The notes under the pieces were generated by a model that was given only the letters and a program-made list of their open reading frames with translations, was not told the DNA's origin and ran no database searches. From a virus, in IMG/VR virus record IMGVR_UViG_3300032893_000025, positions 1 to 64,000 of that record: a stretch of DNA of 64,000 nucleotides. One strand, written 5' to 3'. Of the stretch, positions 1 through 64,000 are shown in pieces. How positions within the stretch are numbered: the stretch's first letter is position 1; each line of letters begins with the position of its first letter. A program made the position numbers and the translations under genes.

Positions 1-1
1 G

Positions 2-232
2 GTTAGAGAAGTTAATAGAATATTAGGAGATAATGTATATACACTAAGAGATAGATTTAATGTTAGTAAATCTATTGAGATGTTTTTAATAGTACAAAAC
101 TATTATAATCCAAACTTTAATTATGAAATAGCTGCTAGAATATGGAATGGTGGTGGAAATGGAATGAAAATAAGTAAAACATTAAAGTATTGGAAAGAAA
201 TAGAAAAACAAATAAAAAAGATAAATGGATAA
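2..232 (+). CDS. 5'-truncated lysozyme-like / lytic transglycosylase-like protein (C-terminal 76 aa)
   Basis: My translation of frame 2: VREVNRILG...DRFNVSKSIEMF...YNP...EIAARIWNGG...TLKYWKEI; stop at 230-232. The AR.WNGG..T..YW pattern resembles SLT/destabilase-like phage lysozymes. Not in the ORF track. Confidence 0.6.
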   Translation, partial: VREVNRILGDNVYTLRDRFNVSKSIEMFLIVQNYYNPNFNYEIAARIWNGGGNGMKISKTLKYWKEIEKQIKKING

Positions 233-1022
233 AGTAAAACAAAAACTTTTAGAAGATTTAACAAAAGCTAATAAGAGTAGAAAGCTCTTATTAGCTAAAA
301 GATATGGATTTAATACTGTAGAAGAATATAAAGAATATTTAGAAAAAGACTTTGATTTTCCAAAACCTAATATTCAATTTATAAAGCCTAAACCAACAAT
401 TCATAATGTAGTATTATTGGATGCTACTGGTAGTATGGCCGGTAGTAAATACAATAACTCTGCAATAGGAATTCAAAAAGAGTTAGAATGGTTAAAAACT
501 CAAACTGATGTTAATTACACCGCATCTGTAGTAGAATTTATACAAAAGGATTATGCTAGTGATGTAGTTAACATAAACAATCATGGAATGTTTTTGAGTC
601 CATCTAATTTAGTATTAAAATTTAAAAGTGCTTATGGATGTAATACTCCTTTGTATAAAGCAGTTTTAGATATTATAACAAATATAAAGACTAAAGCTTT
701 AGATACTGATAAAGTACTACTTAAAGTATATACAGACGGAGAAAATAATAGATTAGAAGAATATAAAACAGAATGTAAAAGAGTAATACAAGAAGTTCAA
801 AAGAAAAACTTTACTGTAACATTTGTTGGAACCAAAAGAGATTTAGATAAAATAATTTATGATCTAGATTTAGAAGAATCTAACTGTCTGGCTATTGAAG
901 ATTCGGGAGAAGGATTTGAAACTGCATTCAAAATGTCTATGGCGAGTACTCAATGTTATACTAAGTCAGTACTTAAAGGAAAAGATGTATCTACAGGATT
1001 TTACAAGAAAATAATAAATTAA
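225..1022 (+). CDS. von Willebrand factor A (vWA) domain protein
   Basis: MIDAS-like VVLLDATGSM, TPLY and VYTDGENN motifs, plus TFVG. Confidence 0.8.
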   Translation: MDKVKQKLLEDLTKANKSRKLLLAKRYGFNTVEEYKEYLEKDFDFPKPNIQFIKPKPTIHNVVLLDATGSMAGSKYNNSAIGIQKELEWLKTQTDVNYTASVVEFIQKDYASDVVNINNHGMFLSPSNLVLKFKSAYGCNTPLYKAVLDIITNIKTKALDTDKVLLKVYTDGENNRLEEYKTECKRVIQEVQKKNFTVTFVGTKRDLDKIIYDLDLEESNCLAIEDSGEGFETAFKMSMASTQCYTKSVLKGKDVSTGFYKKIIN

Positions 1023-1025
1023 TAT

Positions 1026-1556
1026 ATGAAGAAAGGAAATATTTTATCAGAATCCCAGTTTTATGTTGTGGATGAAATTAAAGGTAATGGTAATGTAATA
1101 GTAATAGATGATAATGGACAAAAAATTGAATTATCCAAAGATTATGCTACTAAAATGTTATCATCAGCACATGATTTTTCCAAAGAAGAAAAAGTAAACA
1201 AAACAGAATTAGCTAATATATTTTTAGCCAATTCAAGAGTAGCTATGACAGTATGTTTCTATAAACAAGTTAAAGAAGCAGATGTAGTAGCTGAAATAGC
1301 TTCTGAAATAGCTGGAGCTAAAATAGCTGAAATTGAAAAAGCTATTAAAAAAGGAGTAAAGAAAGCTATTGTAGGAGAAGAAAGAGTAATGGTGGGTAGA
1401 CATTATGGGGCTTCTGATGAATTTGGTAGAATTCATTTTGTAGATATGGAAGTTGTTAAAGATCCTTCCAAATCTTATGATGTAAGAATGAGATTGGTAG
1501 ACCCAAGAACTCTACAATGGTTGGTAGTTAATAATATTAAATATTCTTTAAAATAA
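1026..1556 (+). CDS. hypothetical phage protein
   Basis: 176-aa ORF in a tightly packed operon; no recognised motif. Confidence 0.7.
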   Translation: MKKGNILSESQFYVVDEIKGNGNVIVIDDNGQKIELSKDYATKMLSSAHDFSKEEKVNKTELANIFLANSRVAMTVCFYKQVKEADVVAEIASEIAGAKIAEIEKAIKKGVKKAIVGEERVMVGRHYGASDEFGRIHFVDMEVVKDPSKSYDVRMRLVDPRTLQWLVVNNIKYSLK

Positions 1557-1557
1557 T

Positions 1558-2250
1558 ATGGCATCAATAGCTATTGTAGGCAAATCTGGTACTGGAAAAA
1601 GTACAAGCTTTGGTCAATTTCCAGATTTAGGAATAAAGGGATTAATTCCTGAAGAAACTGTGGTAATAAATGTATCTGGAAAAGATTTACCATTTAGAGG
1701 ATGGAAAAAACTTTATACAGGAAAAATAAGTGAAAGAGGTAATTACTTCGAAAGCTCTAATGCAGATCAAATAGCCAGAGCTATAGATCATGTATCATCA
1801 TCAAGAGTAGATATAAAAAACATTGTTATAGATGATGCACAATATATTATGGCATTTGAATTTATGCAAAGAGCTAAAGAAACAGGATATGGTAAGTTTG
1901 CAGATATTGGAGTAAATCTTGGTAAAGTAGTTTCAGCAGCAAAGAATACAAGAAAAGATTTAAAAGTATATTTCTTGTGGCATCCTGAACAAGATAAAGA
2001 AACTGGATATAAAATGAAAACTGTAGGTAAAATGGTAGATGATTACCTAACATTAGAAGGATTATTTACCGTGGTACTTTACACTAAAGTTTCCAAATCT
2101 GTTGATAATAAAATACTCTATCAATTTATAACCAATAATGATGGAGAATTCCCTGCTAAATCTCCAGTAGGAATGTTTAGAGATATTTATATACCTAACG
2201 ATTTAGGAGTAGTATCCGAAACAATAGATAAATATAATGAAGGAGAATAA
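1558..2250 (+). CDS. P-loop AAA ATPase (AAA_24/Sak4-like) of the crAss-like replication module
   Basis: Walker A GKSGTGKS, Walker B IVIDD, and KTVGKMVDDYLTLEGLFTVVL...AKSPVGMF. Confidence 0.85.
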   Translation: MASIAIVGKSGTGKSTSFGQFPDLGIKGLIPEETVVINVSGKDLPFRGWKKLYTGKISERGNYFESSNADQIARAIDHVSSSRVDIKNIVIDDAQYIMAFEFMQRAKETGYGKFADIGVNLGKVVSAAKNTRKDLKVYFLWHPEQDKETGYKMKTVGKMVDDYLTLEGLFTVVLYTKVSKSVDNKILYQFITNNDGEFPAKSPVGMFRDIYIPNDLGVVSETIDKYNEGE

Positions 2251-2269
2251 TAATTAAAAACAATAATAA

Positions 2270-2515
2270 ATGGCAAGACAAATTAGTATTTCAGCAATTT
2301 TAGAAGATTTAAAGAATGGTATGACACGCAAGGATATTAATGTTAAATATGCATTAAATCCTTTGGATGCAAAAGAAGTATGGAAACATGAAAAGTTAAA
2401 AAACAAGAAACCTGCAAAGTATGTCTTAGACATAGAAATTGTAGATGATGTAGAAGTAAAATACTTGGATGAAGATATAACAAAACATCCCAAAAGTTCA
2501 ACAATTAAACAATAA
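2270..2515 (+). CDS. hypothetical protein (possible small helix-turn-helix)
   Basis: 81-aa ORF with AT-rich leader, followed by a terminator. Confidence 0.6.
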   Translation: MARQISISAILEDLKNGMTRKDINVKYALNPLDAKEVWKHEKLKNKKPAKYVLDIEIVDDVEVKYLDEDITKHPKSSTIKQ

Positions 2516-2532
2516 ATTTTTGATATTTTTAC

Positions 2533-2564
2533 AATCCTATCAGTTAATTCTGGTAGGATTTTTT
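2533..2564 (+). terminator. intrinsic terminator
   Basis: AATCCTATCAG-ttaatt-CTGGTAGGATT hairpin followed by TTTT. Confidence 0.7.
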
Positions 2565-2604
2565 ATAAATAAAAAGTAATAAATAATCTAAAAAAAAATA
2601 TATT

Positions 2605-3408
2605 ATGGCAGTAAAAAGTAATGCATCAGATAAACAAACAGTAAGAGAATTTACACTCAAAATTGGGCCTGTTTTATGTGGAGTAGAATTAGTTAATCCT
2701 ACACTAGCGCAACTAAGTGCAATAGGATATAATTTCCAGAATGAACCTGAATATAACACACTGGATGACAAAGAAGGGCACGAAAAAGTAAGACTAGATT
2801 TCTATTTAGTTAATTCAACTTTAGGATTTAGACAAAAGGTTACTTTCTTTTTAGAAAATAAAGAAAGAAGTAATAAAGATGGAGATAAGTTTGAATTCAT
2901 TAATAATCAAGCTCAATCTACTTGGGGAACTTCAGTAGAAGAAGTTGTAGCTAAAGTAGGTAAAAATGGTAATACATGGTTTGCTCCAGAAGGTGCAAAA
3001 AAAGCTTTGATTGGAGAAGTAAGTTTGTATAACTTTATCAAAACTTGGGCTAATGTAGAACCTAAAGAAGAATGTGTTCTTGATAATATTAAAGCTGTAT
3101 TTAAAGGTAACTTTAAAGAATTACAAGGATTAGTTAAAATGTTAGCTGACAATACTCTCTGGGTAATGGCAGAAGTCAGCACTAAAGATAATAAATCTTA
3201 TCAATCTGTAAATAATCAGTATTTTGGTAGAGCAACTTCTAAGTTATTTGCTAATAATTTTGCTAAATTTGCAGCAGATCAGAAAGCTTCAGGTTATCCA
3301 TTAAAAAATATTTGGGGGACTGAATTTAAAGACTATATTGCAAAACCAGTAGTTGCAGATGCTGAATCTCAACCTGCTGGAACTGATATTAAAAATGTAG
3401 ATTTTTAA
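2605..3408 (+). CDS. putative single-stranded DNA-binding protein
   Basis: Lies between the AAA ATPase and primase; acidic tail ending in an aromatic residue (...DIKNVDF); crAss-like gene order. Confidence 0.5.
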   Translation: MAVKSNASDKQTVREFTLKIGPVLCGVELVNPTLAQLSAIGYNFQNEPEYNTLDDKEGHEKVRLDFYLVNSTLGFRQKVTFFLENKERSNKDGDKFEFINNQAQSTWGTSVEEVVAKVGKNGNTWFAPEGAKKALIGEVSLYNFIKTWANVEPKEECVLDNIKAVFKGNFKELQGLVKMLADNTLWVMAEVSTKDNKSYQSVNNQYFGRATSKLFANNFAKFAADQKASGYPLKNIWGTEFKDYIAKPVVADAESQPAGTDIKNVDF

Positions 3409-3409
3409 T

Positions 3410-3667
3410 ATGTTATTAACAGTTGGGCAATTAAAGAAACTTATCCAAAACGTTCCAGATAATTATTTATTTGGAACTATGGATTTTGCTTCTGATAATG
3501 AAATAAAATTATACGCCCCTAAAAGAGGATTACTTCTTGAAGCATTTGATTCTAAATATTTAGTTCTAAATAATATGGGAACACATTGGGATGATAAATG
3601 GAGTAGGAATGAATTCTTTTTAAGAGGTTCTGTAGATAGAGAAACTGGTGAAATAACCAATATTTAA
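3410..3667 (+). CDS. hypothetical protein
   Basis: 85-aa ORF with N-terminal LTVGQLKKLIQNVPD, a common small phage protein start. Confidence 0.6.
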   Translation: MLLTVGQLKKLIQNVPDNYLFGTMDFASDNEIKLYAPKRGLLLEAFDSKYLVLNNMGTHWDDKWSRNEFFLRGSVDRETGEITNI

Positions 3668-3671
3668 TTCT

Positions 3672-4703
3672 ATGATAAAAGGAAGACCTATACTCTCTAA
3701 AGAAATTATCTACAGTAAGATTTCTTCTGAAGATATTTTCAGAGAGTATTGTTCTCCTTTTAAAAATATAGGAGAACATTTTAATAGTGAATTAAGAAAT
3801 GATTCTAAACCAAGTTGTATTATAGACTGGATTAGAGGAGATTTAATGTATTCAGATTTTGGAGATGGAACTCACATTAGAGCTATTGAATATGTTAAGT
3901 TAAAATTTAGTATAAGTTACTGGCAAGCTTTAGAGAAAATATATAATGAATTTAAATTAAAAGAAAATGATAATTATCTTTTGGGGAGTGCTTATAGTAA
4001 TAGTAGTATGGGGGATAGCAGGACTTTTAGCGATGATAGATCTAATATTAAATATAATAAGAGCCATAAAACTATTATTAAAATTAAAAAAAGAAACTGG
4101 TCAGAACAAGACGCAAAATACTGGCAAGGAAGATATGGAATTAATAGATCAACTTTAATCAAATTTAGAGTAATTCCTATAAGTCATTTTTGGATTGATA
4201 GTAATAAACTAAACAATCAAATGTTTATTGCAGATTCTTTGGCATATAGTTATGATTTTTATTGGGAAAATGGTATATTTAGAAGAAAGATATACCAACC
4301 ACTAAGTAAAAATAGATTTTGGAGTAATGGTGGAAAAATATCTCAAGGAGAAGGAATGTTACCTTATAGTGGTGATTTACTGGTAATCACCAAATCACTT
4401 AAAGATGTAATGTGCTACTATGAACTAGGAATTACTGCTATAGCAAGTGTTAGTGAATCCAGTTTTTTACCTAAAGAATATATAGAAAAACAAAAAAGTA
4501 GGTTTAATAGAATAATCCTACATTTTGATTCAGATCTAATAGGTATTAAAAAGTCTAAAGAGTTTTCTGAGAAATGGAATATACCTTATATTTTAATTCC
4601 AGAAATTTATAAAAGTAAAGATTTATCTGATTTAATATATAATCACGGTAAAGAAAAAGCTAAACAAATAATTAAAAATTTATTATATGAGACCATTTTA
4701 TAA
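3672..4703 (+). CDS. DNA primase (Toprim), crAss-like
   Basis: N-terminal SELRNDSKPSC...DFG; Toprim LVITKSLKDVM, HFDSDLIG (DxD) and KDLSD. Confidence 0.85.
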   Translation: MIKGRPILSKEIIYSKISSEDIFREYCSPFKNIGEHFNSELRNDSKPSCIIDWIRGDLMYSDFGDGTHIRAIEYVKLKFSISYWQALEKIYNEFKLKENDNYLLGSAYSNSSMGDSRTFSDDRSNIKYNKSHKTIIKIKKRNWSEQDAKYWQGRYGINRSTLIKFRVIPISHFWIDSNKLNNQMFIADSLAYSYDFYWENGIFRRKIYQPLSKNRFWSNGGKISQGEGMLPYSGDLLVITKSLKDVMCYYELGITAIASVSESSFLPKEYIEKQKSRFNRIILHFDSDLIGIKKSKEFSEKWNIPYILIPEIYKSKDLSDLIYNHGKEKAKQIIKNLLYETIL

Positions 4704-4890
4704 GCCAGAACAAGGAAATCCTGTATATGATAAGATGTTATCTAAAAGGAATGCCAAGCAAGTAGTTCAATCTATGGAAATTAGACAAAGAATTACTAGG
4801 GAACTAACTCAAAGAGATAAATTTGAGCAGAAACAATATGAAAAGAACATGAGTAGTTTTGTATCTAAATTACAAGATAAATGGAAATAG
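4687..4890 (+). CDS. hypothetical protein
   Basis: 67-aa ORF overlapping its neighbours in the operon. Confidence 0.55.
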   Translation: MRPFYKPEQGNPVYDKMLSKRNAKQVVQSMEIRQRITRELTQRDKFEQKQYEKNMSSFVSKLQDKWK

Positions 4891-5093
4891 ACCAAAAAGA
4901 AAGATATTTAGTAAGAATAAAATATCTAAAAGATAGTAAACTTATAAAAAGAATTTGGGTAGAGGAAGTAAACTATCAAAAAGAAGTTTATGATAAAATT
5001 CAAAGAGACTATGGATTTCATAATGAAATAAATAGTGAAGATGAAAAAGAAGGAATTTTAGGGGTTAGATTAATTAGTGGAGAATTACCATGA
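4881..5093 (+). CDS. hypothetical protein
   Basis: 70-aa ORF with ATGA overlap to the next gene. Confidence 0.55.
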   Translation: MEIDQKERYLVRIKYLKDSKLIKRIWVEEVNYQKEVYDKIQRDYGFHNEINSEDEKEGILGVRLISGELP

Positions 5094-5587
5094 GAGGATT
5101 TAGAACTGTCTCTTTTAACAAAAAAATAAAAAATGCAGTAAAATCTGAGTATGATGGAGTACAATTTAAATCAAATCTTGAAAAATTCTGTTATCAGCAA
5201 TTAAAAATAAATAAAATTCCTTTTGAATATCAGCCAAAAAGTTTTATATTACTCGAATCATTTGAAATAGATTTTGAATGCTATGAATTAATTGGTAAAA
5301 TATATAGAGAAAAAGAAACAAAGAAAATTTCAAATGACACAAGAAGATTCGATTTAGTTACTAATGTTAGAGATATTAAATATACTCCTGATTTTATAGA
5401 TTTACAAACAGACTTTTCTTTTTGTAAATGGATAATAGAAACTAAAGGATTTGCTAATGATGCCTTTCCTTTAAGATGGAAATTGTTCAAAGAATATTTA
5501 ACTAAAAATAGATTTTATGGTAAATTATTTAAACCTGAAAATCAAAAACAAGTAATAGAATGTATTAATATAATTAAAAAATTATAA
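5090..5587 (+). CDS. PD-(D/E)xK endonuclease (DUF1064 / T7 endonuclease I-like, possible Holliday junction resolvase)
   Basis: YDGVQFKSNLE, YTPDF and IIETKG motifs. Confidence 0.8.
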   Translation: MRGFRTVSFNKKIKNAVKSEYDGVQFKSNLEKFCYQQLKINKIPFEYQPKSFILLESFEIDFECYELIGKIYREKETKKISNDTRRFDLVTNVRDIKYTPDFIDLQTDFSFCKWIIETKGFANDAFPLRWKLFKEYLTKNRFYGKLFKPENQKQVIECINIIKKL

Positions 5588-5588
5588 A

Positions 5589-6854
5589 ATGGAAGTAGAT
5601 GAGAAAGTAAAAGAAGAAGTAAAAGTAAAACCTAAATATTTTTTTAACGAAGAAAAAGATGAAATGATAAAATTATTTTCAGTTCAATCTTATAGTGGGC
5701 AAGAAACTCTTATGCAAGCTTACGTAATAGAAAGACTATCTAAAATAAAAGGTATTATTTCTATTGAACAGGATAAACACGGAAACATCTTGGCTACCAA
5801 AGGAGTTATAAATACAGGAGAGTTCTACCCCTCTGTAATTGCTCACATGGACACAGTACATGATTTTGAAATAGGATATAAAATAAGACATGGAATAACA
5901 GCAAGTGGTAATAAATTATGGGCTGAGTGTAAACCAAGGAAATTAACAGGTTATCTTTCATCTTATAATAATTATCAATATGATGAATTTACTGGAAGTA
6001 TTGGTGGTTACTATTATAATGGTAAAACTAAAAGATGGGAGCTAGAGAATAAAAGTAAAAAGAATACTCCTAAAATGTCTATAAGTGCTGGGATTGGTGG
6101 AGATGATGGAAATGGAATATGGCTTGCGCTAAAGATGATGGAAGAAAAGGATGTGATAAAAGGTGTATTCACAGTTCAAGAAGAAACTGGAGCTGTTGGT
6201 GCAAAAAATCTTGATTTATCATTCTTCAGTAACGTAGGTTATATTATAGAGGGGGATAGACGTGGTAGTAAAGATATTGTAACATCAATATGGCAACCTA
6301 TTTGCTCAGACAAGTTCATAGCAGACATTGAAGATTTAACAGATAAATTTGGGTTTGAAGAAATAAAAGGAATGATAACTGATGTATCAGCTTTAACTGA
6401 TAATAAAGTAGGAGTATCTTGTATTAATTTGTCTGTTGGATATTATAATCCTCATACATTTGATGAATACATTATTGCAGAAGAAATGTTTCATACTACT
6501 CAATTTGTCAGTGAAGTAATTGATAAATTAGGAAAAACTAAATATGAACATATTTATATTCCTAAAACTTATTATAGCAAACCAGCAACTTATGGAAAGT
6601 ATTTTAGTAAATATGATGACTGGTATGATGATTATAAATACGATGATTACTCAGACTTTAAACCTGTTAAATCTACTCCTGTAAGACAATGTTCTTGTGC
6701 TTCTGAATTAATAGATTTAGATTGTCCTATTCATAATCCTACAGTAGAAATAGGAGATACTAATTTATTCTGTGAATGCGGAACAGAAGTAATAGAGAAA
6801 GAAAAAACCTATTACTGTCCAGTATGCGGAAAACATTTTGTAACAAAGAACTAA
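5589..6854 (+). CDS. M20/M28-family zinc peptidase with C-terminal Cys/His zinc-ribbon motifs
   Basis: AHMDTVH, GGDDGNG, QEETG, DRRG, GYYNPHT; C-terminal CSC..CPIH and CECG..CPVC. Confidence 0.8.
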   Translation: MEVDEKVKEEVKVKPKYFFNEEKDEMIKLFSVQSYSGQETLMQAYVIERLSKIKGIISIEQDKHGNILATKGVINTGEFYPSVIAHMDTVHDFEIGYKIRHGITASGNKLWAECKPRKLTGYLSSYNNYQYDEFTGSIGGYYYNGKTKRWELENKSKKNTPKMSISAGIGGDDGNGIWLALKMMEEKDVIKGVFTVQEETGAVGAKNLDLSFFSNVGYIIEGDRRGSKDIVTSIWQPICSDKFIADIEDLTDKFGFEEIKGMITDVSALTDNKVGVSCINLSVGYYNPHTFDEYIIAEEMFHTTQFVSEVIDKLGKTKYEHIYIPKTYYSKPATYGKYFSKYDDWYDDYKYDDYSDFKPVKSTPVRQCSCASELIDLDCPIHNPTVEIGDTNLFCECGTEVIEKEKTYYCPVCGKHFVTKN

Positions 6855-6858
6855 TATT

Positions 6859-7635
6859 ATGATTAAATTAGGATTTATAGGTAATAAAGAAATGTTTGAT
6901 ATATTTATAGAGGCCAATAAAGAAGACAATAACTTCGAATTGGTCTTTATAGATATAAAAAATGACTACTATAAAAAGTTTGACTTAGATTATGTAATGG
7001 TAAGAGCAACAAACTTACATGCAAATTTAGTTAAACAATTCGTATTAAACAACCTAAACATTAATTTCATAGATAATCTTGAAAGATTTACAGAGATTAA
7101 AAGTAAGTATGAAACATCAATTGAAAGATATAAATTAGGTATTGGAGCTAAAACATTTAAAGATGTAGATTTTTTTACACCTTTTCCTATTGTAGGAAAA
7201 CCCATTATGGGAAACAAATGCAAGGGAATTCAATATCTACATTCCTATAATGAATATTTAGAATGGAAAAAATCTGTAAACTTGGATGAATATTTTTTTC
7301 AAGAAAAATTAAATTTATGTAATGAATTTAGAGTCTTAACTTTCTATATTAATAATACTTATAAATTTTTTACAGTAAAAAAGAAAACAATATGCGGAAT
7401 TAAAAACAATCAGAAAAAATTAAATCCTACAAAATCTTTATATAAATTTATAAAAGAAAATAGACCTGATAAAGTAGGAATAATTGGATATGATATTGGG
7501 CAGTTACAAAATGGTAATTTTGTAATTATTGAAGAAAATAGGTCTCCTCTATTTGATAGAGTCCAAAGGAGATTAAATATAGATATACCAAAAGAATTGT
7601 TAAATTTTATTTATAAAACACATATAAAAGATTAA
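6859..7635 (+). CDS. RimK-like ATP-grasp ligase
   Basis: FPIVGKPIMGNKCKGI, FFQEKL, EFRV and GYDI...IIEENRSP match the ATP-grasp motif series. Confidence 0.75.
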   Translation: MIKLGFIGNKEMFDIFIEANKEDNNFELVFIDIKNDYYKKFDLDYVMVRATNLHANLVKQFVLNNLNINFIDNLERFTEIKSKYETSIERYKLGIGAKTFKDVDFFTPFPIVGKPIMGNKCKGIQYLHSYNEYLEWKKSVNLDEYFFQEKLNLCNEFRVLTFYINNTYKFFTVKKKTICGIKNNQKKLNPTKSLYKFIKENRPDKVGIIGYDIGQLQNGNFVIIEENRSPLFDRVQRRLNIDIPKELLNFIYKTHIKD

Positions 7636-7636
7636 T

Positions 7637-9169
7637 ATGATAATTGGAGAAAAATTAAAAAGGTTATTAGAAAATAACAAATCTAATAATATCTGCAAAC
7701 AATTTCTAAAGAAAGAAAAAGAAGATGAATGGATAAATGATATAGGGTATTTAGATATTGCTATAACCAATCCTAATAAAATAGGATATATATCAATAGA
7801 TAGAAAAGAAAGATTTGGTAAAAATGTTGAAAATTATATATCAGATAAGATTATAGATAAAATAGTACAACCAACAAAAGAGTATTGGGTAACTCATTAT
7901 GATCTAAGTATATATAGAACCTGGAAAGATAAAACATGGAGAGTGAGAAATGTTGATAATGAATATAAACAAATTAGATGTAGTTGTTTGGAAATAAATC
8001 AGGATTTAAATTTTAACTTATCAGATTTAAAACAAAGTTCTAATTTAATTAAAACTTATTGCGAAATAAAAGTAATTTATAACTTCTTTGATGAAACTTT
8101 AAGAAGTAAATTTGCATATATGACATCTCCTGGTAAATTGGTAAATAAATTAGAAATAACAGCTTCAAATAAAGAAGTACAAGAATTTGCTACTTTATTT
8201 TACCAAGATATTATAGGATTGGCTATAGATGGGTTACATTTTGAGTTAATGAATGGTGAAAGTATTAGAAAATATTATTATGAAGGATCATATTCAAGAA
8301 AAGGGGGTACACTTAATTCAAGTTGTATGCGACATGAACAATGCAAACCATTTATGGATATTTATGCAAAGAATGAAGAAAAAGTAAGTTTGCTGGTTTT
8401 ATTTAATAATCAAGATAAAGTTGAAGGTAGGGCATTAGTTTGGAAATGTAATAAAGAAGAAGATAAGGATGAAATAACTCTCATGGATAGAATATATGTG
8501 ACTAATGATAATTATGTAGAGTATTTTAGAACTTATGCTAAAAACAAAAAATGGCATTATAAATGGCAACAAGATGCTAGTTATAAAAAAGAAATAATTT
8601 GTCCTCCAGAATATACTAAAAAAACAATGGATTTATATGTAGACTTAAAAACAAAATTTAGTAGTTATCCTTATTTAGATACTTTCACGTATATGTCTGA
8701 AGATAGATTAAGAAATAATGGTAATTTTGAACACAGATATGAGTTATGCTCAATAGGGGGAGAACCAAGAATTGATGAAGAAGAACCAACAGTATTTTCA
8801 GAATATTATGATGAAGATATTCCAGAAGATGACGCTGTATATTCAAATTATCTGAGTAGTTGGATTTGGGATGATGAATCTTGTACTGTAACCATAAATG
8901 GAAGAAGTGATTATATGCCAACAGACCATGATGAAATATATTATGTGAAAGGTAATTATTATTTTAAAGACTATGTAATATTTTCTAAATGGGAAGATGA
9001 GTATATACCAAAAGAAGATTCAGTATTCTCTAATTATCATAATAGTTATATGTTAGAAAGAAAATGTACTTTCTATAATGAAGATTATATACATAGAGAT
9101 TATATTGATGAATACAAAGAATCAATAGAAGAAAAGAAAGAAGTAAAAGAAAGTGTTGGTAATGAGTAA
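7637..9169 (+). CDS. conserved phage protein (SCM...GRALVW...MDRIY...YPYLDT) with acidic/aromatic C-terminal repeats
   Basis: Motifs read directly in the translation; function unknown. Confidence 0.65.
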   Translation: MIIGEKLKRLLENNKSNNICKQFLKKEKEDEWINDIGYLDIAITNPNKIGYISIDRKERFGKNVENYISDKIIDKIVQPTKEYWVTHYDLSIYRTWKDKTWRVRNVDNEYKQIRCSCLEINQDLNFNLSDLKQSSNLIKTYCEIKVIYNFFDETLRSKFAYMTSPGKLVNKLEITASNKEVQEFATLFYQDIIGLAIDGLHFELMNGESIRKYYYEGSYSRKGGTLNSSCMRHEQCKPFMDIYAKNEEKVSLLVLFNNQDKVEGRALVWKCNKEEDKDEITLMDRIYVTNDNYVEYFRTYAKNKKWHYKWQQDASYKKEIICPPEYTKKTMDLYVDLKTKFSSYPYLDTFTYMSEDRLRNNGNFEHRYELCSIGGEPRIDEEEPTVFSEYYDEDIPEDDAVYSNYLSSWIWDDESCTVTINGRSDYMPTDHDEIYYVKGNYYFKDYVIFSKWEDEYIPKEDSVFSNYHNSYMLERKCTFYNEDYIHRDYIDEYKESIEEKKEVKESVGNE

Positions 9170-9962
9170 ACTATTATTAATAGATTCAGATTTTATACTA
9201 TACAAAATATGTTTTAATAGAGTTCTATCTGAAACAGAACAAATGTATGGTATAAAATCTGAAAAAACTTTGCAAGAAACTTTAGATTTAATAGATTGGT
9301 ACTTAGTAGAAAAAATATTTAAACCTACTAGTGCAGACTATTATTTAGGATTTCTGGGGGGGGATGGAAATTACAGATATTCTGTAGACTCCGCTTATAA
9401 AAGTGGAAGAAGTTCAGAAAAGCCCCCATTTTTCAAAGAAGTAAAACAATATCTTATAGATAAATGGGAGTTTATTATTGTAAACGGTATTGAAGCTGAA
9501 GATGCAGTTGGAATTTCTCTTACTACATACTCTGAATCTATAATTGTAGGGCAAGACCATGATTTACTTCAACTTCCAGGAACACATTATAATCCTGTAA
9601 AGAATGAAGTAATAGACTTGAGTATTCAAGATGCAGAGTATAATTTTTGGAAACAAATGATTACAGGCTGTTCTACAGATAAAGTATCTGGAATTCCAAG
9701 AATTGGAGAAATTAAAGCTACTAAATTTTTAGAGAAATTTTATAATAAAAATAATTCTGATATTATTGCTTCAAGTATTATATTTGCTCAAAAAGTATTA
9801 TGTTTATATATACAATTCTTTGGAGAATATAAAGGTATTCAAAAATTTGCAAAGAACCATCAACTTCTTAAGATTCTCAGAGAAAAAGAAGGATTTGTAA
9901 TTCCTGAAATAAAACCAGTTAATAAAATTAAAATAGTAGAACAAATAGTACCAGAATTTTAA
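9162..9962 (+). CDS. 5'-3' exonuclease / flap endonuclease (T5 D15 / T7 gp6-like)
   Basis: LLIDSD, YKSGR, EAEDAVG, DHDLLQLPG and helix-hairpin-helix TDKVSGIPRIGEIKA; ATG at 9162 preferred over the 9153 start. Confidence 0.85.
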   Translation: MSKLLLIDSDFILYKICFNRVLSETEQMYGIKSEKTLQETLDLIDWYLVEKIFKPTSADYYLGFLGGDGNYRYSVDSAYKSGRSSEKPPFFKEVKQYLIDKWEFIIVNGIEAEDAVGISLTTYSESIIVGQDHDLLQLPGTHYNPVKNEVIDLSIQDAEYNFWKQMITGCSTDKVSGIPRIGEIKATKFLEKFYNKNNSDIIASSIIFAQKVLCLYIQFFGEYKGIQKFAKNHQLLKILREKEGFVIPEIKPVNKIKIVEQIVPEF

Positions 9963-9971
9963 AACTATTAG

Positions 9972-10715
9972 ATGAGTGAAATAACATTAAAAAATGATAA
10001 AAAATTATTCTATCATGTGGATACTGCAAGAAGTATTGTTATTTACTCTGATTCTTTTATAGATGAAACTTATGGTAAAGATAATAAAATACAATCTTTA
10101 TTAATAGGTGGGTATTTAAAAATAAGTGTTGGAGACGAATTTAATACTGGTCTTGATTCAGTTAAGATCAGTTATAGGATTAAGTTTATCGAGAAAATTG
10201 GAGATAAATATATTCTAATTACAAATTATTTTAACAAGTGTACTAGTTATATAACTCCAGTAATAGATGGAGATAGAGAAAGACTGTGGATCAATGAATA
10301 CTTAATAAATACTTATTTAGATAAAGAATATAATTATATTTATTTAAGATATAGGTTTGTAGGACATGAGACATATTTAAAATTAGAAGAATATTTAACA
10401 AGACATAGACAATTTACAGAAAGAATAGATCAAAATGAATTTACAACATTTAAGTTTAGAATTCCTGATGAATTTGTAGATGATTGCAAGTATTTTATTA
10501 AAGGAAGATATTCTAAATTTAGTGATCTATTAAAAAGAAGAATAATAAAGTTTCATAAATTAGATCCAAGACATAGAATAGCACAAACTATATTTAAAAA
10601 AAGAGAATTAAAAATGTATTGGGAAAACTTTTTAGAAATGAGTTTACCAGTAGATTGTGAATTAGATAGTAAACCATTAAAAAGTGAAGAAATATGGCAG
10701 GAGCAATGTTTTTAA
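9972..10715 (+). CDS. conserved hypothetical protein
   Basis: 247-aa ORF with GRYSKFS and ELDSKP segments. Confidence 0.65.
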   Translation: MSEITLKNDKKLFYHVDTARSIVIYSDSFIDETYGKDNKIQSLLIGGYLKISVGDEFNTGLDSVKISYRIKFIEKIGDKYILITNYFNKCTSYITPVIDGDRERLWINEYLINTYLDKEYNYIYLRYRFVGHETYLKLEEYLTRHRQFTERIDQNEFTTFKFRIPDEFVDDCKYFIKGRYSKFSDLLKRRIIKFHKLDPRHRIAQTIFKKRELKMYWENFLEMSLPVDCELDSKPLKSEEIWQEQCF

Positions 10716-10780
10716 TAGGATTTATATTAGGAATCTTATTTTGGGAATATATACATAAGAGAGACAAACAATTAATTTAA
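10706..10780 (+). CDS. small single-pass membrane peptide (24 aa, MFLIGFILGILFWEYIHKRDKQLI)
   Basis: Exactly fills the gap between two genes; hydrophobic N-terminus and basic tail; below the ORF-track cutoff. Confidence 0.5.
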   Translation: MFLIGFILGILFWEYIHKRDKQLI

Positions 10781-10781
10781 T

Positions 10782-11447
10782 ATGGAAAAAGCAGAAATAG
10801 AAGCTAAAATAAAAGAATTAGAAGATGAAAAAAGAAAATTATTAGTTGAAAATTCTAAAATTAAATGGAAAGAATGGCATGAAGAAGGGGTTAAATTTTT
10901 AGAATCTATAAAAGGTAAGTGTTTTATTACAAAAAGTAATAATAGTTTTCAAATATTTAAAGTTATAGATTACAAAAAAGGAAATTTTCTCGGTAATTCT
11001 GAATATAAAGGATTTTATGAAGTTACTACAGAAGGATATTTTACTGTAAGATCTGCAAGTCACTCTCATAAATTTGAAATACCCTATACTCCAGAAACTC
11101 CTTTTGGGTGCTTTGCTTTAAAAGTTAATAAGAAATCTAAAAAAATACAATCCACTTCTCAATTAAGTTATAGTCAACAATCTTTAAATGAAGCTTGTTT
11201 GATAGATATAAGTAAAGTTACTAAAATACAATATAGAGGGGATGAGTATGAAGATGATGGTTGGGCTTTTGAAGATATTCCTACCAAAAGTGTAAAATCT
11301 TGGTTAAAAGAGTATTGGAATTGGTATGAAGTATCCCAAGAATTTTATAATGATTGTATTAAATTAGCAAATTATATTGCTATAGAAACAAATAAACTTT
11401 GGGATAAATATCAAAAAGAATTAGAAACAGTAACTATTATAAAATAA
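10782..11447 (+). CDS. hypothetical protein
   Basis: 221-aa ORF with TAATG coupling to the next gene. Confidence 0.65.
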   Translation: MEKAEIEAKIKELEDEKRKLLVENSKIKWKEWHEEGVKFLESIKGKCFITKSNNSFQIFKVIDYKKGNFLGNSEYKGFYEVTTEGYFTVRSASHSHKFEIPYTPETPFGCFALKVNKKSKKIQSTSQLSYSQQSLNEACLIDISKVTKIQYRGDEYEDDGWAFEDIPTKSVKSWLKEYWNWYEVSQEFYNDCIKLANYIAIETNKLWDKYQKELETVTIIK

Positions 11448-12142
11448 TGGAAGAAAAGTTAAAACTACATTTTGGGGAATGGTATGAAATATTAAAAGAT
11501 TACTTACATTCCCCAGAATTTCTTCAAATAGGAGCCAAGGTTAAAAGATTACGTGAAAGTGGAGTAGAAGTCTTACCAGAAGGAGAATTGGTTTTTAGGG
11601 CATTTAGAGAAGCACCATTTAATGATGTTAAATTATGTATTATTGCAATGGATCCTTATCCACAAAGTAAAGTAGGGGATGGACTTGCATTTAGTTGTAG
11701 TAGAAGTCTTTATCCTCAGTCTTCTTTGAAAAATATTTTAATTGAAATTGAACAGGAATACCCGCAAAGTTATTTTGATATAACTCATTGGAGATTAGAT
11801 CAAATAGATTTACAAAGATGGGCAAAACAGGGTATTTTGTTACTTAATGCAGCATTAACTGTAGAAGTTGATAAATCTGGTTCTCATAGAGAAATCTGGG
11901 AACCTTTTACAAAAAAGATTATAGAAACTTTGAATTCTAAGGAATATATTGTATATTTGCTTCTTGGGAAAAATGCCCAATACTTTGAGAAGTATATCTC
12001 TACTAAACATGGAGTAATTTCTGCACCACACCCAGCAGCAGAATCTTACAATAGAGGGAAAGCAGGATTCTTTGGATCGAATTGTTTTAAAGAAGTAAAT
12101 GAATTACTTAAATTTAATAATTTAGAAGAAATAATATGGTAA
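11447..12142 (+). CDS. ung: uracil-DNA glycosylase (family 1)
   Basis: AMDPYP (variant of GQDPY), GLAFS, WAKQGILLLNAALTV, SH...WEPFT and HPAA...GFFGSNCF. Confidence 0.92.
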   Translation: MEEKLKLHFGEWYEILKDYLHSPEFLQIGAKVKRLRESGVEVLPEGELVFRAFREAPFNDVKLCIIAMDPYPQSKVGDGLAFSCSRSLYPQSSLKNILIEIEQEYPQSYFDITHWRLDQIDLQRWAKQGILLLNAALTVEVDKSGSHREIWEPFTKKIIETLNSKEYIVYLLLGKNAQYFEKYISTKHGVISAPHPAAESYNRGKAGFFGSNCFKEVNELLKFNNLEEIIW

Positions 12143-12777
12143 ATAATATAATTTTATTATTGATTTCAATGTCTATAATATTTGGATACTACTTTTATTA
12201 TAGAATAAAATATGGTAGACAAAAGTCTATCAGTGATAGTGTGTATATAGTTAAACCTTGGTGGTTATTTGCTATTACTATGATGGCATTTCCTATACCA
12301 TTTGTAATAGCAGCAGAGAATATAGCTTTAGTGCATGAAACTGGAAGTATATTTGGTGATTTTATTAGAGAATTTACAGCTTTCTGGGCTGGGGGATTAA
12401 TATGTTTAGTAGGAGTAGCAAATTGTTTCTATAAACCCGATAAACAAGAAGAAACATTACATGTAGTTGGAGCAACAGGTGGAATAGCTTTAGGACTTAC
12501 CTTTATTTCATCTATTAGTTTATGGTATTTGATTCCAGTAAGTTTATATGCATTATTTATAGCTTACTGTCGTTACACTAAAAAATATCGTAACTACTCA
12601 ATGAAAAAAGTAACAAGTAAATATTTAATATTATTTTATTTAAAACCTTATTTAGAAAAATTAAAAGTATTTATAGGAAAGTTACCAACAGTTCCTTATT
12701 ACACTGAAACTGTAGAATTAGTTGCTATTATATTACTATTTGGGACAGTTTTATTCGAAAGTTTAAAGTTACCTTAA
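12136..12777 (+). CDS. multi-pass membrane protein
   Basis: Five or six hydrophobic segments; SISDS and LHVVGA motifs. Confidence 0.7.
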   Translation: MVNNIILLLISMSIIFGYYFYYRIKYGRQKSISDSVYIVKPWWLFAITMMAFPIPFVIAAENIALVHETGSIFGDFIREFTAFWAGGLICLVGVANCFYKPDKQEETLHVVGATGGIALGLTFISSISLWYLIPVSLYALFIAYCRYTKKYRNYSMKKVTSKYLILFYLKPYLEKLKVFIGKLPTVPYYTETVELVAIILLFGTVLFESLKLP

Positions 12778-12778
12778 A

Positions 12779-12976
12779 ATGGAACTTTGTCCTAATTGTT
12801 CAATAGAATTAATTCCAAATAAAAAGAAGTTAGGTAGTTGTTCTAAATGGTTAATTTGTAATAAATGTGGGTATAGAACAACTCCTACTTCTAATTATAC
12901 AAAGATAGAAGAAATGATAAAATTCGAAAATTATAAAGCAAGAGTAAATAATAATAATTTAATTGATGATGAGTAA
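12779..12976 (+). CDS. small zinc-ribbon protein
   Basis: CPNC...CNKC. Confidence 0.65.
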   Translation: MELCPNCSIELIPNKKKLGSCSKWLICNKCGYRTTPTSNYTKIEEMIKFENYKARVNNNNLIDDE

Positions 12977-13523
12977 AAATTACTATTTTACATCTGACTT
13001 ACATTTAGGACATACAAATATTCTAAAATATGATAATAGACCCTTTTCTAGTATAAGAGATCACGATAAAACCATTATTAATAATTGGAATAGTATTGTC
13101 AATGATGAAGATGATATATTCTTTCTTGGAGATTTTGCTTTAACCTATCCTAGTTATGCAGAAAATTTGATGTTACAATTACAAGGAAATAAATATTTCA
13201 TTAAAGGTAATCACGATAAAAAAGATATTCTTAAATTATATCAAAAGTATGGAACTTACTTAGGAGAGTTAAAAGAAATAGAAATTAATAATCAAAAGAT
13301 TGTATTATGTCATTATGCAATGTTGGTATGGAATAGATCTCATCACGGAACTTGGCACTTGCACGGACATTCTCATCATAGTTTACCAATTGATAAAAAT
13401 AGTTTAAGATTAGATGTAGGAATTAATGGATGGGATTATATACCAATTTCATTTGGAAAGGTAAAAGAAGAATTAAGTAGAAGAAAATTTAAATCAACAG
13501 ATCATCATGGAGAAAGAATATGA
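12963..13523 (+). CDS. calcineurin-like metallophosphoesterase
   Basis: SDLHLGH, LGDF, GNHD, CHY and HGHSH motifs. Confidence 0.9.
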   Translation: MMMSKNYYFTSDLHLGHTNILKYDNRPFSSIRDHDKTIINNWNSIVNDEDDIFFLGDFALTYPSYAENLMLQLQGNKYFIKGNHDKKDILKLYQKYGTYLGELKEIEINNQKIVLCHYAMLVWNRSHHGTWHLHGHSHHSLPIDKNSLRLDVGINGWDYIPISFGKVKEELSRRKFKSTDHHGERI

Positions 13524-13572
13524 AGAAAAAGTATTAAATTTTAGAAAATAATCTAATAAATTTACATATACT

Positions 13573-14253
13573 ATGAAAATATTAATAGTAGGTGATGTAC
13601 ATGGAAGAAGTAATTGGGAAAATTGGATAGATGATTCTTATGATAAAATAATATTTGTTGGAGATTACGTAGATCATTGGACTATAAGTAATATGAGAAT
13701 TATTGAAAATCTTAATAACATCATATATTTTAAAAAAGATAATCCTAATAAAGTAATATTATTATTAGGCAATCACGATAACCAGTATATGTTTAGCTAC
13801 TCTTCTCATGGATGTAGTGGGTTTAGATCAGAATCTTACTTTGATTTACATGAACTATTCAACAAAGAAAAAGATTTGTTTCAAGCAGCCTACCAGATAG
13901 ATAATTATTTATTTACTCATGCTGGAGTATCCCAAGAATGGTTTGATAGAGAATACCCCTATAAACCTAAATTAAAAAATTTAGCTGAATCTTTTAATAC
14001 AGCATTTAAAATGAAAGAAAGAAGTTTATTTGATGTTGGATATTCAAGAGGAGGATTTCAAGGTGTAGGCGGAATATTTTGGGCTGATAGAAAAGAAACT
14101 CAATCAAATATGCTAATTGATATACATCAGGTTGTAGGGCATACTCATATAGATAAAATAACCACATATTATTTAAATAATGATACTAATTCTAATACAT
14201 CTATAACTTATACAGATTGTGAAAATAGTCCCTATATTTTAGAAATAAATTAA
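13573..14253 (+). CDS. calcineurin-like metallophosphoesterase
   Basis: GDVHG, GDYVD, GNHD, THAG and VGHT motifs. Confidence 0.9.
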   Translation: MKILIVGDVHGRSNWENWIDDSYDKIIFVGDYVDHWTISNMRIIENLNNIIYFKKDNPNKVILLLGNHDNQYMFSYSSHGCSGFRSESYFDLHELFNKEKDLFQAAYQIDNYLFTHAGVSQEWFDREYPYKPKLKNLAESFNTAFKMKERSLFDVGYSRGGFQGVGGIFWADRKETQSNMLIDIHQVVGHTHIDKITTYYLNNDTNSNTSITYTDCENSPYILEIN

Positions 14254-14270
14254 AAACAATTGAAAAATTA

Positions 14271-14302
14271 TTTGGAAGTAATAAAAATATTTTGTAAGTT
14301 TG
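14271..14302 (+). promoter_or_regulatory. Bacteroidota sigma-A-type promoter for tRNA array 1
   Basis: TTTG (14271-14274), 20-nt spacer, TAAGTTTG (14295-14302); matches the TTTG-N19-21-TAnnTTTG consensus. Confidence 0.8.
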
Positions 14303-14306
14303 TAAA

Positions 14307-14378
14307 ATGAATTTGATAATACGACATATAGAACAACCCCAAGAGCCAATAATTATTGGAAGGAAGAACTATATGTAA
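14307..14378 (+). CDS. leader peptide 1 (23 aa, MNLIIRHIEQPQEPIIIGRKNYM) of the tRNA-array attenuator
   Basis: ORF starts right after the promoter; codons 4-15 correspond only to the six downstream tRNAs; its 3' part is the antiterminator strand. Confidence 0.8.
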   Translation: MNLIIRHIEQPQEPIIIGRKNYM

Positions 14379-14430
14379 AAGATATGTTTTGATTTTGTTT
14401 TTAATTAGACAATACACCCCTTCCAGTAGT
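14352..14430 (+). promoter_or_regulatory. antiterminator helix of attenuator 1
   Basis: AUUAUUGGAAGG (14352-14363) pairs over 12 bp, two of them G-U, with CCUUCCAGUAGU (14419-14430), the 5' arm of the terminator. Confidence 0.75.
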
Positions 14431-14455
14431 GAATACTCGAAGGGGTTTTTATTTT
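14416..14455 (+). terminator. intrinsic terminator (attenuator) before tRNA array 1
   Basis: ACCCCTTC-C-AGTA-gtgaa-TACT-C-GAAGGGGT followed by TTTTATTTT, ending 2 nt before the first tRNA. Confidence 0.85.
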
Positions 14456-14457
14456 AA

Positions 14458-14528
14458 CGAGAGTGGGTTGTGGTGGTAGCATCCTGCACTTGGAATGCAG
14501 AGGGGTAGTTCAATTCTAACATTCTCGA
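14458..14528 (+). tRNA. tRNA-Pro(UGG)
   Basis: Acceptor CGAGAGT/ATTCTCG; anticodon arm CTGCA-CT TGG AA-TGCAG. Confidence 0.85.
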
Positions 14529-14535
14529 CAAATAT

Positions 14536-14607
14536 ACTCAGTTCTTCTAATGGTCAGGAAGGTTGTCTTATACACAACTAATTAAAGTTCAAGTCTTTAA
14601 CTGAGTA
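14536..14607 (+). tRNA. tRNA-Ile(UAU)
   Basis: Acceptor ACTCAGT/ACTGAGT, A73; GTTGT-CT TAT AC-ACAAC; T arm TAAAG-TTCAAGT-CTTTA. Confidence 0.85.
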
Positions 14608-14615
14608 CAATATAT

Positions 14616-14687
14616 GGTGTTTGAAGCATTAATGTGATGTGCTTGACTGTGAATCAAGAGAAGATGGGTCAGTACCATCCTTACACC
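14616..14687 (+). tRNA. tRNA-His(GUG)
   Basis: G-1:C73 pair; CTTGA-CT GTG AA-TCAAG. Confidence 0.85.
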
Positions 14688-14692
14688 CAAAT

Positions 14693-14764
14693 GCTACGTT
14701 CGGCAAGTGGTAAGCCACCAGACCTTCAATCTGGTTATCGTGGGTTCGAAACCCACACGTAGTA
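14693..14764 (+). tRNA. tRNA-Glu(UUC)
   Basis: Acceptor GCTACGT/ACGTAGT; CCAGA-CC TTC AA-TCTGG; GTGGG-TTCGAAA-CCCAC. Confidence 0.88.
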
Positions 14765-14770
14765 CTAAAT

Positions 14771-14843
14771 TGGGATTTAGTGTAAATGGAAACCACACAA
14801 GACTTTGACTCTTGTAATGTAGGATCATACCCTACAGTCCCAA
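14771..14843 (+). tRNA. tRNA-Gln(UUG)
   Basis: Acceptor TGGGATT/AGTCCCA; CAAGA-CT TTG AC-TCTTG. Confidence 0.88.
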
Positions 14844-14848
14844 CTAAT

Positions 14849-14923
14849 AGGAATATAGCTTAATTGAATCAAAGCCCTTGTCTACGAAACAAGAGAGTAT
14901 GGGTTTGAGTCCCATTATTCCTA
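14849..14923 (+). tRNA. tRNA-Arg(ACG)
   Basis: Acceptor AGGAATA/TATTCCT; CTTGT-CT ACG AA-ACAAG. Confidence 0.88.
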
Positions 14924-14961
14924 CAAAGTTAAAAAATACTTTAAAAATAAATACTAAAATA

Positions 14962-14993
14962 TTTGGATGTAATAATAAAATTTATTATATTTG
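14962..14993 (+). promoter_or_regulatory. Bacteroidota sigma-A-type promoter for tRNA array 2
   Basis: TTTG (14962-14965), 20-nt spacer, TATATTTG (14986-14993). Confidence 0.8.
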
Positions 14994-15010
14994 TAGAATA
15001 AAATTAAACA

Positions 15011-15091
15011 ATGCAAAGAAGAAATTGGAATATGGTAGCCATTAATGACGGTAAAACAGGAGTTTACTGGAAGGGGAAATTATATTCTTAA
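15011..15091 (+). CDS. leader peptide 2 (26 aa, MQRRNWNMVAINDGKTGVYWKGKLYS) of the tRNA-array attenuator
   Basis: Codons 3-18 cover exactly the 11 amino acids of the downstream tRNAs; codons 20-27 form the antiterminator strand. Confidence 0.8.
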   Translation: MQRRNWNMVAINDGKTGVYWKGKLYS

Positions 15092-15120
15092 TTTAAATAA
15101 GAAATTATAAGTGCCCTTCC
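15069..15120 (+). promoter_or_regulatory. antiterminator hairpin of attenuator 2
   Basis: GGAAGGG (15069-15075)/CCCTTCC (15114-15120), with nested TTATA/TATAA and TTCTTA/TAAGAA helices. Confidence 0.75.
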
Positions 15121-15143
15121 CAAAAAGAAGGGTTTTTTATTTT
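15113..15143 (+). terminator. intrinsic terminator (attenuator) before tRNA array 2
   Basis: GCCCTTC-ccaaaaa-GAAGGGT followed by TTTTTATTTT. Confidence 0.85.
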
Positions 15144-15147
15144 ATAT

Positions 15148-15219
15148 TGGTTAATAACTCAATGGTAGAGTACTTCTCTGATACAGAAGAGGCTGTAGGT
15201 TCAAGTCCTACTTAACCAA
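15148..15219 (+). tRNA. tRNA-Ile(GAU)
   Basis: Acceptor TGGTTAA/TTAACCA; CTTCT-CT GAT AC-AGAAG. Confidence 0.88.
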
Positions 15220-15225
15220 CAATAT

Positions 15226-15294
15226 TGCGGGTAGTTCTGGTGAACCCCTAGTCTCATAAGCTAGTCAAGAAGAGATCGTAACTCTTACCCGCAA
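15226..15294 (+). tRNA. tRNA-Met(CAU); elongator versus initiator uncertain
   Basis: Acceptor TGCGGGT/ACCCGCA; CTAGT-CT CAT AA-GCTAG; short D arm; lacks the three G-C anticodon-stem pairs of initiators. Confidence 0.75.
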
Positions 15295-15301
15295 CTAATA
15301 A

Positions 15302-15374
15302 GGGAGTGAAGCTAAAGTGGGATAGCTGTGGCCTGTTAAGCCAAGGGGTGTAGGATCATTGCCTACCTCTCCCG
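15302..15374 (+). tRNA. tRNA-Asn(GUU)
   Basis: Acceptor GGGAGTG/CTCTCCC, G73; TGGC-CT GTT AA-GCCA. Confidence 0.85.
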
Positions 15375-15384
15375 CAGTACAAAT

Positions 15385-15456
15385 GAATCATTGGTGTAAT
15401 GGATAGCACAGGGGTCTTCTAAGCCCTTAGAAAGAGTTCAAATCTTTTATGATTCG
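15385..15456 (+). tRNA. tRNA-Arg(UCU)
   Basis: Acceptor GAATCAT/ATGATTC; GGGGT-CT TCT AA-GCCCT. Confidence 0.88.
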
Positions 15457-15466
15457 CTAAATACAT

Positions 15467-15536
15467 TGAGGCACTCATAGGAGTGATAAGCAATCTCCAA
15501 AATTGTGACTTATAGGTTCGAGTCCTGTTGCCTCTG
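15467..15536 (+). tRNA. tRNA-Trp(CCA)
   Basis: GAGGCA/TGCCTC acceptor, G73; GCAAT-CT CCA AA-ATTGT; ATAGG-TTCGAGT-CCTGT. Confidence 0.82.
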
Positions 15537-15541
15537 CTAAT

Positions 15542-15616
15542 GGTTTTGTAGGCCTCTTGGTGAGGAGCTTGACTGTCACTCAAGCAGAATAGAGGGATCG
15601 TACCCCTCCAGAACCG
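15542..15616 (+). tRNA. tRNA-Asp(GUC)
   Basis: Acceptor GGTTTTG/CAGAACC, G73; CTTGA-CT GTC AC-TCAAG. Confidence 0.85.
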
Positions 15617-15622
15617 CGATAT

Positions 15623-15694
15623 GGGCCACTAGCATAAAGGATAATGCTCCTTACTTGCAATGAGGAAGATAGAGTTCGAGTCTCTGTGTGTCCA
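15623..15694 (+). tRNA. tRNA-Ala(UGC)
   Basis: G3:U70 alanine identity pair; CCTTA-CT TGC AA-TGAGG; irregular lower acceptor stem. Confidence 0.82.
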
Positions 15695-15764
15695 CTAATT
15701 CTTTATCTTTGATAGGAAATCCGTAAAGGTCTCAAATACTGAACCAGTTAATCAGTATTTAAAT

Positions 15765-15836
15765 GCAGATATAGCACAATGGCTAGTGCGTCTGGCTTCC
15801 ACCCAGAGGATGTGGTTTCAATTACCACTATCTGCT
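15765..15836 (+). tRNA. tRNA-Gly(UCC)
   Basis: Acceptor GCAGATA/TATCTGC, U73; TCTGG-CT TCC AC-CCAGA. Confidence 0.9.
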
Positions 15837-15841
15837 CTAAT

Positions 15842-15913
15842 GCACCTTTAGTATAATGGTTATTATTTTTCCTTTGTAACGAGAAGATGAGGATTCAATT
15901 TCTTCAAGGTGCT
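15842..15913 (+). tRNA. tRNA-Thr(UGU)
   Basis: Acceptor GCACCTT/AAGGTGC; TTTCC-TT TGT AA-CGAGA with a C31:C39 mismatch. Confidence 0.78.
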
Positions 15914-15917
15914 CTAT

Positions 15918-15988
15918 GACTCTTTAGCAAAGCGGATATGCTCCACTCTTTTAAAGTGGCGGGAATGGTTCAACTCCATTAAGAGTCA
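15918..15988 (+). tRNA. tRNA-Lys(UUU)
   Basis: Acceptor GACTCTT/AAGAGTC; CCACT-CT TTT AA-AGTGG. Confidence 0.88.
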
Positions 15989-15994
15989 CAAAAT

Positions 15995-16070
15995 ACTTCC
16001 TTAGCTCAGTTGGTTTAGTAGCACTTGTTTTACACACAAGATGTCAAAGGTTCGAATCCTTTAGGAAGTA
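15995..16070 (+). tRNA. tRNA-Val(UAC)
   Basis: Acceptor ACTTCCT/AGGAAGT; CTTGT-TT TAC AC-ACAAG; AAAGG-TTCGAAT-CCTTT. Confidence 0.92.
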
Positions 16071-16090
16071 CAAAAAATTTGTGTCTCAGA

Positions 16091-19000
16091 TTATTTATTT
16101 ATTATCTGTTGTGTCAATGACTGAATTCTTGCAGTAGTATTAGTTAAAGGAAACCAATTCTTTATAGCTACCCAAGTTTTAGATTGATCCTTATAAATTC
16201 CTTGATGATACATATCATCCCCTCCTGTTATTAATGTTGTAGCTCTTGCTAGTACTTTTTCTGTATCAGTAATTACTTTAGCCATTGGTAAAGGATCTCT
16301 TAATATAGTTTTAAATTGAATAGGATCAATATAAAAATCTATATCCATCTGCATCCTATTAAGTTGATTAATCCAGAAGAAAGATAAATATTTTATATCA
16401 GATTCATCATCGTCATCATTTAAAATGACTCCTTTAATTAATAAAGCCAATGCTGTAACAGCTATCATAGACATTATTTCTGTTAAATTAGCTCTCATAT
16501 TAGCAGCATCTACATCATCTAATCTAGACAAATTAGTTTTCTGAAAAGCTATTTTTCTTAGTAACTGTAATGTACCGTTAAATACCCCACCAAAGTAGCC
16601 ATATCTATCAAAAAACTGCCCATAACTTCTCCATCTACCTTTCTGTTCAATACCACTAATAGGATTCACCTTACCAGCGTCCATTTGTCCAAGTCTTGTA
16701 TAATATGCATTAATCATCCATTTTCTAAATACTAATAAGGATCTTCCTAATATTGTTGAATTAGCAGGTATTGGAGAGTCTGGATCATAGTTACCATGAA
16801 TATCTTTTATAACCTTATCTATCTTTAATTTAGTATTTGCCTCTAAATTTGATGGCATTTCAACTCCATTTAATAATTCTCCATTATCATTATAAGCTTC
16901 AAATAAAGATATATCTTTTCCATTTAATTTAACTTTAGTGTTTAATAACATAGCTATCATTACAGGAGCCTGATTTAAATATTCAGATCTACTCTGTAAT
17001 GTAAAGGGAGCTAACCAATTAATTCCTTTTTTAACTCTTTCAGATACATATATTTCATTTTGTAGTTCTTTTAGAGTATCATATCTATCCATTAAATGTC
17101 TAACTTTATTCATTTGAGATAAGGTTAAGTTATACCCTTTATGAAGCTGAGCATTATTAAATCTTCTACCATCAGAGCCTTCTATAAGATTATTAACATA
17201 GCCCACTGTGGAATTCATTATAGGGGAGAAAAAATTCCATCCTAATCCCTTTAATCTAACCCACATATTAAGTTGGTCTCCAATTTTAGAACCTGCTTTT
17301 ACTCCTCCTAATTCAGATAATTGCTTTTCTAATTTTCTATCTATTTGTAGAAATTCTTTCTTAGTTATGTTATGTTCATCAAAATCTTTTATGTTTTGAG
17401 CCTTTAAAGCCTCTATTTCTTCTCTTACTTTTTGCTCTTTGGATGTATATACTTTTTTTCCAAATTTTAATTCTACCTTATGCATAGCTTCTCCATAAAA
17501 CTTCTTCATAAAATATTCTACAGAATCTTTAAAGTTATTCAATCCTTTCTTAGAGATAGGATCTCCATATTGGTCATTTATAACTTCACCAGCATTATTA
17601 GTTTCTTGTTCTAAAGCATTATTAATAATACCCTGAGTAATACTCATAGCATCCTCAATTTTAGCTTTATGTTTAAACCCAATAGCCATTAATGAATAAG
17701 CTTTTACTAGTTTTTCTAAATCATTACTTCTTTCATTAGCAACCTGATCTTTAATTTCTCTAGTCCATTCTTGTATTTGTTCTACAGTTGGAGTATTTCC
17801 AGTTTGTTGTTTAAGTTCTAAAGACTTTCTGAATATATAATCTTTAATTATTTTATCAATATTGGTTATATATCTTACTCTTAACTCTCTTTCTCTCTCA
17901 CCTTCAACATCTCTTTTTTCACTAGATTCTGTAGTTACAGATCCTTTAGTTCTTATACTTTCTTTCCATAAATCCCATATAGGAGTTAACCCACCACTCA
18001 TACCATTTTGGGTATACTGTTCTATTAAAGTCTTTTCCATAAAAGGAAGAGTATTAACCTGAAACTCTTCGGTCATATCTGATGGTAAATAAGAATTTAC
18101 TTCATGTAGAGTATCTATGATATAGTTATATAAAGCTAATAGCTTATCATTGTTTTCTATTTTTTCAAAGTTTTTATCATAAAATTCAGTATTCTTGCCA
18201 TTAACAATTCTTCTAGGTACAGTCTTTGTATATCTATTGCTTGGGGTTATATAATCTCCTGCTACTTTTTGTATAGTACCTTCAAAAAAGTTTTCTGCAA
18301 CTAAATAAGGACTAAATTTAGCATCATATTCTCTTATTTTTATTTCCTTAGCAGCATCTTCTAGTAAATCATCGTCTAATTGAGATATAAAAACATCTCT
18401 ATCATCTTTAAATTGTTTAAGTTGCTTTTCAGCAGCTTCTAAATAAAATTTATATCCTTTTTGTCCCAAATTAGTTATTAATTCTTGTCTGTGATTCTGT
18501 ATATCACTATCACTAAAGCTATTTTCATATAAATCCTTATTGGGAAACAATTTTCTAGCATCTAACATTAGAGAGTATTTCTTAGTTTCCGTAATATAAT
18601 CTCTAATAAGTTTATTTTTTTGTTTTCTTCTTTCTTCTGGGTCAGCAATTTCATCAGCAAGGTTTAATTCTTTTTTAAAATTTCTGCTTCTAGCTTTATT
18701 CCAATCGAAATAAGCTTGGGTATATCTATAAGTTAAATCTCCAGTTTTCCTATTATCTGTATTACTTGCTCTTTGAGCAAACAATTCATTAATATCCTTT
18801 TTACTATAAGATTTACCTATTTCTTTAAATACATCATCTAAACCATCAAATACATACTTAGCTTCTTTATGTGTTTCAAAGCTTGCTTCCTTATTCCATA
18901 CAAACATACTTTTAGCTAAGATATTATCTGTTTCACTAATATCTAAAGTAAGACTTGTTAATTTACCAACATCTGTTAGTAAAGCTTTATAATCAACATT

Positions 19001-19687
19001 AGCATCTTCTCCCCATTTTTCTTTAACTTTATCTTCAATTTTACTTTGAGCTATTTGTAACCATTTATTCCATAATCCCTCAGCCTTGGCTTGGTATCTT
19101 TTTAATTCTTCTCCTATAGGATACATTAAAGTATTCTTAGGGTCTTGTATTTGCTTTAATTCATTTTCATCGAAGAATATATGTCCTTCTTTAAAATCAC
19201 CAGCAGCCATCCACAATCTTATAGGTCTTTTTATATTAGTTAAATCCGATAAAGAAATATCCTTTTTATCTAATATTTTTCCTACTTCTTCTATATCTTG
19301 TTGAGCGAATTTTAAAGAATCTTCTAATACCTGAGATTTAGAAAGTTCTCCTATTTTAGTATCAGTTTCTTCAACCTGTTTCTCAAGATAAGAAACTTCT
19401 TTATTGAGTTTTAATTTTTCTTCTCCAGATTTATCTTTAAGTTCAGCTCTTTTTGAACTTATTCTTTTGTATAATAAACTTTTCTTTTGTTGTAAATTAT
19501 CTATAATAGTTTGAAATCTTGGTTTTTCAGTTTTAGCCTCAATTAAACCTTCATCAACGAGTTGTTCTAATGAAGGTATCTCTTCTCCATTAGCTAGCCA
19601 TAATCTATAACTTTCAGCATCTGAACCAGTGATTTTAACTAATTTCTTCCATTCAGGAGTATTGCGATTTGGACATTTAACTGCCAT
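16091..19687 (-). CDS. large virion-associated / ejected protein downstream of the vRNAP
   Basis: 1198 aa; N-terminal CPN...EWKKLV motif, coiled coils and C-terminal hydrophobic segments; crAss-like gene order. Confidence 0.6.
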   Translation of the reverse strand: MAVKCPNRNTPEWKKLVKITGSDAESYRLWLANGEEIPSLEQLVDEGLIEAKTEKPRFQTIIDNLQQKKSLLYKRISSKRAELKDKSGEEKLKLNKEVSYLEKQVEETDTKIGELSKSQVLEDSLKFAQQDIEEVGKILDKKDISLSDLTNIKRPIRLWMAAGDFKEGHIFFDENELKQIQDPKNTLMYPIGEELKRYQAKAEGLWNKWLQIAQSKIEDKVKEKWGEDANVDYKALLTDVGKLTSLTLDISETDNILAKSMFVWNKEASFETHKEAKYVFDGLDDVFKEIGKSYSKKDINELFAQRASNTDNRKTGDLTYRYTQAYFDWNKARSRNFKKELNLADEIADPEERRKQKNKLIRDYITETKKYSLMLDARKLFPNKDLYENSFSDSDIQNHRQELITNLGQKGYKFYLEAAEKQLKQFKDDRDVFISQLDDDLLEDAAKEIKIREYDAKFSPYLVAENFFEGTIQKVAGDYITPSNRYTKTVPRRIVNGKNTEFYDKNFEKIENNDKLLALYNYIIDTLHEVNSYLPSDMTEEFQVNTLPFMEKTLIEQYTQNGMSGGLTPIWDLWKESIRTKGSVTTESSEKRDVEGERERELRVRYITNIDKIIKDYIFRKSLELKQQTGNTPTVEQIQEWTREIKDQVANERSNDLEKLVKAYSLMAIGFKHKAKIEDAMSITQGIINNALEQETNNAGEVINDQYGDPISKKGLNNFKDSVEYFMKKFYGEAMHKVELKFGKKVYTSKEQKVREEIEALKAQNIKDFDEHNITKKEFLQIDRKLEKQLSELGGVKAGSKIGDQLNMWVRLKGLGWNFFSPIMNSTVGYVNNLIEGSDGRRFNNAQLHKGYNLTLSQMNKVRHLMDRYDTLKELQNEIYVSERVKKGINWLAPFTLQSRSEYLNQAPVMIAMLLNTKVKLNGKDISLFEAYNDNGELLNGVEMPSNLEANTKLKIDKVIKDIHGNYDPDSPIPANSTILGRSLLVFRKWMINAYYTRLGQMDAGKVNPISGIEQKGRWRSYGQFFDRYGYFGGVFNGTLQLLRKIAFQKTNLSRLDDVDAANMRANLTEIMSMIAVTALALLIKGVILNDDDDESDIKYLSFFWINQLNRMQMDIDFYIDPIQFKTILRDPLPMAKVITDTEKVLARATTLITGGDDMYHQGIYKDQSKTWVAIKNWFPLTNTTARIQSLTQQIINK

Positions 19688-19707
19688 AATTCTAATTTTC
19701 TGTAAAT

Positions 19708-22700
19708 TTACCTACATTTTTTCATTCTATCAAGTATTTCTTCATTAGAAATTAAACTTATTTTATCTTTTAAATTTAACTCTCTCTGATCTAACTTGAT
19801 ATAATAATATTCTTTTTTATTATTTAATCCTATATCTTCTCCTACAGTTGTTCCTATAGTAGCTTTATATAAGACTTGTTCTTTATTAATAGTTTGTGCC
19901 CTTTTAAGCATTGCTTTATATCTATCACCGTTGCTAAATCTATCATCAACCATTAATACTTTTTGCCTACCATCAGAGTTTAATTCTCCGAATCTATTTA
20001 AAGTATCTTCTTTACTTATTGTATTAGGTAATAAATATACTTCTCTATCAGTTATTTTAGATAAATCTATCTCTCTCCATTGATTACCATATTCATCATT
20101 AATAATTTTAACATTGTCTTTACCAAATTGTTTCTCTAATATATTACCTACTTTAATTTCATAGAAAGCTTCAATAGGTTTGAGTTTTTCTATACCTTGA
20201 GATTTAAATTCAGCTTTTTTATCTTCTAGTCTTTTTATTTCACTAGGAGCTTCTTTTATTTCCCCAATTTTTTGATTTCTAACTGATATTTTATGTTCAA
20301 GAGCAATTACTTTTTGCCTATCTTCAACTAAATATCTGTCACTATTAGAAGAATTATTAAATATTGCAATAGCTTCCTCTCTGGTGATTGGTAATATTTT
20401 AATTTGAGGTTTATTTCTTTCTGTATTATATCCATGTATATAATACCCTTCATAATTTTCACCTAATGCATCTCTATGCTCTTGGTATGAATCATAACCA
20501 AAATAGGATTTATTATATATTTCTTTTCTACTATAAGTACTTTCTACTCTAACATAACTATAATCTTCAAATCCATATTTATTTGCAGTTTTTCTATCTA
20601 CAGTTGGTTCTTGAGTTGTTAAATTGGAACTAAAAGTCTTTTTTAAAGTAGTTATTTCTTTACGAAGATTGTTTATCTCTTCTTCTAATCCTGGTATAGA
20701 ATCTTCCTTACCTAAAAATGTTTGTGTATGTTCTATAGCTCTATTTATATTTAATATCTCATTGGCCAATGTTTCGTGTCCTTCTACTTTAGCAGCAGTT
20801 TCACCTTTAGGAAATAATACTTTCTCATATCCTTTCTTAGCACTATCTTGAATAATAGATTTAATAAAGAATGTAACCCAGTTATTATCTTTGTTAAGGA
20901 GTTGGAGAAATTGATTTTCTGGACTATTATCAGAAACAAAGTTCCATCTTTCTTTACCGGTTAAAGATTTATAATCTCTACCTTTCTGAAATAAATCAGA
21001 TTGTATTTCTAATATACGTCTATCTTTAGTTATATTCCCACCAATAGTATTTCTTTTAGTTCTAGGTTCACCTGTAGATAAATCTGGTTCCTCATCAGTA
21101 GTAATAGTAGCATTGTTTACTTTAGTATCACTTCTAAACCAACCTATACCTTTATCTGTACTAAATTGAGCATGCCCTTTAATATTAGGTGTAATTAATG
21201 GAGTAGATATTTCATTTTCAGTATAGTTAGTACCGCCCGGTACTGTTAGATTTGAATAATAAGATGTAGATTGTTGATTCTTATATCTCTTAGATTCTAA
21301 GTAAGTTTCAGCTTCTTTTCTTGTATTAAAAGAAATATAAGCTCCATCATCTTCTTCAACAATATACTCAGTTTTTATAATTTTCCCTTCTTTATCTTTA
21401 AAATGCGATTCTTCTATGTTTCCAGTAAGAGAATCAAACTTTTTCTTAGCAGTATTAACTTCAACAGTATAACTATAATTAGCAAGAATAGAAGATATAA
21501 TTTCTTCTTTGGTCATTCCATCTTTAGCAGATTCTTTGAACATATCAACCTGTTCTTTAGGAACTCCTTGTTTCTGAAGATCGTTTAACCAACCTTGTAA
21601 TTTAGAAAATTCAAATTTATTACGTTGAATATTTTGTAAGCCTTTTATCAATTTTAAAGTATAACTAATAGCAGCTTCGTTAATTCCAGGATATAATGTT
21701 TCTATTGTCTGGCCTTCTTGTGTGAAAGCTTGAGTAGTATCATGTTCAATAATAGTTAATACATCATCTATAGCGGAAGCTAACATAGAGTTTTTATTTA
21801 CATTTAATCCTAAAGCATTAAAGAATTGTTTTAATTTATCTAAAAATACTTCAAACCAAGGTTTGCCTTCACTATTCGCAGGTATTTCATTAAGTATCTT
21901 CTGAAACTCACCATCAGTCATTAACATAGTTACAAATTCTTCTAAATTTGTAGCTCCATAATATTTACTTAATTCTTCATCAGTCATAGATTCATACTTC
22001 TCAGTTCTTTTAGCTATAAACTTATCCATAACTTCTTTAGTAATGGATGATTTATGCCTATTAAAACTTTGATTTAAGCTATCTATAGCATCTTTAACTT
22101 TAGGATCTAGTTTTTCTCCTTTACTCCAAGCTTGAATAGCAGGTATAGTAAATCCATGCAATACTTCATGTAATACAGTTTTACTTAATTCATTTACTGA
22201 AGTATGTTTTTCATTATCTAAATTAATTTTTACAGTACCATTAGCATATCTTCCTCTTACTTTTTCAAGTTCTGTAGATAATCTTAAATTTCTATCTCCG
22301 TAATTATTTAATAGTTCAGACGCTAATAATTGATAATATTGGTCATCTGAATTAATAACTATATTTTCAAGTACCCTTTTAACATTACCTTTATCAACTA
22401 TTTCAAGTATATCTCCAGGTTTCTTAACTTTAGTAGATTCTGGATTAATTGTAGTTTCTGAATAGTAGTTGTTATCTATTGGAAATCTTGAAGTAGATTT
22501 ACTAACTTCAGCTTTATTTGTGTTAGTTATAAAACTTGAAGTAGCTACTTCATCAGTATTAGCATTAAATTCATCTATACCGTTAAATCCTAAATTATCT
22601 ACTCTAAAATACATAGGGTAACCTAAAGAATCATTTCTTCCATAATATCTAAATAATACATTCTTACTACTTCCTTTAGGTTTCATAGGATCATTAATAG

Positions 22701-25700
22701 CTAAAAATTCAGGAGGAACTTGGTCTTGCCCTCTTTTAACATAGAAATCATCATTCTTTAAACTAAATCTTGTAATACTAACTCTTCCTTTTGGTAAGTT
22801 TTTATCCTTAATTACATTATCTATATCCTTTGTTCCAACTCTTTCAACCTTATCAGCATTATGTTGTATATACTGTTCGATAAAGTTCTGTAACATCCAG
22901 TAAGGTAATTCAAATGAAGGAATCTTCATAAAATCTGAATCTTCGAATTTCTTATTAGAGTATAATTCAGATAAACTATCAGCAAATCCTATAGAATATA
23001 AATAAGATGGCGGTATGTGTTTAATATATTGAGTAGCTTCTTGTACACCCCCAGACAAATAAGCTGCTTCAACTAAGTCTTTGAATAACTTTCTTGTAGT
23101 GTAATTAGTTCCTTCAATAGCAGTATCATTCGTATATAAATCTATAAAAGAAGTATATGTAGCTAAATTAGCAGCGTCATCTCTTACAGCATCTATTTTA
23201 ATTGTAGATGGTCTACCATTCTTATTTATATCAGGTTGTACTTTACTTAAAAAAGGATGATCTTTATATTTAGATTGAGCTTTTACTTGTTTAACTATAG
23301 AAGCTAAAGATTTATTACTGTCGCTATCTATAAATAATCTTTCTCTTTCTAAATTAAGATCTCCTCCAAATAATCCTAAATTATTTAATGTATACAAATA
23401 AGATTTAAAATTATTCCATATATCTCTTCTAAAATCAGCTTTACTAACTATACTTCTGTCTTCTCTACCAAGTAATTGTTCAATCTTGTTAAACATGTAA
23501 GTTATACCTTGTTCATTATAAGGTAGAAGTTGTTTCCACAGTTTATTATTTTGAAGTAACCCATAATATGTAGAAAAACCTTGGATTGTTGTTGGTTTAA
23601 TTAAATTTCCTAAATTATCAAATTCTCCCAATATAGATTCTATATTTTCTATATTCACACTTTGTAATCTTTTAACTGCTTCTTCTTTAGATAAAGTTTC
23701 AAATAAATTCTTACCCAATCCTTTACTATCTGTATTAATAGCTGATTGTATAGTACTTAAGGTTTGAGATGGTTTATCTAAATAAAGCATTTGATCTAAA
23801 GCAGTCAATTGTATATAATTAAAGTCTCCTGTTGGTTCTAATATAGAATTCTTTAAATTCTCTAAAGACAATCCTTTTCCTTTACTATATTTTTCATCAT
23901 ATAAATTACTATCATAATTTGTAGGTCTATATTTAGATAATATTTCTGAATATACTTCATTTTCTATATTAGGATTAAACTCTTTAATAGAAGATCTTTT
24001 AGATTTAAGTAAATTAAAGTAATCTTTTATAATAGGTTGAGCCATAAAATATCCGACTTCTTCTTCAAATCCTAATTGTGCTAGTAAGTTAGCATACCTA
24101 AAAGTTTGAGAATTTAAATTAAGTTTATCTAATACTTGTAACTTTTCATTGTCTACAGATACAGACTGAAGACCTGATATAATTTCTGATTTATAATACT
24201 TACCACTTAATGTTTTATTTCCACTTAAATCTCCATCAGATACTTTGTTACCAAATCTAACTCTAAATCTTTGTTTAATTCCTTCTGGAGTATTATAGAA
24301 TAAATACATTCCTTTATCCTGTATAGCAGAATTAAACATAGATGCATTACTTGTTATACCAGTACCAGATTTACCAGCTAATGCATTAAATCTCTTAGTC
24401 ATTTGGTACTTATCTGATAAGGCAGTGAAGTATTCATCTTTAGTCTTTTTATTCTGAATTTCTTTAGCTATTTCTTCGAACTTCCATGAACTTAAAGGAG
24501 TGTGTATTTGTTTTTGAACTTCTTGATTAATGTTTTTATGAACTGCAAGTCTTATATCTAATAGTTTGTTTTGTAGAGATTTGTTCCATACATCATCAGC
24601 CATTTCTAAGAATGATGCTTGTCTATTAAGTTGTCTACTTTTTCTTTCATCAAGTTCAAAAGCTAAATTTCTTAAAGTAGATTCTTCTAATTTTAATATA
24701 TCTTCCTTAGAACTAAAATCTATCTTTTCTAACTTTTTACCATTAAGGTAAGTATTATACATATAGGTGTATAACTTATCCACATCAAAGTCAGAACCCA
24801 TCTGAGCCAAGTAATCTCTTGTAGTAACAGCTATATCCCCAGATGTTTTAGGTAAAAATCCTACTATTTCAACATAACTTTGAGAGTTTAATCCTTGATT
24901 AGGAATACGCATACCAAAGATTTGCAATATTTCTTCAGGTAATTTAGTCATATCTATTTTCCCATCTTTCACAAACCTATTTATATCTAATAAATTTCCA
25001 TTATTATCTTTAAATTTCCAAGGTATTAGTATTTGTGCTGGTAATACCTTACCTTTTTCTACTCGAGATGGTAATAATTTACCTGTCCATTTATCTGTAT
25101 AAATAATTCCTTGAATATCTTTAGAAGCTTCTTCATCTACAACTTTAGCTTTTTGGTATCCTTCCTCTGTAGATAATACAAAAGAATTACCTTTAAACTT
25201 CATTTTTAGTACTCTATTCTTAACAATAGCGTTAAGTAAAGCTTCATATTTAATAGCTGAAGGACTATAAGGTAAGAAAGTTAAATACTTATCCAATTCT
25301 ATACCTTCCATATCAGCTATAGAATACCCTCTTAACATACCTTCTTCCTTAAGAATATCTCTTATTGCAGGTATATTTAAATTTCCAGACTCATCATAAA
25401 CTTCTTTTTTTAAACCTTCAAATCCATTCTTATAAAGTTGTTCATAATGTTCTTGATAAATCTTTTCTAAATCTCTTCCTTTGTAAGAATTATTATTATA
25501 TTCAAATCCATCTATATCATGTAAATTAGTAAATATATTCTTATCAGCCTGAGAAACCCTATTAATAGCATCTTTAAGTTCATCATAGGGAACATCTTGT
25601 TGCAATCTAAATCCTTTTCTACTAAGTATTTTAGTTGAATTATTTATCTCTTCAGGTGTTAATTCTTTTATATTATTATCAGAATCCCATAATTTAACAG

Positions 25701-28700
25701 GAGTTTTATAATTTCCTGCTTTAATACCTGATGAAAAAGCTAATCTTTGAATATTATTCTTTTCCATCATTATTCTAATCTTATCTAAATCATTACCTTT
25801 AGTAAGTTCAGGGGTTAGCGGATAAGCAGATGTTTTAATGTAAATTCTTTCTCTTATACCAAGTTGTTGATTAAACTGATTATTTACATATACAGGTTTA
25901 TGTACTTGATACACTAAATTTTCCCATTCTTTATTTCCACTTAATTCTTTATTTAGTGCTGAAGTATAGTAATAATCACCCTGGGATATTTTTTTCTTAA
26001 TAAATTTAGTTGCTGCTTTGTACAAATCTTCACTAATATTTCCAGATTTAAATTCTACATATAACCATTCGGGGAATGTAGTCCATTCTTGCGCATTTGT
26101 ACCTTCTTTTAAAGTTCCTGTAGCAAGATAGTCCTTTGCTCCATCTTTTCCTAAAAGTTCTTGTAGTTGGTCTATATTTAAAGAATTTATAGCCCTATCA
26201 TCTACCATTAATTGTCTGTAAAAACCTTTATTACTATCAGCTATTTCAGTACCAGGAGCTATATCAGCAGCTAATCTCTTACCTACATTAATAAAAGTAT
26301 CTTCTACTTGAGATAATATATTTGTTGCTTTTGATTTGTAAAATAAAGCAGGATCTCCAACAATACTCATAAAAGTATTAGCATTACCTATTAGATACTG
26401 ATAAACCATATCTGTAGCAATAGCTTTATTGTAGTTTTCTTTAGCTACTCCAAGTAATACTTTTTTATCTTGTAATACAGTAGTATCTATAAAGTTTGAT
26501 TTATCTCCGTCTATAATACCATAAGAATTCCAATCAGTTAATTTTTCATTAACTAACTTATCTACATACTCTTTTATAGTATCCTTTAAAGTTGTATTCC
26601 ATTTATCAGAGAATATATCAGAGTTTAAATTATCATTGGAATCCCAAATATCTTTTAACTCGTTTAATTTTGGAAGTAGTAAAAATTTATGCCCACCTTG
26701 TTCAAATTCTTTATTATTAAATTCTACACCAGATTTCTTCAGTTCTTCCCATTTTCTTATTCTATTTATTTCAGGTAATACTAATTGGTCATATAAAAAA
26801 TCTATACTATTATCTTTTAAATTTCCATCAGTAGTAAAATTAATAGGGGCTGCAATAGTTTTAATTGTCATTGCAGTAGTTTTATCTGATGTAGTAGGAT
26901 ACAATAGTATTATAACTCTACTATCAGTACCAGAATTATCAGGTATAGATCCTGTTAGTAATCCTAACGAAGTTAATTCATACTCATCAGGATTAAGATT
27001 ATATAATTCTCTTCCATCCCTTGTTTTAGTACCTATTTTTTTAAAGGCTTCTAACCCTATAGTTCCAGCTTCAAAATTAGAATTAAACACATAGTTTCCT
27101 TCTCCTATATTATTTAACCACCAACTTTTCTTTTCAAATGGACTATTAGAATCAAGTATTTCTTTAGCTAAACCATTTTTAAGATCTCTTACAGTGTTGA
27201 TTAAGTATTTATTTTTTCCAAAACTATAAATACTTTTACCGCCACTTCTAAAAGCATTGCTAAATACAGCGTTGTCATTATACTTAGCGTCCATTCTGGC
27301 TAAACTCTTTATAACACTTTCGTCTAAAATATTATGTTCATCTAATGATAATTTACCTTGAGTAGTTAGTGCTTTATTTAATACATTAAATACAAAGTAA
27401 TTATCTAATAATAATTTATCAAATTTAACAGTATAAGGTGCTCCAAATCTATCAGTTCTTTGTATACCTTTAGACACTAATTCATTCCAAGTTTGATTAT
27501 TAATACCAATACCAAATTCTTCTAACCATTTTCTTGCATCATCAGTATTTTTAGATTCTTTTATCTTTTCATATCTATCTTTTAATTCTTTAACTTTATT
27601 TTCATCTAATATATATTGTCCTTCATTGTTAACTTTAAATAATCCTGTTTCTTTAACATTAGTATTCCAGTTATCAAGTACTGCATTATATATAGAATTC
27701 TCATTAACCAAAATAGTCTTTGTAGAATATTTTTTGGTTTCTTTATCCTGTGACCACATTACCATATAATGTTTTATCTGGTGATTAGTCATAGATGTTA
27801 CAAAACCATTTTTTTCCTGTTCTTTAGATGATTCTAATTTAGTAATAACTTGTTCTACCCAAGGATGTGCTTTAGTATATTGTCTTAATACATCTGTAAT
27901 TTGGTTAAAATCTGGTTCTAATCCAGCAGTCCAAGTTTGAAGTTTTTCATAAACTTCATTAAAATCCATTACTTCAGCTTCTTTAAGAATACCATATACA
28001 GGATTCCCAGAAGAATCTACTTTATTAATATCTGAAAAAAATCTCTTAACTTGTTGGGTTAAACTATCTTTAAGGTTGTGTTCGTAACTATTTTTATCCC
28101 AATCAGTTTTTTCATTATCTTTAGTTTCAGATATTTCCATATCTTCACCTTCAGGTAATGGAGTAACTATTCCTTCAATCTTATTAACTTTATAAATAAC
28201 AGATCTCTCTATTACATTCCATTTATCTATAATGGGTTTAAAAAATTGATCTCTATACTTAATTTGTATAGGCTCTAATTCATTATCAGAATATTTATTA
28301 AGTTCTGATAAATCATCTTCAAATTGAGTTTTATATTTATTTAAATAATCATTTCTAAGCTTTACAATATCTTGAGTAGGATTGTTGTATAAGTCTCTAA
28401 TTATATTTCTTGTAATATGATTAGTAATAGATTCTTGTTTATAAGCTCCTAACTCACTAATTAAAAGTTTATCTGAAGACTTCTGCATTAAAGACTCATC
28501 CCCAACAGTAGTTGGTAAATCAAAAGCACTTTCATTGAGATTGGTCTTAAGTTTTAACTTATTTTTCGTCTCAATTTTAGTAGATTTTTCAGACGAAACT
28601 TTAGTTTTCTTTTCTTCTATTTCTGGTGTTACTTCCTTACCTAATATATTACTATAATCTACTCTTACTACAGACTGTACTGCATAGATTCTTTTACCAT

Positions 28701-31700
28701 TATCTAATTGTTGTCCTTTTACATTTGTCTTAGAAGTATTATATAAAAAGGTTTTGTAAGATATTGGACTGATTTTATCATCTTGTCCAATAAATGCAAT
28801 ATTTTGTGTATTGTTAAAAGCATTTAAATTAGTATTAATTCTAAACTTATGTAAATTTAAAGCAAGTTGTCTTAATACCATTTCTTTATGTTCCTGATTT
28901 TCTTTATTAAGGAAGTAAACTTTTTGTTCATCTTTTTCATTTAATAAAGCAAACTCAATAGAACCTTTAACTGTTGTATAATAACTTCCTTTAGGAATAT
29001 TATTTATAATATCTTTTAAATTACTTTTCCCAGTATTATACCCATGAATAAATAATTTAATATAGTTATCTAATCCTCTTATATCAGATATGTCGTAACC
29101 TGTTATTTCAAGAACTTGTTTAACTACTTCAGGATTTTCTCCAGATAAATAAGCATCTATAGCTTTTATTATAGATAGTTTAATTTGATTACTATATTCA
29201 CTATTACCTATAGTATCTTTAAACACAGGATAAGCTAGCCTTTCTCCATTTTGCAATGGTAAAACTACATAGGTAGCACCACTAACCAATCCTTTAGAGT
29301 TACTTAAATCTTCTCTATAATTCTTTAAATCTCCTGTACTAGTAGCTATATCAATAACAATATTATCATTACCTAACGATTCAGTTAAATTAACTGTTTG
29401 CCCTTTAGTAAGAGTAAATAATTTACCGGAAGTTTTATCTGTTATATTTGTTTTAAAAGATCCATTTTTAACTATATAATCTCTTATAAGTTTTAAATTT
29501 TCTTTATCTTGGTCTAAATCTCCATAAACATTGGAATCATTAATCCATTGTTCTGTATGTAAAAAAACATTTGTAGGATTGTTTTTATAGTATACTCTTA
29601 TAGGAACAAGACTATTATATTTTTCAGGAGATAATTTACCTTTTACAGAACCCCAGGTAACAGTTTTATTACTTGTTATGTCTTCTGTATATACTTCTAT
29701 CTCAGGGTTATCTTCCAATCTTAACTCTACTTCATCCCCAATATTAAAATTATCTGGGTCTAATATAACCTGATCTGCATTAGTATGCAATTCATTATTT
29801 ACATTAGTTTTATATAGTGTTCCTAACATTACTCCTCTTTCATAATCTCTGGATAAATAAGCTAGAGCATTATACCCATCAGTTATTTTCTTTCCTTCAT
29901 ACACAGGAGTACCATCAAAATCTTTAGTTGTAGCATAATTAGAATTAGAAACTTCTCTAACTATATCATCACTACTTGTATTTATTTGTTTAACTTTAGA
30001 TTCATCAATATATTCTGGGTCAATAACTACTTTACTATTTTCTTCAGTATCTACTTCATCTATTTCATTTTTAGTAACTGTTACAGGAGCAACTCCACTA
30101 GATATTATATTAGCAGTATGAATAGATCTATCTAAAGAAGATGAATAAACTTTAGGAGTTATCCCTAATTTATTATGTAAATCATTGGCTTCTTTTATAC
30201 CTCTTTTATCTAGTTGTGCGTTATCACTTCTAAAGTTTCCTTTTTTATTATCTTCTGTTTCTCCATGTCTTACTACATGAATAGTTTTACCAGTATTCGT
30301 AGTTATATCAAATGTACTACCTGTATTACTATCCATTTCTGAATATTCTTTTCTAAAATTTTTATCAGATAAAAAATCTACATTTTCATTATTATTCCAA
30401 TATCCTTTATCTTTTAACAATTTAATTAAGTTAAATATAGTATTATGAGTGGTAATAGTACTATTATTTTCTCCTTTATCTATAATATCTTTTACAACTG
30501 AAGTAACTCTATTATATGCATTGGAAAAACTTTCTCCTCCGCCTATCATAGATTTATCAGGATTATTAATTATATTATCTTTTACAATATTATCTTTTTC
30601 TTTTGTTTGTTTGGTTCCCGTTTCTGAACCTAAATCTATAGTGTCTAATCTATTATCTACTTCAACATTATTATTTGGAGTAATTTTATTTATTTTAGGT
30701 TCTCTAGTTATAGGAATAGAAGTTTCTTTGGATTCTTCTTCTTGAGCCATTCTATCAAATTCTGCTGAATTCTCAGGAGAAATACCTTTTTCTGCTTCTT
30801 CTTGTTCTAATATAGCATCAAAATCATCCTTTTGTCTTTTCTTGTTTTTAATATTTTCAACTTTAGCAACCTTTTCCTGGCTCTTAATAGTTTCTTCAGT
30901 TTTATTTTGTGTTTCAGATGCTCTCTTATTATAATTATCTGTAGTTTCTGTAACTCTTTTTTCAATTCTATTTAATCCTTCTTGAGTTATAGATTCTTTA
31001 TAGGCATTTGCTAATTGAGTTCTCTTATTATTTAGTTGTATATAGTCTGTAACTAATTTAGTAGCATTTTCTCCTGTAGACTCTAAATTAATTGCATGAT
31101 CTTTTACAACCTTATCTAAATTATCTAGGTTTTCTTTAGTTTTATTTAGTAAATAAGTTTGAGTAGCACTAAATATTTCAGGAGATTTAGCAATCTGTAA
31201 ATTTAATTCTCCAATTCTTTTATTTACATTATCTATGTTTCCAGCCATATCCCATAATACAGTTCTTGCATCATTAGAAATAGTAGGAAATCTTAAATCT
31301 AAATTTTCTTTAAGTTTTGTTAAGTTTTTAGCTTCGGTTATTAACTTATCTATATATTCTCCAGTACTTTTTTTATCACTAGTAGTAGGATCAATACCAA
31401 AAGTTTTTTCAAATTCTTCTTTGGGCAATTGTTTTAAATCATTTAATTCATCTTCAATTAAATCTCCTTTACCGGTTTCAATTCTACTAAGTACATAGTT
31501 TTTAAATAAATCATGTTGCAGATTTTTATATTGGTAAATATCCCCAGACTTTATAGCTTCATCCATATCTCTTCCAATAGATTCGGATCTTATCGCTTCA
31601 TCTATTAAAGGTTCATTCTTTTTAAATATATCTGAAACTTTATATTTATTAAGATAATCTACTGCATTTTTAGTAGCTTCATCTTTTTCTCTATTCTCTT

Positions 31701-33036
31701 TTAATTCCTCTTTTATTTCTCCAGTAGCAACTCCTGATAATATACCAGTTAACCCCCCAAGAATCATTGATTCTACACCACTTTTAGTACCAAAAGACTG
31801 ATTAAACCCATAACCTATAGAGTTTAATTTATCTGCAAATGTATTTCTAGCGGGGTCATCATACTTTCTAGTCCAATAATCTGTAGATGCGTTTTGTGCA
31901 ATAGTTTGCATATTTTCTTCATTAGACTCCGTAATAAGTCCTTTAAAGTATGGAGACAGTTTATTAAATTTTGATGTAGGTTCAGGAATAAAAGTTCCTT
32001 CAGCATCTCTAGTAATGCCATTTAATAATGCTTTGCTTTCATTTTTAGCCCCAGACAATATTCTACCAAATTGTATATAATCAGATGCACCTAATATTGC
32101 TAAGTTAGTTAAATAATCAATATTACCAGCAGCAGAAGAATATTTATCAATTTCGTTTAACTCCTCTGCATTAGGATCTCTTTTATTCTTTTCTTTAAAA
32201 TGATTTATTATTTCTTCTGTGGTTTGTTGTTTAGTTTGTAATCCTTCAAAAGATGCCTCATTACCAGCAGCTATTAAAGTTGATCCTAAAGTTTGTATAC
32301 CATTTGTTAATTTAATTCCTTTGCCTACTTGATTTAAAGCTCGTGTAAAAGCTTCATCCTCTCCAACCCCCTGTTCAACTAAACTACCTGCTAATTTATT
32401 TACTGCTGCCAATTCTTCTTCATATTTGCCAGCCATTGCTAATTTGCCTAAAGCACTTAATCCTCTACCCATTACAGCACCAGATCCAATAGCTCCTACT
32501 GTAAATCCTGCATTCTTTAATAATTTATCTGCTAAAAAATTAACTGTAAACCAGTTATTAGGACTAAAAGCATCTGCATTCTTTTCTTTATCTGTATAAT
32601 AATTAGGAAACCATTTTTCCATATTCTTACTAAACTGGTCATAAGCATTACTTATAGGATTATCGTATACTTCTGACAAAGCCTGTGCTTCAGTTTTATT
32701 TGGATTAAAGGAATTTACTATCCCAGAAAGTATCCCATAAGGTAAACTTGTAACTGTTGTAGCAAAAGTTGTGGCAGCCAACCCGGCACCTTTAATAACA
32801 CCATTAGCAAATTGTTCCATTGCTGGTTGTCTTGTTCCTCTAATATCTTCTATATTGGGGAGATCATATACAGTAGTATTTAAATCAAATTTAGTATTTA
32901 ATGTATCTCCAATATACTCTCCTTGAGAATCTTTGTTATTATAATTACTTATAATACTTTTATAATATTCTGTTGGGAAAATTGAAGGTTCTTCCTTACT
33001 TCCGTAAAGAGAATCGTAGTCTATATTATTAGGCAT
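19708..33036 (-). CDS. giant virion-packaged DNA-dependent RNA polymerase polyprotein (crAss-like vRNAP)
   Basis: 4442 aa; catalytic GSDFDVDK (~24775-24798) preceded by MRIPNQG; N-terminal hydrophobic helices; zincin HEVLH (~22156-22170). Confidence 0.88.
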   Translation of the reverse strand: MPNNIDYDSLYGSKEEPSIFPTEYYKSIISNYNNKDSQGEYIGDTLNTKFDLNTTVYDLPNIEDIRGTRQPAMEQFANGVIKGAGLAATTFATTVTSLPYGILSGIVNSFNPNKTEAQALSEVYDNPISNAYDQFSKNMEKWFPNYYTDKEKNADAFSPNNWFTVNFLADKLLKNAGFTVGAIGSGAVMGRGLSALGKLAMAGKYEEELAAVNKLAGSLVEQGVGEDEAFTRALNQVGKGIKLTNGIQTLGSTLIAAGNEASFEGLQTKQQTTEEIINHFKEKNKRDPNAEELNEIDKYSSAAGNIDYLTNLAILGASDYIQFGRILSGAKNESKALLNGITRDAEGTFIPEPTSKFNKLSPYFKGLITESNEENMQTIAQNASTDYWTRKYDDPARNTFADKLNSIGYGFNQSFGTKSGVESMILGGLTGILSGVATGEIKEELKENREKDEATKNAVDYLNKYKVSDIFKKNEPLIDEAIRSESIGRDMDEAIKSGDIYQYKNLQHDLFKNYVLSRIETGKGDLIEDELNDLKQLPKEEFEKTFGIDPTTSDKKSTGEYIDKLITEAKNLTKLKENLDLRFPTISNDARTVLWDMAGNIDNVNKRIGELNLQIAKSPEIFSATQTYLLNKTKENLDNLDKVVKDHAINLESTGENATKLVTDYIQLNNKRTQLANAYKESITQEGLNRIEKRVTETTDNYNKRASETQNKTEETIKSQEKVAKVENIKNKKRQKDDFDAILEQEEAEKGISPENSAEFDRMAQEEESKETSIPITREPKINKITPNNNVEVDNRLDTIDLGSETGTKQTKEKDNIVKDNIINNPDKSMIGGGESFSNAYNRVTSVVKDIIDKGENNSTITTHNTIFNLIKLLKDKGYWNNNENVDFLSDKNFRKEYSEMDSNTGSTFDITTNTGKTIHVVRHGETEDNKKGNFRSDNAQLDKRGIKEANDLHNKLGITPKVYSSSLDRSIHTANIISSGVAPVTVTKNEIDEVDTEENSKVVIDPEYIDESKVKQINTSSDDIVREVSNSNYATTKDFDGTPVYEGKKITDGYNALAYLSRDYERGVMLGTLYKTNVNNELHTNADQVILDPDNFNIGDEVELRLEDNPEIEVYTEDITSNKTVTWGSVKGKLSPEKYNSLVPIRVYYKNNPTNVFLHTEQWINDSNVYGDLDQDKENLKLIRDYIVKNGSFKTNITDKTSGKLFTLTKGQTVNLTESLGNDNIVIDIATSTGDLKNYREDLSNSKGLVSGATYVVLPLQNGERLAYPVFKDTIGNSEYSNQIKLSIIKAIDAYLSGENPEVVKQVLEITGYDISDIRGLDNYIKLFIHGYNTGKSNLKDIINNIPKGSYYTTVKGSIEFALLNEKDEQKVYFLNKENQEHKEMVLRQLALNLHKFRINTNLNAFNNTQNIAFIGQDDKISPISYKTFLYNTSKTNVKGQQLDNGKRIYAVQSVVRVDYSNILGKEVTPEIEEKKTKVSSEKSTKIETKNKLKLKTNLNESAFDLPTTVGDESLMQKSSDKLLISELGAYKQESITNHITRNIIRDLYNNPTQDIVKLRNDYLNKYKTQFEDDLSELNKYSDNELEPIQIKYRDQFFKPIIDKWNVIERSVIYKVNKIEGIVTPLPEGEDMEISETKDNEKTDWDKNSYEHNLKDSLTQQVKRFFSDINKVDSSGNPVYGILKEAEVMDFNEVYEKLQTWTAGLEPDFNQITDVLRQYTKAHPWVEQVITKLESSKEQEKNGFVTSMTNHQIKHYMVMWSQDKETKKYSTKTILVNENSIYNAVLDNWNTNVKETGLFKVNNEGQYILDENKVKELKDRYEKIKESKNTDDARKWLEEFGIGINNQTWNELVSKGIQRTDRFGAPYTVKFDKLLLDNYFVFNVLNKALTTQGKLSLDEHNILDESVIKSLARMDAKYNDNAVFSNAFRSGGKSIYSFGKNKYLINTVRDLKNGLAKEILDSNSPFEKKSWWLNNIGEGNYVFNSNFEAGTIGLEAFKKIGTKTRDGRELYNLNPDEYELTSLGLLTGSIPDNSGTDSRVIILLYPTTSDKTTAMTIKTIAAPINFTTDGNLKDNSIDFLYDQLVLPEINRIRKWEELKKSGVEFNNKEFEQGGHKFLLLPKLNELKDIWDSNDNLNSDIFSDKWNTTLKDTIKEYVDKLVNEKLTDWNSYGIIDGDKSNFIDTTVLQDKKVLLGVAKENYNKAIATDMVYQYLIGNANTFMSIVGDPALFYKSKATNILSQVEDTFINVGKRLAADIAPGTEIADSNKGFYRQLMVDDRAINSLNIDQLQELLGKDGAKDYLATGTLKEGTNAQEWTTFPEWLYVEFKSGNISEDLYKAATKFIKKKISQGDYYYTSALNKELSGNKEWENLVYQVHKPVYVNNQFNQQLGIRERIYIKTSAYPLTPELTKGNDLDKIRIMMEKNNIQRLAFSSGIKAGNYKTPVKLWDSDNNIKELTPEEINNSTKILSRKGFRLQQDVPYDELKDAINRVSQADKNIFTNLHDIDGFEYNNNSYKGRDLEKIYQEHYEQLYKNGFEGLKKEVYDESGNLNIPAIRDILKEEGMLRGYSIADMEGIELDKYLTFLPYSPSAIKYEALLNAIVKNRVLKMKFKGNSFVLSTEEGYQKAKVVDEEASKDIQGIIYTDKWTGKLLPSRVEKGKVLPAQILIPWKFKDNNGNLLDINRFVKDGKIDMTKLPEEILQIFGMRIPNQGLNSQSYVEIVGFLPKTSGDIAVTTRDYLAQMGSDFDVDKLYTYMYNTYLNGKKLEKIDFSSKEDILKLEESTLRNLAFELDERKSRQLNRQASFLEMADDVWNKSLQNKLLDIRLAVHKNINQEVQKQIHTPLSSWKFEEIAKEIQNKKTKDEYFTALSDKYQMTKRFNALAGKSGTGITSNASMFNSAIQDKGMYLFYNTPEGIKQRFRVRFGNKVSDGDLSGNKTLSGKYYKSEIISGLQSVSVDNEKLQVLDKLNLNSQTFRYANLLAQLGFEEEVGYFMAQPIIKDYFNLLKSKRSSIKEFNPNIENEVYSEILSKYRPTNYDSNLYDEKYSKGKGLSLENLKNSILEPTGDFNYIQLTALDQMLYLDKPSQTLSTIQSAINTDSKGLGKNLFETLSKEEAVKRLQSVNIENIESILGEFDNLGNLIKPTTIQGFSTYYGLLQNNKLWKQLLPYNEQGITYMFNKIEQLLGREDRSIVSKADFRRDIWNNFKSYLYTLNNLGLFGGDLNLERERLFIDSDSNKSLASIVKQVKAQSKYKDHPFLSKVQPDINKNGRPSTIKIDAVRDDAANLATYTSFIDLYTNDTAIEGTNYTTRKLFKDLVEAAYLSGGVQEATQYIKHIPPSYLYSIGFADSLSELYSNKKFEDSDFMKIPSFELPYWMLQNFIEQYIQHNADKVERVGTKDIDNVIKDKNLPKGRVSITRFSLKNDDFYVKRGQDQVPPEFLAINDPMKPKGSSKNVLFRYYGRNDSLGYPMYFRVDNLGFNGIDEFNANTDEVATSSFITNTNKAEVSKSTSRFPIDNNYYSETTINPESTKVKKPGDILEIVDKGNVKRVLENIVINSDDQYYQLLASELLNNYGDRNLRLSTELEKVRGRYANGTVKINLDNEKHTSVNELSKTVLHEVLHGFTIPAIQAWSKGEKLDPKVKDAIDSLNQSFNRHKSSITKEVMDKFIAKRTEKYESMTDEELSKYYGATNLEEFVTMLMTDGEFQKILNEIPANSEGKPWFEVFLDKLKQFFNALGLNVNKNSMLASAIDDVLTIIEHDTTQAFTQEGQTIETLYPGINEAAISYTLKLIKGLQNIQRNKFEFSKLQGWLNDLQKQGVPKEQVDMFKESAKDGMTKEEIISSILANYSYTVEVNTAKKKFDSLTGNIEESHFKDKEGKIIKTEYIVEEDDGAYISFNTRKEAETYLESKRYKNQQSTSYYSNLTVPGGTNYTENEISTPLITPNIKGHAQFSTDKGIGWFRSDTKVNNATITTDEEPDLSTGEPRTKRNTIGGNITKDRRILEIQSDLFQKGRDYKSLTGKERWNFVSDNSPENQFLQLLNKDNNWVTFFIKSIIQDSAKKGYEKVLFPKGETAAKVEGHETLANEILNINRAIEHTQTFLGKEDSIPGLEEEINNLRKEITTLKKTFSSNLTTQEPTVDRKTANKYGFEDYSYVRVESTYSRKEIYNKSYFGYDSYQEHRDALGENYEGYYIHGYNTERNKPQIKILPITREEAIAIFNNSSNSDRYLVEDRQKVIALEHKISVRNQKIGEIKEAPSEIKRLEDKKAEFKSQGIEKLKPIEAFYEIKVGNILEKQFGKDNVKIINDEYGNQWREIDLSKITDREVYLLPNTISKEDTLNRFGELNSDGRQKVLMVDDRFSNGDRYKAMLKRAQTINKEQVLYKATIGTTVGEDIGLNNKKEYYYIKLDQRELNLKDKISLISNEEILDRMKKCR

Positions 33037-34934
33037 TAGTATTCAACTTTATTTTGTTGTCTTAAAGGTAACCATTTATAAGTATACTCACTCTTTAAAT
33101 TCATCTCATTAAGCTTCTCTATATGGTCTTCCAAATCATTTATAGAAAATACTACCTTATTACCATTTCTATCTAGTAAAGGACTACCACTTCTTCTATC
33201 ATATACATCTATCCTTGGAAGATCTTTATCTGTTTTTAACCCCTTATAACTTGGGTTATAAACATAAGATAAAATATCTCCAGTAGGATTAATAGATAGT
33301 GGTTTATCATCCCCAGATGCTACAGCATTTTTTATTGCTTTTAATCCCATAGAATATTCGGCAGTTGGTTCATCAGGAGAGAAGTATAATTTTTTATAGT
33401 TAGTTTTTGAATCCACAGCTAATTTACCAGTAGTTTTATTTACAGCGGCATTAGTAGGAATATTGATATAATATTCCCCGCTAACTTTATTATATCTTGG
33501 GTTATATTCTTCTGAGTCTAATACTTCTCTAATTACTGATTCATTAACTCCAATTTTTTTAGAAATATCTCCTAAAGACCTAGCATTTATATTTTCATTT
33601 TCCACTCTAAAATTTGGGCTAGTCATTTCCTTTACTGTAGTTTTTAACATTTTAGATGTTAAAGGATTTAAAATAGGTCTGGTAACTGTATATTCTCTCT
33701 TAACAGCTTCTGAATCCTGATCTATAAATTGAGCTAATTCATAATCACTTTTAGGGTCTCTTCCCATTTTCATTTTAAATAGATCCTTATTTTTTTCCAA
33801 AATAGGTTCTATAGAATTTATTTTATCTAGATCATCTTGAGTTATTTTTATTAGTCCTTCCATATATGATTTATTATATGGATTAACACTCTTAGGATCA
33901 CTTGCTACTCTTAACCCTTCTTCCTGTTGTTCAAGTTTATCATTAAGTTCTTTTTTAACTTTTTTAACATCTACATCCTTACTTGACATCCCTGTTATAT
34001 TTAATCCTTCAGTAACAGATTTACCAGTATCTAAAAAAGTATTCTCTACTGTATCCTGAGCTTTAGGACCAAATACATATATATCTGACAAATCAGATTG
34101 TGCTTTTTTCTTTCTCATGGCATCTTCGTATTGTAATTTAGCCATAAAGTCATCTATAATGTGTCTATCTTCTCCTTTACTTACCATACTCCTTAAAGCA
34201 TCTTCAATAAATCGTTTAGTATCCCCTTTATATTGTTCTTGCATTAAAGGATCTATATTAAATGGAGTTTTAGCTTCGAATTCTGGTACATATTTTTCAA
34301 TTCTACTCTTCAGTTCTTCATTGTCAATAGCATTTAAACCTTTTTCAGATATAGTTTGTAAATATCCCCATTTTTCAGTAGGTTGTAATTTACCTTCTAC
34401 AACCATCTGATCCATAGTTTTACCAATATCTCTATACACTATATCCCAATAATCTGGTCTTGCTATAGGTTTATAAGTAGGAATATTTAATTGCCCCTGT
34501 TCATTATATGTAGGAGATGTTAAAGCTTGTTGTAATTCTGGAGTTTCTATCAATTGTTTTTTAGCCCTCAATTCAGTAAGAGTAGGTAATATTTTCTGAT
34601 ACTCATCATATCTTCTCTTTAAATTAGAAATGATAGGTTGAGTTTGAGCTATATTTCTTACAATCTCTTTAGAGGCAGCTCCATAATCCCCAGCATATTT
34701 ATTTTTAACTAAATCTTCAACATTATTTTTAAATCCTTCTAGTGTTTTATTTAGATAGTTTACATCAGGAGAAACTACAGGAATAGATCCTATATTAGCC
34801 TCAGCTTCTGCTGTAGTTTGATAAGCTTGATTAAATTTTTCATTTTTTTTAGCAGTTTCATCAGCTATCATTGAAAATACCTGATCGTCATATCTTGGGT
34901 CATATTGTACCCCTTGTAATATATCGTATGGCAT
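33036..34934 (-). CDS. probable internal virion (cargo/ejection) protein
   Basis: Between the cargo gene and vRNAP; the ATG at 34934 (MPYDIL) avoids overlap with the upstream gene. Confidence 0.55.
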   Translation of the reverse strand: MPYDILQGVQYDPRYDDQVFSMIADETAKKNEKFNQAYQTTAEAEANIGSIPVVSPDVNYLNKTLEGFKNNVEDLVKNKYAGDYGAASKEIVRNIAQTQPIISNLKRRYDEYQKILPTLTELRAKKQLIETPELQQALTSPTYNEQGQLNIPTYKPIARPDYWDIVYRDIGKTMDQMVVEGKLQPTEKWGYLQTISEKGLNAIDNEELKSRIEKYVPEFEAKTPFNIDPLMQEQYKGDTKRFIEDALRSMVSKGEDRHIIDDFMAKLQYEDAMRKKKAQSDLSDIYVFGPKAQDTVENTFLDTGKSVTEGLNITGMSSKDVDVKKVKKELNDKLEQQEEGLRVASDPKSVNPYNKSYMEGLIKITQDDLDKINSIEPILEKNKDLFKMKMGRDPKSDYELAQFIDQDSEAVKREYTVTRPILNPLTSKMLKTTVKEMTSPNFRVENENINARSLGDISKKIGVNESVIREVLDSEEYNPRYNKVSGEYYINIPTNAAVNKTTGKLAVDSKTNYKKLYFSPDEPTAEYSMGLKAIKNAVASGDDKPLSINPTGDILSYVYNPSYKGLKTDKDLPRIDVYDRRSGSPLLDRNGNKVVFSINDLEDHIEKLNEMNLKSEYTYKWLPLRQQNKVEY

Positions 34935-34935
34935 A

Positions 34936-37350
34936 TTATCTAGTTCTAACTTTAAACTTAGGTCTTGGGTTATACCAAGGAGCATTGGGATCTTTAATTA
35001 TATTGTAGTTCTCATTTGTTGCATTAAGAACATCATATTTTTCTTTTTGTTGCAAATATTGAGGAATTGCCTGTGCTATATTTTGCCAATATTGCATATT
35101 CTGTCTTTTATATGCATTTTCATTTTCTCTGTTAGCTAACTGAGTATTTAAATAATTTGATATATTAGTTAGTTTAGATTGTTGTTTAGCTTGTGCATTA
35201 AACTGCTCTTCTCGTGATAAACTATCTAATATAGTATTATTAACTCCTTCATCTATATCTGTATCTACTCCTGGTAATACTGATGCATACTGAGTTGGAC
35301 TAATTCCACTATTTCTTAAAGCAGCAATTCTATTAGCTCTTGAAGTAACTCCTTGTTGTCTAGCAGATGTTCTAGCTCCTTCTAAGTTAATTAACTCAGG
35401 AGATATTGTAGGACTTTGTATATCGGGTAATCTATTATTTCTATTTGCTAATAATAAAGCTAAATTAGCACCAACTGTTCCTACTAATCCTAAAGCATTA
35501 CCCCTATATGGACTATCTTCTTCAGTTTCTGGTTTAAATTGTGGTAATTTTGGAACATTTATTGGATCTCCATATTCATACTTAGGTAGTCCTGAATTTA
35601 AAGTACCACCAATAGCTTTCATATATCCTCCACAATTCATTTTACCACCACAATCCATACAACCACCACCACAATATTGTTCTAATTCTCCCCCATCTTC
35701 TTTTTTATGAAACCCATGATGTTTTTTAAATGTTAAAGCTAAAGCGCGTCTACGTCCTGTGCAGGTACTTTTAGTCATAGGTGTACAATACCCCTTATGG
35801 GCTGGGTTTACAGCTTTTTTAATCCATCCACCTTTAGCATATTCAGTTTCATCTCCATTACTATAATTAAACTCTAATTCTCCACCTTCTTCTAACATTT
35901 TTTCTCTAATAGCATTTGCTCTGGCTTCATATAACCATTCTGGCAATTCTCCACCCCTTTCAAACTCTACCCCTTCTAAACCTCCACCAAGTTCATGTTT
36001 CCAATTTGCAGCATTTTTTGCAAAATTTGCCCTCTTAATTATTGTTGAACTGTATTTGTCTTTATGAGCCATTACATGTTTGGCAGCTTCTTGAACTCCC
36101 ATTCCATGAGTATTAGCCCAATCTGTGAACTTTCCTTTATTCTCAGGTTTTATATGAATAGACCCCCCATCTCTATACTCTACAGAATTCATGTGTTCAT
36201 CTAATCCCTTTTTGTATTCTTCTTGAGAATTTGCTATTCCACCTAATTCCATATACATAGCATCTTGACTAATTTTATCATTAGGTCTACGAGAATACTT
36301 TTTAATTACTTTTCTTGCTTTATCTGAATAACCAAGTTTATCTGAAAAAATAAATGGGGATTCTTCATTAGGAAATTTAACTCCTATTTCATTACCTTCT
36401 ACTTCAGCTCCTGGTTTACCACCTAATATATATGAAGGATTTCCTGTAAATGAATCTACTGGAATACCACCACCTTTATGAGATGCTCCTTTATAATCTA
36501 TAGTATACCCACCTGATTCGTACCCTTTAGTACCTTCTCCACTTCTAAATTTAACAGTAGGTTTAGGAGGAGTATAAAAAGTATTCCAAGAATTTGGAAT
36601 AGTTTTATACTGATTCTCCATTGTTTTATATAATGGATTATCTTGTTCTATATGTCTTACTCCAGCATTATTTGGATCAATAAAATATCCCTTATCTTTT
36701 CCAAATCTTTGATTCCAATTATTTATATAAGATTTAAATAAATCATTTACAGTAGCTTGTTGCATATCATCTTTAGGTCTTAATAATACTGTAGCATAAT
36801 GACCTATACTATCTGGAGATTGATATAAACGAGGATCATTAATATCACCTATATTGTTTATATATCTTGCTCTTTGTGCCATATTACCTTCTGTACGTGG
36901 AGTAACTAAGGTACCACCACCTGGAAATGTGGGAATATTTGCAACTCTGGGAGCATTAGTTGTACTAAATTTTGCTTTAGCTTGCATTATTCTGTTTTCA
37001 AATTCTTCCTTTTCAGCTTCCCTTTTTCTATCCCCAGGTTTAACTCCTGAAAATAAATCAGATAACATATTAACTTTAGCCATAGGATTAATTATCATAT
37101 CTAAAGCACCAGCTCCTTTACTATTATACTCTCCATATTTATCTTTAAGTAAATTACTAGAAGTAGAATCTACTCCTTGTAATACAGAACCGGCTCCTGG
37201 TAATGCACTATTAGCTACAGAACCTAAAGTTTGTTTTCCAAATTGGGAGTACTGATCTGAGTCGTCAAACCCACCATTGTAATATTGAACTAATGGAGGG
37301 TAACCATTAGAGTTGTAAGGATCTCTCCATGAGTATTTTCTCTTTTTCAT
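34936..37350 (-). CDS. internal virion cargo protein with repeated xxxGG motifs
   Basis: Directly after the muzzle gene; HKGGGIP, AEVEGNE, IFSDKL and IHIKPENKGKFT segments. Confidence 0.6.
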   Translation of the reverse strand: MKKRKYSWRDPYNSNGYPPLVQYYNGGFDDSDQYSQFGKQTLGSVANSALPGAGSVLQGVDSTSSNLLKDKYGEYNSKGAGALDMIINPMAKVNMLSDLFSGVKPGDRKREAEKEEFENRIMQAKAKFSTTNAPRVANIPTFPGGGTLVTPRTEGNMAQRARYINNIGDINDPRLYQSPDSIGHYATVLLRPKDDMQQATVNDLFKSYINNWNQRFGKDKGYFIDPNNAGVRHIEQDNPLYKTMENQYKTIPNSWNTFYTPPKPTVKFRSGEGTKGYESGGYTIDYKGASHKGGGIPVDSFTGNPSYILGGKPGAEVEGNEIGVKFPNEESPFIFSDKLGYSDKARKVIKKYSRRPNDKISQDAMYMELGGIANSQEEYKKGLDEHMNSVEYRDGGSIHIKPENKGKFTDWANTHGMGVQEAAKHVMAHKDKYSSTIIKRANFAKNAANWKHELGGGLEGVEFERGGELPEWLYEARANAIREKMLEEGGELEFNYSNGDETEYAKGGWIKKAVNPAHKGYCTPMTKSTCTGRRRALALTFKKHHGFHKKEDGGELEQYCGGGCMDCGGKMNCGGYMKAIGGTLNSGLPKYEYGDPINVPKLPQFKPETEEDSPYRGNALGLVGTVGANLALLLANRNNRLPDIQSPTISPELINLEGARTSARQQGVTSRANRIAALRNSGISPTQYASVLPGVDTDIDEGVNNTILDSLSREEQFNAQAKQQSKLTNISNYLNTQLANRENENAYKRQNMQYWQNIAQAIPQYLQQKEKYDVLNATNENYNIIKDPNAPWYNPRPKFKVRTR

Positions 37351-37371
37351 AACTTATAAGTTAACTTAGTG

Positions 37372-37407
37372 TAAAAATAAATATTATTTGGGTAATATGC
37401 AAATATA
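37372..37407 (-). promoter_or_regulatory. putative host-type promoter for the cargo/vRNAP operon
   Basis: On the - strand TATATTTG (37407-37400), or TTTG-N20-TATTTTTA ending at 37372. Confidence 0.4.
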
Positions 37408-37411
37408 TTTT

Positions 37412-40400
37412 CTAATAAGGTTTAGTAGAAGAGTATGTAGTAATTATATCATTTACTACTAATTTCTTATTTGCATTATTTGTAAATGATAGTTCTACAA
37501 TAATATAACTATCTTTTAGTCTTTGTTCAGATGAATCAAATACTTGATTAAATCTCCAAGTTCTAAATAATCTACCTACATTAGTTCCAAGAGTTAAAGA
37601 AATATTTCCAGAATCTTGCCAATCATTATAAAATCTAATAGTATTAAAAGTCTCTTGCAGGTTACTACCAACTTCTGTTAACCACTCAAATATATCAAAT
37701 CTATTTACAAGATTACCATCTGGGTTTATTAACAAAGAAATTTTACTATCATAGTAACTTCCATAGAATTGTCCATAATTACCATAATTTTCTAAATATA
37801 TATCTATTCCATTGAGAGATGTATATAAGAAATCATCTGTAGTAATATATCTAAAAGGAATTACTTTATTTATTTGAGAGAAAGAATTTTGTTGCTCATT
37901 AAATACTAATGTTCTCTTGTATCCATCAGGCCAAGAACTAGCAATAAATGTAAAGAATATATTATTAAATTTTCTATCATACCCTGTAATTACATCTATT
38001 AAATTAGTTCCAGTAATATTTTTATTAAGGTATGATTGAATTCCTAACATTTTAGATATATTCTGTTCTCCTGATGCTTTATTGAATCTATAAATGGAGT
38101 TATTTCTTGTATCATACCAATATAGAATATTTAATCCTGTAATAATTCCATTTCTATGACTACACCCTGCGGCAGTTGTAAAATAATCAAATCTATCTAA
38201 TATACCTCCTGTGCCTATACGTAACTGAGATGAGTTACTTCCTTGAGTTACTTCTCTTTCTTCTACAGATAAAATGCAAATACCATTGGGTTGAAAACAT
38301 ATTAAATCAGAATTATGATTTATAAGCGCAGTTATAGACCCATATTGAGAATCTACATCTTTATAATTTAAAGGTCTCCACTTAGTCCAACTATCAGATA
38401 TTTCATTATTAAACTTCCTATTACTATACTGTACTCTAATATCAAAGGTAGGGGTATCTATAATATCTAAAGGTTTAGCATAATACTTTAAAGTAGTATT
38501 TTGATGAGAGTAAACTGAATTATATTTATATAAATCATCTACTTGAGTAAATGATAAAGGACTCTTTGCATATATTCCTGAGACTTCCTGTATTAATGCA
38601 GCATCAGAACTTATTACTCCATTTCCAATATTAGAATATAATTGTGTAAAATTTTTATTAGACTGCCATCTGGTATTTATAGTAGTCTCTACAGGAAATT
38701 TAAAAGTTTCATTATAGAATTCATTTACCGCAGTTGTTCCTACTAATCCAGAAACCATTGCCCTTTGATATTCAAATAAAGATACAAAAGTATCTCCATT
38801 ATAAATATCTATAGTGGTATTAGAGTTTCCTGTTTGTATATCAGAACATGATATATAATATCTTCTTGATCTGGCTTCAAATGTTCCTCCTCCATAACCA
38901 GCAACGGCTCTTTTATAATTAGCGAGTATATACTTACTTCCATAAGTAAAAGATGTATCTGTTATACCTGAGAAGTCTAAATCTGCCCCAGAATGTTCTA
39001 TAATTCCAATAGTTCCATGATACCCCTGTAAATTACCAGAACCATATTTTCTAATATAGTTTTCGTAACTACTAGTTCCAATAGTAACTTTATTTAATGG
39101 GGGTATTGCAGCTTCTACATCTTCAAATTTATTTACTATATTAAACCCAGTAACTACATTTCTTCTTAATGTTCCTACTAATGTAGATGTAGATGTACTA
39201 GTTACTTTAGATATTGTAATAAGATTTGTTAAATTAAAGTTTAAATTTCTGTTATCAATAAAAGGAACAGATGTTAATGTAGTTTTATAATATCTATAAG
39301 CTAAATTACAGACATCAATTAATTCTACTTGATCTCCCCCAGAATATGTTAAATTTTTATTATAGTTTATTTCGGGAGATATAAATTCAGATAGTCTTTT
39401 ATTTAAAGTTTGGCCTCTTGTAGCAACTCCATTATATTCAGCTACAGTTGGTAAAGTTACAGCAGGAGTATTCCATGTATATCCACTTTCATTATAAGAT
39501 CTTATACCACTTATAAGTCCTTGTGCTAATATGGTTCTATCATCAGTCTTTCTCTCACATCTTACTATTTGCCAATGAGTACAATCTGCTGGTAAATTTC
39601 TTACATTAAATCTAATCCCTAATAATCTAGCATCTCCTTCAGCACTTTTATTTATTCCATAAGTAGCAGCATCTTGCATTCTAGGAAATCTTATATCTCC
39701 TATCCATAAGGGATAACTTCTTTGAGTTCCTCTCCATAATACTATTGAAAAAGGGTATACTTCATCTCTTTGATACCCTCTATTTTCTGATGCATAAATA
39801 GGATTAACCCAATATGCACTATTAGTTTCGTCTACTACAGATGCAGTACTGTCAACACTAATATCTTTTGTTATAAAACTATAACTTATATTTAACCCAC
39901 TTCCTCCTAATGTAGTACCATTAGATTGGTATTTAAAATTTTTATCTCCAGTTATACCAGTCATAGCAACTCCATCCAATGTAAAATTATTATATGGATT
40001 CCAAGCATCGTGTGTTTCTGGTATATTAGTATAATCCGGTGATGGGCCTATTAATTCTACAACTCCAGTTGGACTAATCATTGGAGTGTTAAAATCACAG
40101 GGATAGGCTCTCTGATTAGAATTGAATCTATATGTTCTTGCATCATAAGTTACATTCCATATATTTTCTTTAATATTAGCGGCAAATAAAATATTATTTT
40201 TAGTTTCTAAGTCCTGACAGGTAAAATCATACTTTAACAAATTAAATTCATCTAAAGTAAGAGTTCCTAAATTAGACAAACCTGTATCTGTAAACGTCAT
40301 AGAAGTATCTGTTGTGGTTTCTTCTATAACAGTTATTTCAGGACTTACTAATATATTTGTATAAAATATTCTAACTACTCTTATTCTATTAAAAGTAGTA

Positions 40401-41137
40401 TCTACATTATCTACTGTAAATGTAACAGATTTACCCGCAGATTCTCCTTCATTGTTTCCTTTAAATAATATATCGCTTCCTGTTGTAGGTGAGTCTGATA
40501 AAGGAAGTAAAGATGATGGTGGTATAAAATTACTTTCAGCCCCATATAGATTATATAACTGATATGAGTATTGCACCATCCCAGCTTTTAAAGCCCCAAT
40601 TCCTATAGAATTTATAACTATAGGATCAAATGTTACTGATGGTATAGAATCAAAATCTTTAGCAGTTAAACTTGAAATATTAGGATCTTCTATATTACAA
40701 AACTTAATATTACTATTTCCATCTGTCCAATATATTTTAATAATTTCATCTGATTCATATCTACTAATAACTCTTAGAATTGGATAAGATGAACCAAATC
40801 CTAAATTTCCAGTATAAATATAAGAACCAGTTAATCCTCCTGTAGATCCTATTGTATACTTATATATTCTATCATTTACTCCAGGATTATTTCCTATAGC
40901 TAATATAATTAAATAATTTCTTACGGTAGTATATGCTTGTACACCATGCATACTCCATCCACTATCTAAACTAACAGACAAAGAATTACCTTTGGGATTA
41001 ACTAAAGCAAAACTGCTTAGTCCATCGTCAGTGATTAATCTAAGCAGCTCAACATCATAGCAATGTTCGTTATCATACTTATTTTTAGAAAGATCTCTGT
41101 TTATACCTTTCTGAAAAGTATTAAAAGTTTTTTTCAT
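37412..41137 (-). CDS. tail muzzle / stabilisation protein (P22 gp10-like)
   Basis: 1241 aa; N-terminal NTFQKGINRD, KIYWTDG, YQRDEVY and C-terminal beta-propeller-like YGSITALI; crAss-like gene order. Confidence 0.8.
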   Translation of the reverse strand: MKKTFNTFQKGINRDLSKNKYDNEHCYDVELLRLITDDGLSSFALVNPKGNSLSVSLDSGWSMHGVQAYTTVRNYLIILAIGNNPGVNDRIYKYTIGSTGGLTGSYIYTGNLGFGSSYPILRVISRYESDEIIKIYWTDGNSNIKFCNIEDPNISSLTAKDFDSIPSVTFDPIVINSIGIGALKAGMVQYSYQLYNLYGAESNFIPPSSLLPLSDSPTTGSDILFKGNNEGESAGKSVTFTVDNVDTTFNRIRVVRIFYTNILVSPEITVIEETTTDTSMTFTDTGLSNLGTLTLDEFNLLKYDFTCQDLETKNNILFAANIKENIWNVTYDARTYRFNSNQRAYPCDFNTPMISPTGVVELIGPSPDYTNIPETHDAWNPYNNFTLDGVAMTGITGDKNFKYQSNGTTLGGSGLNISYSFITKDISVDSTASVVDETNSAYWVNPIYASENRGYQRDEVYPFSIVLWRGTQRSYPLWIGDIRFPRMQDAATYGINKSAEGDARLLGIRFNVRNLPADCTHWQIVRCERKTDDRTILAQGLISGIRSYNESGYTWNTPAVTLPTVAEYNGVATRGQTLNKRLSEFISPEINYNKNLTYSGGDQVELIDVCNLAYRYYKTTLTSVPFIDNRNLNFNLTNLITISKVTSTSTSTLVGTLRRNVVTGFNIVNKFEDVEAAIPPLNKVTIGTSSYENYIRKYGSGNLQGYHGTIGIIEHSGADLDFSGITDTSFTYGSKYILANYKRAVAGYGGGTFEARSRRYYISCSDIQTGNSNTTIDIYNGDTFVSLFEYQRAMVSGLVGTTAVNEFYNETFKFPVETTINTRWQSNKNFTQLYSNIGNGVISSDAALIQEVSGIYAKSPLSFTQVDDLYKYNSVYSHQNTTLKYYAKPLDIIDTPTFDIRVQYSNRKFNNEISDSWTKWRPLNYKDVDSQYGSITALINHNSDLICFQPNGICILSVEEREVTQGSNSSQLRIGTGGILDRFDYFTTAAGCSHRNGIITGLNILYWYDTRNNSIYRFNKASGEQNISKMLGIQSYLNKNITGTNLIDVITGYDRKFNNIFFTFIASSWPDGYKRTLVFNEQQNSFSQINKVIPFRYITTDDFLYTSLNGIDIYLENYGNYGQFYGSYYDSKISLLINPDGNLVNRFDIFEWLTEVGSNLQETFNTIRFYNDWQDSGNISLTLGTNVGRLFRTWRFNQVFDSSEQRLKDSYIIVELSFTNNANKKLVVNDIITTYSSTKPY

Positions 41138-41138
41138 C

Positions 41139-41945
41139 TTATATTTTTCTTAATCTTTCTATCTCTCCTGAATATTTAAATCCTGTAGCATGTTCATTAG
41201 GTTTAGGAATAAGTCTCATCCTCATATTCTTTATAGCTTCCATCATATCTATATCAGGTATAATGGCTTTTCCTTTAGCAGCACCAGCAGCAAAGCAATA
41301 TTGAGAATCTATGTCATCTTTGATAGCTTTAGACATTTCTCCTCTATAATAACCACGTGTAGCTAATCTTGCTGCTATATAAGTTACAACTGCTCTAATG
41401 TATTGTGGGTCATCTGGAATCTTAGGTTCTCCGTCATCTGTAACAGGAAATGCACTATAACTTATTTCTACATCTCCATCTTTAAACCCAAAGTAAATAG
41501 AACCATTATGTTCCTGATAAGTTAACTGCTCGGGTATTACTGGGCCATTACCCCACTGTGCCACAAATACTGTTGTGTTGTTTATATCCACAGAACCATT
41601 AGCATCTATTACAATTGTTGGGCCTTCAAATACTGTAGTTGTACCAATACCAGAGTCATTACTACTATTTAATCTATGAAATAAATCTGTAGTTTTTCTA
41701 AGTAATACTCCTGTAGTTTTTTCTCTAATATTCTCAATTTTATACATATCTACAGGAATAATAGTTTTCCACTCAACTATAGGTAAATGTCTAAATTTAG
41801 ATTCTAATGCTGAATATATATTTAAAACCCCCATAACATCCCAAATCCATTCCATAACTTCAGACTTGTTTATATTAACAAACCCAAAATCTCTATAGAC
41901 ATTTTCTATAACCCTATCAACAGTTGTATAACTAGTTGTTAACAT
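41139..41945 (-). CDS. tail ring (tubular) protein
   Basis: Directly upstream of the muzzle gene; VEISYSAFPVTDDGEPKIPD motif. Confidence 0.7.
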   Translation of the reverse strand: MLTTSYTTVDRVIENVYRDFGFVNINKSEVMEWIWDVMGVLNIYSALESKFRHLPIVEWKTIIPVDMYKIENIREKTTGVLLRKTTDLFHRLNSSNDSGIGTTTVFEGPTIVIDANGSVDINNTTVFVAQWGNGPVIPEQLTYQEHNGSIYFGFKDGDVEISYSAFPVTDDGEPKIPDDPQYIRAVVTYIAARLATRGYYRGEMSKAIKDDIDSQYCFAAGAAKGKAIIPDIDMMEAIKNMRMRLIPKPNEHATGFKYSGEIERLRKI

Positions 41946-41947
41946 TT

Positions 41948-42223
41948 TTATACATTTAATTCTTTCATAATACTTTCTAATGTTTCATCTTTATTAGGGT
42001 CTTCATCCAATGGATTAGTTTTAGAAAAGTACTTATTGGATTTATAATTCCAATTACCATTTTTATCTCTTCCCTCTGTACTAAGAGTAATTAAGAACCC
42101 GCCATTATCTAGTTCTTCAACATCTACATTTTTGCTATTATCTCCAACTTTGGTTCTTTGAGACCAAGTTTTTACTTTTTTATCAGGTAACTTAGTTGTT
42201 ACTTCTTTTGCTTTATTGTTCAT
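41948..42223 (-). CDS. hypothetical protein
   Basis: 91-aa ORF in the operon. Confidence 0.6.
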   Translation of the reverse strand: MNNKAKEVTTKLPDKKVKTWSQRTKVGDNSKNVDVEELDNGGFLITLSTEGRDKNGNWNYKSNKYFSKTNPLDEDPNKDETLESIMKELNV

Positions 42224-42770
42224 AATAATTTCTATATAAATCAGTATTTTCTCTTAATGCTCTATTTAATGTTAATTTAGCTGTCCTGTTCATTTTAAAC
42301 CTATATACCTTTTTATTAGGTACATTGCAGGATATTTTATTCCATTTAAATACACATCTATATCTATCCGTATGTTCATTCCAATTATAAATTAATCCTT
42401 TCTCTTCTATAGGTATTTTAGCAATCTCTTCCGCAGTAAGATTAGGATATTTCTCAACCCACATTTCTTTTGTTTCTTTCCATTTAACAGGAATTTTATT
42501 TCTATTTACTTTATCTCCTATTACTTTTATTCTTAACTTTCTCCTCATTAACTCAATTTCCCCAAGTCTAAAAGGCATTACAAATGGAGTACCAAAATAA
42601 ATCATGTTAAAAACAACTTCACAAAAGAAATCTCTCATTATAGTTTTATATAGTTTATAAGAAATAGGTTTTTCTCCTTTAGATTCTTTCTTTTCTTTAT
42701 AAAATCTATATAAATCTTTTATTCCATAATCTGCTATATATCTTCTTTCTCCCCTTTTAAAAGCAAGCAT
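42213..42770 (-). CDS. HU/IHF-like protein of the crAss tail module
   Basis: FVMPFRLGEIEL, NEHTD and YRFKMNR; position between ring genes. Confidence 0.6.
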   Translation of the reverse strand: MLAFKRGERRYIADYGIKDLYRFYKEKKESKGEKPISYKLYKTIMRDFFCEVVFNMIYFGTPFVMPFRLGEIELMRRKLRIKVIGDKVNRNKIPVKWKETKEMWVEKYPNLTAEEIAKIPIEEKGLIYNWNEHTDRYRCVFKWNKISCNVPNKKVYRFKMNRTAKLTLNRALRENTDLYRNYYEQ

Positions 42771-42771
42771 A

Positions 42772-43482
42772 TTAGTTTTCCTTAGCCAAAGTTTGTGGAT
42801 TAGCTGGAGATGGATCTATAGGAGGTTTATAATCTAATCTAAATTCTCTACTTAATATCATCTCCTTCATATCACTTATTAAATTTAAATTAATTGGGTA
42901 TTCATCATCGTCTGTATAAGTAGAACTATTTAAAGTAGATACTTCTACAGGATTACTAAAAACTCCTCTTATATTTAATCCTTGTATACCAGATATAGAT
43001 TGAAAGTTTTTACTCATTAATAATATTTTATCTCCATAAACAACAGCAAAAACTGTATCATGGTTAAACTTACCATTCCCAGAGAATAAAGCTTGGTCAT
43101 AAGGAACTATAGTGTAATTAATTCTTAACTTGTCTGCTGGGCCTATTCTTACAAAAGTATGATTATATGCATTTCTTTCTATAGTCTTTGGTATAGATAT
43201 TGTAGTCTCTGCAAAATAATTATTAGATGGCAATGTTGTATAAATAGAACTATCTATCATTTGTAAAGCTACCGGGTTACCACCGGGAGCTAAAGTTTGT
43301 ATATATGCTTCATCAATTGGTAACATAGAGTACTTATCAAACTTTTGTTTTAAAAGTTTAGCCCTCATTGTGTTTACCCAAAACTTTATTTGGCGTATAT
43401 CAACATTATCTGTATCCTTAACATTCTGAGAGTAAAACTCAAAAACATCATAGGCAGCTTCATTAAGTGTTATAGATGCCAT
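42772..43482 (-). CDS. tail ring / structural protein
   Basis: DIRQIKFWV and IRGVFSNP...DDEYPI motifs; crAss-like gene order. Confidence 0.65.
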   Translation of the reverse strand: MASITLNEAAYDVFEFYSQNVKDTDNVDIRQIKFWVNTMRAKLLKQKFDKYSMLPIDEAYIQTLAPGGNPVALQMIDSSIYTTLPSNNYFAETTISIPKTIERNAYNHTFVRIGPADKLRINYTIVPYDQALFSGNGKFNHDTVFAVVYGDKILLMSKNFQSISGIQGLNIRGVFSNPVEVSTLNSSTYTDDDEYPINLNLISDMKEMILSREFRLDYKPPIDPSPANPQTLAKEN

Positions 43483-43484
43483 TT

Positions 43485-44063
43485 TTATTTAACTATTTTA
43501 ATATTTTGTATCACAGGTACTTCTATACCACTACATTTTAAATAGGCTTTTGTAGAAATACTTTTCTTCCATTTTATAAATAGAATCCTATGTTCCCATT
43601 TCTTGTATTCAAATACTTCTAAACTATCGTTAAATTCTCTATTAGTTATTTCAGTAATAAGTTTCTTATTTGCATAATCTATATAACTATTTCCTTCTAC
43701 TTTAAAACATTTACTATTATCTACAAATTTATACTTTTTTAAAATAGGGTTATTATATGTAGTATCTAAAATAGATAAATTTTTGATTCTGGTACTATCC
43801 TTAATGTTAATTTCAGTTGTGACTACATTTGTTACATCTTTTAATTTTAGTTTTAATTTAGATAGTTCAGATTGAAAATTTTCAGAATAATATTCTTTAA
43901 ATTCTTTTTCTTTTAATTCTTGTTGTCTTGCATTATCTTTTATAATAGCAATAATATTATTATCTTTTCTATCTACTTCAGATTTAAGATAAAACACTCC
44001 TTTAGTAAGTCCTACTAATATTATTGATAAAATAATTACAGTTAATATTAAATATTTATTCAT
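43485..44063 (-). CDS. putative spanin-like membrane-anchored lysis protein
   Basis: N-terminal TM, coiled coil, C-terminal RILFIKW; directly after the endolysin. Confidence 0.5.
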   Translation of the reverse strand: MNKYLILTVIILSIILVGLTKGVFYLKSEVDRKDNNIIAIIKDNARQQELKEKEFKEYYSENFQSELSKLKLKLKDVTNVVTTEINIKDSTRIKNLSILDTTYNNPILKKYKFVDNSKCFKVEGNSYIDYANKKLITEITNREFNDSLEVFEYKKWEHRILFIKWKKSISTKAYLKCSGIEVPVIQNIKIVK

Positions 44064-44539
44064 TTGAATTTTGTATTATTTACTCTTGTTATCCATCCTC
44101 TTAAAAATTTAAGAAGAGTTGGCTTTTTCTTAACTAAATCTCCATAGTATTCTATTCTACTACTTTTATATTCTTCCACAATATCTCCTTTATATTCATT
44201 GGCTAATTTAGATGTAACTGGCCCCAAGTCTCCATCTTCTTTGCAATTTAATATTCTTTGTAGTAGTTTAATAGCTGTACCTATTCCAGCATTAACCCCC
44301 ATATCAAATAAGTGAAGTTTAAGTAATTCATTCTGAATTAAATCTAACTTCATAGGTTTCCAATATTTTTCTAAATAAATTCCTCTCGCTTGGTTTACAG
44401 TAAGATTCTTTATATCAAGTTCTGGAAATTGCCTTTTACAAATACCAAAATTAGTTTCTCCACCTGGATCATTTGGGTCATTTACACACCCACCTTCATG
44501 TTCTAATATAACATCAATATACTCACTTACGTTTCTCAT
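44060..44539 (-). CDS. endolysin, glycoside hydrolase family 108 with C-terminal peptidoglycan-binding domain
   Basis: HEGG..NDPNDPGGETNFGI, FDMGVNAG, DGDLGPVT and FLRGWITRV. Confidence 0.9.
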   Translation of the reverse strand: MRNVSEYIDVILEHEGGCVNDPNDPGGETNFGICKRQFPELDIKNLTVNQARGIYLEKYWKPMKLDLIQNELLKLHLFDMGVNAGIGTAIKLLQRILNCKEDGDLGPVTSKLANEYKGDIVEEYKSSRIEYYGDLVKKKPTLLKFLRGWITRVNNTKFK

Positions 44540-44823
44540 GTAGTTAAATAATCAATTACATTATAATCTGTTACAAATAAAGAATTTAATCTTTCTTGTA
44601 TATCTTGCATTTGTGGTACAGTAAAGAAATTAGAATCACTTGCTCCTTCAACTATGGGAGTATATTCCATCATAATTTCTATATATCCTTTGGCTGTCTT
44701 AAGTAAAAATAGATCATTTTTCCAATCCTTATCTATTCTTATCTTATTACACATAAGACTTACCTTATTAGAGTATAAATCTAATAAAGCAAGTCTATAT
44801 GAGTTAAAATCTGCAATTAACAT
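44536..44823 (-). CDS. hypothetical protein (possible tail-hub component)
   Basis: 95-aa ORF in the structural operon. Confidence 0.5.
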   Translation of the reverse strand: MLIADFNSYRLALLDLYSNKVSLMCNKIRIDKDWKNDLFLLKTAKGYIEIMMEYTPIVEGASDSNFFTVPQMQDIQERLNSLFVTDYNVIDYLTT

Positions 44824-44825
44824 TG

Positions 44826-45032
44826 TTATTTCTTTTTAACTGTTTCTTTTGTAGTTTCAGGAGTATCTTCTCCTTTTTCTGCTTCGAGTAAACTATCGAG
44901 TAAACCAATAGCCCCCTCAGACTTTAGTAATATCTGATTAACTTTATCAAGTTCTGCTAAAAGTTTACCTTTATACTCAGAAGTAGATTGATACTTCTTA
45001 ACTAATTCTTCTCTTTCTTTTTGTAAGTCCAT
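44826..45032 (-). CDS. small coiled-coil protein
   Basis: 68 aa, downstream of a promoter. Confidence 0.6.
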   Translation of the reverse strand: MDLQKEREELVKKYQSTSEYKGKLLAELDKVNQILLKSEGAIGLLDSLLEAEKGEDTPETTKETVKKK

Positions 45033-45062
45033 TGTCTTAAAATTATTAATTAATTAATAGTA

Positions 45063-45093
45063 CAAATATAAAAATATTTTTGTAAAAAACAAA
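45063..45093 (-). promoter_or_regulatory. Bacteroidota-type promoter upstream of the lysis/tail genes
   Basis: On the - strand TTTG (45093-45090), 19-nt spacer, TATATTTG (45070-45063). Confidence 0.65.
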
Positions 45094-45105
45094 TTTTATT
45101 TTATA

Positions 45106-45372
45106 CTACTCTTTAGGAGTAATTTTTCCTTCCTCTTTAGTTACTTCTGGTATAACTTTATTTTTAAAAAATTCAGAAGTAACCATACCAAGCCCTGCTA
45201 AAACTAAACCTACTATTCCCCAGTATATTTCCATATTTATAACCACACCCTTAGTAGCTTTTATAGTCATATATGTTAATAATCCCATTGCCCAATAGAG
45301 TATAGCTCTCTTAGAACTAGCTCCATTTTCTTGATCCTCAAAGAATCCTTTAAACCAATTGAAAAATTTCAT
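45106..45372 (-). CDS. putative holin (2 TM, SSKR motif)
   Basis: FFED..GASSKR followed by two TM helices and a charged tail; near the endolysin. Confidence 0.6.
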   Translation of the reverse strand: MKFFNWFKGFFEDQENGASSKRAILYWAMGLLTYMTIKATKGVVINMEIYWGIVGLVLAGLGMVTSEFFKNKVIPEVTKEEGKITPKE

Positions 45373-45384
45373 AATATTTATTTT

Positions 45385-48222
45385 TTAGAGTTGATATAAT
45401 TCTAGTTGTGTAATAGTAGCAGTTCCTGTTCCATCTCCATCTGTATATCTGATATAAATATTAGTTACACTAGCACCCGCAGTAAACTCTACTGTTCCTG
45501 GAGAATCTAAAATATAAGTTCTATTTGAACCATCTGTATAAGAAACAGCTATCCTAACATCAATTCCAGAATTTTCTATCCAATTACCTATTAATCTATA
45601 ACTTACTCCAGGAGTCAAAATAGTTTTCCTTGTTCCACCACTTGTTGATGATATACTTATATCATGTATACCTGTTGGTGTACAATTTACTTCTGTCCAT
45701 GTAGCATCTGTTAAATCATACCCAGATAATAAATTTGATCCTAAAGAAACACTTGAGTCTCTTACTTCACCTCTATATATTCCAATAACAGCATTACCTG
45801 GAGAACTTCCACTTGATGCTCTTGGAGTAACTTCTGGTGCAATATAATGAAGACTATCTGCTGCTACTAATAAATAACTACTGGCAGTTGCTCCATTAAT
45901 TACTATACTTCCTGATCCATTTATATCATTCGCTCTCATCCATCTAAAAGAAGTTCCACTTTGTGGATCATTTTCTGTATCTGAATATGTATAACTTGCT
46001 GTTAACGTTTGCCCAACTTTTAATGTTCCAGTAGATGTAACATTCGATGCAATTGGAACATTATTTGACCCTGCTCTACTTCTAATCCATACTTTACCTC
46101 TATATGGAAGAATTGTATCTACAGTTACTATATCTCCCATTACATTATAATAAGAATAACCAGGTGTCTTTATATTAGATAAATATACAGGATTACTTGA
46201 CCAATTGTAATACCAATGATACATACTATCTATTGTAGATAATCCTGTTTCTGAATAATCTATTTCATCAGTATATTCATTATCACTTGCCCATGTAGTT
46301 GCTCTCCAAGTAGATATATTATTGTAATCATCATAAGTATCTAAATGAATAAAATAAGTAGATTCATAGTTATCATTTGGTAAAAGATAATGGTTTCTAT
46401 CAAATATTGTCCCATCCAAAGTAGAACTTAATGAATACATTGGAAATATAGAAGTTGTTCCTCCAAGATATGGAGAAATCCATATATTATCTTGTACCTT
46501 AAAATTTCTTCCTCTACCAGATATATAAAAAGCAATTCTATTAGTATTTAATGCAATATTATTTTTAACTGTAATGGTATCATTAAGATGTAAAAATAAT
46601 CCTGCTCTACCTCCAAGAATTAAATTATTTTCTATATATGTATTTTCTGTGTAATTATCTCCATATATCCCATAGATTGCTTGATATGTATCTGATGGTC
46701 TATTCTTACCATTACCATTTGTATAAACATTACGCATGTCTACAAAATTATTTCTTATAAAATTCTTATTCCAGGTATCTCCATGCCAATAAAAATCTGA
46801 ATTTGTAACATGATATATTCCTCCATAATCACTTAATAACCAAGTTGCATCAGACACATAGTTACTATCAACATAAGTAGCATTACTTCTAGTAAATACT
46901 ATTCCTGCTGATCCAGTCTTATCTATTCTATTCCTATAAATAAATGTAGAATCACACCCCTCATCAAATGTTGTAAACTCACTAACAACAGCTATTCCCC
47001 TACCTGTTGCGGACATAGAATATTGTCCAGGATGTGTATTTATATTGTTGATATAATTATCATGGAATCTCATTACATTAGAACGTCCTGTTCTAATACC
47101 TTCACTCAAACAGTAAGATATATTAGAATGACTTACCTCTGAATAACTTGACCCTGCTGTAAAATAAACTCCACTTAAACAGTAGGATATATTGGAATTT
47201 TTAACTATGATGTTAGAAGAAGCATTTACATCTATCCCATTTGCATTAGATAGTTTTATATCTAGTCCATCAAAAGTTAAATAACTACTACCATTACTTA
47301 CAGATATTATGTTTTGGGTGTTGGGAATTTCTACAATTGAATCATTTAAAGTTGTAGTAGAATAAATATATATTATATGATTTGTTCTATCATAACTCCA
47401 TTCTCCTTGGTGATCTAAACAGTTTCTATGATTACATATTAAATAATAATGATTTGCTGTATTAGGATAGAACCCATTTGCTAAATTTGGACTCAATAAA
47501 AATACTCCAGTTGCCCCAATATAATCTGATACATGAGTTCGGTTGGAAGTCCAATCTTCACATCTTACCCAAACATCTGCCCCATTCCAATAATCATCTG
47601 CTTGTAATCTAGTATTATCTGCTATAGAATCATAAGGAGCAGTATAAGATATTGTAGATGTATACCACAATGAATCATTATCTGGTTCTCTACCTACTAT
47701 TTTATTTTTACTATTTATTTGTAAAAACCATAAATCTGAGTATGTTGGAGCAGAATGAGAATAAATATTATTACCTTCATTTGTCCAACTTCCTGTAATT
47801 GTATAACTATTTTTAATAATAGGTTTGTTTCCACTTCCATAAGAACCTATTACTATTGGATTAGATATAGTTCCATGAATATTAGAAAAAGATAAATACC
47901 CATTAAATGTATCATTTTTTTTAAAAGCTATAGTATCTCCTGCTATAAAAGTACCTTTTGCAATTTCTGTGTTAACCTTATCTACAGTCTGCCAAGCAGT
48001 TGCAGGAGTCTTACCATTAGCATTATCATTTCCAGTAGCTGATATATAATAATCTGCATGAGAATACCCAGTTTGTGATTCTCGATTATAAGTAAGATTT
48101 AAACTCTTCTTAACTCCTTTATGATAATAATATTGACGTACTCCTTTTAATTGAGGAATAGTCTGAGCTTGTACTAATAATACTACAAATAAAGTTATTA
48201 TAGATAACAAATATTTCTTCAT
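45385..48222 (-). CDS. right-handed parallel beta-helix (pectate lyase-like) protein with signal peptide and Ig-like C-terminal domain
   Basis: Signal MKKYLLSIITLFVVLLVQA; YYISATGNDNANGKTPATAWQT; GSYGSGNKP; GEWSYD; DYGGIY; LKVGQTLTASYTYSD. Confidence 0.75.
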   Translation of the reverse strand: MKKYLLSIITLFVVLLVQAQTIPQLKGVRQYYYHKGVKKSLNLTYNRESQTGYSHADYYISATGNDNANGKTPATAWQTVDKVNTEIAKGTFIAGDTIAFKKNDTFNGYLSFSNIHGTISNPIVIGSYGSGNKPIIKNSYTITGSWTNEGNNIYSHSAPTYSDLWFLQINSKNKIVGREPDNDSLWYTSTISYTAPYDSIADNTRLQADDYWNGADVWVRCEDWTSNRTHVSDYIGATGVFLLSPNLANGFYPNTANHYYLICNHRNCLDHQGEWSYDRTNHIIYIYSTTTLNDSIVEIPNTQNIISVSNGSSYLTFDGLDIKLSNANGIDVNASSNIIVKNSNISYCLSGVYFTAGSSYSEVSHSNISYCLSEGIRTGRSNVMRFHDNYINNINTHPGQYSMSATGRGIAVVSEFTTFDEGCDSTFIYRNRIDKTGSAGIVFTRSNATYVDSNYVSDATWLLSDYGGIYHVTNSDFYWHGDTWNKNFIRNNFVDMRNVYTNGNGKNRPSDTYQAIYGIYGDNYTENTYIENNLILGGRAGLFLHLNDTITVKNNIALNTNRIAFYISGRGRNFKVQDNIWISPYLGGTTSIFPMYSLSSTLDGTIFDRNHYLLPNDNYESTYFIHLDTYDDYNNISTWRATTWASDNEYTDEIDYSETGLSTIDSMYHWYYNWSSNPVYLSNIKTPGYSYYNVMGDIVTVDTILPYRGKVWIRSRAGSNNVPIASNVTSTGTLKVGQTLTASYTYSDTENDPQSGTSFRWMRANDINGSGSIVINGATASSYLLVAADSLHYIAPEVTPRASSGSSPGNAVIGIYRGEVRDSSVSLGSNLLSGYDLTDATWTEVNCTPTGIHDISISSTSGGTRKTILTPGVSYRLIGNWIENSGIDVRIAVSYTDGSNRTYILDSPGTVEFTAGASVTNIYIRYTDGDGTGTATITQLELYQL

Positions 48223-48223
48223 A

Positions 48224-48793
48224 TTATTTTTCCCTTCTAATATCTACTATTATCAAAGTAACTAATAATACAAAGAATACTATTAGATCTACCTCTAATT
48301 TATTCACTTTACTCTCTAACCTAGCTATATATCTTTTATTAATTTCAGATGATGCCATTAAAGATTGTAATTGATAGGAAGGTCTTAAACCCGATAAGTT
48401 ATAAGTATATTTAACTCCAGTTGTATCTTTGTAATACCATCTAATTTCTCCATTCACTGTATCAACTAAATATTTAGCAGCACTGCTAGGAATATCTGTA
48501 GATAGTCCAAATGTAGCTGTGGATAAACTATCTGCAATTACTGCACCAAATGTATTAAGTCCCAACCACTGTAAATGATTTTTTCTAAGTTTCATTAATC
48601 TAAGAGTATCAGTTATAGTAACTGGTTTATCAAAAGAAAATTTTACTTGGTTTGTATGAAATTTTACTGTATCTACGTCAATAAACATTTTAAATGTATC
48701 TGTCCCAATAATCATTCTAAATGGGACTTTCGTAATTTGTGAAAAACAAACTGTTGATATAAATAATCCTAATAATATTAAAAGTTTTTTCAT
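48224..48793 (-). CDS. signal-peptide protein with C-terminal coiled coil and TM helix
   Basis: MKKLLILLGLFISTVCFSQ; ARLESKVNKLE followed by LIVFFVLLVTLIIV. Confidence 0.6.
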   Translation of the reverse strand: MKKLLILLGLFISTVCFSQITKVPFRMIIGTDTFKMFIDVDTVKFHTNQVKFSFDKPVTITDTLRLMKLRKNHLQWLGLNTFGAVIADSLSTATFGLSTDIPSSAAKYLVDTVNGEIRWYYKDTTGVKYTYNLSGLRPSYQLQSLMASSEINKRYIARLESKVNKLEVDLIVFFVLLVTLIIVDIRREK

Positions 48794-48796
48794 TTA

Positions 48797-51700
48797 TTAT
48801 GATATTGGTATTTCAAATAATGTTGTATAAGTTCCACTTACTCTAAATTGAAAATAAAAACCATTAGCATCTGCATAAGTTCTCCAATCCCCATCTGTAT
48901 CACTCCCCATAGTTTGTCTATGATAATGATATTGTCCTCTTAGTGTTTCTTCTGATCCTGATGCAAATAAACTATATATTGAAGAACTATTATTTTGTAC
49001 AGATAATAATTTAGATCCTGCTGTAGATAAGGTGGTTGTTGTATTAAATAAATTGGCTATAGCATTTGCTCCATCTACAACCACTGGATTTATTGCTGAA
49101 ACAATATTTCCTGATCTTTTTATAGACAAAAATCCAGATGTCAATAATCCATAATCTCCAGATTTAGAACCACTATATACTCCAGATAAAAATACTCCAT
49201 AACCATCTTTATCAAAAGATACTTTTTCACTTCCTTGATTTCTCCAAGATGATAATAATGCTCCTGTTGTAGTTAAATTATTATGTGTATCTAATATACA
49301 TGCAACAGCACTTGCTCCATTCGCAACTCTCGGATTAAAACTAATTCTTTCTGTTGTTCCGGCACTATAAGAAAATGCTTTACCAGATATAGTTCCAGAT
49401 GTAGTTGGATTATCTAAAATATTGATTAAATTTCCAGTAGCATCGCCTGTTCCTGATAATAATCTCTCAACTAATAAAACATCATTTCCATTATTATTTG
49501 AACCTAAAGAACCAGATTGTTTTATATCTGCCCCTATTCCACGTATAGTAGATAAATTTAATCCTGTACCCGTTGATGTACTTGTTACAGATAAACATGT
49601 TCCTGTAGTTGTATTTACTGTAATACCTGTACCTTGAACATTTACCCCAGTACTATATAAATATCCATTTAAATTTAATCTATTTGTTCCATCTGGATCA
49701 GTAGTTCCGGTATAAAAATTAATTCCCGATTGCTTAGATGCATAAGGAGTATATTTATTAGTATTCCAATCTAATATATCATCTGTAGGTAATGCAGCAG
49801 TTATATCTGAAGTTAAAGCTAAAGTTCCTGTAGCTGTAGGTAACGTTAAAGTAGGTGTTCCTGCTATAGATGGAACAACTATTATAGCTGTACCAGATGT
49901 TGCTCCTGCTAATGATAATGATCCTGATGATGTTCCTGCTGTCCCTATAGTTAAAGTAGCAGATGGAGTTAAATTATTTAATCCTAATTTCCCATTAATA
50001 GTTAATATCTGAGTTGAAGTAGTAGTATCCATTACTCCATAGAGCAAAGCTTTACTTCTTTGATCTGATTCATTTGCCCTAAGAATACTATCTATAATTA
50101 ATTTTCTATTTCCTGTTTCATAATAACCTGCCGCAAATCCTATAAATATAGAGTTATCTACTGTTGTTCCATTATATCCTGTTATATTACCAAGAAATAC
50201 ATTACTAGCACCATCATGTAAACTTTTACCAGAATAATTTCCTAATAATAAATTATCATCTCCACCTACATTAGCTTCTCCAGCCTTATATCCTATCATT
50301 ACATTATCTAATGTATTGATAGTATTATATCCAGCATTTTTACCTATAAAAAGACATTGAGTGTTATCTCCAGAAAATCCAGCTTGATCCCCTAATATTG
50401 TATTATTTGATCCTAATGAAATATTAGTACCAGCCATATTACCAACAATGGTATTACCTGTAAAATCTGTATCTGAGTTTATAGTAGTGGCTTCTCCTAA
50501 TAATAAATTCTCTATACCAGTATTAAATCTTAAAGATGAAGATATTCCTCCAACTGTTAAATTTGTTACAGCAAATAAATTAGTAACATGTAAATCTCCA
50601 TCATAGTTTAATCTAATTGTTGCATCTGGGTTAGATGTCCCTAAATAAAATTTACCATCACTTGCAACTCCACCAGCTTCAGTCTTACTACTATAAGGTC
50701 TGTAGTAAAAATTAGGAGTTCCATCCCATTTAAATACATTATCTGTAGGAGTTACTCCTGACCCTGAATTTGGAACCCATGATCTAACTCCACCAGTTGT
50801 AGATGATAATATATAACCACTTACACTAGGATTCCCTAATCCTGATTCTTTAGAATTCCATGAAGATACGTCTCCCGCATCAATACCTGTAACAGTAGAA
50901 TATGCACTAAAATCTGATTTTTTAGCATTAATAGTTCCATCTATAAATGCTGAGAAGGATAAAGGACTTCCTGAATTTATAACAGTATCTTGTATGTATA
51001 GAATTCCTAAATCTGAAAATATCTTTTGATTTCCATTTTCAAAATTAACTATTCCATAAGTAGTAGTAATCTCTCCATTTATATTTAATACTTTTCCAAG
51101 TGTGTCCCCATCTATTAAAGGAAATGTAGAATATGCCGTATCTATAATAATTCTACTGGAATTTGTAGTATCTACCCCTACCCCTATTAAAAGATTATTA
51201 TCTTTATATCTTATATAATTGCTATCAAAATCATCTGCTACTATATGCCCGGTTATATCTAACTCAGCAGTAGGATTAGTATGATTACTAATATAGTTGG
51301 AATAATATATACCACCTGTTGTGGTAGTCCAATGATTTGTAGCTCCAGCTATCAATGCAGCTAGAGTAGATGTATTAGATAAAGAATCTGTAAATACTAA
51401 ATTCCCAGCAGTTTCTATTATTGTGGATCCAGTACCTATATTTAGAGTATTAGATATAGTTAAGTTTACGGATGTTAAAATATTTAAAGTTGGGTCATAA
51501 GTTAAATCTGCATCTGATCCTAAAGAAGAACCTCCAGTTGTATATACTAAAGATCCTGTTCCAGAAGGTATTACAAATTGTTTATATGTTCCATCATTAG
51601 ATAGGAAATATGTACCATCTCCAGAGTTTAGTATAGAATCTAATAAAGTTTTATTAGTATGAGTATGAGTATTGGTGTAGGCAGTATTCCAATTAGTTAT

Positions 51701-52453
51701 ATTAGTACTCGTTATTGTATAAGCAGCACTAATTTGAAATATAGGATCTGTTTCTGATAATAGATACCCAGCATCAGCATGATTCCCCCACCCATAAGCA
51801 GTATTCCAATGATTATAATCATCTAACACTATTGCACTTGCTACAGAAGAATTAAATACTGGATCAACTTCTGCAATTAAATACCCAACTAAACTATGAT
51901 CTCCCCAACTAAAAGCAGTATTCCAATTAGTAATATCTGATGATAATATAGTATTTAAGGCTGTTAAATCAGTATGAGTATGTGAATTTCCTATAGTAGT
52001 ACCTATAGAAGCATTTGTATATGAATATGTATCTAATAATGCCTGATTAGCAAAAGTATGTATATCACTGGTTAATGCTAAAGTTCCTGCTGCATTTGGG
52101 ATAGTAATATTTCTTGTAGCTGTTAAACTAGTTGATAGATTAGCATAAAAACTGCCACTTCTTACTCTAACTGTATCTATATAAGCATCGGCAGTTCTTA
52201 AGGATGTAGTATTAGTTTCTCCCGAGACTCTCAGTCTCTCACTACCTACAAATGAAGTAGTACCTAAAGAAACCTTATCAGTTATTGTTGTAGGATAAAT
52301 TTGTCCTGATACTATTCTTGTCCAAATACTATCAGTTATGGTAGAAGAACTTCCACCTTCTTGAGTTATACTAACAGGATTAGGTAAGTTTCCTACATTT
52401 ACTAATCCTTCCTTAAGTAAATACGGATCTATAGGGCCACCTACTGTTATCAT
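48797..52453 (-). CDS. tail fibre protein (trimeric, repeat-rich)
   Basis: WNTA repeats, YadA-head-like N..IG..AG repeats, two GTLALTSDI segments; rich in Thr, Gly and Ser. Confidence 0.75.
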   Translation of the reverse strand: MITVGGPIDPYLLKEGLVNVGNLPNPVSITQEGGSSSTITDSIWTRIVSGQIYPTTITDKVSLGTTSFVGSERLRVSGETNTTSLRTADAYIDTVRVRSGSFYANLSTSLTATRNITIPNAAGTLALTSDIHTFANQALLDTYSYTNASIGTTIGNSHTHTDLTALNTILSSDITNWNTAFSWGDHSLVGYLIAEVDPVFNSSVASAIVLDDYNHWNTAYGWGNHADAGYLLSETDPIFQISAAYTITSTNITNWNTAYTNTHTHTNKTLLDSILNSGDGTYFLSNDGTYKQFVIPSGTGSLVYTTGGSSLGSDADLTYDPTLNILTSVNLTISNTLNIGTGSTIIETAGNLVFTDSLSNTSTLAALIAGATNHWTTTTGGIYYSNYISNHTNPTAELDITGHIVADDFDSNYIRYKDNNLLIGVGVDTTNSSRIIIDTAYSTFPLIDGDTLGKVLNINGEITTTYGIVNFENGNQKIFSDLGILYIQDTVINSGSPLSFSAFIDGTINAKKSDFSAYSTVTGIDAGDVSSWNSKESGLGNPSVSGYILSSTTGGVRSWVPNSGSGVTPTDNVFKWDGTPNFYYRPYSSKTEAGGVASDGKFYLGTSNPDATIRLNYDGDLHVTNLFAVTNLTVGGISSSLRFNTGIENLLLGEATTINSDTDFTGNTIVGNMAGTNISLGSNNTILGDQAGFSGDNTQCLFIGKNAGYNTINTLDNVMIGYKAGEANVGGDDNLLLGNYSGKSLHDGASNVFLGNITGYNGTTVDNSIFIGFAAGYYETGNRKLIIDSILRANESDQRSKALLYGVMDTTTSTQILTINGKLGLNNLTPSATLTIGTAGTSSGSLSLAGATSGTAIIVVPSIAGTPTLTLPTATGTLALTSDITAALPTDDILDWNTNKYTPYASKQSGINFYTGTTDPDGTNRLNLNGYLYSTGVNVQGTGITVNTTTGTCLSVTSTSTGTGLNLSTIRGIGADIKQSGSLGSNNNGNDVLLVERLLSGTGDATGNLINILDNPTTSGTISGKAFSYSAGTTERISFNPRVANGASAVACILDTHNNLTTTGALLSSWRNQGSEKVSFDKDGYGVFLSGVYSGSKSGDYGLLTSGFLSIKRSGNIVSAINPVVVDGANAIANLFNTTTTLSTAGSKLLSVQNNSSSIYSLFASGSEETLRGQYHYHRQTMGSDTDGDWRTYADANGFYFQFRVSGTYTTLFEIPIS
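51640..51960 (-). repeat. 39-aa (117-nt) tandem repeats in the tail fibre
   Basis: GCAGTATTCCA (WNTA on the - strand) recurs at 51681, 51798 and 51915. Confidence 0.8.
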
Positions 52454-52454
52454 A

Positions 52455-52637
52455 TTATTCGTTTATTATTATAATGCCTGTACTTATTAAATCTATATTT
52501 CCATCATTACTAAAAGTAGTTCCTACTTCTGTTACATCTCCTTGAATACTTATTGTATTTATACTATACTGACTTTGAGATATATTTTCAAGTATAACGG
52601 GATCTTCTAATTTATTACCATTTAATACAGTTATCAT
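52455..52637 (-). CDS. hypothetical protein
   Basis: 60-aa ORF filling the gap in the operon. Confidence 0.5.
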   Translation of the reverse strand: MITVLNGNKLEDPVILENISQSQYSINTISIQGDVTEVGTTFSNDGNIDLISTGIIIINE

Positions 52638-53188
52638 ATTATGGTATTATCGTAAAAATTCTGCAATTTAAAGTTTTCTATAACTCCAAGAATGTTATCT
52701 ACTCTTGTTAATTGCCCTACTGTAGCGGCGGACTGAACTCCAAATAATAAAACATCAAAAACTATATATTTTTCAACATCTTTATTATATTTGAAATCAT
52801 TATTAGCTATATCTATAGGAAGATTATAAATTATCTGATACTTATAATACTTAGTGTTATAATCCAATAATACATTTGAATTGACTGGATCACTCGCAGG
52901 TGATGTAGTATAAGTAATTATTATATTATAAACATCATCTGCAAATGGTTGAGTTGCCCCAAATCCACAATCAGATGATGGTATTGTCCATGTTAAATCT
53001 GTATAGGCAGCAGGTTGGGATATAGCATCATCAACTACTGTATATACTGTTACTTCCCCTCTTCTTTGTATAGTAATCTTAGAGTGAGTTACTCCTGTAT
53101 TAGAAGAATCCGCCCATTGTGTATAGTCTGTAACTACTAAGTTAAGACCATCATCACTCTGATTAAGTTGTACTTTAATTGTTGCCAT
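52634..53188 (-). CDS. putative tail hub / fibre-attachment protein
   Basis: Beta-rich N-terminus with FADDVYNIII and helical C-terminus; position after the auxiliary capsid gene. Confidence 0.45.
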   Translation of the reverse strand: MATIKVQLNQSDDGLNLVVTDYTQWADSSNTGVTHSKITIQRRGEVTVYTVVDDAISQPAAYTDLTWTIPSSDCGFGATQPFADDVYNIIITYTTSPASDPVNSNVLLDYNTKYYKYQIIYNLPIDIANNDFKYNKDVEKYIVFDVLLFGVQSAATVGQLTRVDNILGVIENFKLQNFYDNTII

Positions 53189-53672
53189 AGTTTATATTTT
53201 TCCCAGCATCTACTAATCTTGTACTATCAGATTTTATAGTAAAATCTATATAATTTAATGTGTTAATTTGATGTAATATATCTTCTATTACCTTTTGATT
53301 ATTTTTAAAATCTTTAAATAAAAGTAGTTCATTCTCTAAGTGAGATGTATAACTAACTTTAAAGTTTTTCATTTGATAGGTTAAATTCTTTGTATCTTTA
53401 GAAATATTAGAAACAGAATCATCTAACTTATTTAATCTGTTAAAAAATGTTTCAGCCAATTTATCTACCTTATCTATAATTATAGAATCACTAGATGTAG
53501 ATTTCTTAGCTAAACTTTCCGCTATTTTTGCTCTAGTTACTATATTAGAAATAAATAAAGTTGCTGGAATAATAATTGCACATACACCAATAACTCCTCC
53601 TATTTTGCTCCAAGCCTTAGGAGTAAATATCTTTTTAAAAAAAGAAAAATCTGGATTAAAATTAATTAACAT
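53175..53672 (-). CDS. membrane-anchored coiled-coil protein
   Basis: One N-terminal TM followed by a heptad pattern. Confidence 0.55.
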   Translation of the reverse strand: MLINFNPDFSFFKKIFTPKAWSKIGGVIGVCAIIIPATLFISNIVTRAKIAESLAKKSTSSDSIIIDKVDKLAETFFNRLNKLDDSVSNISKDTKNLTYQMKNFKVSYTSHLENELLLFKDFKNNQKVIEDILHQINTLNYIDFTIKSDSTRLVDAGKNINYGNN

Positions 53673-53679
53673 AACACTG

Positions 53680-53711
53680 TAAATTTACTAAACTATATAA
53701 TTAAAACCAAA
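53680..53711 (-). promoter_or_regulatory. putative host-type promoter (variant -7 element)
   Basis: On the - strand TTTG (53711-53708), 20-nt spacer, TAAATTTA; directly after a terminator. Confidence 0.45.
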
Positions 53712-53754
53712 TTTAATTTCTATGAATATTTATCAGTATTACTCATAGATAATA

Positions 53755-53784
53755 TAAAAGAAAGGGGATAGGAGACCTACCCCC
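53755..53784 (-). terminator. intrinsic terminator after the auxiliary capsid gene
   Basis: On the - strand GGGGGTAGG-tct-CCTATCCCC followed by TTTCTTTT. Confidence 0.8.
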
Positions 53785-53805
53785 AATCTTGGTATTATTT
53801 CAGGA

Positions 53806-55440
53806 TTAAGAAACCCCAAATACAGTTTGCATTACAGTATTATCATTTGTTGTAAGCAGAACGTCTATTGCAATATTTATAGTTATAAAACTATCACTTG
53901 CACCAACTAAAGGAGCAGTTGTTCTTTTTGCTCTTAAAGTTGTTAAAGCATATTGTTTACTTGAACTTGCTTCCTTGATATAGTTAGCAGGTGGATAAGC
54001 TTGGTGAGCAAAAGTCCTATTTTGGAACTGACTTAAGATTTCCATTTCAGCTACCTGTTTCCAAGTACCAGTACCAGCTTTAGCAGATTGTCCATCACCA
54101 TAAGTTAATGTACTGTCAAAACCTAAATCATAAGTATAACCAGTACCAGTGTAAGGGTTAATATATGTGCTATTAGTTAATTTAGGTTTAACATAGAATT
54201 TAACTAACTCATGTCTACCAGTAATAGCATCAAAACTAACTGGAAGAGCTGAAAGTTTTAAACCCCAAATACCAGCAGTTGTAAAGGTTGTTACACCAGT
54301 ATTAGTTGCTTCAGTTGTACCTTCATACAAATAACCAGTTTCACCTTGGAACGGTTCATCTAAAGTAAATGTAGCAGCACTAGTTGTAGCAGTATCTACT
54401 AAATATTTAGTAGCTACAGATTCACCAGTTGCAATAGTTACAGCAACGTTTGTCCATGTTGAATCATCAGCAGATGTTAAAACTAAAGGTGGTAAATAAT
54501 ACTTTTCTGGATTATATGTAATAGTTACAGTAGTAGTACCGGATGCAACAGCTTGAGTACCAGCATTAATAGCAGCTACAATAGCAGCACCATTAGCAGC
54601 AGCATCACCAGCATCAGCAACTAAATATAAAGTTTCTCCAATATAAATAGCTGTATGACCAGCACCAGAACCTAAAGCAGACGTACTAAATGTGAAACTT
54701 CTACCATTAGAAGTAGGAACATTAATAGCTGTTAAAGTTGTTGAAGCAGCTACAGTAGCTGTAGAAGCAGTAAAAGTACCTGTACCATCAGCAGTTACTG
54801 TATAAACAGAAACTGTAGTAGATCCTTTTGTATATTTATATACAGTTGAACTTCCTGTAAAAGCAGCAGTGGATGTTCCACCTGAACCTGTTGCAATACG
54901 TTCTGTTCTAATTATAGCTTCAGGAACTCTACTATCAAGATTTCTCTTAGCAGATTCAAATAAACCTTTAGCTACAGTTGCTTGTGTATCACTTGAGGTA
55001 GCCTGATAAGCCATACTCTTAATATAAGGAGAAGTATATGTGTCTCCTAAACCACGTAAGAATTCAAGATCAAATACATAAGCTTTACCAGCAGTAATTG
55101 TACCTAATCCACCAATTGTACCAGCAGCATTAGCACCTAAATAAGATACTTGTGTTACATCTTGTACAGCAGTTTGATATTCTTTGCTTACTAATTGTTC
55201 ACCCCTAAATGTAGGAGAAAACATCAGTGTTCCATCAGCTCTTCTTTGAACAATACGGATATTGCTAGTTAAATTATAACTACCTGATCCTACTGCATCA
55301 ACAACTGATTCAGTTATAATAGTACCTTCTTCATCAATTACAGCTACTGCTCCCGCAGGAAGAGTTGCAATAGTGGTATTGGTACTTCTTGTTACGTTGC
55401 CTATAAATTGATATAGACTTGCATCATTAAATGTTGCCAT
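53806..55440 (-). CDS. probable auxiliary capsid / abundant structural protein
   Basis: Thr/Ala-rich 544 aa; GTGTWKQVAEME motif; follows the ring genes; has its own terminator. Confidence 0.55.
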   Translation of the reverse strand: MATFNDASLYQFIGNVTRSTNTTIATLPAGAVAVIDEEGTIITESVVDAVGSGSYNLTSNIRIVQRRADGTLMFSPTFRGEQLVSKEYQTAVQDVTQVSYLGANAAGTIGGLGTITAGKAYVFDLEFLRGLGDTYTSPYIKSMAYQATSSDTQATVAKGLFESAKRNLDSRVPEAIIRTERIATGSGGTSTAAFTGSSTVYKYTKGSTTVSVYTVTADGTGTFTASTATVAASTTLTAINVPTSNGRSFTFSTSALGSGAGHTAIYIGETLYLVADAGDAAANGAAIVAAINAGTQAVASGTTTVTITYNPEKYYLPPLVLTSADDSTWTNVAVTIATGESVATKYLVDTATTSAATFTLDEPFQGETGYLYEGTTEATNTGVTTFTTAGIWGLKLSALPVSFDAITGRHELVKFYVKPKLTNSTYINPYTGTGYTYDLGFDSTLTYGDGQSAKAGTGTWKQVAEMEILSQFQNRTFAHQAYPPANYIKEASSSKQYALTTLRAKRTTAPLVGASDSFITINIAIDVLLTTNDNTVMQTVFGVS

Positions 55441-55470
55441 TTTTAAAATATATTTAGTTAAACAATAGGG

Positions 55471-56145
55471 TTATTCCCCTTCTTTTATTAATTCACTTTG
55501 TTGTATACTTGAGTTAAGTTTATATGCTTTTTCTGTTAATAATACAGCAGTATCTATTACTTCATCATGTAAACTTAAATCTAATTCAGATGTGTTATTT
55601 GTAGCCAAACTAATTGCTGTAGGGTATTTTACATAATATAAATAATAATATACTATAGAATACCCTGGTGGAATTATTAATTCATGTGCTTCAGCAGGTA
55701 ATGCTGTTTCTCCTACACCATAATTCATTCTCCATACCATATCCTTATAAGGATTTTTAAATGGGTTTTTTTCATTTAAATTATAATGCGGGTCAGTTAC
55801 AAATTTTACCCTTACCCTTCTAGGAGTAGTTCCATCTGTAATTGTAATTTCTTCTACATCTACATATTTAAGATCTACTGGTAATTCAAAATAAGTACCA
55901 TAATCTCTATTAGTATTTGTATTGTATCCTTCTGTAGCATCATATCTTTTGGCTTTCAACAATTTTGTTAAAAATGTCTTGGCTTTAGGATCTTTTTCAA
56001 TTAGTTCAAAATATTTCTTCGTTACTAATTCCTGTGCTTGGTTTAAGAACAATTCTACTTCATTAGACGGAATATGTATTCCAGCTAATTTAGTGTGGTT
56101 CTTAATCCTATTTTCATAGTTATATTGCATTTCTATAGCAGTCAT
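55471..56145 (-). CDS. tail ring protein (paralog)
   Basis: LFLNQAQ...NPFKNP...YVKYP...ELDLSLHDEVIDTAV. Confidence 0.7.
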   Translation of the reverse strand: MTAIEMQYNYENRIKNHTKLAGIHIPSNEVELFLNQAQELVTKKYFELIEKDPKAKTFLTKLLKAKRYDATEGYNTNTNRDYGTYFELPVDLKYVDVEEITITDGTTPRRVRVKFVTDPHYNLNEKNPFKNPYKDMVWRMNYGVGETALPAEAHELIIPPGYSIVYYYLYYVKYPTAISLATNNTSELDLSLHDEVIDTAVLLTEKAYKLNSSIQQSELIKEGE

Positions 56146-56147
56146 AA

Positions 56148-56840
56148 TTAATTCTGTTTAGTTTGCAACATATATTTATACTCTTTTAAATAAATATCCA
56201 CAGCCAATCTTATCATTTCTTCATGGTTATAGTTTTGTAACTCACAAGTTAGTGTTGTGTTACCTGATGCAGTTAATCCCATATATTTAGGACTTCTTAA
56301 GTAAGTTAAACTTATACTGTCACTATTTGTATCAACTGTAGTGTAACTATCTACTATTACCAGCATTACATCACTTCCTTCAAAATATACTATTGGTTCA
56401 TTTAATATAGGTTTATTATAAATATTACTTGTAATTTTACCTACATCACTATAATTATCCCCAACAATATTATTAGTCCATCCTGTTACAGATATTGGTT
56501 GTGTTCTTGTTACATAAGAATCTGATCTTATATAATGTAAAAAAGATATACCCGTTAATCCTACCCTAAACCCTATTCCAGTTAATGGCCCAGTAGTTAT
56601 ACTATCTGGAGTTATTAATTCTGAAACAATTAAATTTCTTAAATCCCCGAAGTTTTTCTGTATACTTTCTATATTTTCTTTAAAAGTTGGTTTATTAAGA
56701 TACTTATTATATAAATATCTTGTTTGAGCTATATTTATCATTATAAGTTTGGTATCTGTATCAACAGGTTCTTCCTTGAACTTTGGATCTACAGTTTCAA
56801 TTAACTTATCAAATTCATATAAAAACTCATATACATTCAT
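56148..56840 (-). CDS. tail ring protein (paralog)
   Basis: MINIAQ...YNKP...TYLRSP...CELQNYNHEEMIRLAV. Confidence 0.7.
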   Translation of the reverse strand: MNVYEFLYEFDKLIETVDPKFKEEPVDTDTKLIMINIAQTRYLYNKYLNKPTFKENIESIQKNFGDLRNLIVSELITPDSITTGPLTGIGFRVGLTGISFLHYIRSDSYVTRTQPISVTGWTNNIVGDNYSDVGKITSNIYNKPILNEPIVYFEGSDVMLVIVDSYTTVDTNSDSISLTYLRSPKYMGLTASGNTTLTCELQNYNHEEMIRLAVDIYLKEYKYMLQTKQN

Positions 56841-57475
56841 TAGTTACTACTTTGGGTTTCTTGTATATTAAATACAACTTTTGATATATCTATAGCTTTA
56901 TCTACTATTCTTCTATGTAAACTTTCTTGCAATTCACAATTATTAATAGAACTTATATCTGTTCTTTTTTTAACATATATTAAAGAGATATTAGTAATTG
57001 TTGTATAATCATCTCCTAAAACTGTTAATTTATTATCTTCTATATAACATTTAGGATTTTTAAATATCCTACTTGAATTAAATACAGAAGATAATATTTC
57101 TGTTGCTTTATCTCTTGATACTACAAAATTCTTTAATGGTTGGGCAGATGATATAAATTGTGTAGGAATAAATCCTGTTGCTGACATTGCCGTTCTAGTT
57201 AAAGAAGAATAAGAGTCTATGTATAGCCAGTAATCTGCTGGTAAAGCCCTATAATAAACTTTATTGGATCCTGTGTAAGTTGCTGCTACAGAATCTGTAG
57301 TTACTATCTCTTCTAATAAGAGATAATTTTTTTCATTATATAAATCTTTTATAATATAATCCTGAGATCTATTAAGTAACGCATACACCTGAGTATCTGT
57401 GAACCCAGGTGCTGCTCCTGAAGCAATTACATCTGCTCCAAGTCTAAATTCATATAACATCTCAGTATTAGTCAT
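56840..57475 (-). CDS. tail ring protein (paralog)
   Basis: SGAAPGF..LLNRSQ...FKNP...CELQESLHRRIVDKAI. Confidence 0.7.
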   Translation of the reverse strand: MTNTEMLYEFRLGADVIASGAAPGFTDTQVYALLNRSQDYIIKDLYNEKNYLLLEEIVTTDSVAATYTGSNKVYYRALPADYWLYIDSYSSLTRTAMSATGFIPTQFISSAQPLKNFVVSRDKATEILSSVFNSSRIFKNPKCYIEDNKLTVLGDDYTTITNISLIYVKKRTDISSINNCELQESLHRRIVDKAIDISKVVFNIQETQSSN

Positions 57476-58449
57476 TATTCAGCTTCTACTTTTTTACTAG
57501 TTGATTTTCCTATAGGATTATATACTCCATTAGCCAAATCTATTCTTTCTAAAAGAATTAAATAAGTATCATCCTTATCTTTATTCTTTTCTGCTAAAGC
57601 TAAATAACTAATCATTTCTTCCATAGTATATTTACTTCCACCAGGAAGATTATAACTATCTACCCCATTCTTTGTTATTGCACCAGCAGTTACTCCATTA
57701 AGTAAAAGAATCTTGTATTTCTTATCAGGATCATCTATAATGGCTAAAAATCCTTTTTTATCTTTAGATATTATTTCATCTATATCCTGAACAAGTCTAT
57801 TACTTGTTATATTTTTAGGTACTTCTATAAAGTCTTTTTTGCTTAAATGATATAATCTTAAGAATTCTACCATTCTGTCAATATTACTTTGTAGTTTACC
57901 AAATTCAGTGTAACATTTAGTTAATACTTCAGCAGCAGTCTTTTTAGATGTATCTTCATATTCTCCATCTTTTAATGCCCAAACATAATGTTGTTTGTCT
58001 AATCTTTGTTCCCAGGATGGAGCTATATCATGCCACATCTTTAGTATTTTATACTTTATCATATCCTCAGGAATGGATAAGTCTAACATATAACCATTTA
58101 ATTTTATAGAAGCATCTACTTCAAATTTTACTCTGGTTAGATTACTTTTTCCTGTATTCCAAACACAGTTTGGGTCATTACTGTTAGGTGTTAAATCTAT
58201 ACCTATAACACTCTCAAAGAATTCTTTTTCTTCTGGTGATTCAAAAGGATTAAAATAATACCCTTTATCTGATATTGGTAAACATCTTTCAAACATAGCC
58301 CCATCATACATAAAACTGTGTATTGAATTTGAACTAGATTTAATAAGAGTTAAATCTTTTCCATCAATTGGCTTTAAAGCCACTTTCTTGTTTTTTAAAA
58401 ATCCTTTTTTAATTCCTTCCTCAATTGTCCAAGTTTTCTTACTTTCCAT
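57475..58449 (-). CDS. conserved crAss-like protein downstream of the major capsid gene
   Basis: LDLSIPEDMIKYKIL...IAPS motif; gene order. Confidence 0.65.
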   Translation of the reverse strand: MESKKTWTIEEGIKKGFLKNKKVALKPIDGKDLTLIKSSSNSIHSFMYDGAMFERCLPISDKGYYFNPFESPEEKEFFESVIGIDLTPNSNDPNCVWNTGKSNLTRVKFEVDASIKLNGYMLDLSIPEDMIKYKILKMWHDIAPSWEQRLDKQHYVWALKDGEYEDTSKKTAAEVLTKCYTEFGKLQSNIDRMVEFLRLYHLSKKDFIEVPKNITSNRLVQDIDEIISKDKKGFLAIIDDPDKKYKILLLNGVTAGAITKNGVDSYNLPGGSKYTMEEMISYLALAEKNKDKDDTYLILLERIDLANGVYNPIGKSTSKKVEAE

Positions 58450-58470
58450 AGTTTACTTTAATTTAAATTT

Positions 58471-58509
58471 ATAAAATAAAGTAAAGGTGCATTTCTACAC
58501 CTTTACTTT
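58471..58509 (-). terminator. hairpin/terminator after the major capsid gene
   Basis: 12-bp stem AAAGTAAAGGTG/CACCTTTACTTT flanked by A/T tracts. Confidence 0.7.
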
Positions 58510-58519
58510 TTAGTTTTTA

Positions 58520-60028
58520 TTAATAACCAAGTGCTTTATAAGTAGATGGCATGTAACGTCCTGTACGTAAAGGATTTTTAATCCTGACAGAAGTTATACA
58601 CATTTTACTTAATTGGTAAGCATCTTGCATATCAGCTACAGGATGTGGTACAGATCCTAGTCCGCCTGGGCTATAAGGATCACGGAATCCAGGTCTATAA
58701 GCCATGAATTCTTCCCAACCTTTAATACCTACTTTAGCAATATTAGGTTCTCCTTTATCTGAACCAAAATCCCAGATATTGTAAATGTAAGAACTGATAT
58801 AACCACCATTTGGATTAGAAATCTTACCAGCGGTTACTGGACTATCTAACATCTTATCAACCATCATTTCAATAGTAATACCATTGATCCAGTCAAATTT
58901 AGTTATTTGTCCTTCAGTTACATTAACTTTACCATTAACAACTTGAACGTTATGGTCACTTCTTAACCAAGCATAAGTAGCCATTTTAGCGGCAACAGCT
59001 TTATGGAATTGATACATACCAAATTCTCCAGTTGTTACTAAGAAACGTCTATCACTTTCATCTAACTTGTTATAAGAGATACCCATTAAGAAATCTGTAA
59101 AGCCATCTAAGTTAAATACATTGTAAAAACCTAAGTTAGAACCAGCCATTTGGTCATAAAGACCATAACCAGCTTTAACAGGATTACCAGATTCACCAAA
59201 GATTTGAGTAGTACCATCAAGACCTACAGTATTTTTACCATAAAGAATAACTCTTGCCTGATCTCTCTTAGCTTGTTTGTAGAATTCCCATTCTAATTTA
59301 TTAATCCATGCTTCCTGAATTTTACCTTTATCATCTTGGAATTTAAAAGCTAAAGGAATATTCTTACCAGCAGCAATTATAGAAGAAGGAATAGTCACAC
59401 TTTTTCTAATATGAGTGATCCAGTTTTGTAGTTCAAACATACTTTCAAAATGTATATCACTACCACGCAATGACATATCTTCTTCAACAGGAGCATAAAG
59501 TGATCCATAAGGTACACCAGCTAGTAATTCTTCTACAGGCATGTAAGATGTTGGGCTACTTCCGTAAACCTGAACTTTATACCTCCAATAAGAACCAACT
59601 TGTGTAGGATCTTCCATAATACGTACCTGATAATCTTCAGGTCTTAACCCTGCTATAACAGATGGAGCACTAAACCATTTTTCTGCAAAATACAGATAGA
59701 ATGGTTGAAAGTTTTCCCCTACTTTAGCAGTAGTAGATGAACTTACTTCAGTTTCTGATAACCCATAGGTAGCTTTTACCAATGGAATATTTCTTTCAGA
59801 TGTACCGCGTAAGTACCATTTATATACTGGTTGATCTGTATAGATAGTAGGATACTTATCTACTACAGCAACGAGATTATCATCCCCGTTAACCATACTA
59901 TATAAATTATCAATAGTTTGTGATAGAACTGCCGGCCCTTTAGTGTATCCTATATAGGCCAGATTGTTCCACTTTGTAAAACCAGCCCAGTATTTGGGAT
60001 TGGTCACTTGAGTTACCGCAATTTTCAT
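58520..60028 (-). CDS. major capsid protein (crAss-like)
   Basis: 502 aa; YFAEKWF, GESGNPVKAGYGLYDQM, TGEFGMYQFHKA and GFRDPYSP; after the scaffold gene and before a terminator. Confidence 0.88.
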   Translation of the reverse strand: MKIAVTQVTNPKYWAGFTKWNNLAYIGYTKGPAVLSQTIDNLYSMVNGDDNLVAVVDKYPTIYTDQPVYKWYLRGTSERNIPLVKATYGLSETEVSSSTTAKVGENFQPFYLYFAEKWFSAPSVIAGLRPEDYQVRIMEDPTQVGSYWRYKVQVYGSSPTSYMPVEELLAGVPYGSLYAPVEEDMSLRGSDIHFESMFELQNWITHIRKSVTIPSSIIAAGKNIPLAFKFQDDKGKIQEAWINKLEWEFYKQAKRDQARVILYGKNTVGLDGTTQIFGESGNPVKAGYGLYDQMAGSNLGFYNVFNLDGFTDFLMGISYNKLDESDRRFLVTTGEFGMYQFHKAVAAKMATYAWLRSDHNVQVVNGKVNVTEGQITKFDWINGITIEMMVDKMLDSPVTAGKISNPNGGYISSYIYNIWDFGSDKGEPNIAKVGIKGWEEFMAYRPGFRDPYSPGGLGSVPHPVADMQDAYQLSKMCITSVRIKNPLRTGRYMPSTYKALGY

Positions 60029-60046
60029 ATTTATTTATAATTAAGC

Positions 60047-61219
60047 TTATCTTCTTGTATTAATTGTACCAAACAGACTGTCTAAAGTTCCCTTTCCTGA
60101 TTCATCATCTTCTGTATCCATTACTGGATTACCACCTTTCCTTGGTGTAGTTTTAAGGATATTTTCTAATTCTTCAGTTGCTTTAGTTTTAGCTTTTGCT
60201 AAAGGCTTATCAAACTTTCCATCTAATAATCCATTTTTAATAGCATAAGCAACCATAGTATCAAATTTAATAGGATCTTTTTGTCTTAAAGACCACATAT
60301 TTCCTGAAAGTACATCTTTCTTTAAAGCATCTTTAGTTTGCTTATTAATCTTTACCCCAGGAATAGGTTCTTCAAGTTTATCAATAAATTCCGTGTATTT
60401 AGCTACAATTTGTTTCTTCTGTTCTTCCTTTACTTTAGCTTCTTCAACTTTAGCCTTTTCAGCCTGTTTAATTTGCTCTTTAGTAAATTCTTTAACATTT
60501 TTAAGAGATTGTTTGGATTCTTCAATATCTTCTCCAGATTTAACAATTCTCTCTACTTCTTTTTTAATCTTTTCTTCAGAGAAGTTTGTAGAGTTGTAAA
60601 GATCTTGGGCAATTATTTTCTTTCTTAAATCTTCTTTATCTTCTCCTAACAAATCTTCTTCTTTAATACTATCGTATTGAATTTTAGAAGCTATAAGAGA
60701 AGTTGCTGTTGCAGTATCTAAACCAAGATCTTTTAATCTTACATATTCTTTAGCATCATCTTCAAGTTCTTCTATTACACTTTGTCTTGCAATAGTAGCC
60801 TCTTTAGCAAATACTTCTTTTACTGCTTCTGCTGTACCTACTTCTTCAACTCTTTTTTCAAAATCTTCTTTACTAAATTCACTAAGGACTTCCTCCTCTA
60901 CCAGACTTTGGAAAACAAGACTATGGACATTGGAAGAAGATTTAATATTTTTGGTAGAAGGAGGAGCCTTAGTTGTAACTTTAGGTTCTTTCTCTAACTC
61001 TTCTTCATCTTTTTCATCCTTTCCAGGATTATCTTGCTTTTCTTTTATTTCTTCAGTTTCTTCTGGAAACTCATCTTCAGTTCCAGTTTTATCTATCTTT
61101 TCTATTTCTCCAGACTCAACTCCTTGTTGAACCTGTTCTTCCATTAAAGAAAACATATCAGTTCCAATTTCTGAATTATTTTCCATTAAGTTTGTAAAAT
61201 CAATTGTGTCTCTTTCCAT
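60047..61219 (-). CDS. capsid scaffolding-like protein
   Basis: Highly acidic low-complexity N-terminus, coiled coils, directly upstream of the major capsid gene. Confidence 0.65.
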   Translation of the reverse strand: MERDTIDFTNLMENNSEIGTDMFSLMEEQVQQGVESGEIEKIDKTGTEDEFPEETEEIKEKQDNPGKDEKDEEELEKEPKVTTKAPPSTKNIKSSSNVHSLVFQSLVEEEVLSEFSKEDFEKRVEEVGTAEAVKEVFAKEATIARQSVIEELEDDAKEYVRLKDLGLDTATATSLIASKIQYDSIKEEDLLGEDKEDLRKKIIAQDLYNSTNFSEEKIKKEVERIVKSGEDIEESKQSLKNVKEFTKEQIKQAEKAKVEEAKVKEEQKKQIVAKYTEFIDKLEEPIPGVKINKQTKDALKKDVLSGNMWSLRQKDPIKFDTMVAYAIKNGLLDGKFDKPLAKAKTKATEELENILKTTPRKGGNPVMDTEDDESGKGTLDSLFGTINTRR

Positions 61220-61239
61220 ATTGTCTTGTTATTTGTTAG

Positions 61240-61271
61240 CAAATATATCTATAAGTTAAAAGTTTAACAAC
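61240..61271 (-). promoter_or_regulatory. Bacteroidota-type promoter for the capsid operon
   Basis: On the - strand GTTG, 20-nt spacer, TATATTTG (61247-61240), 20 nt upstream of the scaffold ATG. Confidence 0.6.
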
Positions 61272-61539
61272 TTAATAAGTTATTATTTCAGTTTATTATA
61301 ACTAAAAGTTTAAACTATAATTTAGATAATAAAATTATTACCTCTAGAAATGCAACTACTATTCTAAGTAAAGTATTGTTTAAAAATGGCATTTTATTCA
61401 ATACCCAATCAAATACTGATGTTTTACCTTCTGATTTATCACTAGATATATTAGTATAAAGTAAATCCTATATCTCTAAGTTGTTGTAATATATATATAT
61501 TGTAATTCTATTATTTATTATATAAGATTTATAAAAACA

Positions 61540-61788
61540 TTAATTAGGTTTAGTTATACTATCATCCTTTAATCCTGATTTTAATTCTGCTAATTTATGT
61601 AAATATTTAGGGGTAAATATAGCTAGTAGTATCATAAAAGAATAAAATATAAAATCCCCAGAAATAGGATTTTTACTATATAACCAAAACAAGGTAAGTA
61701 TAAAATAAAATATAAGTAATAAAAAAGATTGTAATCGTGTTGAACTCTTTACACCTTCTGATTCTTCAAAGAACCCTATTTTTTTCAT
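61540..61788 (-). CDS. second holin-like 2-TM protein (SSTR motif)
   Basis: FFEESEGVKSSTRL followed by two TM helices; resembles 45106-45372. Confidence 0.55.
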   Translation of the reverse strand: MKKIGFFEESEGVKSSTRLQSFLLLIFYFILTLFWLYSKNPISGDFIFYSFMILLAIFTPKYLHKLAELKSGLKDDSITKPN

Positions 61789-61814
61789 AATATTAATTAT
61801 TTAAGTTAAACATC

Positions 61815-63917
61815 TTATTGTTCAGTTCGTACCAGTATCAACCATTCATAAGGTGCAATCGTAATTGGATAGGTTGGCGTTGTGCCATCCAATTTAATAT
61901 AATCATTATGTGGCATATCACTCAATTTTACAATCTTATTATTTCTTGTAAAATTTACAAGTGGATAAACGTAATTGGTTTTACTTTTTGTAGAATTCAC
62001 CCATAACGAAGGAGTTATTATTTGTTCATTTGTTCTATGCCAATTATAAGTTGTCTGGTCTGTAACTGTCCAGAAATGCAAATTTTGTGCTCTCATTGTT
62101 TCTGTATTGTGCGACATATAAAAAATACTGTCATTTTTTGCAGGGGCCTGCCCAAATGGTAAGTAATAACGATTATTGTTAAAAATATTACTTCCGCGCA
62201 CTGCTCCTAAATCATAAGCATATACTGGATTATCAACATATTGTAAAATAAAATCATTATATTCAACATCATTATTCCCCCCACTTAAGGGAGTTTGATT
62301 TCCATTAATCCATAATCCAACATTTTTATCAGAGCCCACCCCTGTTGTTATAAAAGTATTATTTTTAATAATATGCGAATCCCCTTCAATGGTTGCCGCA
62401 AAATGTGAATTTGTTGAATAATTATATTGTGCATCAATAAATGAAGAACCCTCATCGCAATAAATACCATACTTATAAATTGCAATAGTAGGCATTCTGT
62501 CAATTATATTATTTTTGATCTGGCAATAGTTAAAACTATAAGGATTCTTGTGGTAAACATTATTATAAGAATAATTGCAATAAAATGTCCTTATTCCCCC
62601 ACAATCTATCATATTTGTAGCATAATTCCATACATAATTATGATGAATATTAACTGCATTGGTTGTTAAAAATTCAATGCCGGCATATCCTGTATTTTTA
62701 ACTATATTGTAGGATAATTCTATAAGATAACAACGAAGCATATAAATACCTTGTCCAATCATACCCATCATTGCATCGTAAGTAATATCATAACGCCCCC
62801 AACCTATAATAGAATCACAACGATCTATATAATTATTCATAATCAATGCATTATGAGATGTCCTCAAGTAAATAGCACGATTATTACTATCTATAATTGA
62901 ATCATTTTTTATGACAATATTTTGGCATGAATCTAATAAAAATCCATGCCTACCAGAATTGGATATGGTTAAATTATTAAATGAAATTTGAGAACAGTTG
63001 TATGCATCTATAGTATTATCAGATGCTCCGGCAAAATTTATATTATTAAAAGCAATGTTATTGCAATTAACCAATTTAATACCATGTTTATAATAACTTA
63101 CGGAAATGTTACTCGGTGAACCAGATGAATAAATATAAATAGTTTTTGCAATTGAATCATAAGCCCATTCATTTGCTGTTGTAATGCAATTTTTATGATT
63201 TTGAATAAAATAAAGAGTCCCATTAGTCGCTCCAAACGCACCATAATATCCATGTCCGGGAGTTAATCCTGCATAAATTGTTCCATCAAAATTGTGATAA
63301 GAATTAGTATCATTGGCCCAAAAATTAAAAGTTTTATTACTATAAGTTGTACATCTGATTACCTTAATATACCATGTAAATGGTGCTGTTACTAATTCAC
63401 AACCATTCCAGTAATTATCGGCTCTGGCACTCGTATCATTTGCAATTAATGAATATACTGTTCCACCTGTTGCAGATTTATAATTAATTTTTGGGTATCT
63501 GGCTAAGATTCCTCGCGTTGAGCCAAAAAATACAGTGGTTATTTCTGGTGGAAAATGACTATCTTGAACATGCCAAATATTCCCAGCATTTGTCCATCCT
63601 ATAATTGTTTTAAATAAATTAACAACGGGATTTGCACCAATTCCATAGGCCCCAATCGAAATATTATTCTTTGAATAAAAACTTATGGTATCCTGAAAAA
63701 CACTGCCCCTTTCCAACCCAATACTTTGATTAGATTGAACTGTAGTTATTGCCTTATTTATTGTTTGAAAAGGAAGACTTTTTGTTCCAGGATTATTATC
63801 ACTTCCATTATTTGAGACATAATAATTAAAAATTTCCCTATTTTTTAACGAAACGTGAAAAGTCTGAGACATTAAATCCCCGCATATAGATAATAATAAA
63901 AAAAATATAATTTTCAT
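61815..63917 (-). CDS. second parallel beta-helix protein with signal-like N-terminus
   Basis: YYVSNNGSDNNPGTKSLPFQTI, GAYGIGANP, NEWAYD, DCGGI and YGIYCD; paralog of 45385-48222. Confidence 0.75.
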   Translation of the reverse strand: MKIIFFLLLSICGDLMSQTFHVSLKNREIFNYYVSNNGSDNNPGTKSLPFQTINKAITTVQSNQSIGLERGSVFQDTISFYSKNNISIGAYGIGANPVVNLFKTIIGWTNAGNIWHVQDSHFPPEITTVFFGSTRGILARYPKINYKSATGGTVYSLIANDTSARADNYWNGCELVTAPFTWYIKVIRCTTYSNKTFNFWANDTNSYHNFDGTIYAGLTPGHGYYGAFGATNGTLYFIQNHKNCITTANEWAYDSIAKTIYIYSSGSPSNISVSYYKHGIKLVNCNNIAFNNINFAGASDNTIDAYNCSQISFNNLTISNSGRHGFLLDSCQNIVIKNDSIIDSNNRAIYLRTSHNALIMNNYIDRCDSIIGWGRYDITYDAMMGMIGQGIYMLRCYLIELSYNIVKNTGYAGIEFLTTNAVNIHHNYVWNYATNMIDCGGIRTFYCNYSYNNVYHKNPYSFNYCQIKNNIIDRMPTIAIYKYGIYCDEGSSFIDAQYNYSTNSHFAATIEGDSHIIKNNTFITTGVGSDKNVGLWINGNQTPLSGGNNDVEYNDFILQYVDNPVYAYDLGAVRGSNIFNNNRYYLPFGQAPAKNDSIFYMSHNTETMRAQNLHFWTVTDQTTYNWHRTNEQIITPSLWVNSTKSKTNYVYPLVNFTRNNKIVKLSDMPHNDYIKLDGTTPTYPITIAPYEWLILVRTEQ

Positions 63918-63918
63918 A

Positions 63919-63999
63919 TTAAAACGGATTTCTATGTAAAGCAGTTTCTAAAGCATTTACGCGTAAATAAAATTTATTTATGTGATAATTTTGTAAAGC
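63919..63999 (-). CDS. C-terminal end of a gene starting outside the window
   Basis: Open frame ALQNYHINKFYLRVNALETALHRNPF*, stopping 1 nt before the next ATG. Confidence 0.55.
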   Translation of the reverse strand, partial: ALQNYHINKFYLRVNALETALHRNPF

Positions 64000-64000
64000 T

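Follow-up and report, generated by a model that had tools for sequence, protein, structure and literature searches.

Short reading frames that list the amino acids of downstream tRNAs precede two tRNA arrays of a crAss-like phage and probably act as leader-peptide attenuators

Introduction

What decides when a phage transcribes its own tRNA genes? How and when phages express such genes is largely unknown, and the debate over why they carry them, i.e., for codon compensation, for surviving host tRNA degradation, or for evading anticodon nucleases, has had no regulatory handle. We addressed this question at a locus with two tRNA arrays in a stretch of 64,000 nucleotides (hereafter the window) that belongs to a 79-kb record of a crAss-like phage from wetland metagenomes. 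Identical contigs with zero variants were obtained from two wetland DNA runs, and a look for RNA runs containing the region returned none. The original prediction for this locus held that each array lies behind an attenuator, in which ribosomes translating a short open reading frame (ORF) sense the supply of the tRNAs encoded downstream. This proposal was supported in every part that could be computed, namely the codon match, the terminator, and the antiterminator strand, and we consider it likely that, in each unit, a phage tRNA operon is controlled by a ribosome-mediated (leader-peptide) transcription attenuator.

Results

Two tRNA arrays share one layout

The coordinates of the tRNAs, ORFs, motifs, and hairpins bear out the architecture that had been proposed for both arrays. 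On the plus strand, each unit consists of a promoter-like motif, a short ORF, a GC hairpin followed by a U-run, and the tRNAs, in that order. Array 1 (14458–14924) was delineated using ARAGORN and Rfam and contains six tRNAs: Pro(TGG), Ile(TAT), His(GTG), Glu(TTC), Gln(TTG), and Arg(ACG). Array 2 (15148–16071) contains eleven; its first part, identified using the same tools, comprises Ile(GAT), Met(CAT), Asn(GTT), Arg(TCT), Trp(CCA), Asp(GTC), and Ala(TGC), and a 71-nt spacer separates these from Gly(TCC), Tyr(GTA), Lys(TTT), and Val(TAC). Default ARAGORN reported 14 tRNAs, to which Rfam added His(GTG) (14617–14687, 32.6 bits) and relaxed ARAGORN added Met(CAT) (15226–15295) and Trp(CCA) (15467–15537), such that three of the 17 tRNAs were detectable only with relaxed settings. 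Both Met(CAT) and Trp(CCA) fall under default score thresholds; they form full cloverleaves with short D arms and occupy tRNA-sized gaps.

Leader ORF 1 (14307–14378; 23 codons plus stop) and leader ORF 2 (15011–15091; 26 codons plus stop) each lie between a promoter-like motif and a terminator. A motif search placed TTTG-N20-TAnnTTTG ahead of each leader, as predicted: TTTG-N20-TAAGTTTG spans 14271–14302, and the similar TTTG-N20-TATATTTG spans 14962–14993, 17 nt 5' of the ATG of leader 2. We take this putative promoter to be of the Bacteroidota sigma-A type found in Bacteroides and Flavobacterium. Across the window as a whole the motif is not enriched (six occurrences vs. 4.2 expected); two of the six are positioned exactly at the leaders. 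In unit 1, the -7 box ends 4 nt 5' of the leader ATG, so a transcript starting from this motif would be leaderless.

Ahead of each array is a predicted intrinsic terminator, again in agreement with the original prediction. That of unit 1 (14417–14455) consists of an 11-pair hairpin at 14417–14445 followed by TTTTTATTTT, with a predicted folding energy of -15.2 kcal/mol, whereas that of unit 2 (15113–15143) consists of a hairpin at 15113–15133 followed by TTTTTTATTTT. The U-run stops 4–5 nt 5' of the first tRNA, i.e., tRNA-Pro in unit 1 and tRNA-Ile in unit 2, leaving no room for a promoter between them. The hairpin and U-run adjoin the first tRNA in all five units found in the window and in a distant relative described below, which indicates that the arrays are transcribable only by read-through.

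Leader codons match the content of the adjacent array

The match between leaders and arrays is far beyond chance. Codons 4–17 of leader 1 form a 14-codon run that encodes exclusively the array-1 amino acids (Ile, Arg, His, Glu, Gln, and Pro) and covers all six of them; this six-letter set accounts for 25% of the proteome. In leader 2, all 11 array-2 amino acids are covered, and codons 3–15 and 17–23 encode array-2 amino acids only. The claim that the leaders list the downstream tRNAs and no other amino acid therefore stands for the coverage of both leaders (6/6 and 11/11) and for the run in leader 1, but it needs correcting for leader 2, which is interrupted by Thr16. No Thr tRNA was found to match this codon, and the 71-nt spacer of array 2 is not recognisable as a decayed tRNA-Thr.

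We compared the leaders with the 300 ATG ORFs of 15–45 codons in the window. Leader 1 contains the longest run of array-1 amino acids (14 codons vs. 8 for the next best ORF) and leader 2 is the sole ORF to cover all 11 amino acids of array 2. A codon-level Monte Carlo test of the leader/array match against genome codon usage, which bears directly on the original prediction, upheld it for both leaders (P = 7e-6 for leader 1; P = 5e-5 to 1e-3 for leader 2).

Codon choice within the leaders can also be compared with the individual isoacceptors. CGA makes up 1% of the Arg codons of the phage, yet leader 1, which lies 5' of Arg(ACG), encodes its Arg with CGA, and this codon is used only ahead of tRNA-Arg(ACG); leader 2, ahead of Arg(TCT), contains AGA AGA. 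Likewise, ATA occurs four times ahead of Ile(TAT) and ATT once ahead of Ile(GAT). The codons that are non-cognate to the array tRNAs in the strict sense are ATT ATT in leader 1 and GCC in leader 2. Most leader amino acids are present only once or twice and hence the response should be less sensitive than that of his or leu codon runs.

The 3' parts of the leaders can pair with the terminators

An antiterminator strand had been predicted within the 3' part of each leader ORF, and the in silico evidence agrees. This part of the ORF is complementary to the 5' arm of the terminator specifically, rather than to other regions, and the complementarity beats shuffled sequences in each unit (P = 0.0015–0.054). 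In unit 1, the candidate strand ATTATTGGAAGG (14352–14363; codons 16–19) pairs with positions 14420–14431, which span the 5' arm and loop of the terminator, in a predicted duplex of -18.6 kcal/mol (P = 0.0015 vs. shuffles). In unit 2, the candidate strand TGGAAGGGG (15068–15076; codons 20–22) pairs with CCCTTCC at 15114–15120.

We then folded the units with a ribosome mask placed along the leader. Under the assumption of kinetic pre-emption, stalls in the core keep the 5' arm of the terminator sequestered, whereas the arm becomes free once a ribosome occupies the ORF end. Pre-emption was assumed because the terminator always wins when the units of the distant relative are folded to equilibrium. 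Unit 2 shows classic four-segment attenuator behaviour even at equilibrium, and its untranslated RNA is predicted to terminate. In unit 1 at thermodynamic equilibrium, stalls from codon 8 onwards lead to termination, with no switching past codon 7, and the untranslated RNA of this unit adopts an antiterminated fold (Pterm 0.18). Given the equilibrium results for unit 1 and for the relative, the attenuator model depends on kinetic pre-emption, as attenuation in trp also does.

Searching positions 14000–16300 with cmscan (E <= 1) gave no match to the Rfam leader families (Trp, His, Leu, Thr, and similar) or to the T-box covariance model with its specifier loop and T-box motif; only tRNAs and chance matches were returned. 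As modelled, the units would function like ribosome-mediated attenuators yet belong to no described family.

Leaders follow regrouped tRNAs in other phages

A distant relative (G003) has in common with the window a neighbouring gene of 1198 aa, at 38% identity, and carries 24 tRNAs that are grouped otherwise, in three units with the sets PEHL, TKRFGYCS, and VANMWDIQ. Each of the five leaders from the window and this relative covers 100% of its own set (diagonal z = 2.6–4.6), and the true leader/array pairing ranks 1/120. Leader b of the relative contains both CGA and AGA and both TCA and AGT, and its array has both Arg and both Ser isoacceptors. In three orthologous leaders (G003c, L054c, and L057c), frame and stop are kept and all replacements within the 14-codon core remain within the set; composition is conserved, but the peptide sequences are not. 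The orthologue comparison also revealed a compensatory change, in which CCC becomes CCTC in the 5' arm of the terminator and CAGGG becomes CAGAGG in the ORF.

An architecture-only search additionally found the contig L099, which is without detectable protein similarity and contains two more units (z = 3.5 and 4.9, with negative cross-scores). The original prediction had named homologous arrays with unrelated leader codons as a finding that would count against it; what we saw was the opposite, in that the leaders of G003 and L099 follow the regrouped tRNAs. As a negative control, we surveyed IAS virus and approximately 30 arrays of unrelated phages sharing the tRNA-Ile(TAT) arm. None of these has leaders with such a roster of codons, and the design is therefore not general to Crassvirales.

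Further searches were less informative. In the L088/L105/L108 family, 8/8 array amino acids are represented in a 42-codon ORF; this family was not counted as further support, given its z of about 2 and that no clear antiterminator was seen. A DNA pattern built from the antiterminator and terminator words of the window gave one chance site only, and a search with the core pattern of the c-type leaders returned nothing beyond G003. Relatives identified by way of the major capsid protein proved to be short contigs that carry no tRNAs. Exact-peptide and alignment searches of IMG/VR with the 1198-aa neighbour produced nothing useful. Separately, P0002 is the only close homologue of the gene encoding this neighbour.

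Discussion

We propose that RNA polymerase starts at the promoter-like motif and that a ribosome translates the short ORF, the first two thirds of which hold one or a few codons per downstream tRNA. If all listed codons are decoded fast, the ribosome would reach the 3' end of the ORF and cover the antiterminator strand, the GC hairpin and U-run would form, and transcription would stop 4–5 nt before the first tRNA to leave a transcript of ~140–150 nt. Slow decoding of any one listed codon would instead stall the ribosome upstream, and the antiterminator strand would stay free to pair with the emerging 5' arm of the terminator. This would permit read-through of the whole array, from which RNase P and other enzymes would then release the tRNAs. 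The decision would rest on a kinetic competition between the terminator and antiterminator structures. That a tiny gene is spelled in the amino acids of the array and is followed by a switchable transcription stop suggests that the phage probably makes a tRNA block only when the codons of its leader are read slowly. Since the products are the very tRNAs being tested, the circuit would constitute an OR gate with multiple inputs, and it would feed back negatively on the aminoacyl-tRNA pool.

Codons could be decoded slowly because of scarce host supply, tRNA cleavage or degradation during infection, or uncharged tRNA. Anticodon nucleases are one possible cause among these, and no feature of the sequence points to them in particular as the trigger. 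A more ambitious reading, which we hold only tentatively and consider open to serious doubt, is that several phage lineages without detectable similarity carry a rewritable, modular sensor of the tRNA pool. Here, the leader would list the tRNAs of the adjacent array and the loss of any of them would be detected, including through cleavage by PrrC, RloC, VapC-like, and PARIS-type anticodon nucleases; nuclease-resistant replacements would be transcribed within seconds and then shut off by feedback. If this were true, the leader would serve as a readable annotation of the tRNAs that a host threatens or lacks.

Three other explanations were weighed against codon-specific attenuation. One is coincidence, whereby the ORFs arose by chance and are untranslated, the hairpins are either RNA-processing stems or ordinary terminators that end transcripts from upstream, and other promoters drive the tRNAs. 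Short ORFs are indeed common in AT-rich DNA, as the 300 of 15–45 codons in the window illustrate, and the promoter motif is unenriched over the window. However, the per-unit P values of 1e-3 to 1e-6, the covariation over five units (rank 1/120), and the frame and compositional constraint kept by orthologues all speak against chance, as do the lack of promoter room between U-run and tRNA, the absence of such ORFs from unrelated arrays, and the recurrence of the design in L099 with no detectable similarity. We regard coincidence as very unlikely.

The leaders could also be translated to a different end, with ribosome position governing the stability or processing of the precursor through RNase protection, Rho, or a trans-acting leader peptide or RNA. 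Such an output would accommodate the equilibrium folding, which lacks switching for unit 1 beyond codon 7 and for the units of G003, and leader peptides and attenuator RNAs are reported to be able to act in trans in published work on peTrpL and rnTrpL. It is nevertheless unlikely in view of the canonical GC hairpin and U-run in every unit, the complementarity of the ORF 3' part, which is specific to the 5' arm of the terminator, and the one compensatory change that preserves this pairing; conservation of leader composition but not of peptide sequence argues against a trans-acting peptide in particular. Alternatively, the same hardware might act as a timer or general translation gauge, with no codon-by-codon sensing. 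The arrays would then be on during a shortage or global slowing of ribosomes, for example early in infection or following host shut-off, and would be turned off when translation proceeds well. The antiterminated fold of untranslated unit 1 (Pterm 0.18), by which an absence of translation would be enough to open array 1, and the weak specificity afforded by single codons per amino acid are compatible with this. A general gauge, however, could do without a leader whose codons name the amino acids of the array to isoacceptor level and change with array content, and untranslated unit 2 is predicted to terminate; we judge it quite improbable.

Codon-specific attenuation, the reading we prefer, is best compared with the enterobacterial leader peptides trpL, hisL, leuL, and pheL, together with the thr leader (Thr and Ile) and the ilvGMEDA leader (Leu, Val, and Ile). 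As in these, a short ORF with regulatory codons is followed by a Rho-independent terminator that precedes the first regulated gene. The 5' arm of the terminator also takes part in the antiterminator, which would be masked by a ribosome that has reached the ORF end. Further common points are the length of the attenuated transcript (~140–150 nt, predicted here) and the sensing of more than one amino acid. In contrast, the units described here are phage-borne and hold a roster of 4–11 amino acids, mostly with one to three codons each, rather than a run of one to three kinds. Moreover, their regulated genes are tRNAs instead of biosynthetic enzymes, so that the product would act directly back on the signal. 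In E. coli, the pheST leader-peptide attenuator, in which Phe codons control an aminoacyl-tRNA synthetase operon, likewise regulates part of the decoding machinery, and charged tRNA provides the feedback; this cellular system, however, senses one amino acid and its target is protein-coding. T-box riboswitches also use a terminator/antiterminator switch to answer a shortage of a specific charged tRNA; they differ by binding uncharged tRNA via a specifier codon, with no ribosome or ORF and with one tRNA per element.

Two further systems respond to impaired translation. In M. tuberculosis, tRNA-Cys cleavage by VapC4 reportedly causes stalling in small upstream ORFs containing Cys codons and thereby turns on downstream genes. 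There, as proposed here, tRNA loss is read out as ribosome stalling in a small ORF; the VapC4 response differs in being a host stress response to a single amino acid with protein-coding targets, not replacement tRNAs. The trn operon of Anabaena sp. PCC 7120 is a silent 26-tRNA array that is induced under translational stress through promoter-level control by direct repeats and the repressor TrcR, with a leader, attenuator, or terminator unmentioned (PMC8421152, PMC10272220). It resembles the proposed units as an accessory tRNA array that is kept off and comes on when translation is impaired, but it is cellular, is not codon-specific, and relies on promoter repeats. The phage arrays show an ORF and terminator architecture instead of repressor control of the trn/TrcR type.

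A literature search found no published case of trp-operon-style attenuation acting on tRNA genes, in keeping with the statement in the original prediction that attenuation of phage tRNA arrays had no known description. We know of no earlier attenuator that has tRNAs as its regulated products and so feeds directly back on the sensed quantity. If the proposal is true, this would be the broadest multi-input attenuator known to us, with up to 11 amino acids. It would also be experimentally approachable, in that the leader states what is monitored and the response to depletion of a given tRNA is measurable with a reporter, and for synthetic biology it could serve as a decoding-speed sensor that is both compact and programmable. 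For annotation, the leaders have already proved useful: they predicted the His, Met, and Trp tRNAs that default detection had missed.

tRNA Arrays and Their Leader ORFs

The same four elements, in identical order, were found ahead of both tRNA arrays in the window, as the original prediction had described: a promoter-like TTTG-N20-TAnnTTTG motif (14271-14302 and 14962-14993, both on the plus strand), an ATG-initiated leader ORF (14307-14378, 23 codons; 15011-15091, 26 codons), a GC hairpin with a U-run, and the first tRNA. The motif occurs six times in the window compared to 4.2 expected occurrences, with two of the six located ahead of the arrays. In unit 1, the position of the start codon suggests that translation of the leader may be leaderless. 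Only 4-5 nt separate the U-run from the first tRNA in both units; since this gap is too small for a promoter, the arrays would be transcribable only by read-through.

Default ARAGORN called 14 tRNAs, to which Rfam added tRNA-His(GTG) (14617-14687) and relaxed ARAGORN added tRNA-Met(CAT) (15226-15295) and tRNA-Trp(CCA) (15467-15537). The latter two score below the default thresholds; they form full cloverleaves with short D arms and fill gaps that are exactly tRNA-sized. Array 1 (14458-14924, plus strand) thus encodes tRNAs for Pro, Ile(TAT), His, Glu, Gln, and Arg(ACG), and array 2 (15148-16071, plus strand) those for Ile(GAT), Met, Asn, Arg(TCT), Trp, Asp, Ala, Gly, Tyr, Lys, and Val. Codon compensation alone poorly explains tRNA-Arg(ACG) (14849-14924), because CGN codons make up only ~7% of the Arg codons of the phage, and CGA 1%; this hints that compensation is not the sole explanation for the arrays, though it proves nothing. 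In array 2, a 71-nt spacer (15695-15764) between tRNA-Ala and tRNA-Gly holds a 9-bp hairpin (AATACTGAA...TCAGTATT) and the word TATCTTTG (15704-15711), and may therefore be an internal promoter or processing site; no tRNA-like fold and no similarity to tRNA-Thr genes were detectable in it.

Leader Codons Match the Downstream tRNAs

Codons 4-17 of leader 1 encode I I R H I E Q P Q E P I I I, i.e., all six amino acids of array 1 and none outside this set, to which only 25% of residues in the phage proteome belong. All 11 amino acids of array 2 are represented in leader 2, where 21 of 25 residues fall within the set. The claim that the central codons list the tRNAs directly downstream therefore holds in full (6/6 and 11/11), but the added claim that no other amino acid interrupts these stretches does not strictly hold, given Thr16 of leader 2, for which no tRNA was found. 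Among 300 ATG ORFs of 15-45 codons in all six frames of the window, leader 1 has the longest run of array 1 amino acids (14; next best 8) and leader 2 is the only one to cover all 11 amino acids of array 2.

The match was also assessed at the codon level, drawing random codons from the phage's own usage under wobble rules and estimating how often chance would equal or exceed the observed count of cognate codons while also reaching the observed coverage of tRNAs. This gave P = 7e-6 for unit 1; for unit 2, P was 1e-3 with strict wobble pairing and 5e-5 when U34 was allowed to read entire family boxes. With leaders and arrays swapped, scores did not exceed expectation. The match extends to isoacceptors: the Arg codon of leader 1 is CGA, ahead of tRNA-Arg(ACG), leader 2 carries AGA AGA ahead of tRNA-Arg(TCT), and ATA occurs four times ahead of Ile(TAT) and ATT once ahead of Ile(GAT). 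The ATT ATT ending the leader 1 run is not decoded by Ile(TAT), and its six bases belong to the antiterminator strand; the GCC codon of leader 2 is cognate only under extended wobble. The few codons per amino acid are a weak point of reading the leaders as sensors. Codons 18-23 of leader 1 (G R K N Y M; GGA AGG AAG AAC TAT ATG) all spell array 2 amino acids and codons, which may reflect chance, a by-product of the GGAAGG antiterminator, or cross-talk between units 1 and 2.

Leaders Covary With Array Content in Relatives

Relatives were sought with a degenerate DNA pattern back-translated from an invariant 11-residue motif of the 1198-aa protein encoded beside the tRNA region, which recovered five IMG/VR records and 14 metagenome contigs. 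One distant relative, G003 (99,795 bp, rated complete), encodes 24 tRNAs and a neighbor protein that is 38% identical. Its tRNA region, fetched as L041, contains three units of like design, and in each the first tRNA directly follows a hairpin and U-run. In the first, a 20-codon leader with the core L H L L P E E P lies ahead of tRNAs for Pro, Glu, His, Leu(TAA), and Leu(TAG). The 25-codon leader of the second (core R F R Y T K Y S S C K G T S S), which has CGA as well as AGA and TCA as well as AGT, precedes those for Thr, Lys, Arg(ACG), Phe, Gly, Tyr, Cys, Ser(TGA), Arg(TCT), and Ser(GCT). The 26-codon leader of the third (core V I N I W N Q I D V D Q A I) is followed by those for Val, Ala, Asn, Met, Trp, Asp, Ile, Gln, and Met. 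G003 and the window group their tRNAs in different ways, and the leaders differ to match. Own-set coverage is 100% for all five leaders of the window and G003, with uninterrupted runs of 14, 13, 8, 15, and 14 residues and own-set z scores of 2.6-4.6; off-diagonal scores are mostly negative and the true pairing is the best of 120 permutations. This outcome supports the original prediction, against which leader codons unrelated to array content would have counted. Protein ORFs interrupt the gated tRNA groups of G003 (L041 4531-5025, 5261-5392, and 5965-6183) and end 1 nt before the next tRNA; given this placement, they are predicted to be co-regulated by the same attenuators.

The third unit of G003 has orthologues in its relatives L054 and L057, and frame and stop codon are kept in 3/3 cases. 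Replacements within the 14-codon core (V/N, V/A, D/I, I/D, and I/N) all stay within the set VANMWDIQ, synonymous changes (AAC/AAT, CAA/CAG, and GTT/GTA) also occur there, and non-set residues occur freely downstream. In L054, a CCC-to-CCTC change in the terminator 5' arm is paired with CAGGG-to-CAGAGG in the ORF, such that antiterminator pairing is preserved. These comparisons indicate that the core is constrained in its composition and the tail in its RNA pairing, as would be predicted for a leader that names the amino acids of its array (a roster leader), unlike a functional peptide.

An architecture-only search of IMG/VR (GG, T6AT, 7-12 nt, tRNA D-arm word) yielded the viral contig L099 (IMGVR_UViG_3300021963_006995); across the 13 kb fetched, its proteins show no detectable similarity to those of the window. 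Two roster leaders (9715-9807 and 7778-7888, minus strand) lie there with terminators before tRNA groups. One unit has the core L P L H S T L L S S S R R P and tRNAs for Ser, Thr, Ser, Leu, Arg, His, Pro, Ser, Met, and Leu; the other has a leader rich in N, Q, Y, M, E, and D and tRNAs for Asn, Met, Glu, Tyr, Gln, and Asp. Against their own sets the leaders reach z = 3.5 and 4.9, cross scores are negative, and both ORF tails contain an exact 7-8 nt complement of their own terminator 5' arm. Leaders thus follow array content in both G003 and L099. A suggestive but weak further family, which we do not count, comprises L088 (2600-2870), L105, and L108; here a 42-codon ORF follows a sigma-70-like promoter and a GGAG ribosome-binding site, and a hairpin with U-run abuts the first tRNA. 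This ORF covers 8/8 array amino acids (Asn, Ile, His, Arg, Pro, Cys, Tyr, and Leu), with z of ~2 and no clear antiterminator seen. No ORF with full coverage and a long run was found in the IAS virus or in ~30 arrays of other phages sharing a tRNA-Ile(TAT) arm. AT-rich spacers therefore do not explain the roster signal, and not all Crassvirales share this design.

A Predicted RNA Switch for Read-Through

All units show complementarity between the terminator 5' arm and the 3' part of the ORF, in agreement with the predicted antiterminator strand; the duplexes (-13.7 to -18.6 kcal/mol) outperform those of shuffled ORFs (P = 0.0015-0.054 per unit). We applied partition-function folding with a 31-nt ribosome mask. 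Without a ribosome, unit 2 forms a 1:2 hairpin and the terminator; with A-site codons 3-16 it forms the antiterminator, terminator probability being <0.04 from codon 4 on; and with the ribosome at codon 17 onward the terminator forms. Unit 2 is hence predicted to reproduce the behavior of a classic four-segment attenuator. Free unit 1 RNA folds as the antiterminator; at equilibrium, stalls past codon 7 give the terminator, and the terminators of G003 always win. Because equilibrium favors the terminator in these cases, the switch decision would have to be kinetic, as in trp. When folding was restricted to the RNA present before the terminator 3' arm is synthesized, a stall anywhere in the core sequestered the 5' arm (0.7-1.0), and this fell to 0.01-0.45 with the ribosome near the ORF end. 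Switch points in the five units (codons 15/16, 16/17, 12/13, 16/17, and 17/18) are close to the end of each roster run. Under this model, which is an inference, the switch would operate by kinetic pre-emption; its reliance on kinetic competition is a weak point of the attenuator reading.

The units are best read as multi-input, ribosome-mediated attenuators of tRNA arrays. Smooth translation of the leader would cause termination before the array, a stall at any listed codon would open it, and the tRNAs then made would close the attenuator again. Stalling could result from a mismatch between the host tRNA pool and AT-rich phage codons, host tRNA degradation during infection, starvation, or anticodon-nuclease defense. 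As far as computation reaches, the roster-leader observation is confirmed and the attenuator interpretation is supported, on the basis of the window, G003 with its relatives, and L099.

In in-silico tests, the window units show the anatomy of leader-peptide attenuators, and their working principle is like that of the multivalent thr and ilvGMEDA leaders; no match to a curated leader or T-box family was found in Rfam. We know of no described attenuator in which tRNAs are the regulated genes. Consistent with the suggestion that such control was undescribed, no account of leader-peptide or attenuation control of phage or viral tRNA genes was found in the full-text collection searched, which lacks most subscription journals, so this absence is not proof. 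The units would therefore represent a known mechanism, leader-peptide attenuation, in a new variant acting on tRNA genes. Among published accessory tRNA arrays with conditional expression, the Anabaena trn operon comes nearest; it is controlled via promoter repeats and the repressor TrcR (PMC8421152, PMC10272220), and neither paper mentions a leader or attenuator.

Phage Identity and Neighboring Genes

The window covers the first 64 kb of a 79,335 bp IMG/VR record, and its DNA is contained in two wetland metagenome runs. The major capsid protein falls in the crAss-type family phrog_11589 and is ~32% identical to its counterparts in Cellulophaga phage phi14:2 and gut crAss-like phages. A single ORF of 4442 aa (19708-33036, minus strand) adjoins ORFs of 1198, 649, 804, and 1241 aa; a block of giant proteins like this is typical of crAss-like phages. 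No Pfam domain is present in the 1198-aa protein, which is almost without homologues. Its gene (minus strand) flanks the tRNA region on one side, and the 3' end of its homologue always abuts this region (L041, L054, L057, and window 16091), reflecting conserved synteny. On the other side, directly upstream of the first putative attenuator, are two calcineurin-like metallophosphoesterase genes (12963-13523 and 13573-14253, plus strand). One of the two has a weak PHROG match to a phosphatase domain known from RNA-ligase proteins; that the pair is tied to tRNA end-healing is only a guess.

Follow-up and report, generated by a model that had tools for sequence, protein, structure and literature searches.

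A probable ribosome-mediated transcription attenuator ahead of a phage tRNA gene array

Introduction

Current accounts of why phages carry tRNA genes, and of how those genes are controlled, centre on codon-usage compensation and on making good the tRNAs that host decay or anticodon nucleases remove. The locus described here puts the question of control in a concrete form: a short open reading frame (ORF) that contains an unbroken run of codons for the tRNAs encoded just downstream is separated from those tRNA genes by an intrinsic terminator. Could such an arrangement let a phage gauge its supply of particular tRNAs before making more of them? The locus lies in the window, by which we mean the whole 64000-nucleotide stretch analysed (positions 1 to 64,000 of the IMG/VR virus record IMGVR_UViG_3300032893_000025), and all the cassette and tRNA array features given below are on the plus strand.

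Results

Genome and tRNA array 1

Protein comparisons place the 79-kb genome that hosts the element among the crAss-like phages (Crassvirales). Its major capsid protein (58520-60028) matches phrog_11589 at 3e-79 and, by tblastn, both Cellulophaga phage phi14:2 and gut crAss-like phages with approximately 30-32% identity over 99% of its length, and a 4442-aa ORF (19708-33036) is a candidate, putative giant virion RNA polymerase gene. The sequencing runs listed as containing this phage are two wetland-metagenome DNA runs and no RNA run. One of the two is probably the source, and the contig from the other is identical to the window over 14014-14937, so that it offers no natural variants there.

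Array 1 (14458-14924) consists of the six tRNA genes that the original prediction had listed, all of which were recovered by ARAGORN or Rfam. These are tRNA-Pro(UGG) (14458-14529), tRNA-Ile(UAU) (14536-14608), tRNA-His(GUG) (14617-14688), tRNA-Glu(UUC) (14693-14765), tRNA-Gln(UUG) (14771-14844) and tRNA-Arg(ACG) (14849-14924). Five of them were found by ARAGORN, and tRNA-His was identified by Rfam with 32.6 bits (cut-off 29) and by ARAGORN at a lower threshold.

Leader ORF 1 and its codon run

Leader ORF 1 (14307-14378) runs from an ATG at 14307 to a TAA at 14376-14378 and has 23 codons, giving the peptide MNLIIRHIEQPQEPIIIGRKNYM. Codons 4-15 (14316-14351), the putative sensor stretch, read ATA ATA CGA CAT ATA GAA CAA CCC CAA GAG CCA ATA, base for base as had been claimed, so that 12 consecutive codons specify Ile, Arg, His, Glu, Gln or Pro and are all cognate to array 1. 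The six amino acids are indeed all present by codon 11 (I4, R6, H7, E9, Q10 and P11). For tRNA-Pro(UGG) to decode the CCC at codon 11, its U34 has to accept the whole four-codon box; if strict wobble rules apply, the match to the array falls to 11 of the 12 codons. No run of array-1 amino acids in the six reading frames of the 79-kb genome is longer than the one at 14316, which spans 14 codons against nine for the runner-up, and when the array-1 codons themselves are scored it measures 12 against eight; the numbers of 12-codon runs expected are 8e-3 at the amino acid level and 2.6e-5 at the codon level. In the long ORFs of the phage, CGA accounts for only 1% of the codons for Arg, CCC for 5% of those for Pro and GAG for 13% of those for Glu.

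A candidate Bacteroidota-type promoter (14271-14303) precedes the ORF, with a -33 element TTTG (14271-14274) and a -7 element TAAGTTTG (14296-14303) and 21 nt between them. As the -7 motif stops 4 nt short of the ATG, the mRNA is possibly leaderless, with transcription starting at or just before the start codon. The same layout is found in a second cassette of this genome, described below, and the 4-nt spacing recurs in contig L112, but the genome is AT-rich and contains the motif frequently, at 0.81 per kb on each strand, and we therefore treat the promoter as inferred only.

Terminator, antiterminator and ribosome-masked folding

Terminator 1 (14416-14455), which a simple terminator scan missed, has a stem formed by 14416-14423 and 14439-14446 and an inner stem formed by 14425-14428 and 14434-14437, followed by TTTTTATTTT. 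Its hairpin (14416-14446) lies 38 nt past the leader stop codon and 12 nt ahead of tRNA-Pro, and the hairpin energy is -17.5 kcal/mol (core, -15.2 kcal/mol). As originally predicted, the antiterminator strand (14352-14363, codons 16-19) opens with codon 16 and can form a 12-bp duplex with 14419-14430; ten of these pairs are Watson-Crick and two are G-U. The duplex energy of -16.6 kcal/mol compares with -6.4 kcal/mol for shuffled sequences (z = -6.1), none of 300 shuffles being as good. The strand ends 12 nt ahead of the leader stop codon, and its pairing, which excludes the terminator, constitutes the minimum-free-energy fold of the free leader. In that fold there is a second contact, in which AACCCC (14335-14340) pairs with GGGGUU (14442-14447) in the 3' arm of the terminator. 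Folding also produced a small hairpin (14365-14390) with the stop codon in its loop and a U-rich run after it, which, speculatively, may be an RNA polymerase pause site. No 1:2 (anti-antiterminator) pairing was seen in the leader 1 folds.

The position of the ribosome was then represented by masked folding. With the A site at codons 3-6 the terminator probability was approximately 0, in agreement with the prediction that an early stall would leave the antiterminator strand free to act. The probability rose to 0.23 at codon 7 and to 0.88-1.0 from codon 8 onwards, the stop codon included. In the untranslated leader it was 0.20 with the antiterminator favoured, and the default state would therefore be 'on', unlike that of the trp attenuator. 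It had also been reasoned that the terminator should not dominate while 14352-14363 is free, and this stood for the early stalls, but not, at equilibrium, for stalls at codons 8-12, where the antiterminator strand is free and yet the terminator is 2.6 kcal/mol more stable. Stalls at codons 8-15 favour the terminator at equilibrium, so that half of the sensor stretch would depend on kinetic trapping. During transcription the antiterminator is predicted to form before the 3' arm of the terminator exists, provided that the A site has not passed codon 11, and the barrier to refolding from antiterminator to terminator is estimated at approximately 15 kcal/mol; read-through at codons 8-12 would therefore be kinetic. 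In the E. coli trp attenuator the terminator is likewise more stable than the antiterminator according to textbook values.

A second cassette in the same genome

A sister cassette (14962-15147), with promoter-like elements TTTG and TATATTTG, stands ahead of array 2 (15148-16071; eleven tRNAs), which it would gate. It comprises leader ORF 2 (15011-15091; 26 codons) and terminator 2 (15113-15133 plus a T-run). Leader 2 does have a 1:2-type helix, and in folding this cassette behaves as a full four-region attenuator: the terminator had a probability of 0.99 when no ribosome was present and of 0 for A-site codons 4-15, and it returned at codon 16 (0.7) and from codon 17 onwards (0.99). The 17 tRNAs are shared out between the two arrays without overlap, and comparison of the leader codons with each leader's own array indicates that the two cassettes are split at the isoacceptor level. 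Leader 1 has ATA four times together with CGA, and array 1 encodes Ile(UAU) and Arg(ACG), whereas leader 2 has ATT and, twice, AGA, and array 2 encodes Ile(GAU) and Arg(UCU).

Recurrence in other phages

Five more cassettes were found in two crAss-like contigs, L041 (two) and L142 (three), and in all seven within-genome comparisons from these contigs and the window the leader's own array was its best match. A pattern scan of viral contigs that was blind to leader content yielded a set of 24 cassettes, in which the own-array fraction was 0.408, compared with 0.263 +/- 0.020 for permuted pairings. None of 200,000 permutations reached the observed value, and with the window left out z was 6.7. 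The match between leader and array depends on the reading frame (p = 9e-5), and the leader peptides differ in sequence from cassette to cassette, composition alone tracking the array. The geometry recurs as well: in 17 of the 24 cassettes the end of the antiterminator falls between -12 and +9 nt relative to the first base of the leader stop, the stop-to-hairpin spacing is 21-48 nt in 22 and the hairpin-to-tRNA spacing is 6-20 nt in all 24. Antiterminator complementarity over the whole set had a mean z of -2.26 (t = -6.7). Equilibrium masked folding gave a switch in only some of the cassettes from other phages and none in many, so that it does not serve as a general detector.

The design was absent from the close relatives of the phage that our scans reached. 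The neighbouring 1198-aa protein has its nearest relatives at approximately 50% identity, and single-protein scans of IMG/VR returned no relatives via either of the two flanking genes. An alignment-based scan gave 76 loci, among which tRNA arrays with cassettes lay beside the scanned gene only at L041, and five of the nearer relatives had no tRNA, or just one or two isolated tRNA matches, across their whole contigs. The tRNA clusters of crAss001, IAS virus and cr126_1 have plain promoters and no leader-terminator cassette, and no tRNAs were found in phi14:2. A DNA pattern built on the part shared by leader 1 and its look-alike in L112 retrieved from IMG/VR only L112 and three chance matches, and from a metagenome collection 34 chance matches, all without tRNAs. 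The tRNAs of L112 share just 59-68% identity with the corresponding tRNAs of the window, and we claim no recent common ancestry for the two leaders.

Discussion

Proposed mechanism

The analysis shows the parts of this element and the order in which they lie, the match of leader codons to array, the pairings that compete with one another and the return of the design in other phages. With leader ORF, codon run, antiterminator and terminator in the right order, folding in agreement for early stalls and independent phages agreeing strongly, the reading that an early stall frees the antiterminator is supported, and we consider it likely, from sequence and modelling, that this is a transcription attenuator of the ribosome-mediated (leader-peptide) kind, which controls access to array 1 and exerts feedback on tRNA supply. 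The tRNAs of array 1 would then probably be made only when the leader codons are decoded slowly. For this model we infer translation of the ORF, the transcription start site, coupling of ribosome and polymerase, and a response to tRNA level.

Transcription would begin at or just ahead of the ATG at 14307, and a ribosome would be on the 23-codon leader while RNA polymerase heads for the terminator. If the cognate tRNAs were scarce, the ribosome would be slowed between codon 4 and approximately codon 12 (ATA, CGA, CAT, GAA, CAA and CCC), leaving 14352-14363 free to pair with the 5' arm of the terminator once this was transcribed; in the earliest stalls 14335-14340 would capture the 3' arm too. 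With the antiterminator formed, the polymerase would read on into the six tRNA genes. If decoding were fast, a ribosome at codons 16-24 would cover the antiterminator strand, the terminator would form and the array would stay silent. More of these tRNAs would lift the stall and so close a negative feedback loop on their supply, and cassette 2 would apply the same circuit to the other eleven tRNAs. The polymerase could be that of the host or the phage's own, and the latter may not obey hairpin-plus-U terminators. To our knowledge, transcription-translation coupling is not established in Bacteroidota.

Alternative explanations

The untranslated leader 1 folds to the antiterminator, such that lack of translation alone predicts read-through of cassette 1, and this is what would be expected of a general gauge of translation, which senses whether any ribosome finishes the ORF (as in host shut-off, ribosome shortage or failed initiation), switches the array on whenever overall translation is impaired and has the codon match as a secondary matter. 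We regard this as unlikely, because it leaves unexplained both why the leaders list the amino acids, and even the isoacceptor codons, that belong to the array they precede rather than to the neighbouring array in the same genome, and why no permuted pairing equalled the real ones; cassette 2, moreover, terminates when untranslated. Far less probable is that the terminator serves only to insulate the tRNA genes from upstream transcription and that the ORF is a meaningless frame in an AT-rich spacer. AT-rich DNA does abound in short ORFs, copies of the promoter motif are common and the simple scan did not list terminator 1, but the codon-level expectation of 2.6e-5 such runs per genome, the antiterminator z-score and the recurrence of the design in unrelated phages with different tRNA sets, whose leaders track those sets in a frame-specific manner, make chance very unlikely on statistical grounds.

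We give equally little credence to a functional micropeptide, or to an RNA that acts untranslated through direct codon-anticodon contact with tRNAs in the manner of a T-box. Nothing specific speaks for either, and the peptide would be translated under any model. The peptide sequences are not conserved among cassettes, composition alone following the array, which argues against the former, and the latter is at odds with cognate codons that lie in frame between start and stop codons. No non-tRNA Rfam family, and no T-box (specifier loop and T-box motif), reached the gathering score in 13000-18000 and 15215-15925.

Comparison with known systems

The attenuator that we favour has its closest formal parallels in the leaders of enterobacterial amino acid operons (trpL, hisL, leuL and pheL), some of which are multivalent, such as thrL (Thr and Ile) and the ilvGMEDA leader (Ile, Val and Leu). 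Like these, the phage cassette combines a short leader in which regulatory codons abound with an intrinsic terminator and an antiterminator that exclude each other, and the choice between the two would be set by ribosome position; like the multivalent leaders it would sense several amino acids at once. It differs in that it would regulate tRNA genes, whereas the enterobacterial operons encode biosynthetic enzymes, and its product would feed back on decoding itself. Leader 1 covers six amino acids, mostly with one to four codons each, and uses isoacceptor-specific codons; it has no clear 1:2 anti-antiterminator, so that untranslated RNA would read through; its mRNA is possibly leaderless, and its setting is a phage of Bacteroidota. 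The E. coli pheST-himA attenuator, whose pheM leader senses Phe and controls a synthetase, is likewise a case of leader-peptide attenuation of a gene for the translation apparatus, although pheM serves one amino acid and a synthetase and the phage cassette would serve tRNAs. T-box elements, which bind uncharged tRNA directly without a ribosome and control synthetase and amino acid genes, share with the cassette a read-through set by the state of a specific tRNA, but in the phage the codons lie in a putatively translated frame.

Another parallel is the trn operon of Anabaena PCC 7120, a cryptic set of tRNA genes that is switched on by translational stress (PMC8421152) and has TrcR as its repressor (PMC10272220). 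It is an accessory tRNA array that is silent by default and turned on when translation is impaired, as the phage array would be, but trn has a protein repressor and lies on a cellular megaplasmid, whereas the phage array would be governed by an attenuator. Neither a leader peptide nor attenuation nor a terminator is mentioned in the 2021 paper on trn (PMC8421152), and our literature searches found no published account of such control for tRNA genes.

Implications

On balance, although with less assurance than for the single element, we favour the view that several unrelated phage groups, the crAss-like phages included, control their tRNA genes through feedback circuits that respond to demand, in which access to each block depends on a translated 'test strip' made up of the block's own codons at isoacceptor resolution. 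For annotation, this would point to a class of tiny ORFs ahead of tRNA arrays that gene callers ignore. If the view is correct, phage tRNA supply would be regulated on demand, the phage topping up exactly those tRNAs that run short, whether through a codon-usage mismatch with the host, host tRNA decay during infection or tRNA-cleaving host defences. Leader-peptide attenuation would then reach beyond amino acid metabolism to the translation machinery itself, and each leader would offer a readout, from sequence alone, of the codons that the phage 'worries about'.

The phage and its tRNA genes

The virus contig is 79,335 bp in length, its first 64 kb forming the window, which has a G+C content of 26–31%. 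Replication-type genes form one block on the plus strand, and a minus-strand block includes ORFs of 1198, 4442, 1241 and 1218 aa. The major capsid protein (58520–60028) matched phrog_11589 (3e-79) and, by tblastn, showed 30–32% identity over 99% of the length with Cellulophaga phage phi14:2 and gut crAss-like phages, the named hosts of the matches all being Bacteroidota. Given these capsid matches, their hosts and the presence of the window DNA in two wetland-metagenome runs, the sequence is that of a divergent environmental crAss-like phage. All tRNA genes of the contig lie within 14458–16071, at the convergence of the two gene blocks. A third cassette with Leu, Ser, Phe and Cys tRNAs had also been predicted, but was not found, there being no further tRNA in the 79-kb, possibly incomplete, contig.

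Codon match between leaders and their own arrays

Leader 1 is a plus-strand ORF at 14307–14378 (MNLIIRHIEQPQEPIIIGRKNYM). Terminator 1, on the same strand, is a bulged hairpin of −17.5 kcal/mol (14416–14446, then TTTTTATTTT), 38 nt past the leader stop codon and 12 nt ahead of tRNA-Pro. ARAGORN and Rfam bore out the expected content of array 1 (14458–14924), i.e. Pro(UGG), Ile(UAU), His(GUG), Glu(UUC), Gln(UUG) and Arg(ACG). The tRNA-His(GUG) is weak, with two U-U mismatches in its acceptor stem; it lies above the Rfam cut-off and is reported by ARAGORN only at a lower threshold. Reading of the sequence agreed fully with the original prediction that codons 4–15 match these six tRNAs: every codon is exactly as listed there, all six amino acids have been seen by codon 11, and the antiterminator strand (14352–14363) starts at codon 16 and forms 12 bp with the terminator 5′ arm (14419–14430).

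Across six frames of the whole genome, the run at 14316 was the longest both for array-1 amino acids (14 codons, against 9 for the runner-up) and for codons decodable by array-1 anticodons (12, against 8). Runs of 12 codons were expected 8e-3 times at the amino acid level and 2.6e-5 times for six-anticodon decodability. Codons rare in the long ORFs of the phage occur in the leader (CGA, 1% of Arg; CCC, 5% of Pro; GAG, 13% of Glu). Its duplex with the terminator 5′ arm had an energy of −16.6 kcal/mol, compared with −6.4 for dinucleotide shuffles (z = −6.1), and none of 300 shuffles matched it. With its end 4 nt upstream of the ATG, a candidate −7 motif hints at a leaderless mRNA, although this promoter motif is common in the genome.

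Cassette 2 comprises promoter-like motifs (TTTG / TATATTTG), the 26-codon leader 2 (15011–15091), terminator 2 (15113–15133) and array 2 (15148–16071), all on the plus strand, the array containing Ile(GAU), a CAU tRNA, Asn, Arg(UCU), Trp(CCA), Asp, Ala, Gly, Thr(UGU), Lys and Val. Array 2 can decode about 80% of the codons in leader 2, and array 1 can decode 8%; of the leader 1 codons, array 1 reads 59% and array 2 reads 36%, the array 2 set being confined to codon 2 and the tail (codons 16–23). This split holds even for amino acids common to both arrays: codons 4–15 of leader 1 include four ATA and one CGA, fitting Ile-UAU and Arg-ACG of array 1, and leader 2 has ATT and two AGA, fitting Ile-GAU and Arg-UCU of array 2. 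The probability of this eight-codon assignment, estimated from genome codon usage, is about 0.002.

The leader 1 tail (14352–14375; ATT ATT GGA AGG AAG AAC TAT ATG) is almost all read by array 2, and with codon 2 included 95% of leader 1 is decodable by phage tRNAs, the exceptions being TTG and TAT. A shortage of array-2 tRNAs would hold ribosomes over the antiterminator and favour termination before array 1, which could be cross-talk between the two circuits, or due to chance (about 0.06).

Within array 2, ARAGORN called 15842–15914 as Tyr(GUA), which we rejected in favour of Thr because the Infernal alignment puts UGU at the anticodon position and a long variable arm is absent; leader 2 has ACA as well as TAC/TAT. 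Two tRNA-like genes (15226–15295 and 15467–15537, anticodons CAU and CCA) had no match by default ARAGORN, nor in Rfam even at E ≤ 10, and were recovered by ARAGORN at -ps85; the CAU gene has an atypical T-loop. Leader 2 has codons that would fit this pair, namely one internal ATG and TGG twice. The 71-nt spacer at 15694–15764 is not tRNA-like and holds a 9-bp A/T-rich hairpin (about 15734–15760).

Folding of the leaders around a stalled ribosome

Pair probabilities were computed with a 28-nt mask at each codon (A site −15 to +12). Ribosome-free leader 1 gave probabilities of 0.20 for the terminator and 0.79 for the antiterminator. With the A site at codons 3–6 the terminator probability was about 0, rising to 0.23 at codon 7 and to 0.88–1.0 from codon 8 to the stop codon. 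The strong ‘on’ state uses a second contact, of 14335–14340 with the terminator 3′ arm, which a ribosome at codon 8 or beyond hides. When this segment was masked (stalls at codons 8–12), the terminator form was better by only 2.6 kcal/mol (−23.3 compared with −20.7), and the direct-path barrier out of the antiterminator was about 15 kcal/mol, an upper-bound heuristic. When the transcript was grown in silico around a ribosome stalled at codon 5, 9 or 11, the 12-bp antiterminator appeared once 14424–14432 had been made; around a ribosome on the stop codon it never formed. Switching is thus predicted to be thermodynamic for stalls at codons 3–7; for stalls at codons 8–12 the antiterminator strand is also free, but the terminator is favoured at equilibrium and switching would be only kinetic. 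The trp attenuator, by textbook values, likewise works with an antiterminator that is weaker than the terminator.

In cassette 2 the terminator probability was 0.99 when untranslated and 0 with the A site at codons 4–15; it reached 0.7 at codon 16 and was back at 0.99 from codon 17, so that the predicted switching pattern is cleaner than that of cassette 1.

Recurrence in other phages

Those close relatives of the phage that were examined gave no usable comparison, tRNAs being absent from them. A 99.8-kb contig (L041), crAss-like by capsid protein, has two cassettes built in this way, in both of which a TAnnTTTG promoter motif, a 25–26 codon ORF and a terminator with T-run come before the tRNAs. 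The tRNAs behind one leader (…RFRYTKYSSCKGTSS…) are Thr, Lys, Arg-ACG, Phe, Gly, Tyr, Cys, Ser-UGA, Arg-UCU and Ser-GCU; those behind the other (…VINIWNQIDVDQA…) are Val, Ala, Asn, Met, Trp, Asp, Ile and Gln. A further contig that is crAss-like by capsid protein (L142) has three cassettes, and in all seven cassettes of the window phage, L041 and L142 the leader is decoded best by its own array (chance about 0.002).

A 67.7-kb phage that is not crAss-like (L112) has a leader resembling leader 1 (…HTEQRLQEP…; 145–293 on the reverse complement), with the same 4-nt gap from the TAnnTTTG motif (TATATTTG) to the ATG, ahead of Pro, Glu, Gln, His and Arg tRNAs; Ile(UAU) is absent from the array and ATA codons are absent from the leader. 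Its tRNAs have only 59–68% identity with those of the window, and the likeness could be distant homology or convergence. The same contig has an odd 82-nt class-II-like tRNA at 610–691.

In Bacteroides phage crAss001 (MH675552, about 1650–1681), a TAnnTTTG motif is separated from the tRNAs, of which Gln comes first and Arg-UCU next, by a four-codon ORF (ATG ATT AGA AGA TAA) without a terminator; the ORF might be a leader vestige, or chance. In IAS virus (NC_049978.1, 2427–4825), RefSeq puts 18 tRNAs on the minus strand and ARAGORN puts them on the plus strand, which is the strand matching the window tRNAs; the RefSeq annotation is probably a strand error.

IMG/VR was also scanned for a T-run followed by a T-loop motif at tRNA distance, a pattern in which leader content plays no part, yielding at least 113 loci. 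Terminator hairpins before tRNAs were located by script, the leader being the longest ATG ORF of 10–60 codons ending ≤100 nt upstream. Among the loci listed, 24 of 26 terminator-gated arrays with ≥3 tRNAs had a leader ORF. In these 24 cassettes the mean fraction of leader residues drawn from the amino acids of the leader's own array was 0.408, compared with 0.263 ± 0.020 for permuted pairs, with none of 200,000 permutations as high; z was 6.7 when the two cassettes of the window were removed. The fraction was lower, at 0.28 and 0.23, when the ORFs were read in their other two frames (Wilcoxon p = 9e-5), and 12/24 cassettes were individually significant (p < 0.05).

The cleanest isoacceptor-level case in the sample is a 28-codon leader (…LSLtLLLLSSLLLSWLL…) of a 411-kb jumbo phage (L182, plus strand, 2377–2530), ahead of Trp, five Leu and one Ser(GCU) tRNA: 18 of its 27 post-start codons are Leu, Ser or Trp, and all five Ser codons (AGY) and all 12 Leu codons suit the anticodons present. 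Elsewhere, …PQPQQHPQ… precedes Pro, His and Gln tRNAs, and …KHKHFsKssKWF… Lys, His, Phe and Trp tRNAs.

For the same 24 cassettes among the loci listed, leader/terminator-arm complementarity was enriched (mean z = −2.26, t = −6.7), and in 17 of them the antiterminator had its end within a span from 12 nt upstream to 9 nt downstream of the stop codon's first base. The stop-to-hairpin distance was 21–48 nt in 22, with −12 and 62 as extremes; from hairpin to tRNA, all 24 had 6–20 nt. As crAss-like contigs were only part of the surveyed set, the cassette design is spread across unrelated phage groups.

A putative attenuator of tRNA genes

Putative classical ribosome-mediated attenuation is the simplest account of all these observations, and codon match, folding and recurrence together support the original attenuator interpretation of leader 1. 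That leader, terminator and codon match arose by chance is excluded by the statistics. If the cassettes were instead a general gauge, responding to translation overall, a leader 1 that folds ‘on by default’ would suit, but array-specific and isoacceptor-specific codon choice would be left unexplained, and cassette 2 is predicted to terminate when untranslated. Nor do the data lend support to an RNA-only (T-box-like) mechanism or a functional micropeptide: there is no Rfam match, the peptide sequences are not conserved and the codon-match signal is specific to the reading frame.

Leader 1 has every testable sequence-level feature of a leader-peptide attenuator save a clear 1:2 helix. By mode of action, the attenuation proposed here is nearest to that of the thr and ilv operons, with their well-established multivalent leaders, and to that of pheM–pheST, an equally established example from the translation apparatus. 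We found no account of a leader peptide or attenuator before tRNA genes, in full-text searches that covered subscription journals thinly and that older accounts may have escaped. The nearest case in print is the trn operon of Anabaena, an accessory tRNA array inducible by translational stress (PMC8421152), where control is exerted by a repressor, TrcR (PMC10272220); the text of the former paper (2021) uses none of the words leader peptide, attenuation and terminator. What would be new in the phage cassettes is the target, tRNA genes placed under a known type of leader-peptide attenuation: the regulated genes would be the very tRNAs that read the sensor codons, so that decoding capacity would come under closed-loop negative feedback.

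Follow-up and report, generated by a model that had tools for sequence, protein, structure and literature searches.

Two arrays of tRNA genes in the phage genome studied here are each preceded by a short open reading frame, and the codons of each leader correspond to the tRNAs encoded directly downstream, by tRNA species as well as by amino acid. Counted over this phage and two others, and on the assumption that U34 reads every codon of a four-codon box, a tRNA species has a cognate codon in its own leader in 62 of 65 cases, whereas a foreign leader of the same phage holds one in 1 of 88, namely ATT ATT in leader 1 described below. Each leader is probably a ribosome-mediated transcription attenuator with test codons chosen per tRNA species.

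The phage and its tRNA genes

The analyzed stretch of DNA (the window) is 64,000 nt of a 79-kb IMG/VR virus record that was obtained from a wetland metagenome and has a G+C content of 29%. The giant virion proteins encoded there, together with IAS virus as the nearest match at the DNA level, place the source phage among the crAss-like phages. The 17 tRNA genes lie in two arrays between a plus-strand block, which has two metallophosphatase genes at its end, and a minus-strand block of huge virion genes. A scan of the record (1-79335, 82% complete) found no tRNA genes beyond these arrays; a third cassette (Leu, Ser, Tyr, Phe, Cys), should one exist, would lie in the missing part of the record. 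Two wetland DNA sequencing runs contain the stretch, and one contig spans 14200-14937 with zero differences, so there is no microdiversity that could be used. A lookup of sequencing runs found no RNA run containing the stretch, and a blastn comparison of the arrays with cultured phages returned generic tRNA similarity only. The arrays, as called with ARAGORN and Rfam, are as follows:

14458..14924, + strand, array 1, six tRNAs
14458-14529, + strand, tRNA-Pro(UGG)
14536-14608, + strand, tRNA-Ile(UAU)
14617-14688, + strand, tRNA-His(GUG), relaxed ARAGORN thresholds only
14693-14765, + strand, tRNA-Glu(UUC)
14771-14844, + strand, tRNA-Gln(UUG)
14849-14924, + strand, tRNA-Arg(ACG)
15148..16071, + strand, array 2, eleven tRNAs
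15148-15220, + strand, tRNA-Ile(GAU), first gene of the array
15226-15295, + strand, tRNA-Met(CAU), relaxed ARAGORN thresholds only
15302-15375, + strand, tRNA-Asn(GUU)
15385-15457, + strand, tRNA-Arg(UCU)
15467-15537, + strand, tRNA-Trp(CCA), relaxed ARAGORN thresholds only
15542-15617, + strand, tRNA-Asp(GUC)
15623-15693, + strand, tRNA-Ala(UGC)
15765-15837, + strand, tRNA-Gly(UCC)
15842-15914, + strand, tRNA-Thr(UGU), labeled Tyr by ARAGORN
15918-15989, + strand, tRNA-Lys(UUU)
15995-16071, + strand, tRNA-Val(UAC)

Default ARAGORN and Rfam thresholds miss the His, Met, and Trp tRNAs, which relaxed thresholds recover; all three have weak or short D-arms and odd T-loops, and the Met and Trp genes gave no Rfam match at E up to 1. 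At 15842-15914, the ARAGORN call of Tyr(GUA) was rejected in favor of Thr(UGU), because the gene is 73 nt long and lacks the long variable arm that bacterial Tyr tRNAs have; the anticodon UGU is given both by the Rfam alignment and by alignment with the Thr tRNAs of two other phages. The gap between tRNA-Ala and tRNA-Gly (15694-15764) holds a 9-bp hairpin (AAATACTGA ... TCAGTATTT) that could be a processing site or a remnant; no tRNA was found there, relaxed thresholds included.

Leaders built from the codons of their own arrays

Both leaders are short open reading frames, presumably translated, each placed between a promoter-like site and its array:

14307..14378, + strand, leader ORF 1, 23 codons and stop, precedes array 1
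14316..14351, + strand, sensing codons of leader 1 (codons 4-15), including ATA four times and CGA
15011..15091, + strand, leader ORF 2, 26 codons and stop, precedes array 2

In leader 1, ATA occupies codons 4, 5, 8, and 15, CGA codon 6, CAT codon 7, ATT ATT codons 16-17, and AGG codon 19. Its codons 4-17 are drawn from Ile, Arg, His, Glu, Gln, and Pro alone, a run of 14 that covers all six amino acids of array 1 and has a probability bound of 5e-8. Leader 2, with AGA AGA at codons 3-4 and ATT at codon 11, is restricted over codons 3-18 to the 11 amino acids of array 2 (a run of 16, coverage 11/11). The codons at the very start fall outside these sets: Asn and Leu at codons 2-3 of leader 1 and Gln at codon 2 of leader 2 are without a matching tRNA in the array that follows. 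When the 700 short ORFs of the window are ranked for the amino acid set of one array, the leader of that array comes first, and the cross-comparison of leaders with arrays is strongly diagonal at the amino acid level. At that level, the match exceeds chance overwhelmingly.

Terminators and competing folds

The order of promoter-like site, ORF, terminator, and tRNA leaves no space for a further promoter:

14271..14302, + strand, promoter-like site 1 of Bacteroidota type (TTTG, 20 nt, TAnnTTTG), found by pattern search as a consensus match only, ends 4 nt before the ATG of leader 1
14335..14345, + strand, AACCCC and GAG segments of leader 1, predicted to pair with the 3' arm of terminator 1 (14442-14447 and 14436-14438) in the read-through fold
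14352..14363, + strand, antiterminator strand of leader 1 (codons 16-19, ATT ATT GGA AGG), 12-bp helix with 14419-14430 in the minimum-energy fold
14416..14456, + strand, intrinsic terminator 1 (stem 14416-14423/14439-14446, inner stem, T-run), ends 2 nt before tRNA-Pro
14962..14993, + strand, promoter-like site 2 of Bacteroidota type, found by pattern search as a consensus match only, 17 nt before the ATG of leader 2
15022..15036, + strand, region 1 of leader 2, predicted to pair with 15079-15094 in the ribosome-free fold, whereupon the terminator forms
15069..15075, + strand, antiterminator strand of leader 2 (GGAAGGG), predicted to pair with 15114-15120 (CCCTTCC)
15113..15143, + strand, intrinsic terminator 2 (stem 15113-15119/15127-15133, then T-run), ends 4 nt before tRNA-Ile(GAU)

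The promoter motif is not more frequent in the window than chance predicts (5 vs. 3.1 expected). An extended motif, TTTGGA[AT]GT ... TAnnTTTG, is common to both leaders and to an ordinary gene at 77748-77810 (minus strand) of the 79-kb record. Given the 4 nt between the promoter-like motif and the ATG, the mRNA of leader 1 may be leaderless.

Because the terminators end 2 to 4 nt before the first tRNA, the tRNAs can be transcribed only through a terminator. The hairpins have predicted energies of about -17.5 kcal/mol (terminator 1) and -9.5 kcal/mol (terminator 2). The partner of the leader 1 antiterminator strand, 14419-14430, is the 5' arm of terminator 1. The earlier note had cautioned that ATT ATT and AGG fall late in leader 1, inside the antiterminator strand, and this caveat is exact, as 14352-14363 is the 12-nt strand itself. 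The rare codons CCC and GAG of leader 1 likewise have a structural reason in their pairing with the 3' arm of the terminator.

The effect of ribosome position on these folds was calculated with an equilibrium model only. For leader 1, free RNA or a ribosome at codons 2-6 is predicted to give the antiterminator, codon 7 is intermediate, and from codon 8 onward, or at the stop, the RNA would be mostly in the terminator form at equilibrium; with the ribosome on codons 16-19, P(terminator) reaches 0.98. For a stall at codons 8-13 to permit read-through, the first-transcribed strand would have to prevail by its usual kinetic advantage. For leader 2, a stall anywhere at codons 4-15 is predicted to hold P(terminator) at or below 0.03, codons 3 and 16 give values in between (0.28 and 0.57), and the terminator returns from codon 17 to the stop. 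As modeled, leader 2 has the full classical layout and leader 1 a simpler one.

Isoacceptors within the window

Ile and Arg tRNAs are split across the two arrays, and the leaders follow the split just as the earlier note had claimed: read directly, ATA (four times) and CGA stand before Ile(UAU) and Arg(ACG), and AGA (twice) and ATT before Ile(GAU) and Arg(UCU). All 17 tRNAs of the window have a cognate codon in their own leader, and the sole cross-match, ATT ATT of leader 1, falls within the antiterminator strand. Two codons, GCC in leader 2 and CCC in leader 1, can be decoded by their own array only if U34 reads C, which is known for cmo5U in tRNA-Pro of Salmonella. Reading of CGA would require deamination of A34 to inosine in tRNA-Arg(ACG), whose UACG anticodon-loop context appears to be the one used by TadA.

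Taken alone, the window is only suggestive of a match by isoacceptor. Its evidence amounts to two binary choices, which partition alone would produce in 1 case in 4, and, with the amino acids given, the own array can decode no more codons overall than chance predicts (60 vs. 60.1 expected). The joint probability of the split is 0.0024 when only the Ile codons upstream of the antiterminator are counted, 0.012 with all six Ile codons of leader 1, and 0.028 without them. On these figures, the attenuators could be real and yet work at the amino acid level only, with the Ile/Arg split produced by ordinary codon usage and chance; in the phage genes, ATA (54%) and ATT (43%) are the commonest Ile codons and AGA (83%) is the commonest Arg codon. 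The strongest item against this reading in the window is CGA, with only 12 occurrences among the 837 Arg codons (1.4%) of the phage genes, all ACG-readable codons together reaching 7%. The comparative data bear on it further.

Leaders of other phages

Relatives were sought through the neighboring 1198-aa protein, which identified 45 loci in IMG/VR, only one of them with arrays; the closest protein relatives (Logan/ENA) have about 54% identity. For relatives of the window's cassettes, IMG/VR was scanned for the terminator/antiterminator pattern, with 0 matches; a scan via the upstream metallophosphatase gave none. No homologue of the window's own leaders was found by the IMG/VR pattern scan or the neighbor-protein searches, and homologous leaders were compared in the other two lineages.

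The first of these is represented by G030, a distant crAss-like phage (33% identity) that is complete at 99.8 kb and carries 24 tRNAs and three cassettes of like design. One of its leaders, with CGA and AGA together with TCA and AGT, precedes Arg-ACG, Arg-UCU, Ser-UGA, and Ser-GCU; a second, with TTA/TTG and CTT, precedes Leu-UAA and Leu-UAG. Gln, Arg-ACG, Arg-UCU, Gly, Thr, and Lys sit in different cassettes in G030 and in the window phage, and their codons are found in whichever leader precedes them. Two G030 leaders never allow read-through in the equilibrium model. The arrays of G030 (L049 1849-11265) are interspersed with protein genes, whose putative products, judged by eye, include caspase-like and radical-SAM-like proteins, and one attenuator may gate mRNAs as well.

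The second lineage is that of Caulobacter phage phiCbK, in whose GC-rich genome two cassettes have leaders with the rare codons TTG, AAA, CTT, and CAA matched to dedicated tRNAs. Some of its sub-arrays are without a convincing leader; for instance, a short ORF and hairpin precede Glu/Asp of array 1 (L063 1082-1178), and Glu/Asp codons are not clearly enriched there. The two Lys tRNAs (L063 3141-3324) have lengths of 87 and 91 nt and, unusually for Lys, long variable arms, and ARAGORN misreads the anticodon register of several phiCbK tRNAs (Asn as "Ile aat", Arg-ACG as "Arg cct").

Setting tRNA species against distinct codons, pooled over the seven leaders of the three phages, gave P = 0.03 to 0.01. 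Homologous leaders provide a separate line of evidence. Seven phiCbK-like leaders have equal length and were compared; an eighth, that of Ccr10, was excluded for an insertion of 3 codons. Among the seven, alternative codon states are nonsynonymous in 19 cases and synonymous in 1, and 17 of the 19 nonsynonymous states remain within the amino acid set of the array (P = 4e-5). TTG, AAA, CTT, AGC, TCC, CCC, and ACC, each diagnostic of one isoacceptor, are invariant in all seven. Within the G030 clade, two phages have leaders of different order and length before the Thr...Ser array, but both keep CGA with AGA and AGT with TCN; another leader keeps ATA with ATT or ATC (ATA+ATY) in five homologues, and CAA with CAG is kept in 4 of 5, their positions exchanged between G030 and the other three. 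The earlier note had named conservation of amino acids with free codons as the pattern that would count against it. These lineages present the opposite, in that isoacceptor-specific codons are kept and the order of amino acids drifts.

Further, CGA occurs in all three leaders whose array holds Arg(ACG) (in the window, in G030, and in L081), despite its rarity among Arg codons of the window phage. This, the single cross-match in 88 comparisons, and the persistence of rare isoacceptor-specific codons in phiCbK-like leaders whose amino acids change make it unlikely that the match stops at the amino acid, even though decodability is at chance overall and ATA, ATT, and AGA are the commonest codons of their amino acids. 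We thus agree with the claim in the earlier note that the leaders follow tRNA species beyond amino acids, given the counts of own and foreign cognate codons, the relocated genes, and the codons of homologues. The design is not universal in crAss-like phages: such leaders are absent from the arrays of crAss001 and IAS virus, which were read, and no leaders were found at the single tRNAs of other relatives.

Both halves of codon boxes

It had also been proposed that several amino acids appear with two codons as if two host isoacceptors were being probed. Every one of the pairs in question (CCC/CCA, GAA/GAG, GGT/GGA, and GTA/GTT) is found in the leaders. However, in the window the number of distinct synonymous codons is not above chance (P = 0.37 and 0.63), and the second codon of each pair overlaps a predicted helix, CCC and GAG pairing with the 3' arm of the terminator and GGT and GTT overlapping a local hairpin, so RNA structure explains the window's pairs equally well and the probing claim is not supported as it was put. 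What is supported is a wider pattern: with seven leaders pooled, 82 distinct synonymous codons are found vs. 72.4 predicted from codon usage (P = 0.001), and rare codons are enriched (P = 1e-4), ending in G/C in the AT-rich phages and in A/T in GC-rich phiCbK. Raised codon diversity is a real property of the family. It could reflect probing of host isoacceptors, testing of both reading modes of a phage tRNA, or slowing of the ribosome.

The helices raise the broader question of whether RNA structure (the antiterminator and accessory helices), and not decoding, mainly dictates which synonymous codons the leaders use, with the use of both halves of codon boxes a by-product. In leader 1, ATT ATT GGA AGG, AACCCC, and GAG are indeed part of helices; in leader 2, a helix overlaps GGT and GTT; and codon diversity in the window is at chance. 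Over seven leaders, both distinct and rare codons are raised, and the bias of the rare codons reverses with genome composition; further, CGA lies outside any helix within the likely transcript, and CAA and CAG trade places between homologues with both kept. We therefore regard control by structure as improbable for the leaders at large.

Proposed mechanism

From the anatomy, alternative folds, statistics, and comparative pattern observed here, we infer leader translation, stalling, read-through, and feedback. The promoter would direct transcription into the short leader ORF. If the ribosome stalled at an early codon because the decoding tRNA was lacking, the antiterminator strand near the end of the ORF would pair with the 5' arm of the terminator, and RNA polymerase would continue into the tRNA genes. 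A ribosome that reached the end of the ORF would cover the antiterminator strand, and the terminator would form 2 to 4 nt before the first tRNA gene. As the products of the array would decode the test codons, the circuit would constitute negative feedback on decoding capacity, resolved to tRNA species. Such feedback closes only if the leader codons are readable by the leader's own array, hence ATA/CGA before Ile(UAU)/Arg(ACG) and ATT/AGA before Ile(GAU)/Arg(UCU). More tentatively, and at a level we would not yet call probable, unrelated phage lineages (crAss-like phages and Caulobacter phage phiCbK) may run their tRNA genes as closed-loop homeostats, in which each species is reported by its own codon and the loss of a single species is detected and repaired. 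Host anticodon nucleases, or the decay of host tRNAs after shut-off, could be the cause of such loss.

The signal proposed in the earlier note, loss of specific tRNA species rather than amino acid starvation, follows from this feedback as an argument from logic. To a stalled ribosome, a missing and an uncharged tRNA are indistinguishable, and the anatomy is that of classical attenuators, so the leaders might sense starvation as those do. However, extra tRNA would bring no relief of amino acid starvation, and by the same logic there would be no feedback; the leaders name as many as 11 amino acids, each by 1 to 3 codons, instead of runs of a single amino acid, and their codon boxes follow the isoacceptor genes. 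We consider starvation sensing a poor candidate. Finally, that these are chance short ORFs beside ordinary terminators, with no regulation at all, is barely credible: the promoter motif count fits it, but the codon runs have probabilities of 5e-8 to 1.5e-3, depending on the leader, each leader is first of 700 short ORFs for its own set, and the same design, with complementary antiterminator strands, recurs in seven leaders of three phages.

Relation to known systems

The window contains a short leader ORF, matching control codons, an intrinsic terminator, and, as modeled, a competing antiterminator, all expected of an attenuator; the regulated genes are tRNAs, and not enzymes of amino acid biosynthesis or aminoacylation. 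The leaders work like members of the leader-peptide attenuator family and differ by cargo and logic. The thr leader (Thr, Ile) and the ilvGMEDA leader (Ile, Leu, Val) are multivalent enterobacterial leader-peptide attenuators of amino acid operons. Like the phage leaders, they combine a short ORF, control codons for several amino acids, and a terminator/antiterminator pair decided by ribosome position. Their cargo is biosynthetic enzymes, whereas that of the phage leaders is tRNA genes, whose product would act directly on the sensed step, and, unlike them, the phage leaders cover 6 or 11 amino acids, with between 1 and 4 codons per amino acid. In the leu operon leader of Salmonella, the control codons are rare CUA codons, and the attenuator's sensitivity depends on which synonymous codon is used as well as on the amino acid. 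The phage leaders are likewise enriched in rare codons, but the leu leader repeats one codon for one amino acid, whereas the phage leaders allot codon boxes by the isoacceptor gene downstream. The leader of pheST (pheM) is a leader-peptide attenuator of phenylalanyl-tRNA synthetase and in this sense also stands over a component of the translation apparatus; its cargo is a synthetase for one amino acid, with no tRNA gene product. T-box riboswitches sense a specific tRNA by codon-anticodon pairing and respond by antitermination, binding the uncharged tRNA directly without a ribosome. Antitermination is specific to tRNA species in both T-boxes and the phage leaders, the former being ribosome-free and the latter ribosome-based if they attenuate as proposed. 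A cmscan search of 14000-16400 at E up to 1 did not find a T-box (Rfam RF00230), only tRNA and chance matches.

A literature search found no leader-peptide control of tRNA genes, and the phage-tRNA literature it returned does not use the word attenuator. The nearest system in print is the trn operon of Anabaena sp. PCC 7120, a silent tRNA array induced by translational stress, with direct repeats and the repressor TrcR at its promoter (PMC8421152, PMC10272220). There, too, an accessory tRNA array is switched on when translation is impaired, but control is at the promoter; attenuation is mentioned in neither paper, and a leader is not mentioned in PMC10272220. What this analysis adds is the resolution to tRNA species and comparative evidence for that resolution.

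The purpose of phage tRNAs has been debated for 50 years, between codon compensation and escape from tRNA-cleaving defenses (PMC10264068, PMC11555353). If the proposed mechanism is true, the phage gauges how well each codon can be decoded and supplies the tRNAs that match; the leader then tells which codons the phage expects to run short, and the question of why phages carry tRNAs becomes testable, with phiCbK as a cultured system of the same design. Such leaders would also be ready-made reporters of single-tRNA depletion, and, as parts of homeostats shared by unrelated phages, they would add a new class of regulated cargo to attenuation and a direct counter to tRNA-targeting immunity. The phage keeps tRNA-Arg(ACG) (14849-14924) although CGN codons make up only 7% of its Arg codons (60/837); codon compensation does not explain this gene, and a role in escape from defense is possible.

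Follow-up and report, generated by a model that had tools for sequence, protein, structure and literature searches.

A putative codon-matched leader peptide attenuator upstream of a phage tRNA array

Main finding

In a crAss-like phage (IMG/VR record IMGVR_UViG_3300032893_000025, of which we analyzed a 64,000-nt window corresponding to positions 1 to 64,000), a 26-codon mini-gene spelled with the amino acids of the 11 tRNA genes behind it is linked to a predicted switchable transcription stop, so that the phage probably makes these tRNAs only when ribosomes read their codons slowly. We are fairly confident that this element is a leader peptide attenuator used in a new way, although, since no RNA dataset is listed for this DNA, this is inferred from sequence and folding models alone. 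Our literature search found no published account of such control for tRNA genes.

A leader ORF enumerates the tRNAs of the downstream array

The leader ORF (leader 2), which like the other elements of the two leader-array units of this phage lies on the plus strand, starts with an ATG at 15011 and ends with a TAA at 15089-15091, and reads M Q R R N W N M V A I N D G K T G V Y W K G K L Y S. Codons 3-18 (15017-15064) are AGA AGA AAT TGG AAT ATG GTA GCC ATT AAT GAC GGT AAA ACA GGA GTT, exactly as listed in the initial annotation, and use only, and all of, the 11 amino acids carried by the tRNAs of array 2 (15148-16071). The observation made in that annotation, which was that this row of codons enumerates the 11 tRNAs and that codons 20-27 form a long hairpin sequestering the 5' arm of a terminator, holds. 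All 11 types have already been sampled by codon 16 (15017-15058), while codons 17-18 (15059-15064) merely repeat Gly and Val. The match is complete at the amino acid level, but under strict wobble 13 of the 16 codons are cognate, since GCC, GGT, and GTT require U34 to read C or U. An overlapping ORF in the +1 frame (15045-15110) covers only 8 of the 11 types, has no run, and was judged incidental.

The first part of array 2 consists of Ile GAU (15148-15220), Met CAU (15226-15295), Asn GUU (15302-15375), Arg UCU (15385-15457), Trp CCA (15467-15537), Asp GUC (15542-15617), and Ala UGC (15623-15693). It is separated by a 71-nt spacer (15694-15764), which is not a tRNA and folds into two small hairpins, from a second part consisting of Gly UCC (15765-15837), Thr UGU (15842-15914), Lys UUU (15918-15989), and Val UAC (15995-16071). 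While ARAGORN at default settings calls the gene at 15842-15914 Tyr(GUA), Infernal's tRNA alignment places the 7-nt loop as UUUGUAA, which gives the anticodon UGU (Thr), and the gene has a short variable loop, unlike the long-arm Tyr tRNA of IAS virus. We therefore set the Tyr call aside in favor of Thr, as in the initial annotation, although the isotype is disputed between tools. The Met and Trp genes appear only at 95% of ARAGORN's threshold, and the Rfam tRNA model misses both, so that the list of 11 tRNAs is right but includes two sub-threshold predictions. The CAU tRNA, which the initial annotation suggested to be an elongator Met because of the internal ATG in the leader, is not an initiator, since positions 1-72 are paired and the anticodon stem has no G-C triplet. 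The choice between elongator Met and lysidine-Ile could not be made, but the presence of an Ile(UAU) gene in array 1, and of ATG but no ATA in leader 2, fits Met.

The probability that 16 codons drawn from the codon usage of this phage are all cognate and cover all 11 tRNAs is about 5e-7 when U34 is allowed to read whole family boxes, and about 1e-8 under strict wobble. Because the 11 isotypes cover about 56% of the codon usage of the phage, a test on the whole ORF, with no chosen sub-window, gives for this leader alone P values of only about 3e-4 (family) to 1e-3 (strict). Among 127,834 sliding 27-codon windows in all six frames of the 64 kb, only windows overlapping this ORF reach 9 or more of the 11 tRNAs in one uninterrupted run, and the next best reaches 8.

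The leader has the structural elements of an attenuator

A promoter-like motif of Bacteroidota type (TTTG-N20-TAnnTTTG) is found at 14962-14993, 18 nt upstream of the ORF, with a predicted transcript start at about 14997-14999. A pattern scan of the whole 79-kb genome finds eight such sites, two of them directly in front of leader 2 and its sister leader, which share an exact 16-mer, TATTTGGAWGTAATAA. This represents only about a twofold enrichment since about 4 ± 2 sites are expected genome-wide. The leader has no Shine-Dalgarno sequence, but only 5 of 52 long ORFs of this phage have one, and the regions upstream of its genes are 52% A, which the start context of both leaders resembles.

Downstream of the ORF, we identified an intrinsic terminator (15113-15143) in which a canonical G+C stem (15113-15133, loop 15120-15126) is followed by a U-tract (15133-15138 and 15140-15143), ending 5 nt before the first tRNA. 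The 5' arm of this terminator is contested by an antiterminator hairpin (15069-15120) in which GGAAGGG (15069-15075, codons 20-22) pairs with CCCUUCC (15114-15120). This hairpin, whose 5' strand corresponds to codons 20-27 and near the apex of which lies the stop codon, has a dG of -17.6 kcal/mol (z = -3.3) and is mutually exclusive with the terminator, both structures being significant. In the minimum free energy fold of 15000-15146, that is, in untranslated full-length RNA, region 1 (15022-15036) pairs with region 2 (15079-15094), which leaves the terminator free to form.

To determine whether the sensing codons are placed as required for a switch, a test that could have failed, we folded the leader with a ribosome footprint masked at each codon. 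In this model, the antiterminator helix has a P of at least 0.9 with the A site at codons 2-16 and of at most 0.14 at codons 17-27, which puts the boundary directly after the last new tRNA type (Thr, codon 16). The untranslated state is ambiguous since, with no ribosome, the terminator has a P of 1.00 at equilibrium in the full-length RNA, while in nascent-transcript folds the antiterminator also forms. A covariance model scan of 13500-17000 at E up to 1 listed only tRNA hits and weak chance hits, and thus no T-box or other Rfam riboswitch.

The design recurs in a sister leader and in unrelated phages

Upstream, a sister unit (14271-14446) displays the same organization, with a promoter motif (14271-14302), an ORF (leader 1, 14307-14378) reading M N L I I R H I E Q P Q E P I I I G R K N Y M, an antiterminator (14352-14430), and a terminator (14416-14446). 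It precedes array 1 (14458-14924), consisting of Pro UGG, Ile UAU, His GUG (14617-14688), Glu UUC, Gln UUG, and Arg ACG, which it matches in the same way (P about 2.5e-6). The match extends to isoacceptors and separates the two leaders, since leader 1 uses ATA and CGA with Ile(UAU) and Arg(ACG), whereas leader 2 uses ATT and AGA with Ile(GAU) and Arg(UCU). CGA makes up only 0.5 per 1000 codons in the genes of this phage, and only 1 of the 25 codons of leader 2 is cognate to array 1. In the footprint model, the boundary for leader 1 is at codons 12-15, after all six types have been sampled by codon 11. However, at equilibrium leader 1 favors the terminator for stalls at codons 8-15, so that it needs kinetic control, as does the classical trp leader.

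Unrelated phage contigs (here L025 and G002, the latter with three leaders, a to c) carry different leaders that match their own arrays. In L025, a leader containing QQGTTGRPVAPC precedes Thr, Pro, Arg, Cys, Gly, Val, Gln, and Ala tRNAs (8 of 8), G002a matches 9 of 9, and in G002c a leader reading MRTSSTLSLTSLQHLTRS... precedes His, Ser, Ser, Arg, Gln, Thr (and then Leu) tRNAs. Whole-ORF P values run from about 2.5e-6 or lower to 7e-3. The boundary again follows the enumeration in L025, G002a, and G002b, but G002c showed no switch in the model. The peptides share no sequence between leaders or between phages, only the match to their arrays. Among 12 distinct arrays with at least five different anticodons, five are fully sampled by an upstream ORF, while dealing the arrays out at random gives 0.57 ± 0.72, and 0 of 3000 permutations reach five.

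In contrast, we saw no such leader in the cultured relatives crAss001, IAS virus, and Cellulophaga phage phi14:2, the last of which has no annotated tRNA in its first 50 kb. No close relative of this phage with the arrays was found, so that the comparative evidence comes from other leaders and not from orthologs of this one. Searches with either neighboring gene alone found nothing in viral contigs, a single homolog of the 1198-aa neighbor was identified, and the closest metagenome relative of the neighboring phosphatase (69% identity) has no tRNAs downstream. A blastn search of 13000-17500 against phage records found only scattered tRNA similarity, and a pattern scan of viral contigs for the GGAAGG...CCCTTCC...GAAGGG theme found only an unrelated terminator. 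The contigs of two DNA datasets containing this stretch were identical to it where they covered it, with no variants.

A model for demand-driven expression of phage tRNAs

We propose that leader 2 is a ribosome-mediated transcription attenuator that gates the 11-tRNA array. In this view, a host-type RNA polymerase starts near 14998, and a ribosome then translates the 26-codon ORF. If every codon in the sensing segment (codons 3-16, one or a few for each tRNA) is decoded quickly, the ribosome would run on to codons 17-27, where it would cover GGAAGGG and the rest of the 5' strand of the antiterminator. CCCUUCC would then pair with GAAGGG, and transcription would stop at about 15138, nine bases before the first tRNA. 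If any of these codons is decoded slowly because a tRNA is scarce in the host, cleaved, or uncharged, the ribosome would wait upstream, the antiterminator would form first, and the polymerase would read into the array. The tRNAs produced would then speed up translation of the leader and shut the array off again, which makes a demand-driven feedback loop, and leader 1 would do the same for array 1. While the sequence elements, their mutually exclusive pairings, the codon/anticodon match, and its recurrence in other phages come directly from our analysis, translation of the ORF, its expression, termination, and the response to tRNA supply are inferred. The attenuation proposed in the initial annotation is thus supported by every structural element being present and correctly placed, with the qualifications given above. 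Moreover, most tRNA types are represented by a single codon, whereas classical attenuators use runs of codons, so that sensitivity to a mild shortage may be low.

Among alternatives, the one that survives best, although we consider it unlikely, is that the same translated leader and terminator/antiterminator respond to general translation status, such as ribosome availability, translation inhibitors, or amino acid starvation, which would make the array a translation stress regulon rather than one metering the supply of each tRNA. Indeed, the mechanism cannot tell an absent tRNA from a cleaved or uncharged one, single codons give weak specificity, and the only published tRNA array with stress control, the trn operon of Anabaena, responds to general impairment of translation. 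However, a general sensor has no need to enumerate exactly the isotypes of the array, to split Ile and Arg isoacceptors between two leaders in step with two arrays, or to be rewritten for each array in other phages. Coincidence, in which an ordinary promoter and terminator lie between two tRNA blocks with a chance ORF rich in common amino acids, is very unlikely. AT-rich spacers do hold many short ORFs, the isotypes are common, and the promoter motif is little enriched, but the six-frame maximum is unique in the 64 kb, a second leader of the same design matches a different array, the design recurs in unrelated phages with a significant permutation test, and a terminator 9 nt before an array with its own promoter 150 nt upstream makes little sense unless it is conditional. 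It is equally unlikely that the hairpins are processing or stability elements for the tRNA precursor, which needs 5' processing and contains a further pair of hairpins at 15694-15764, or that the ORF encodes a small functional peptide, since the 3' hairpin is a canonical G+C stem followed by a U-tract, the alternative pairing uses exactly the 5' arm of the terminator, and the peptides share no sequence. Direct, ribosome-free binding of anticodons by the codon row, which is complementary to them by construction and would change the fold on binding as a T-box specifier does, is the least plausible, since there is no T-box or other Rfam riboswitch match at E up to 1, the row is in frame with an ATG and its stop codon lies inside the antiterminator, the boundary fits a ribosome footprint, and three-base contacts with 11 tRNAs and no scaffold are, we infer, implausible.

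A broader reading, which we consider only somewhat more likely than not, is that some phages run their tRNA arrays on demand, each behind a decoding-capacity meter listing one codon for every tRNA, so that a shortage of any one of them, because the host lacks it or because a host anticodon nuclease has cut it, releases transcription of the whole set and restores decoding. If so, the leaders would be a sequence-readable record of which isoacceptors a phage treats as limiting, and could be used to assign ambiguous tRNAs, here CAU as Met and 15842-15914 as Thr. Why phages carry tRNAs, and how they control them, is still argued, the options being codon compensation or replacement of tRNAs cut by host defenses. 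A cis-element that lists the isotypes of its own array and couples their decoding speed to its transcription would be the first attenuator known to control tRNA genes and the most multivalent leader peptide known. It would give a direct readout of what the phage senses, offer annotators a new signal because the leader predicts the content of the array, and show that Bacteroidota phages, which lack Shine-Dalgarno sequences, can use coupled transcription-translation control.

Comparison with known systems

The closest known systems are the multivalent leader peptide attenuators of enterobacterial amino acid operons, such as the thr leader with Thr and Ile codons and the ilvGMEDA leader with Ile, Leu, and Val codons, but also trp, his, leu, and phe. 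As proposed for leader 2, a short translated ORF has regulatory codons just upstream of a region that can pair with the 5' arm of an intrinsic terminator, read-through occurs when the ribosome stalls, and more than one amino acid can be sensed by one leader. However, here the genes predicted to be regulated are tRNAs and not biosynthetic enzymes, so that the product itself would be the sensed molecule, 11 isotypes (six in leader 1) are enumerated, mostly once each, instead of runs of one to three amino acids, the match reaches isoacceptor level, and the element belongs to a Bacteroidota phage with no Shine-Dalgarno sequence. In the pheST attenuator (pheM leader) of E. coli, leader peptide attenuation controls a component of the translation apparatus, phenylalanyl-tRNA synthetase, and responds to the supply of Phe-tRNA, but this is a cellular gene encoding a synthetase and the leader uses a run of Phe codons for a single amino acid. 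T-box riboswitches (RF00230) also sense tRNA status and act through competing terminator and antiterminator structures, but they bind one uncharged tRNA directly, without a ribosome, have a conserved T-box sequence, which was not matched here, and control synthetase or amino acid genes. Finally, the long trn operon of Anabaena sp. PCC 7120 is a supernumerary, horizontally mobile tRNA array that is silent by default and switched on when translation is impaired (PMC8421152; PMC10272220). Control there is at the promoter, through direct repeats and the repressor TrcR, and neither paper mentions attenuation or a leader peptide, while in the phage a terminator/antiterminator unit precedes the array.

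Genomic context of the leader and of the tRNA arrays

The window occupies the first 64 kb of a 79,335-bp phage contig with 29% G+C, which was assembled from a wetland metagenome. The major head protein encoded by this phage is 31-33% identical to those of Cellulophaga phage phi14:2 and of the gut crAss-like phages, and every listed host named to genus is in Bacteroidota. Next to the region of interest, on the minus strand, lies a 4442-aa ORF, which is of the size expected for a crAss-type virion RNA polymerase polyprotein. All of the tRNA genes of the contig lie in two blocks, at 14458-14924 (array 1) and 15148-16071 (array 2), which sit between the plus-strand replication-type genes and the minus-strand virion genes.

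The codons of leader 2 match the tRNAs of array 2

The ORF at 15011-15091 (leader 2) reads M Q R R N W N M V A I N D G K T G V Y W K G K L Y S, and its codons 3-18 are those listed by the initial annotation, which had claimed that these sixteen consecutive codons enumerate the 11 tRNAs of the array that follows. This observation holds. Array 2 consists of Ile GAU (15148-15220), Met CAU (15226-15295), Asn GUU (15302-15375), Arg UCU (15385-15457), Trp CCA (15467-15537), Asp GUC (15542-15617), Ala UGC (15623-15693), Gly UCC (15765-15837), Thr UGU (15842-15914), Lys UUU (15918-15989), and Val UAC (15995-16071). Two of these, Met CAU and Trp CCA, are subthreshold predictions with truncated or mismatched D-arms, which are missed by ARAGORN at its default threshold, appear only at 95% of that threshold, and are invisible to the tRNA model of Rfam. 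They are either structurally unusual phage tRNAs or decaying genes. The 71-nt spacer at 15694-15764, between tRNA-Ala and tRNA-Gly, is not a tRNA but folds into two small hairpins (-11.2 kcal/mol).

The gene at 15842-15914 is called Tyr(GUA) by ARAGORN, but Infernal aligns its anticodon loop as UUUGUAA, which gives UGU (Thr) with canonical geometry and a 4-nt variable loop. The tRNA-Thr of IAS virus has the same loop sequence, while the Tyr tRNA of IAS virus has the long variable arm that this gene lacks. The list of 11 isotypes in the initial annotation therefore stands and, if this gene were Tyr after all, TAC and TAT are also present in the ORF.

To determine whether this match is more than chance, we used the codon usage of 39 long ORFs of the window. 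Sixteen random codons are all cognate and cover all 11 tRNAs with a probability of about 5e-7 when U34 is allowed to read whole family boxes, and of about 1e-8 under strict wobble. A test in which no subwindow is chosen, that is, the whole ORF must have at least as many cognate codons and cover at least as many tRNAs, gives 3e-4 (family boxes) to 1e-3 (strict wobble). Moreover, among 127,834 sliding 27-codon windows in all six frames of the 64 kb, only those overlapping this ORF cover 9 or more of the 11 tRNAs in an uninterrupted run, while the rest of the sequence never exceeds 8.

A sister leader matches array 1

The sister ORF at 14307-14378 (leader 1), which reads M N L I I R H I E Q P Q E P I I I G R K N Y M, displays 12 consecutive codons, ATA ATA CGA CAT ATA GAA CAA CCC CAA GAG CCA ATA, that sample all six tRNAs of array 1, that is, Pro UGG, Ile UAU, His GUG, Glu UUC, Gln UUG, and Arg ACG. 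The whole-ORF P value is about 2.5e-6. The two leaders barely cross-match, with only 1 of the 25 codons of leader 2 being cognate to array 1, and the split follows isoacceptors since ATA and CGA go with Ile(UAU) and Arg(ACG), while ATT and AGA go with Ile(GAU) and Arg(UCU). CGA is almost unused in the genes of the phage (0.5 per 1000 codons), so its presence in leader 1 is not a by-product of codon usage. As for tRNA-Arg(ACG) itself (14849-14924), CGN codons are almost absent from the long ORFs of the phage (CGT 1.6, CGC 0.3, CGA 0.5, and CGG 0 per 1000), and this tRNA therefore cannot be explained by codon compensation for the phage's own genes.

Predicted architecture of the switch

A Bacteroidota-type promoter motif (TTTG-N20-TAnnTTTG) ends 18 nt before the ATG of leader 2 and 5 nt before that of leader 1. 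There are only eight such sites in the genome, and these two share an exact 16-mer. The genes of this phage lack Shine-Dalgarno words, which are found in 5 of 52, and have A-rich upstream regions, as do the leaders. Behind the ORF of leader 2 lies a predicted intrinsic terminator, a G+C stem at 15113-15133 followed by T6-A-T4, nine bases before the first tRNA. The 5' arm of this stem, CCCUUCC (15114-20), can instead pair with GGAAGGG (15069-75, codons 20-22), which forms the base of a -17.6 kcal/mol hairpin (z = -3.3), the predicted antiterminator, with the stop codon near its apex. The initial annotation was thus correct in claiming that a long hairpin sequesters the 5' arm of the terminator. 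In the untranslated full-length RNA, the minimum free energy fold pairs 15022-36 with 15079-94 and forms the terminator, which is the classical 1:2 plus 3:4 state. A second short plus-strand ORF in another frame, at 15045-15110 (M T V K Q E F T G R G N Y I L N L N K K L), overlaps leader 2 and ends 3 nt before the terminator stem. It is probably incidental, but a ribosome on it would also melt the antiterminator.

We then masked a ribosome footprint (-15 to +12 from the first base of the A site) at every codon and folded the RNA. On the nascent RNA that ends before the 3' arm of the terminator, the antiterminator helix has a probability of at least 0.9 with the A site at codons 2-16, and of at most 0.14 at codons 17-27. 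On the RNA that includes the terminator, equilibrium gives the antiterminator at codons 3-15, a tie at codon 16, and the terminator at codons 17-27 and with no ribosome, although the untranslated state is ambiguous. All 11 isotypes are sampled in codons 3-16, while codons 17-18 repeat Gly and Val. For leader 1, the boundary lies at codons 12-15, and all six isotypes are sampled by codon 11. The model could have placed the boundary anywhere, but it falls directly behind the enumeration.

Codon-matched leaders in other phages

We next fetched eighty viral and eighty metagenome loci through the neighboring phosphatase gene, which were therefore not selected for leaders. A simple detector, which requires an ATG-initiated ORF followed by a terminator within about 100 nt of a tRNA array, identified independent cases in other uncultured phages. 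In one of these loci, L025 (357-431 on its reverse complement), the leader M N N S T Q N T M F Q Q G T T G R P V A P C L V precedes Thr, Pro, Arg, Cys, Gly, Val, Gln, and Ala tRNAs, with a match of 8 of 8, and three copies of one word give 1:2, 2:3, and 3:4 pairings. G002, the 129-kb record behind the loci L081 and L166, has at least three such units among 38 tRNA genes, here given on the reverse complement of L166. G002a (3067-3165) precedes Phe, Trp, Ile, Val, Ala, Asn, Asp, Lys, and Tyr tRNAs, with a match of 9 of 9; G002b (6417-6512) precedes Pro, Arg, and Cys tRNAs, with a weak match; and G002c (8983-9057, M R T S S T L S L T S L Q H L T R S...) precedes His, Ser, Ser, Arg, Gln, Gln, Thr, Thr, and then Leu tRNAs, with a match of 7 of 7. 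Whole-ORF P values are about 2.5e-6 or lower for L025 and G002c, about 3e-3 to 7e-3 for G002a, and 0.02 to 0.2 for G002b. A generic measure, that is, whether the 5' arm of the terminator is already paired, shows the same design as in leaders 1 and 2 in L025, G002a, and G002b, but no switch in G002c.

Across all distinct arrays with at least five different anticodons in the fetched loci, 5 of 12 are fully sampled by an upstream ORF, two of the five being the window's own arrays. In contrast, dealing the arrays out at random gives 0.57 +/- 0.72, and 0 of 3000 permutations reach 5. Small arrays with three different anticodons also have an upstream ORF that samples every anticodon, in loci L106 (4057) and L022 (2568), which have Trp, Glu, Glu, Val arrays, and in L088 (669), L089 (797), and L144 (9439), but with so few types this is easily chance. 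The design is not universal since it is lacking in IAS virus, crAss001, and phi14:2. In Bacteroides phage crAss001 (locus L165), the first tRNA block (1560-1681) sits directly behind a TTTG...TAnnTTTG promoter with no leader ORF or terminator, and the demand-control design is therefore not general among crAss-like phages.

Interpretation and comparison with known systems

The best reading of these findings is a leader-peptide attenuator in which the regulatory codons list the array's own tRNAs, and the interpretation in the initial annotation, a predicted codon-specific response of array 2 through a terminator, is supported at the level of sequence and folding. In this model, slow decoding of any listed codon would keep the ribosome upstream, the antiterminator would form, and the array would be transcribed, while fast decoding would let the ribosome melt the antiterminator, and transcription would end at about 15138. 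Because the products are the sensed molecules, this would be a feedback loop. While the codon match, the competing pairings, and the recurrence in other phages come directly from sequence comparison and folding, translation of the ORF, termination, and the response to tRNA supply are inferred without RNA data, and without an orthologous leader for comparison. Furthermore, most isotypes are represented by one codon only, three codons need U34 to read C or U, and two of the tRNAs are subthreshold predictions. The signal could be a low host supply for the A/T-ending codons of the phage or the loss of tRNAs to host nucleases, which the sequence cannot tell apart, nor separate from amino acid starvation.

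Searches of the full-text literature found no account of attenuation of tRNA genes. The element is not a T-box, with no match to the T-box model of Rfam at E up to 1. The nearest published case of a regulated extra tRNA array, the trn operon of Anabaena, is controlled by promoter repeats and the repressor TrcR, not by attenuation. The proposed mechanism works like that of the multivalent thr and ilvGMEDA leaders and of the pheST leader, from which it differs in three ways, since the target is tRNA genes, the number of isotypes listed is far larger, and the match reaches the isoacceptor level.
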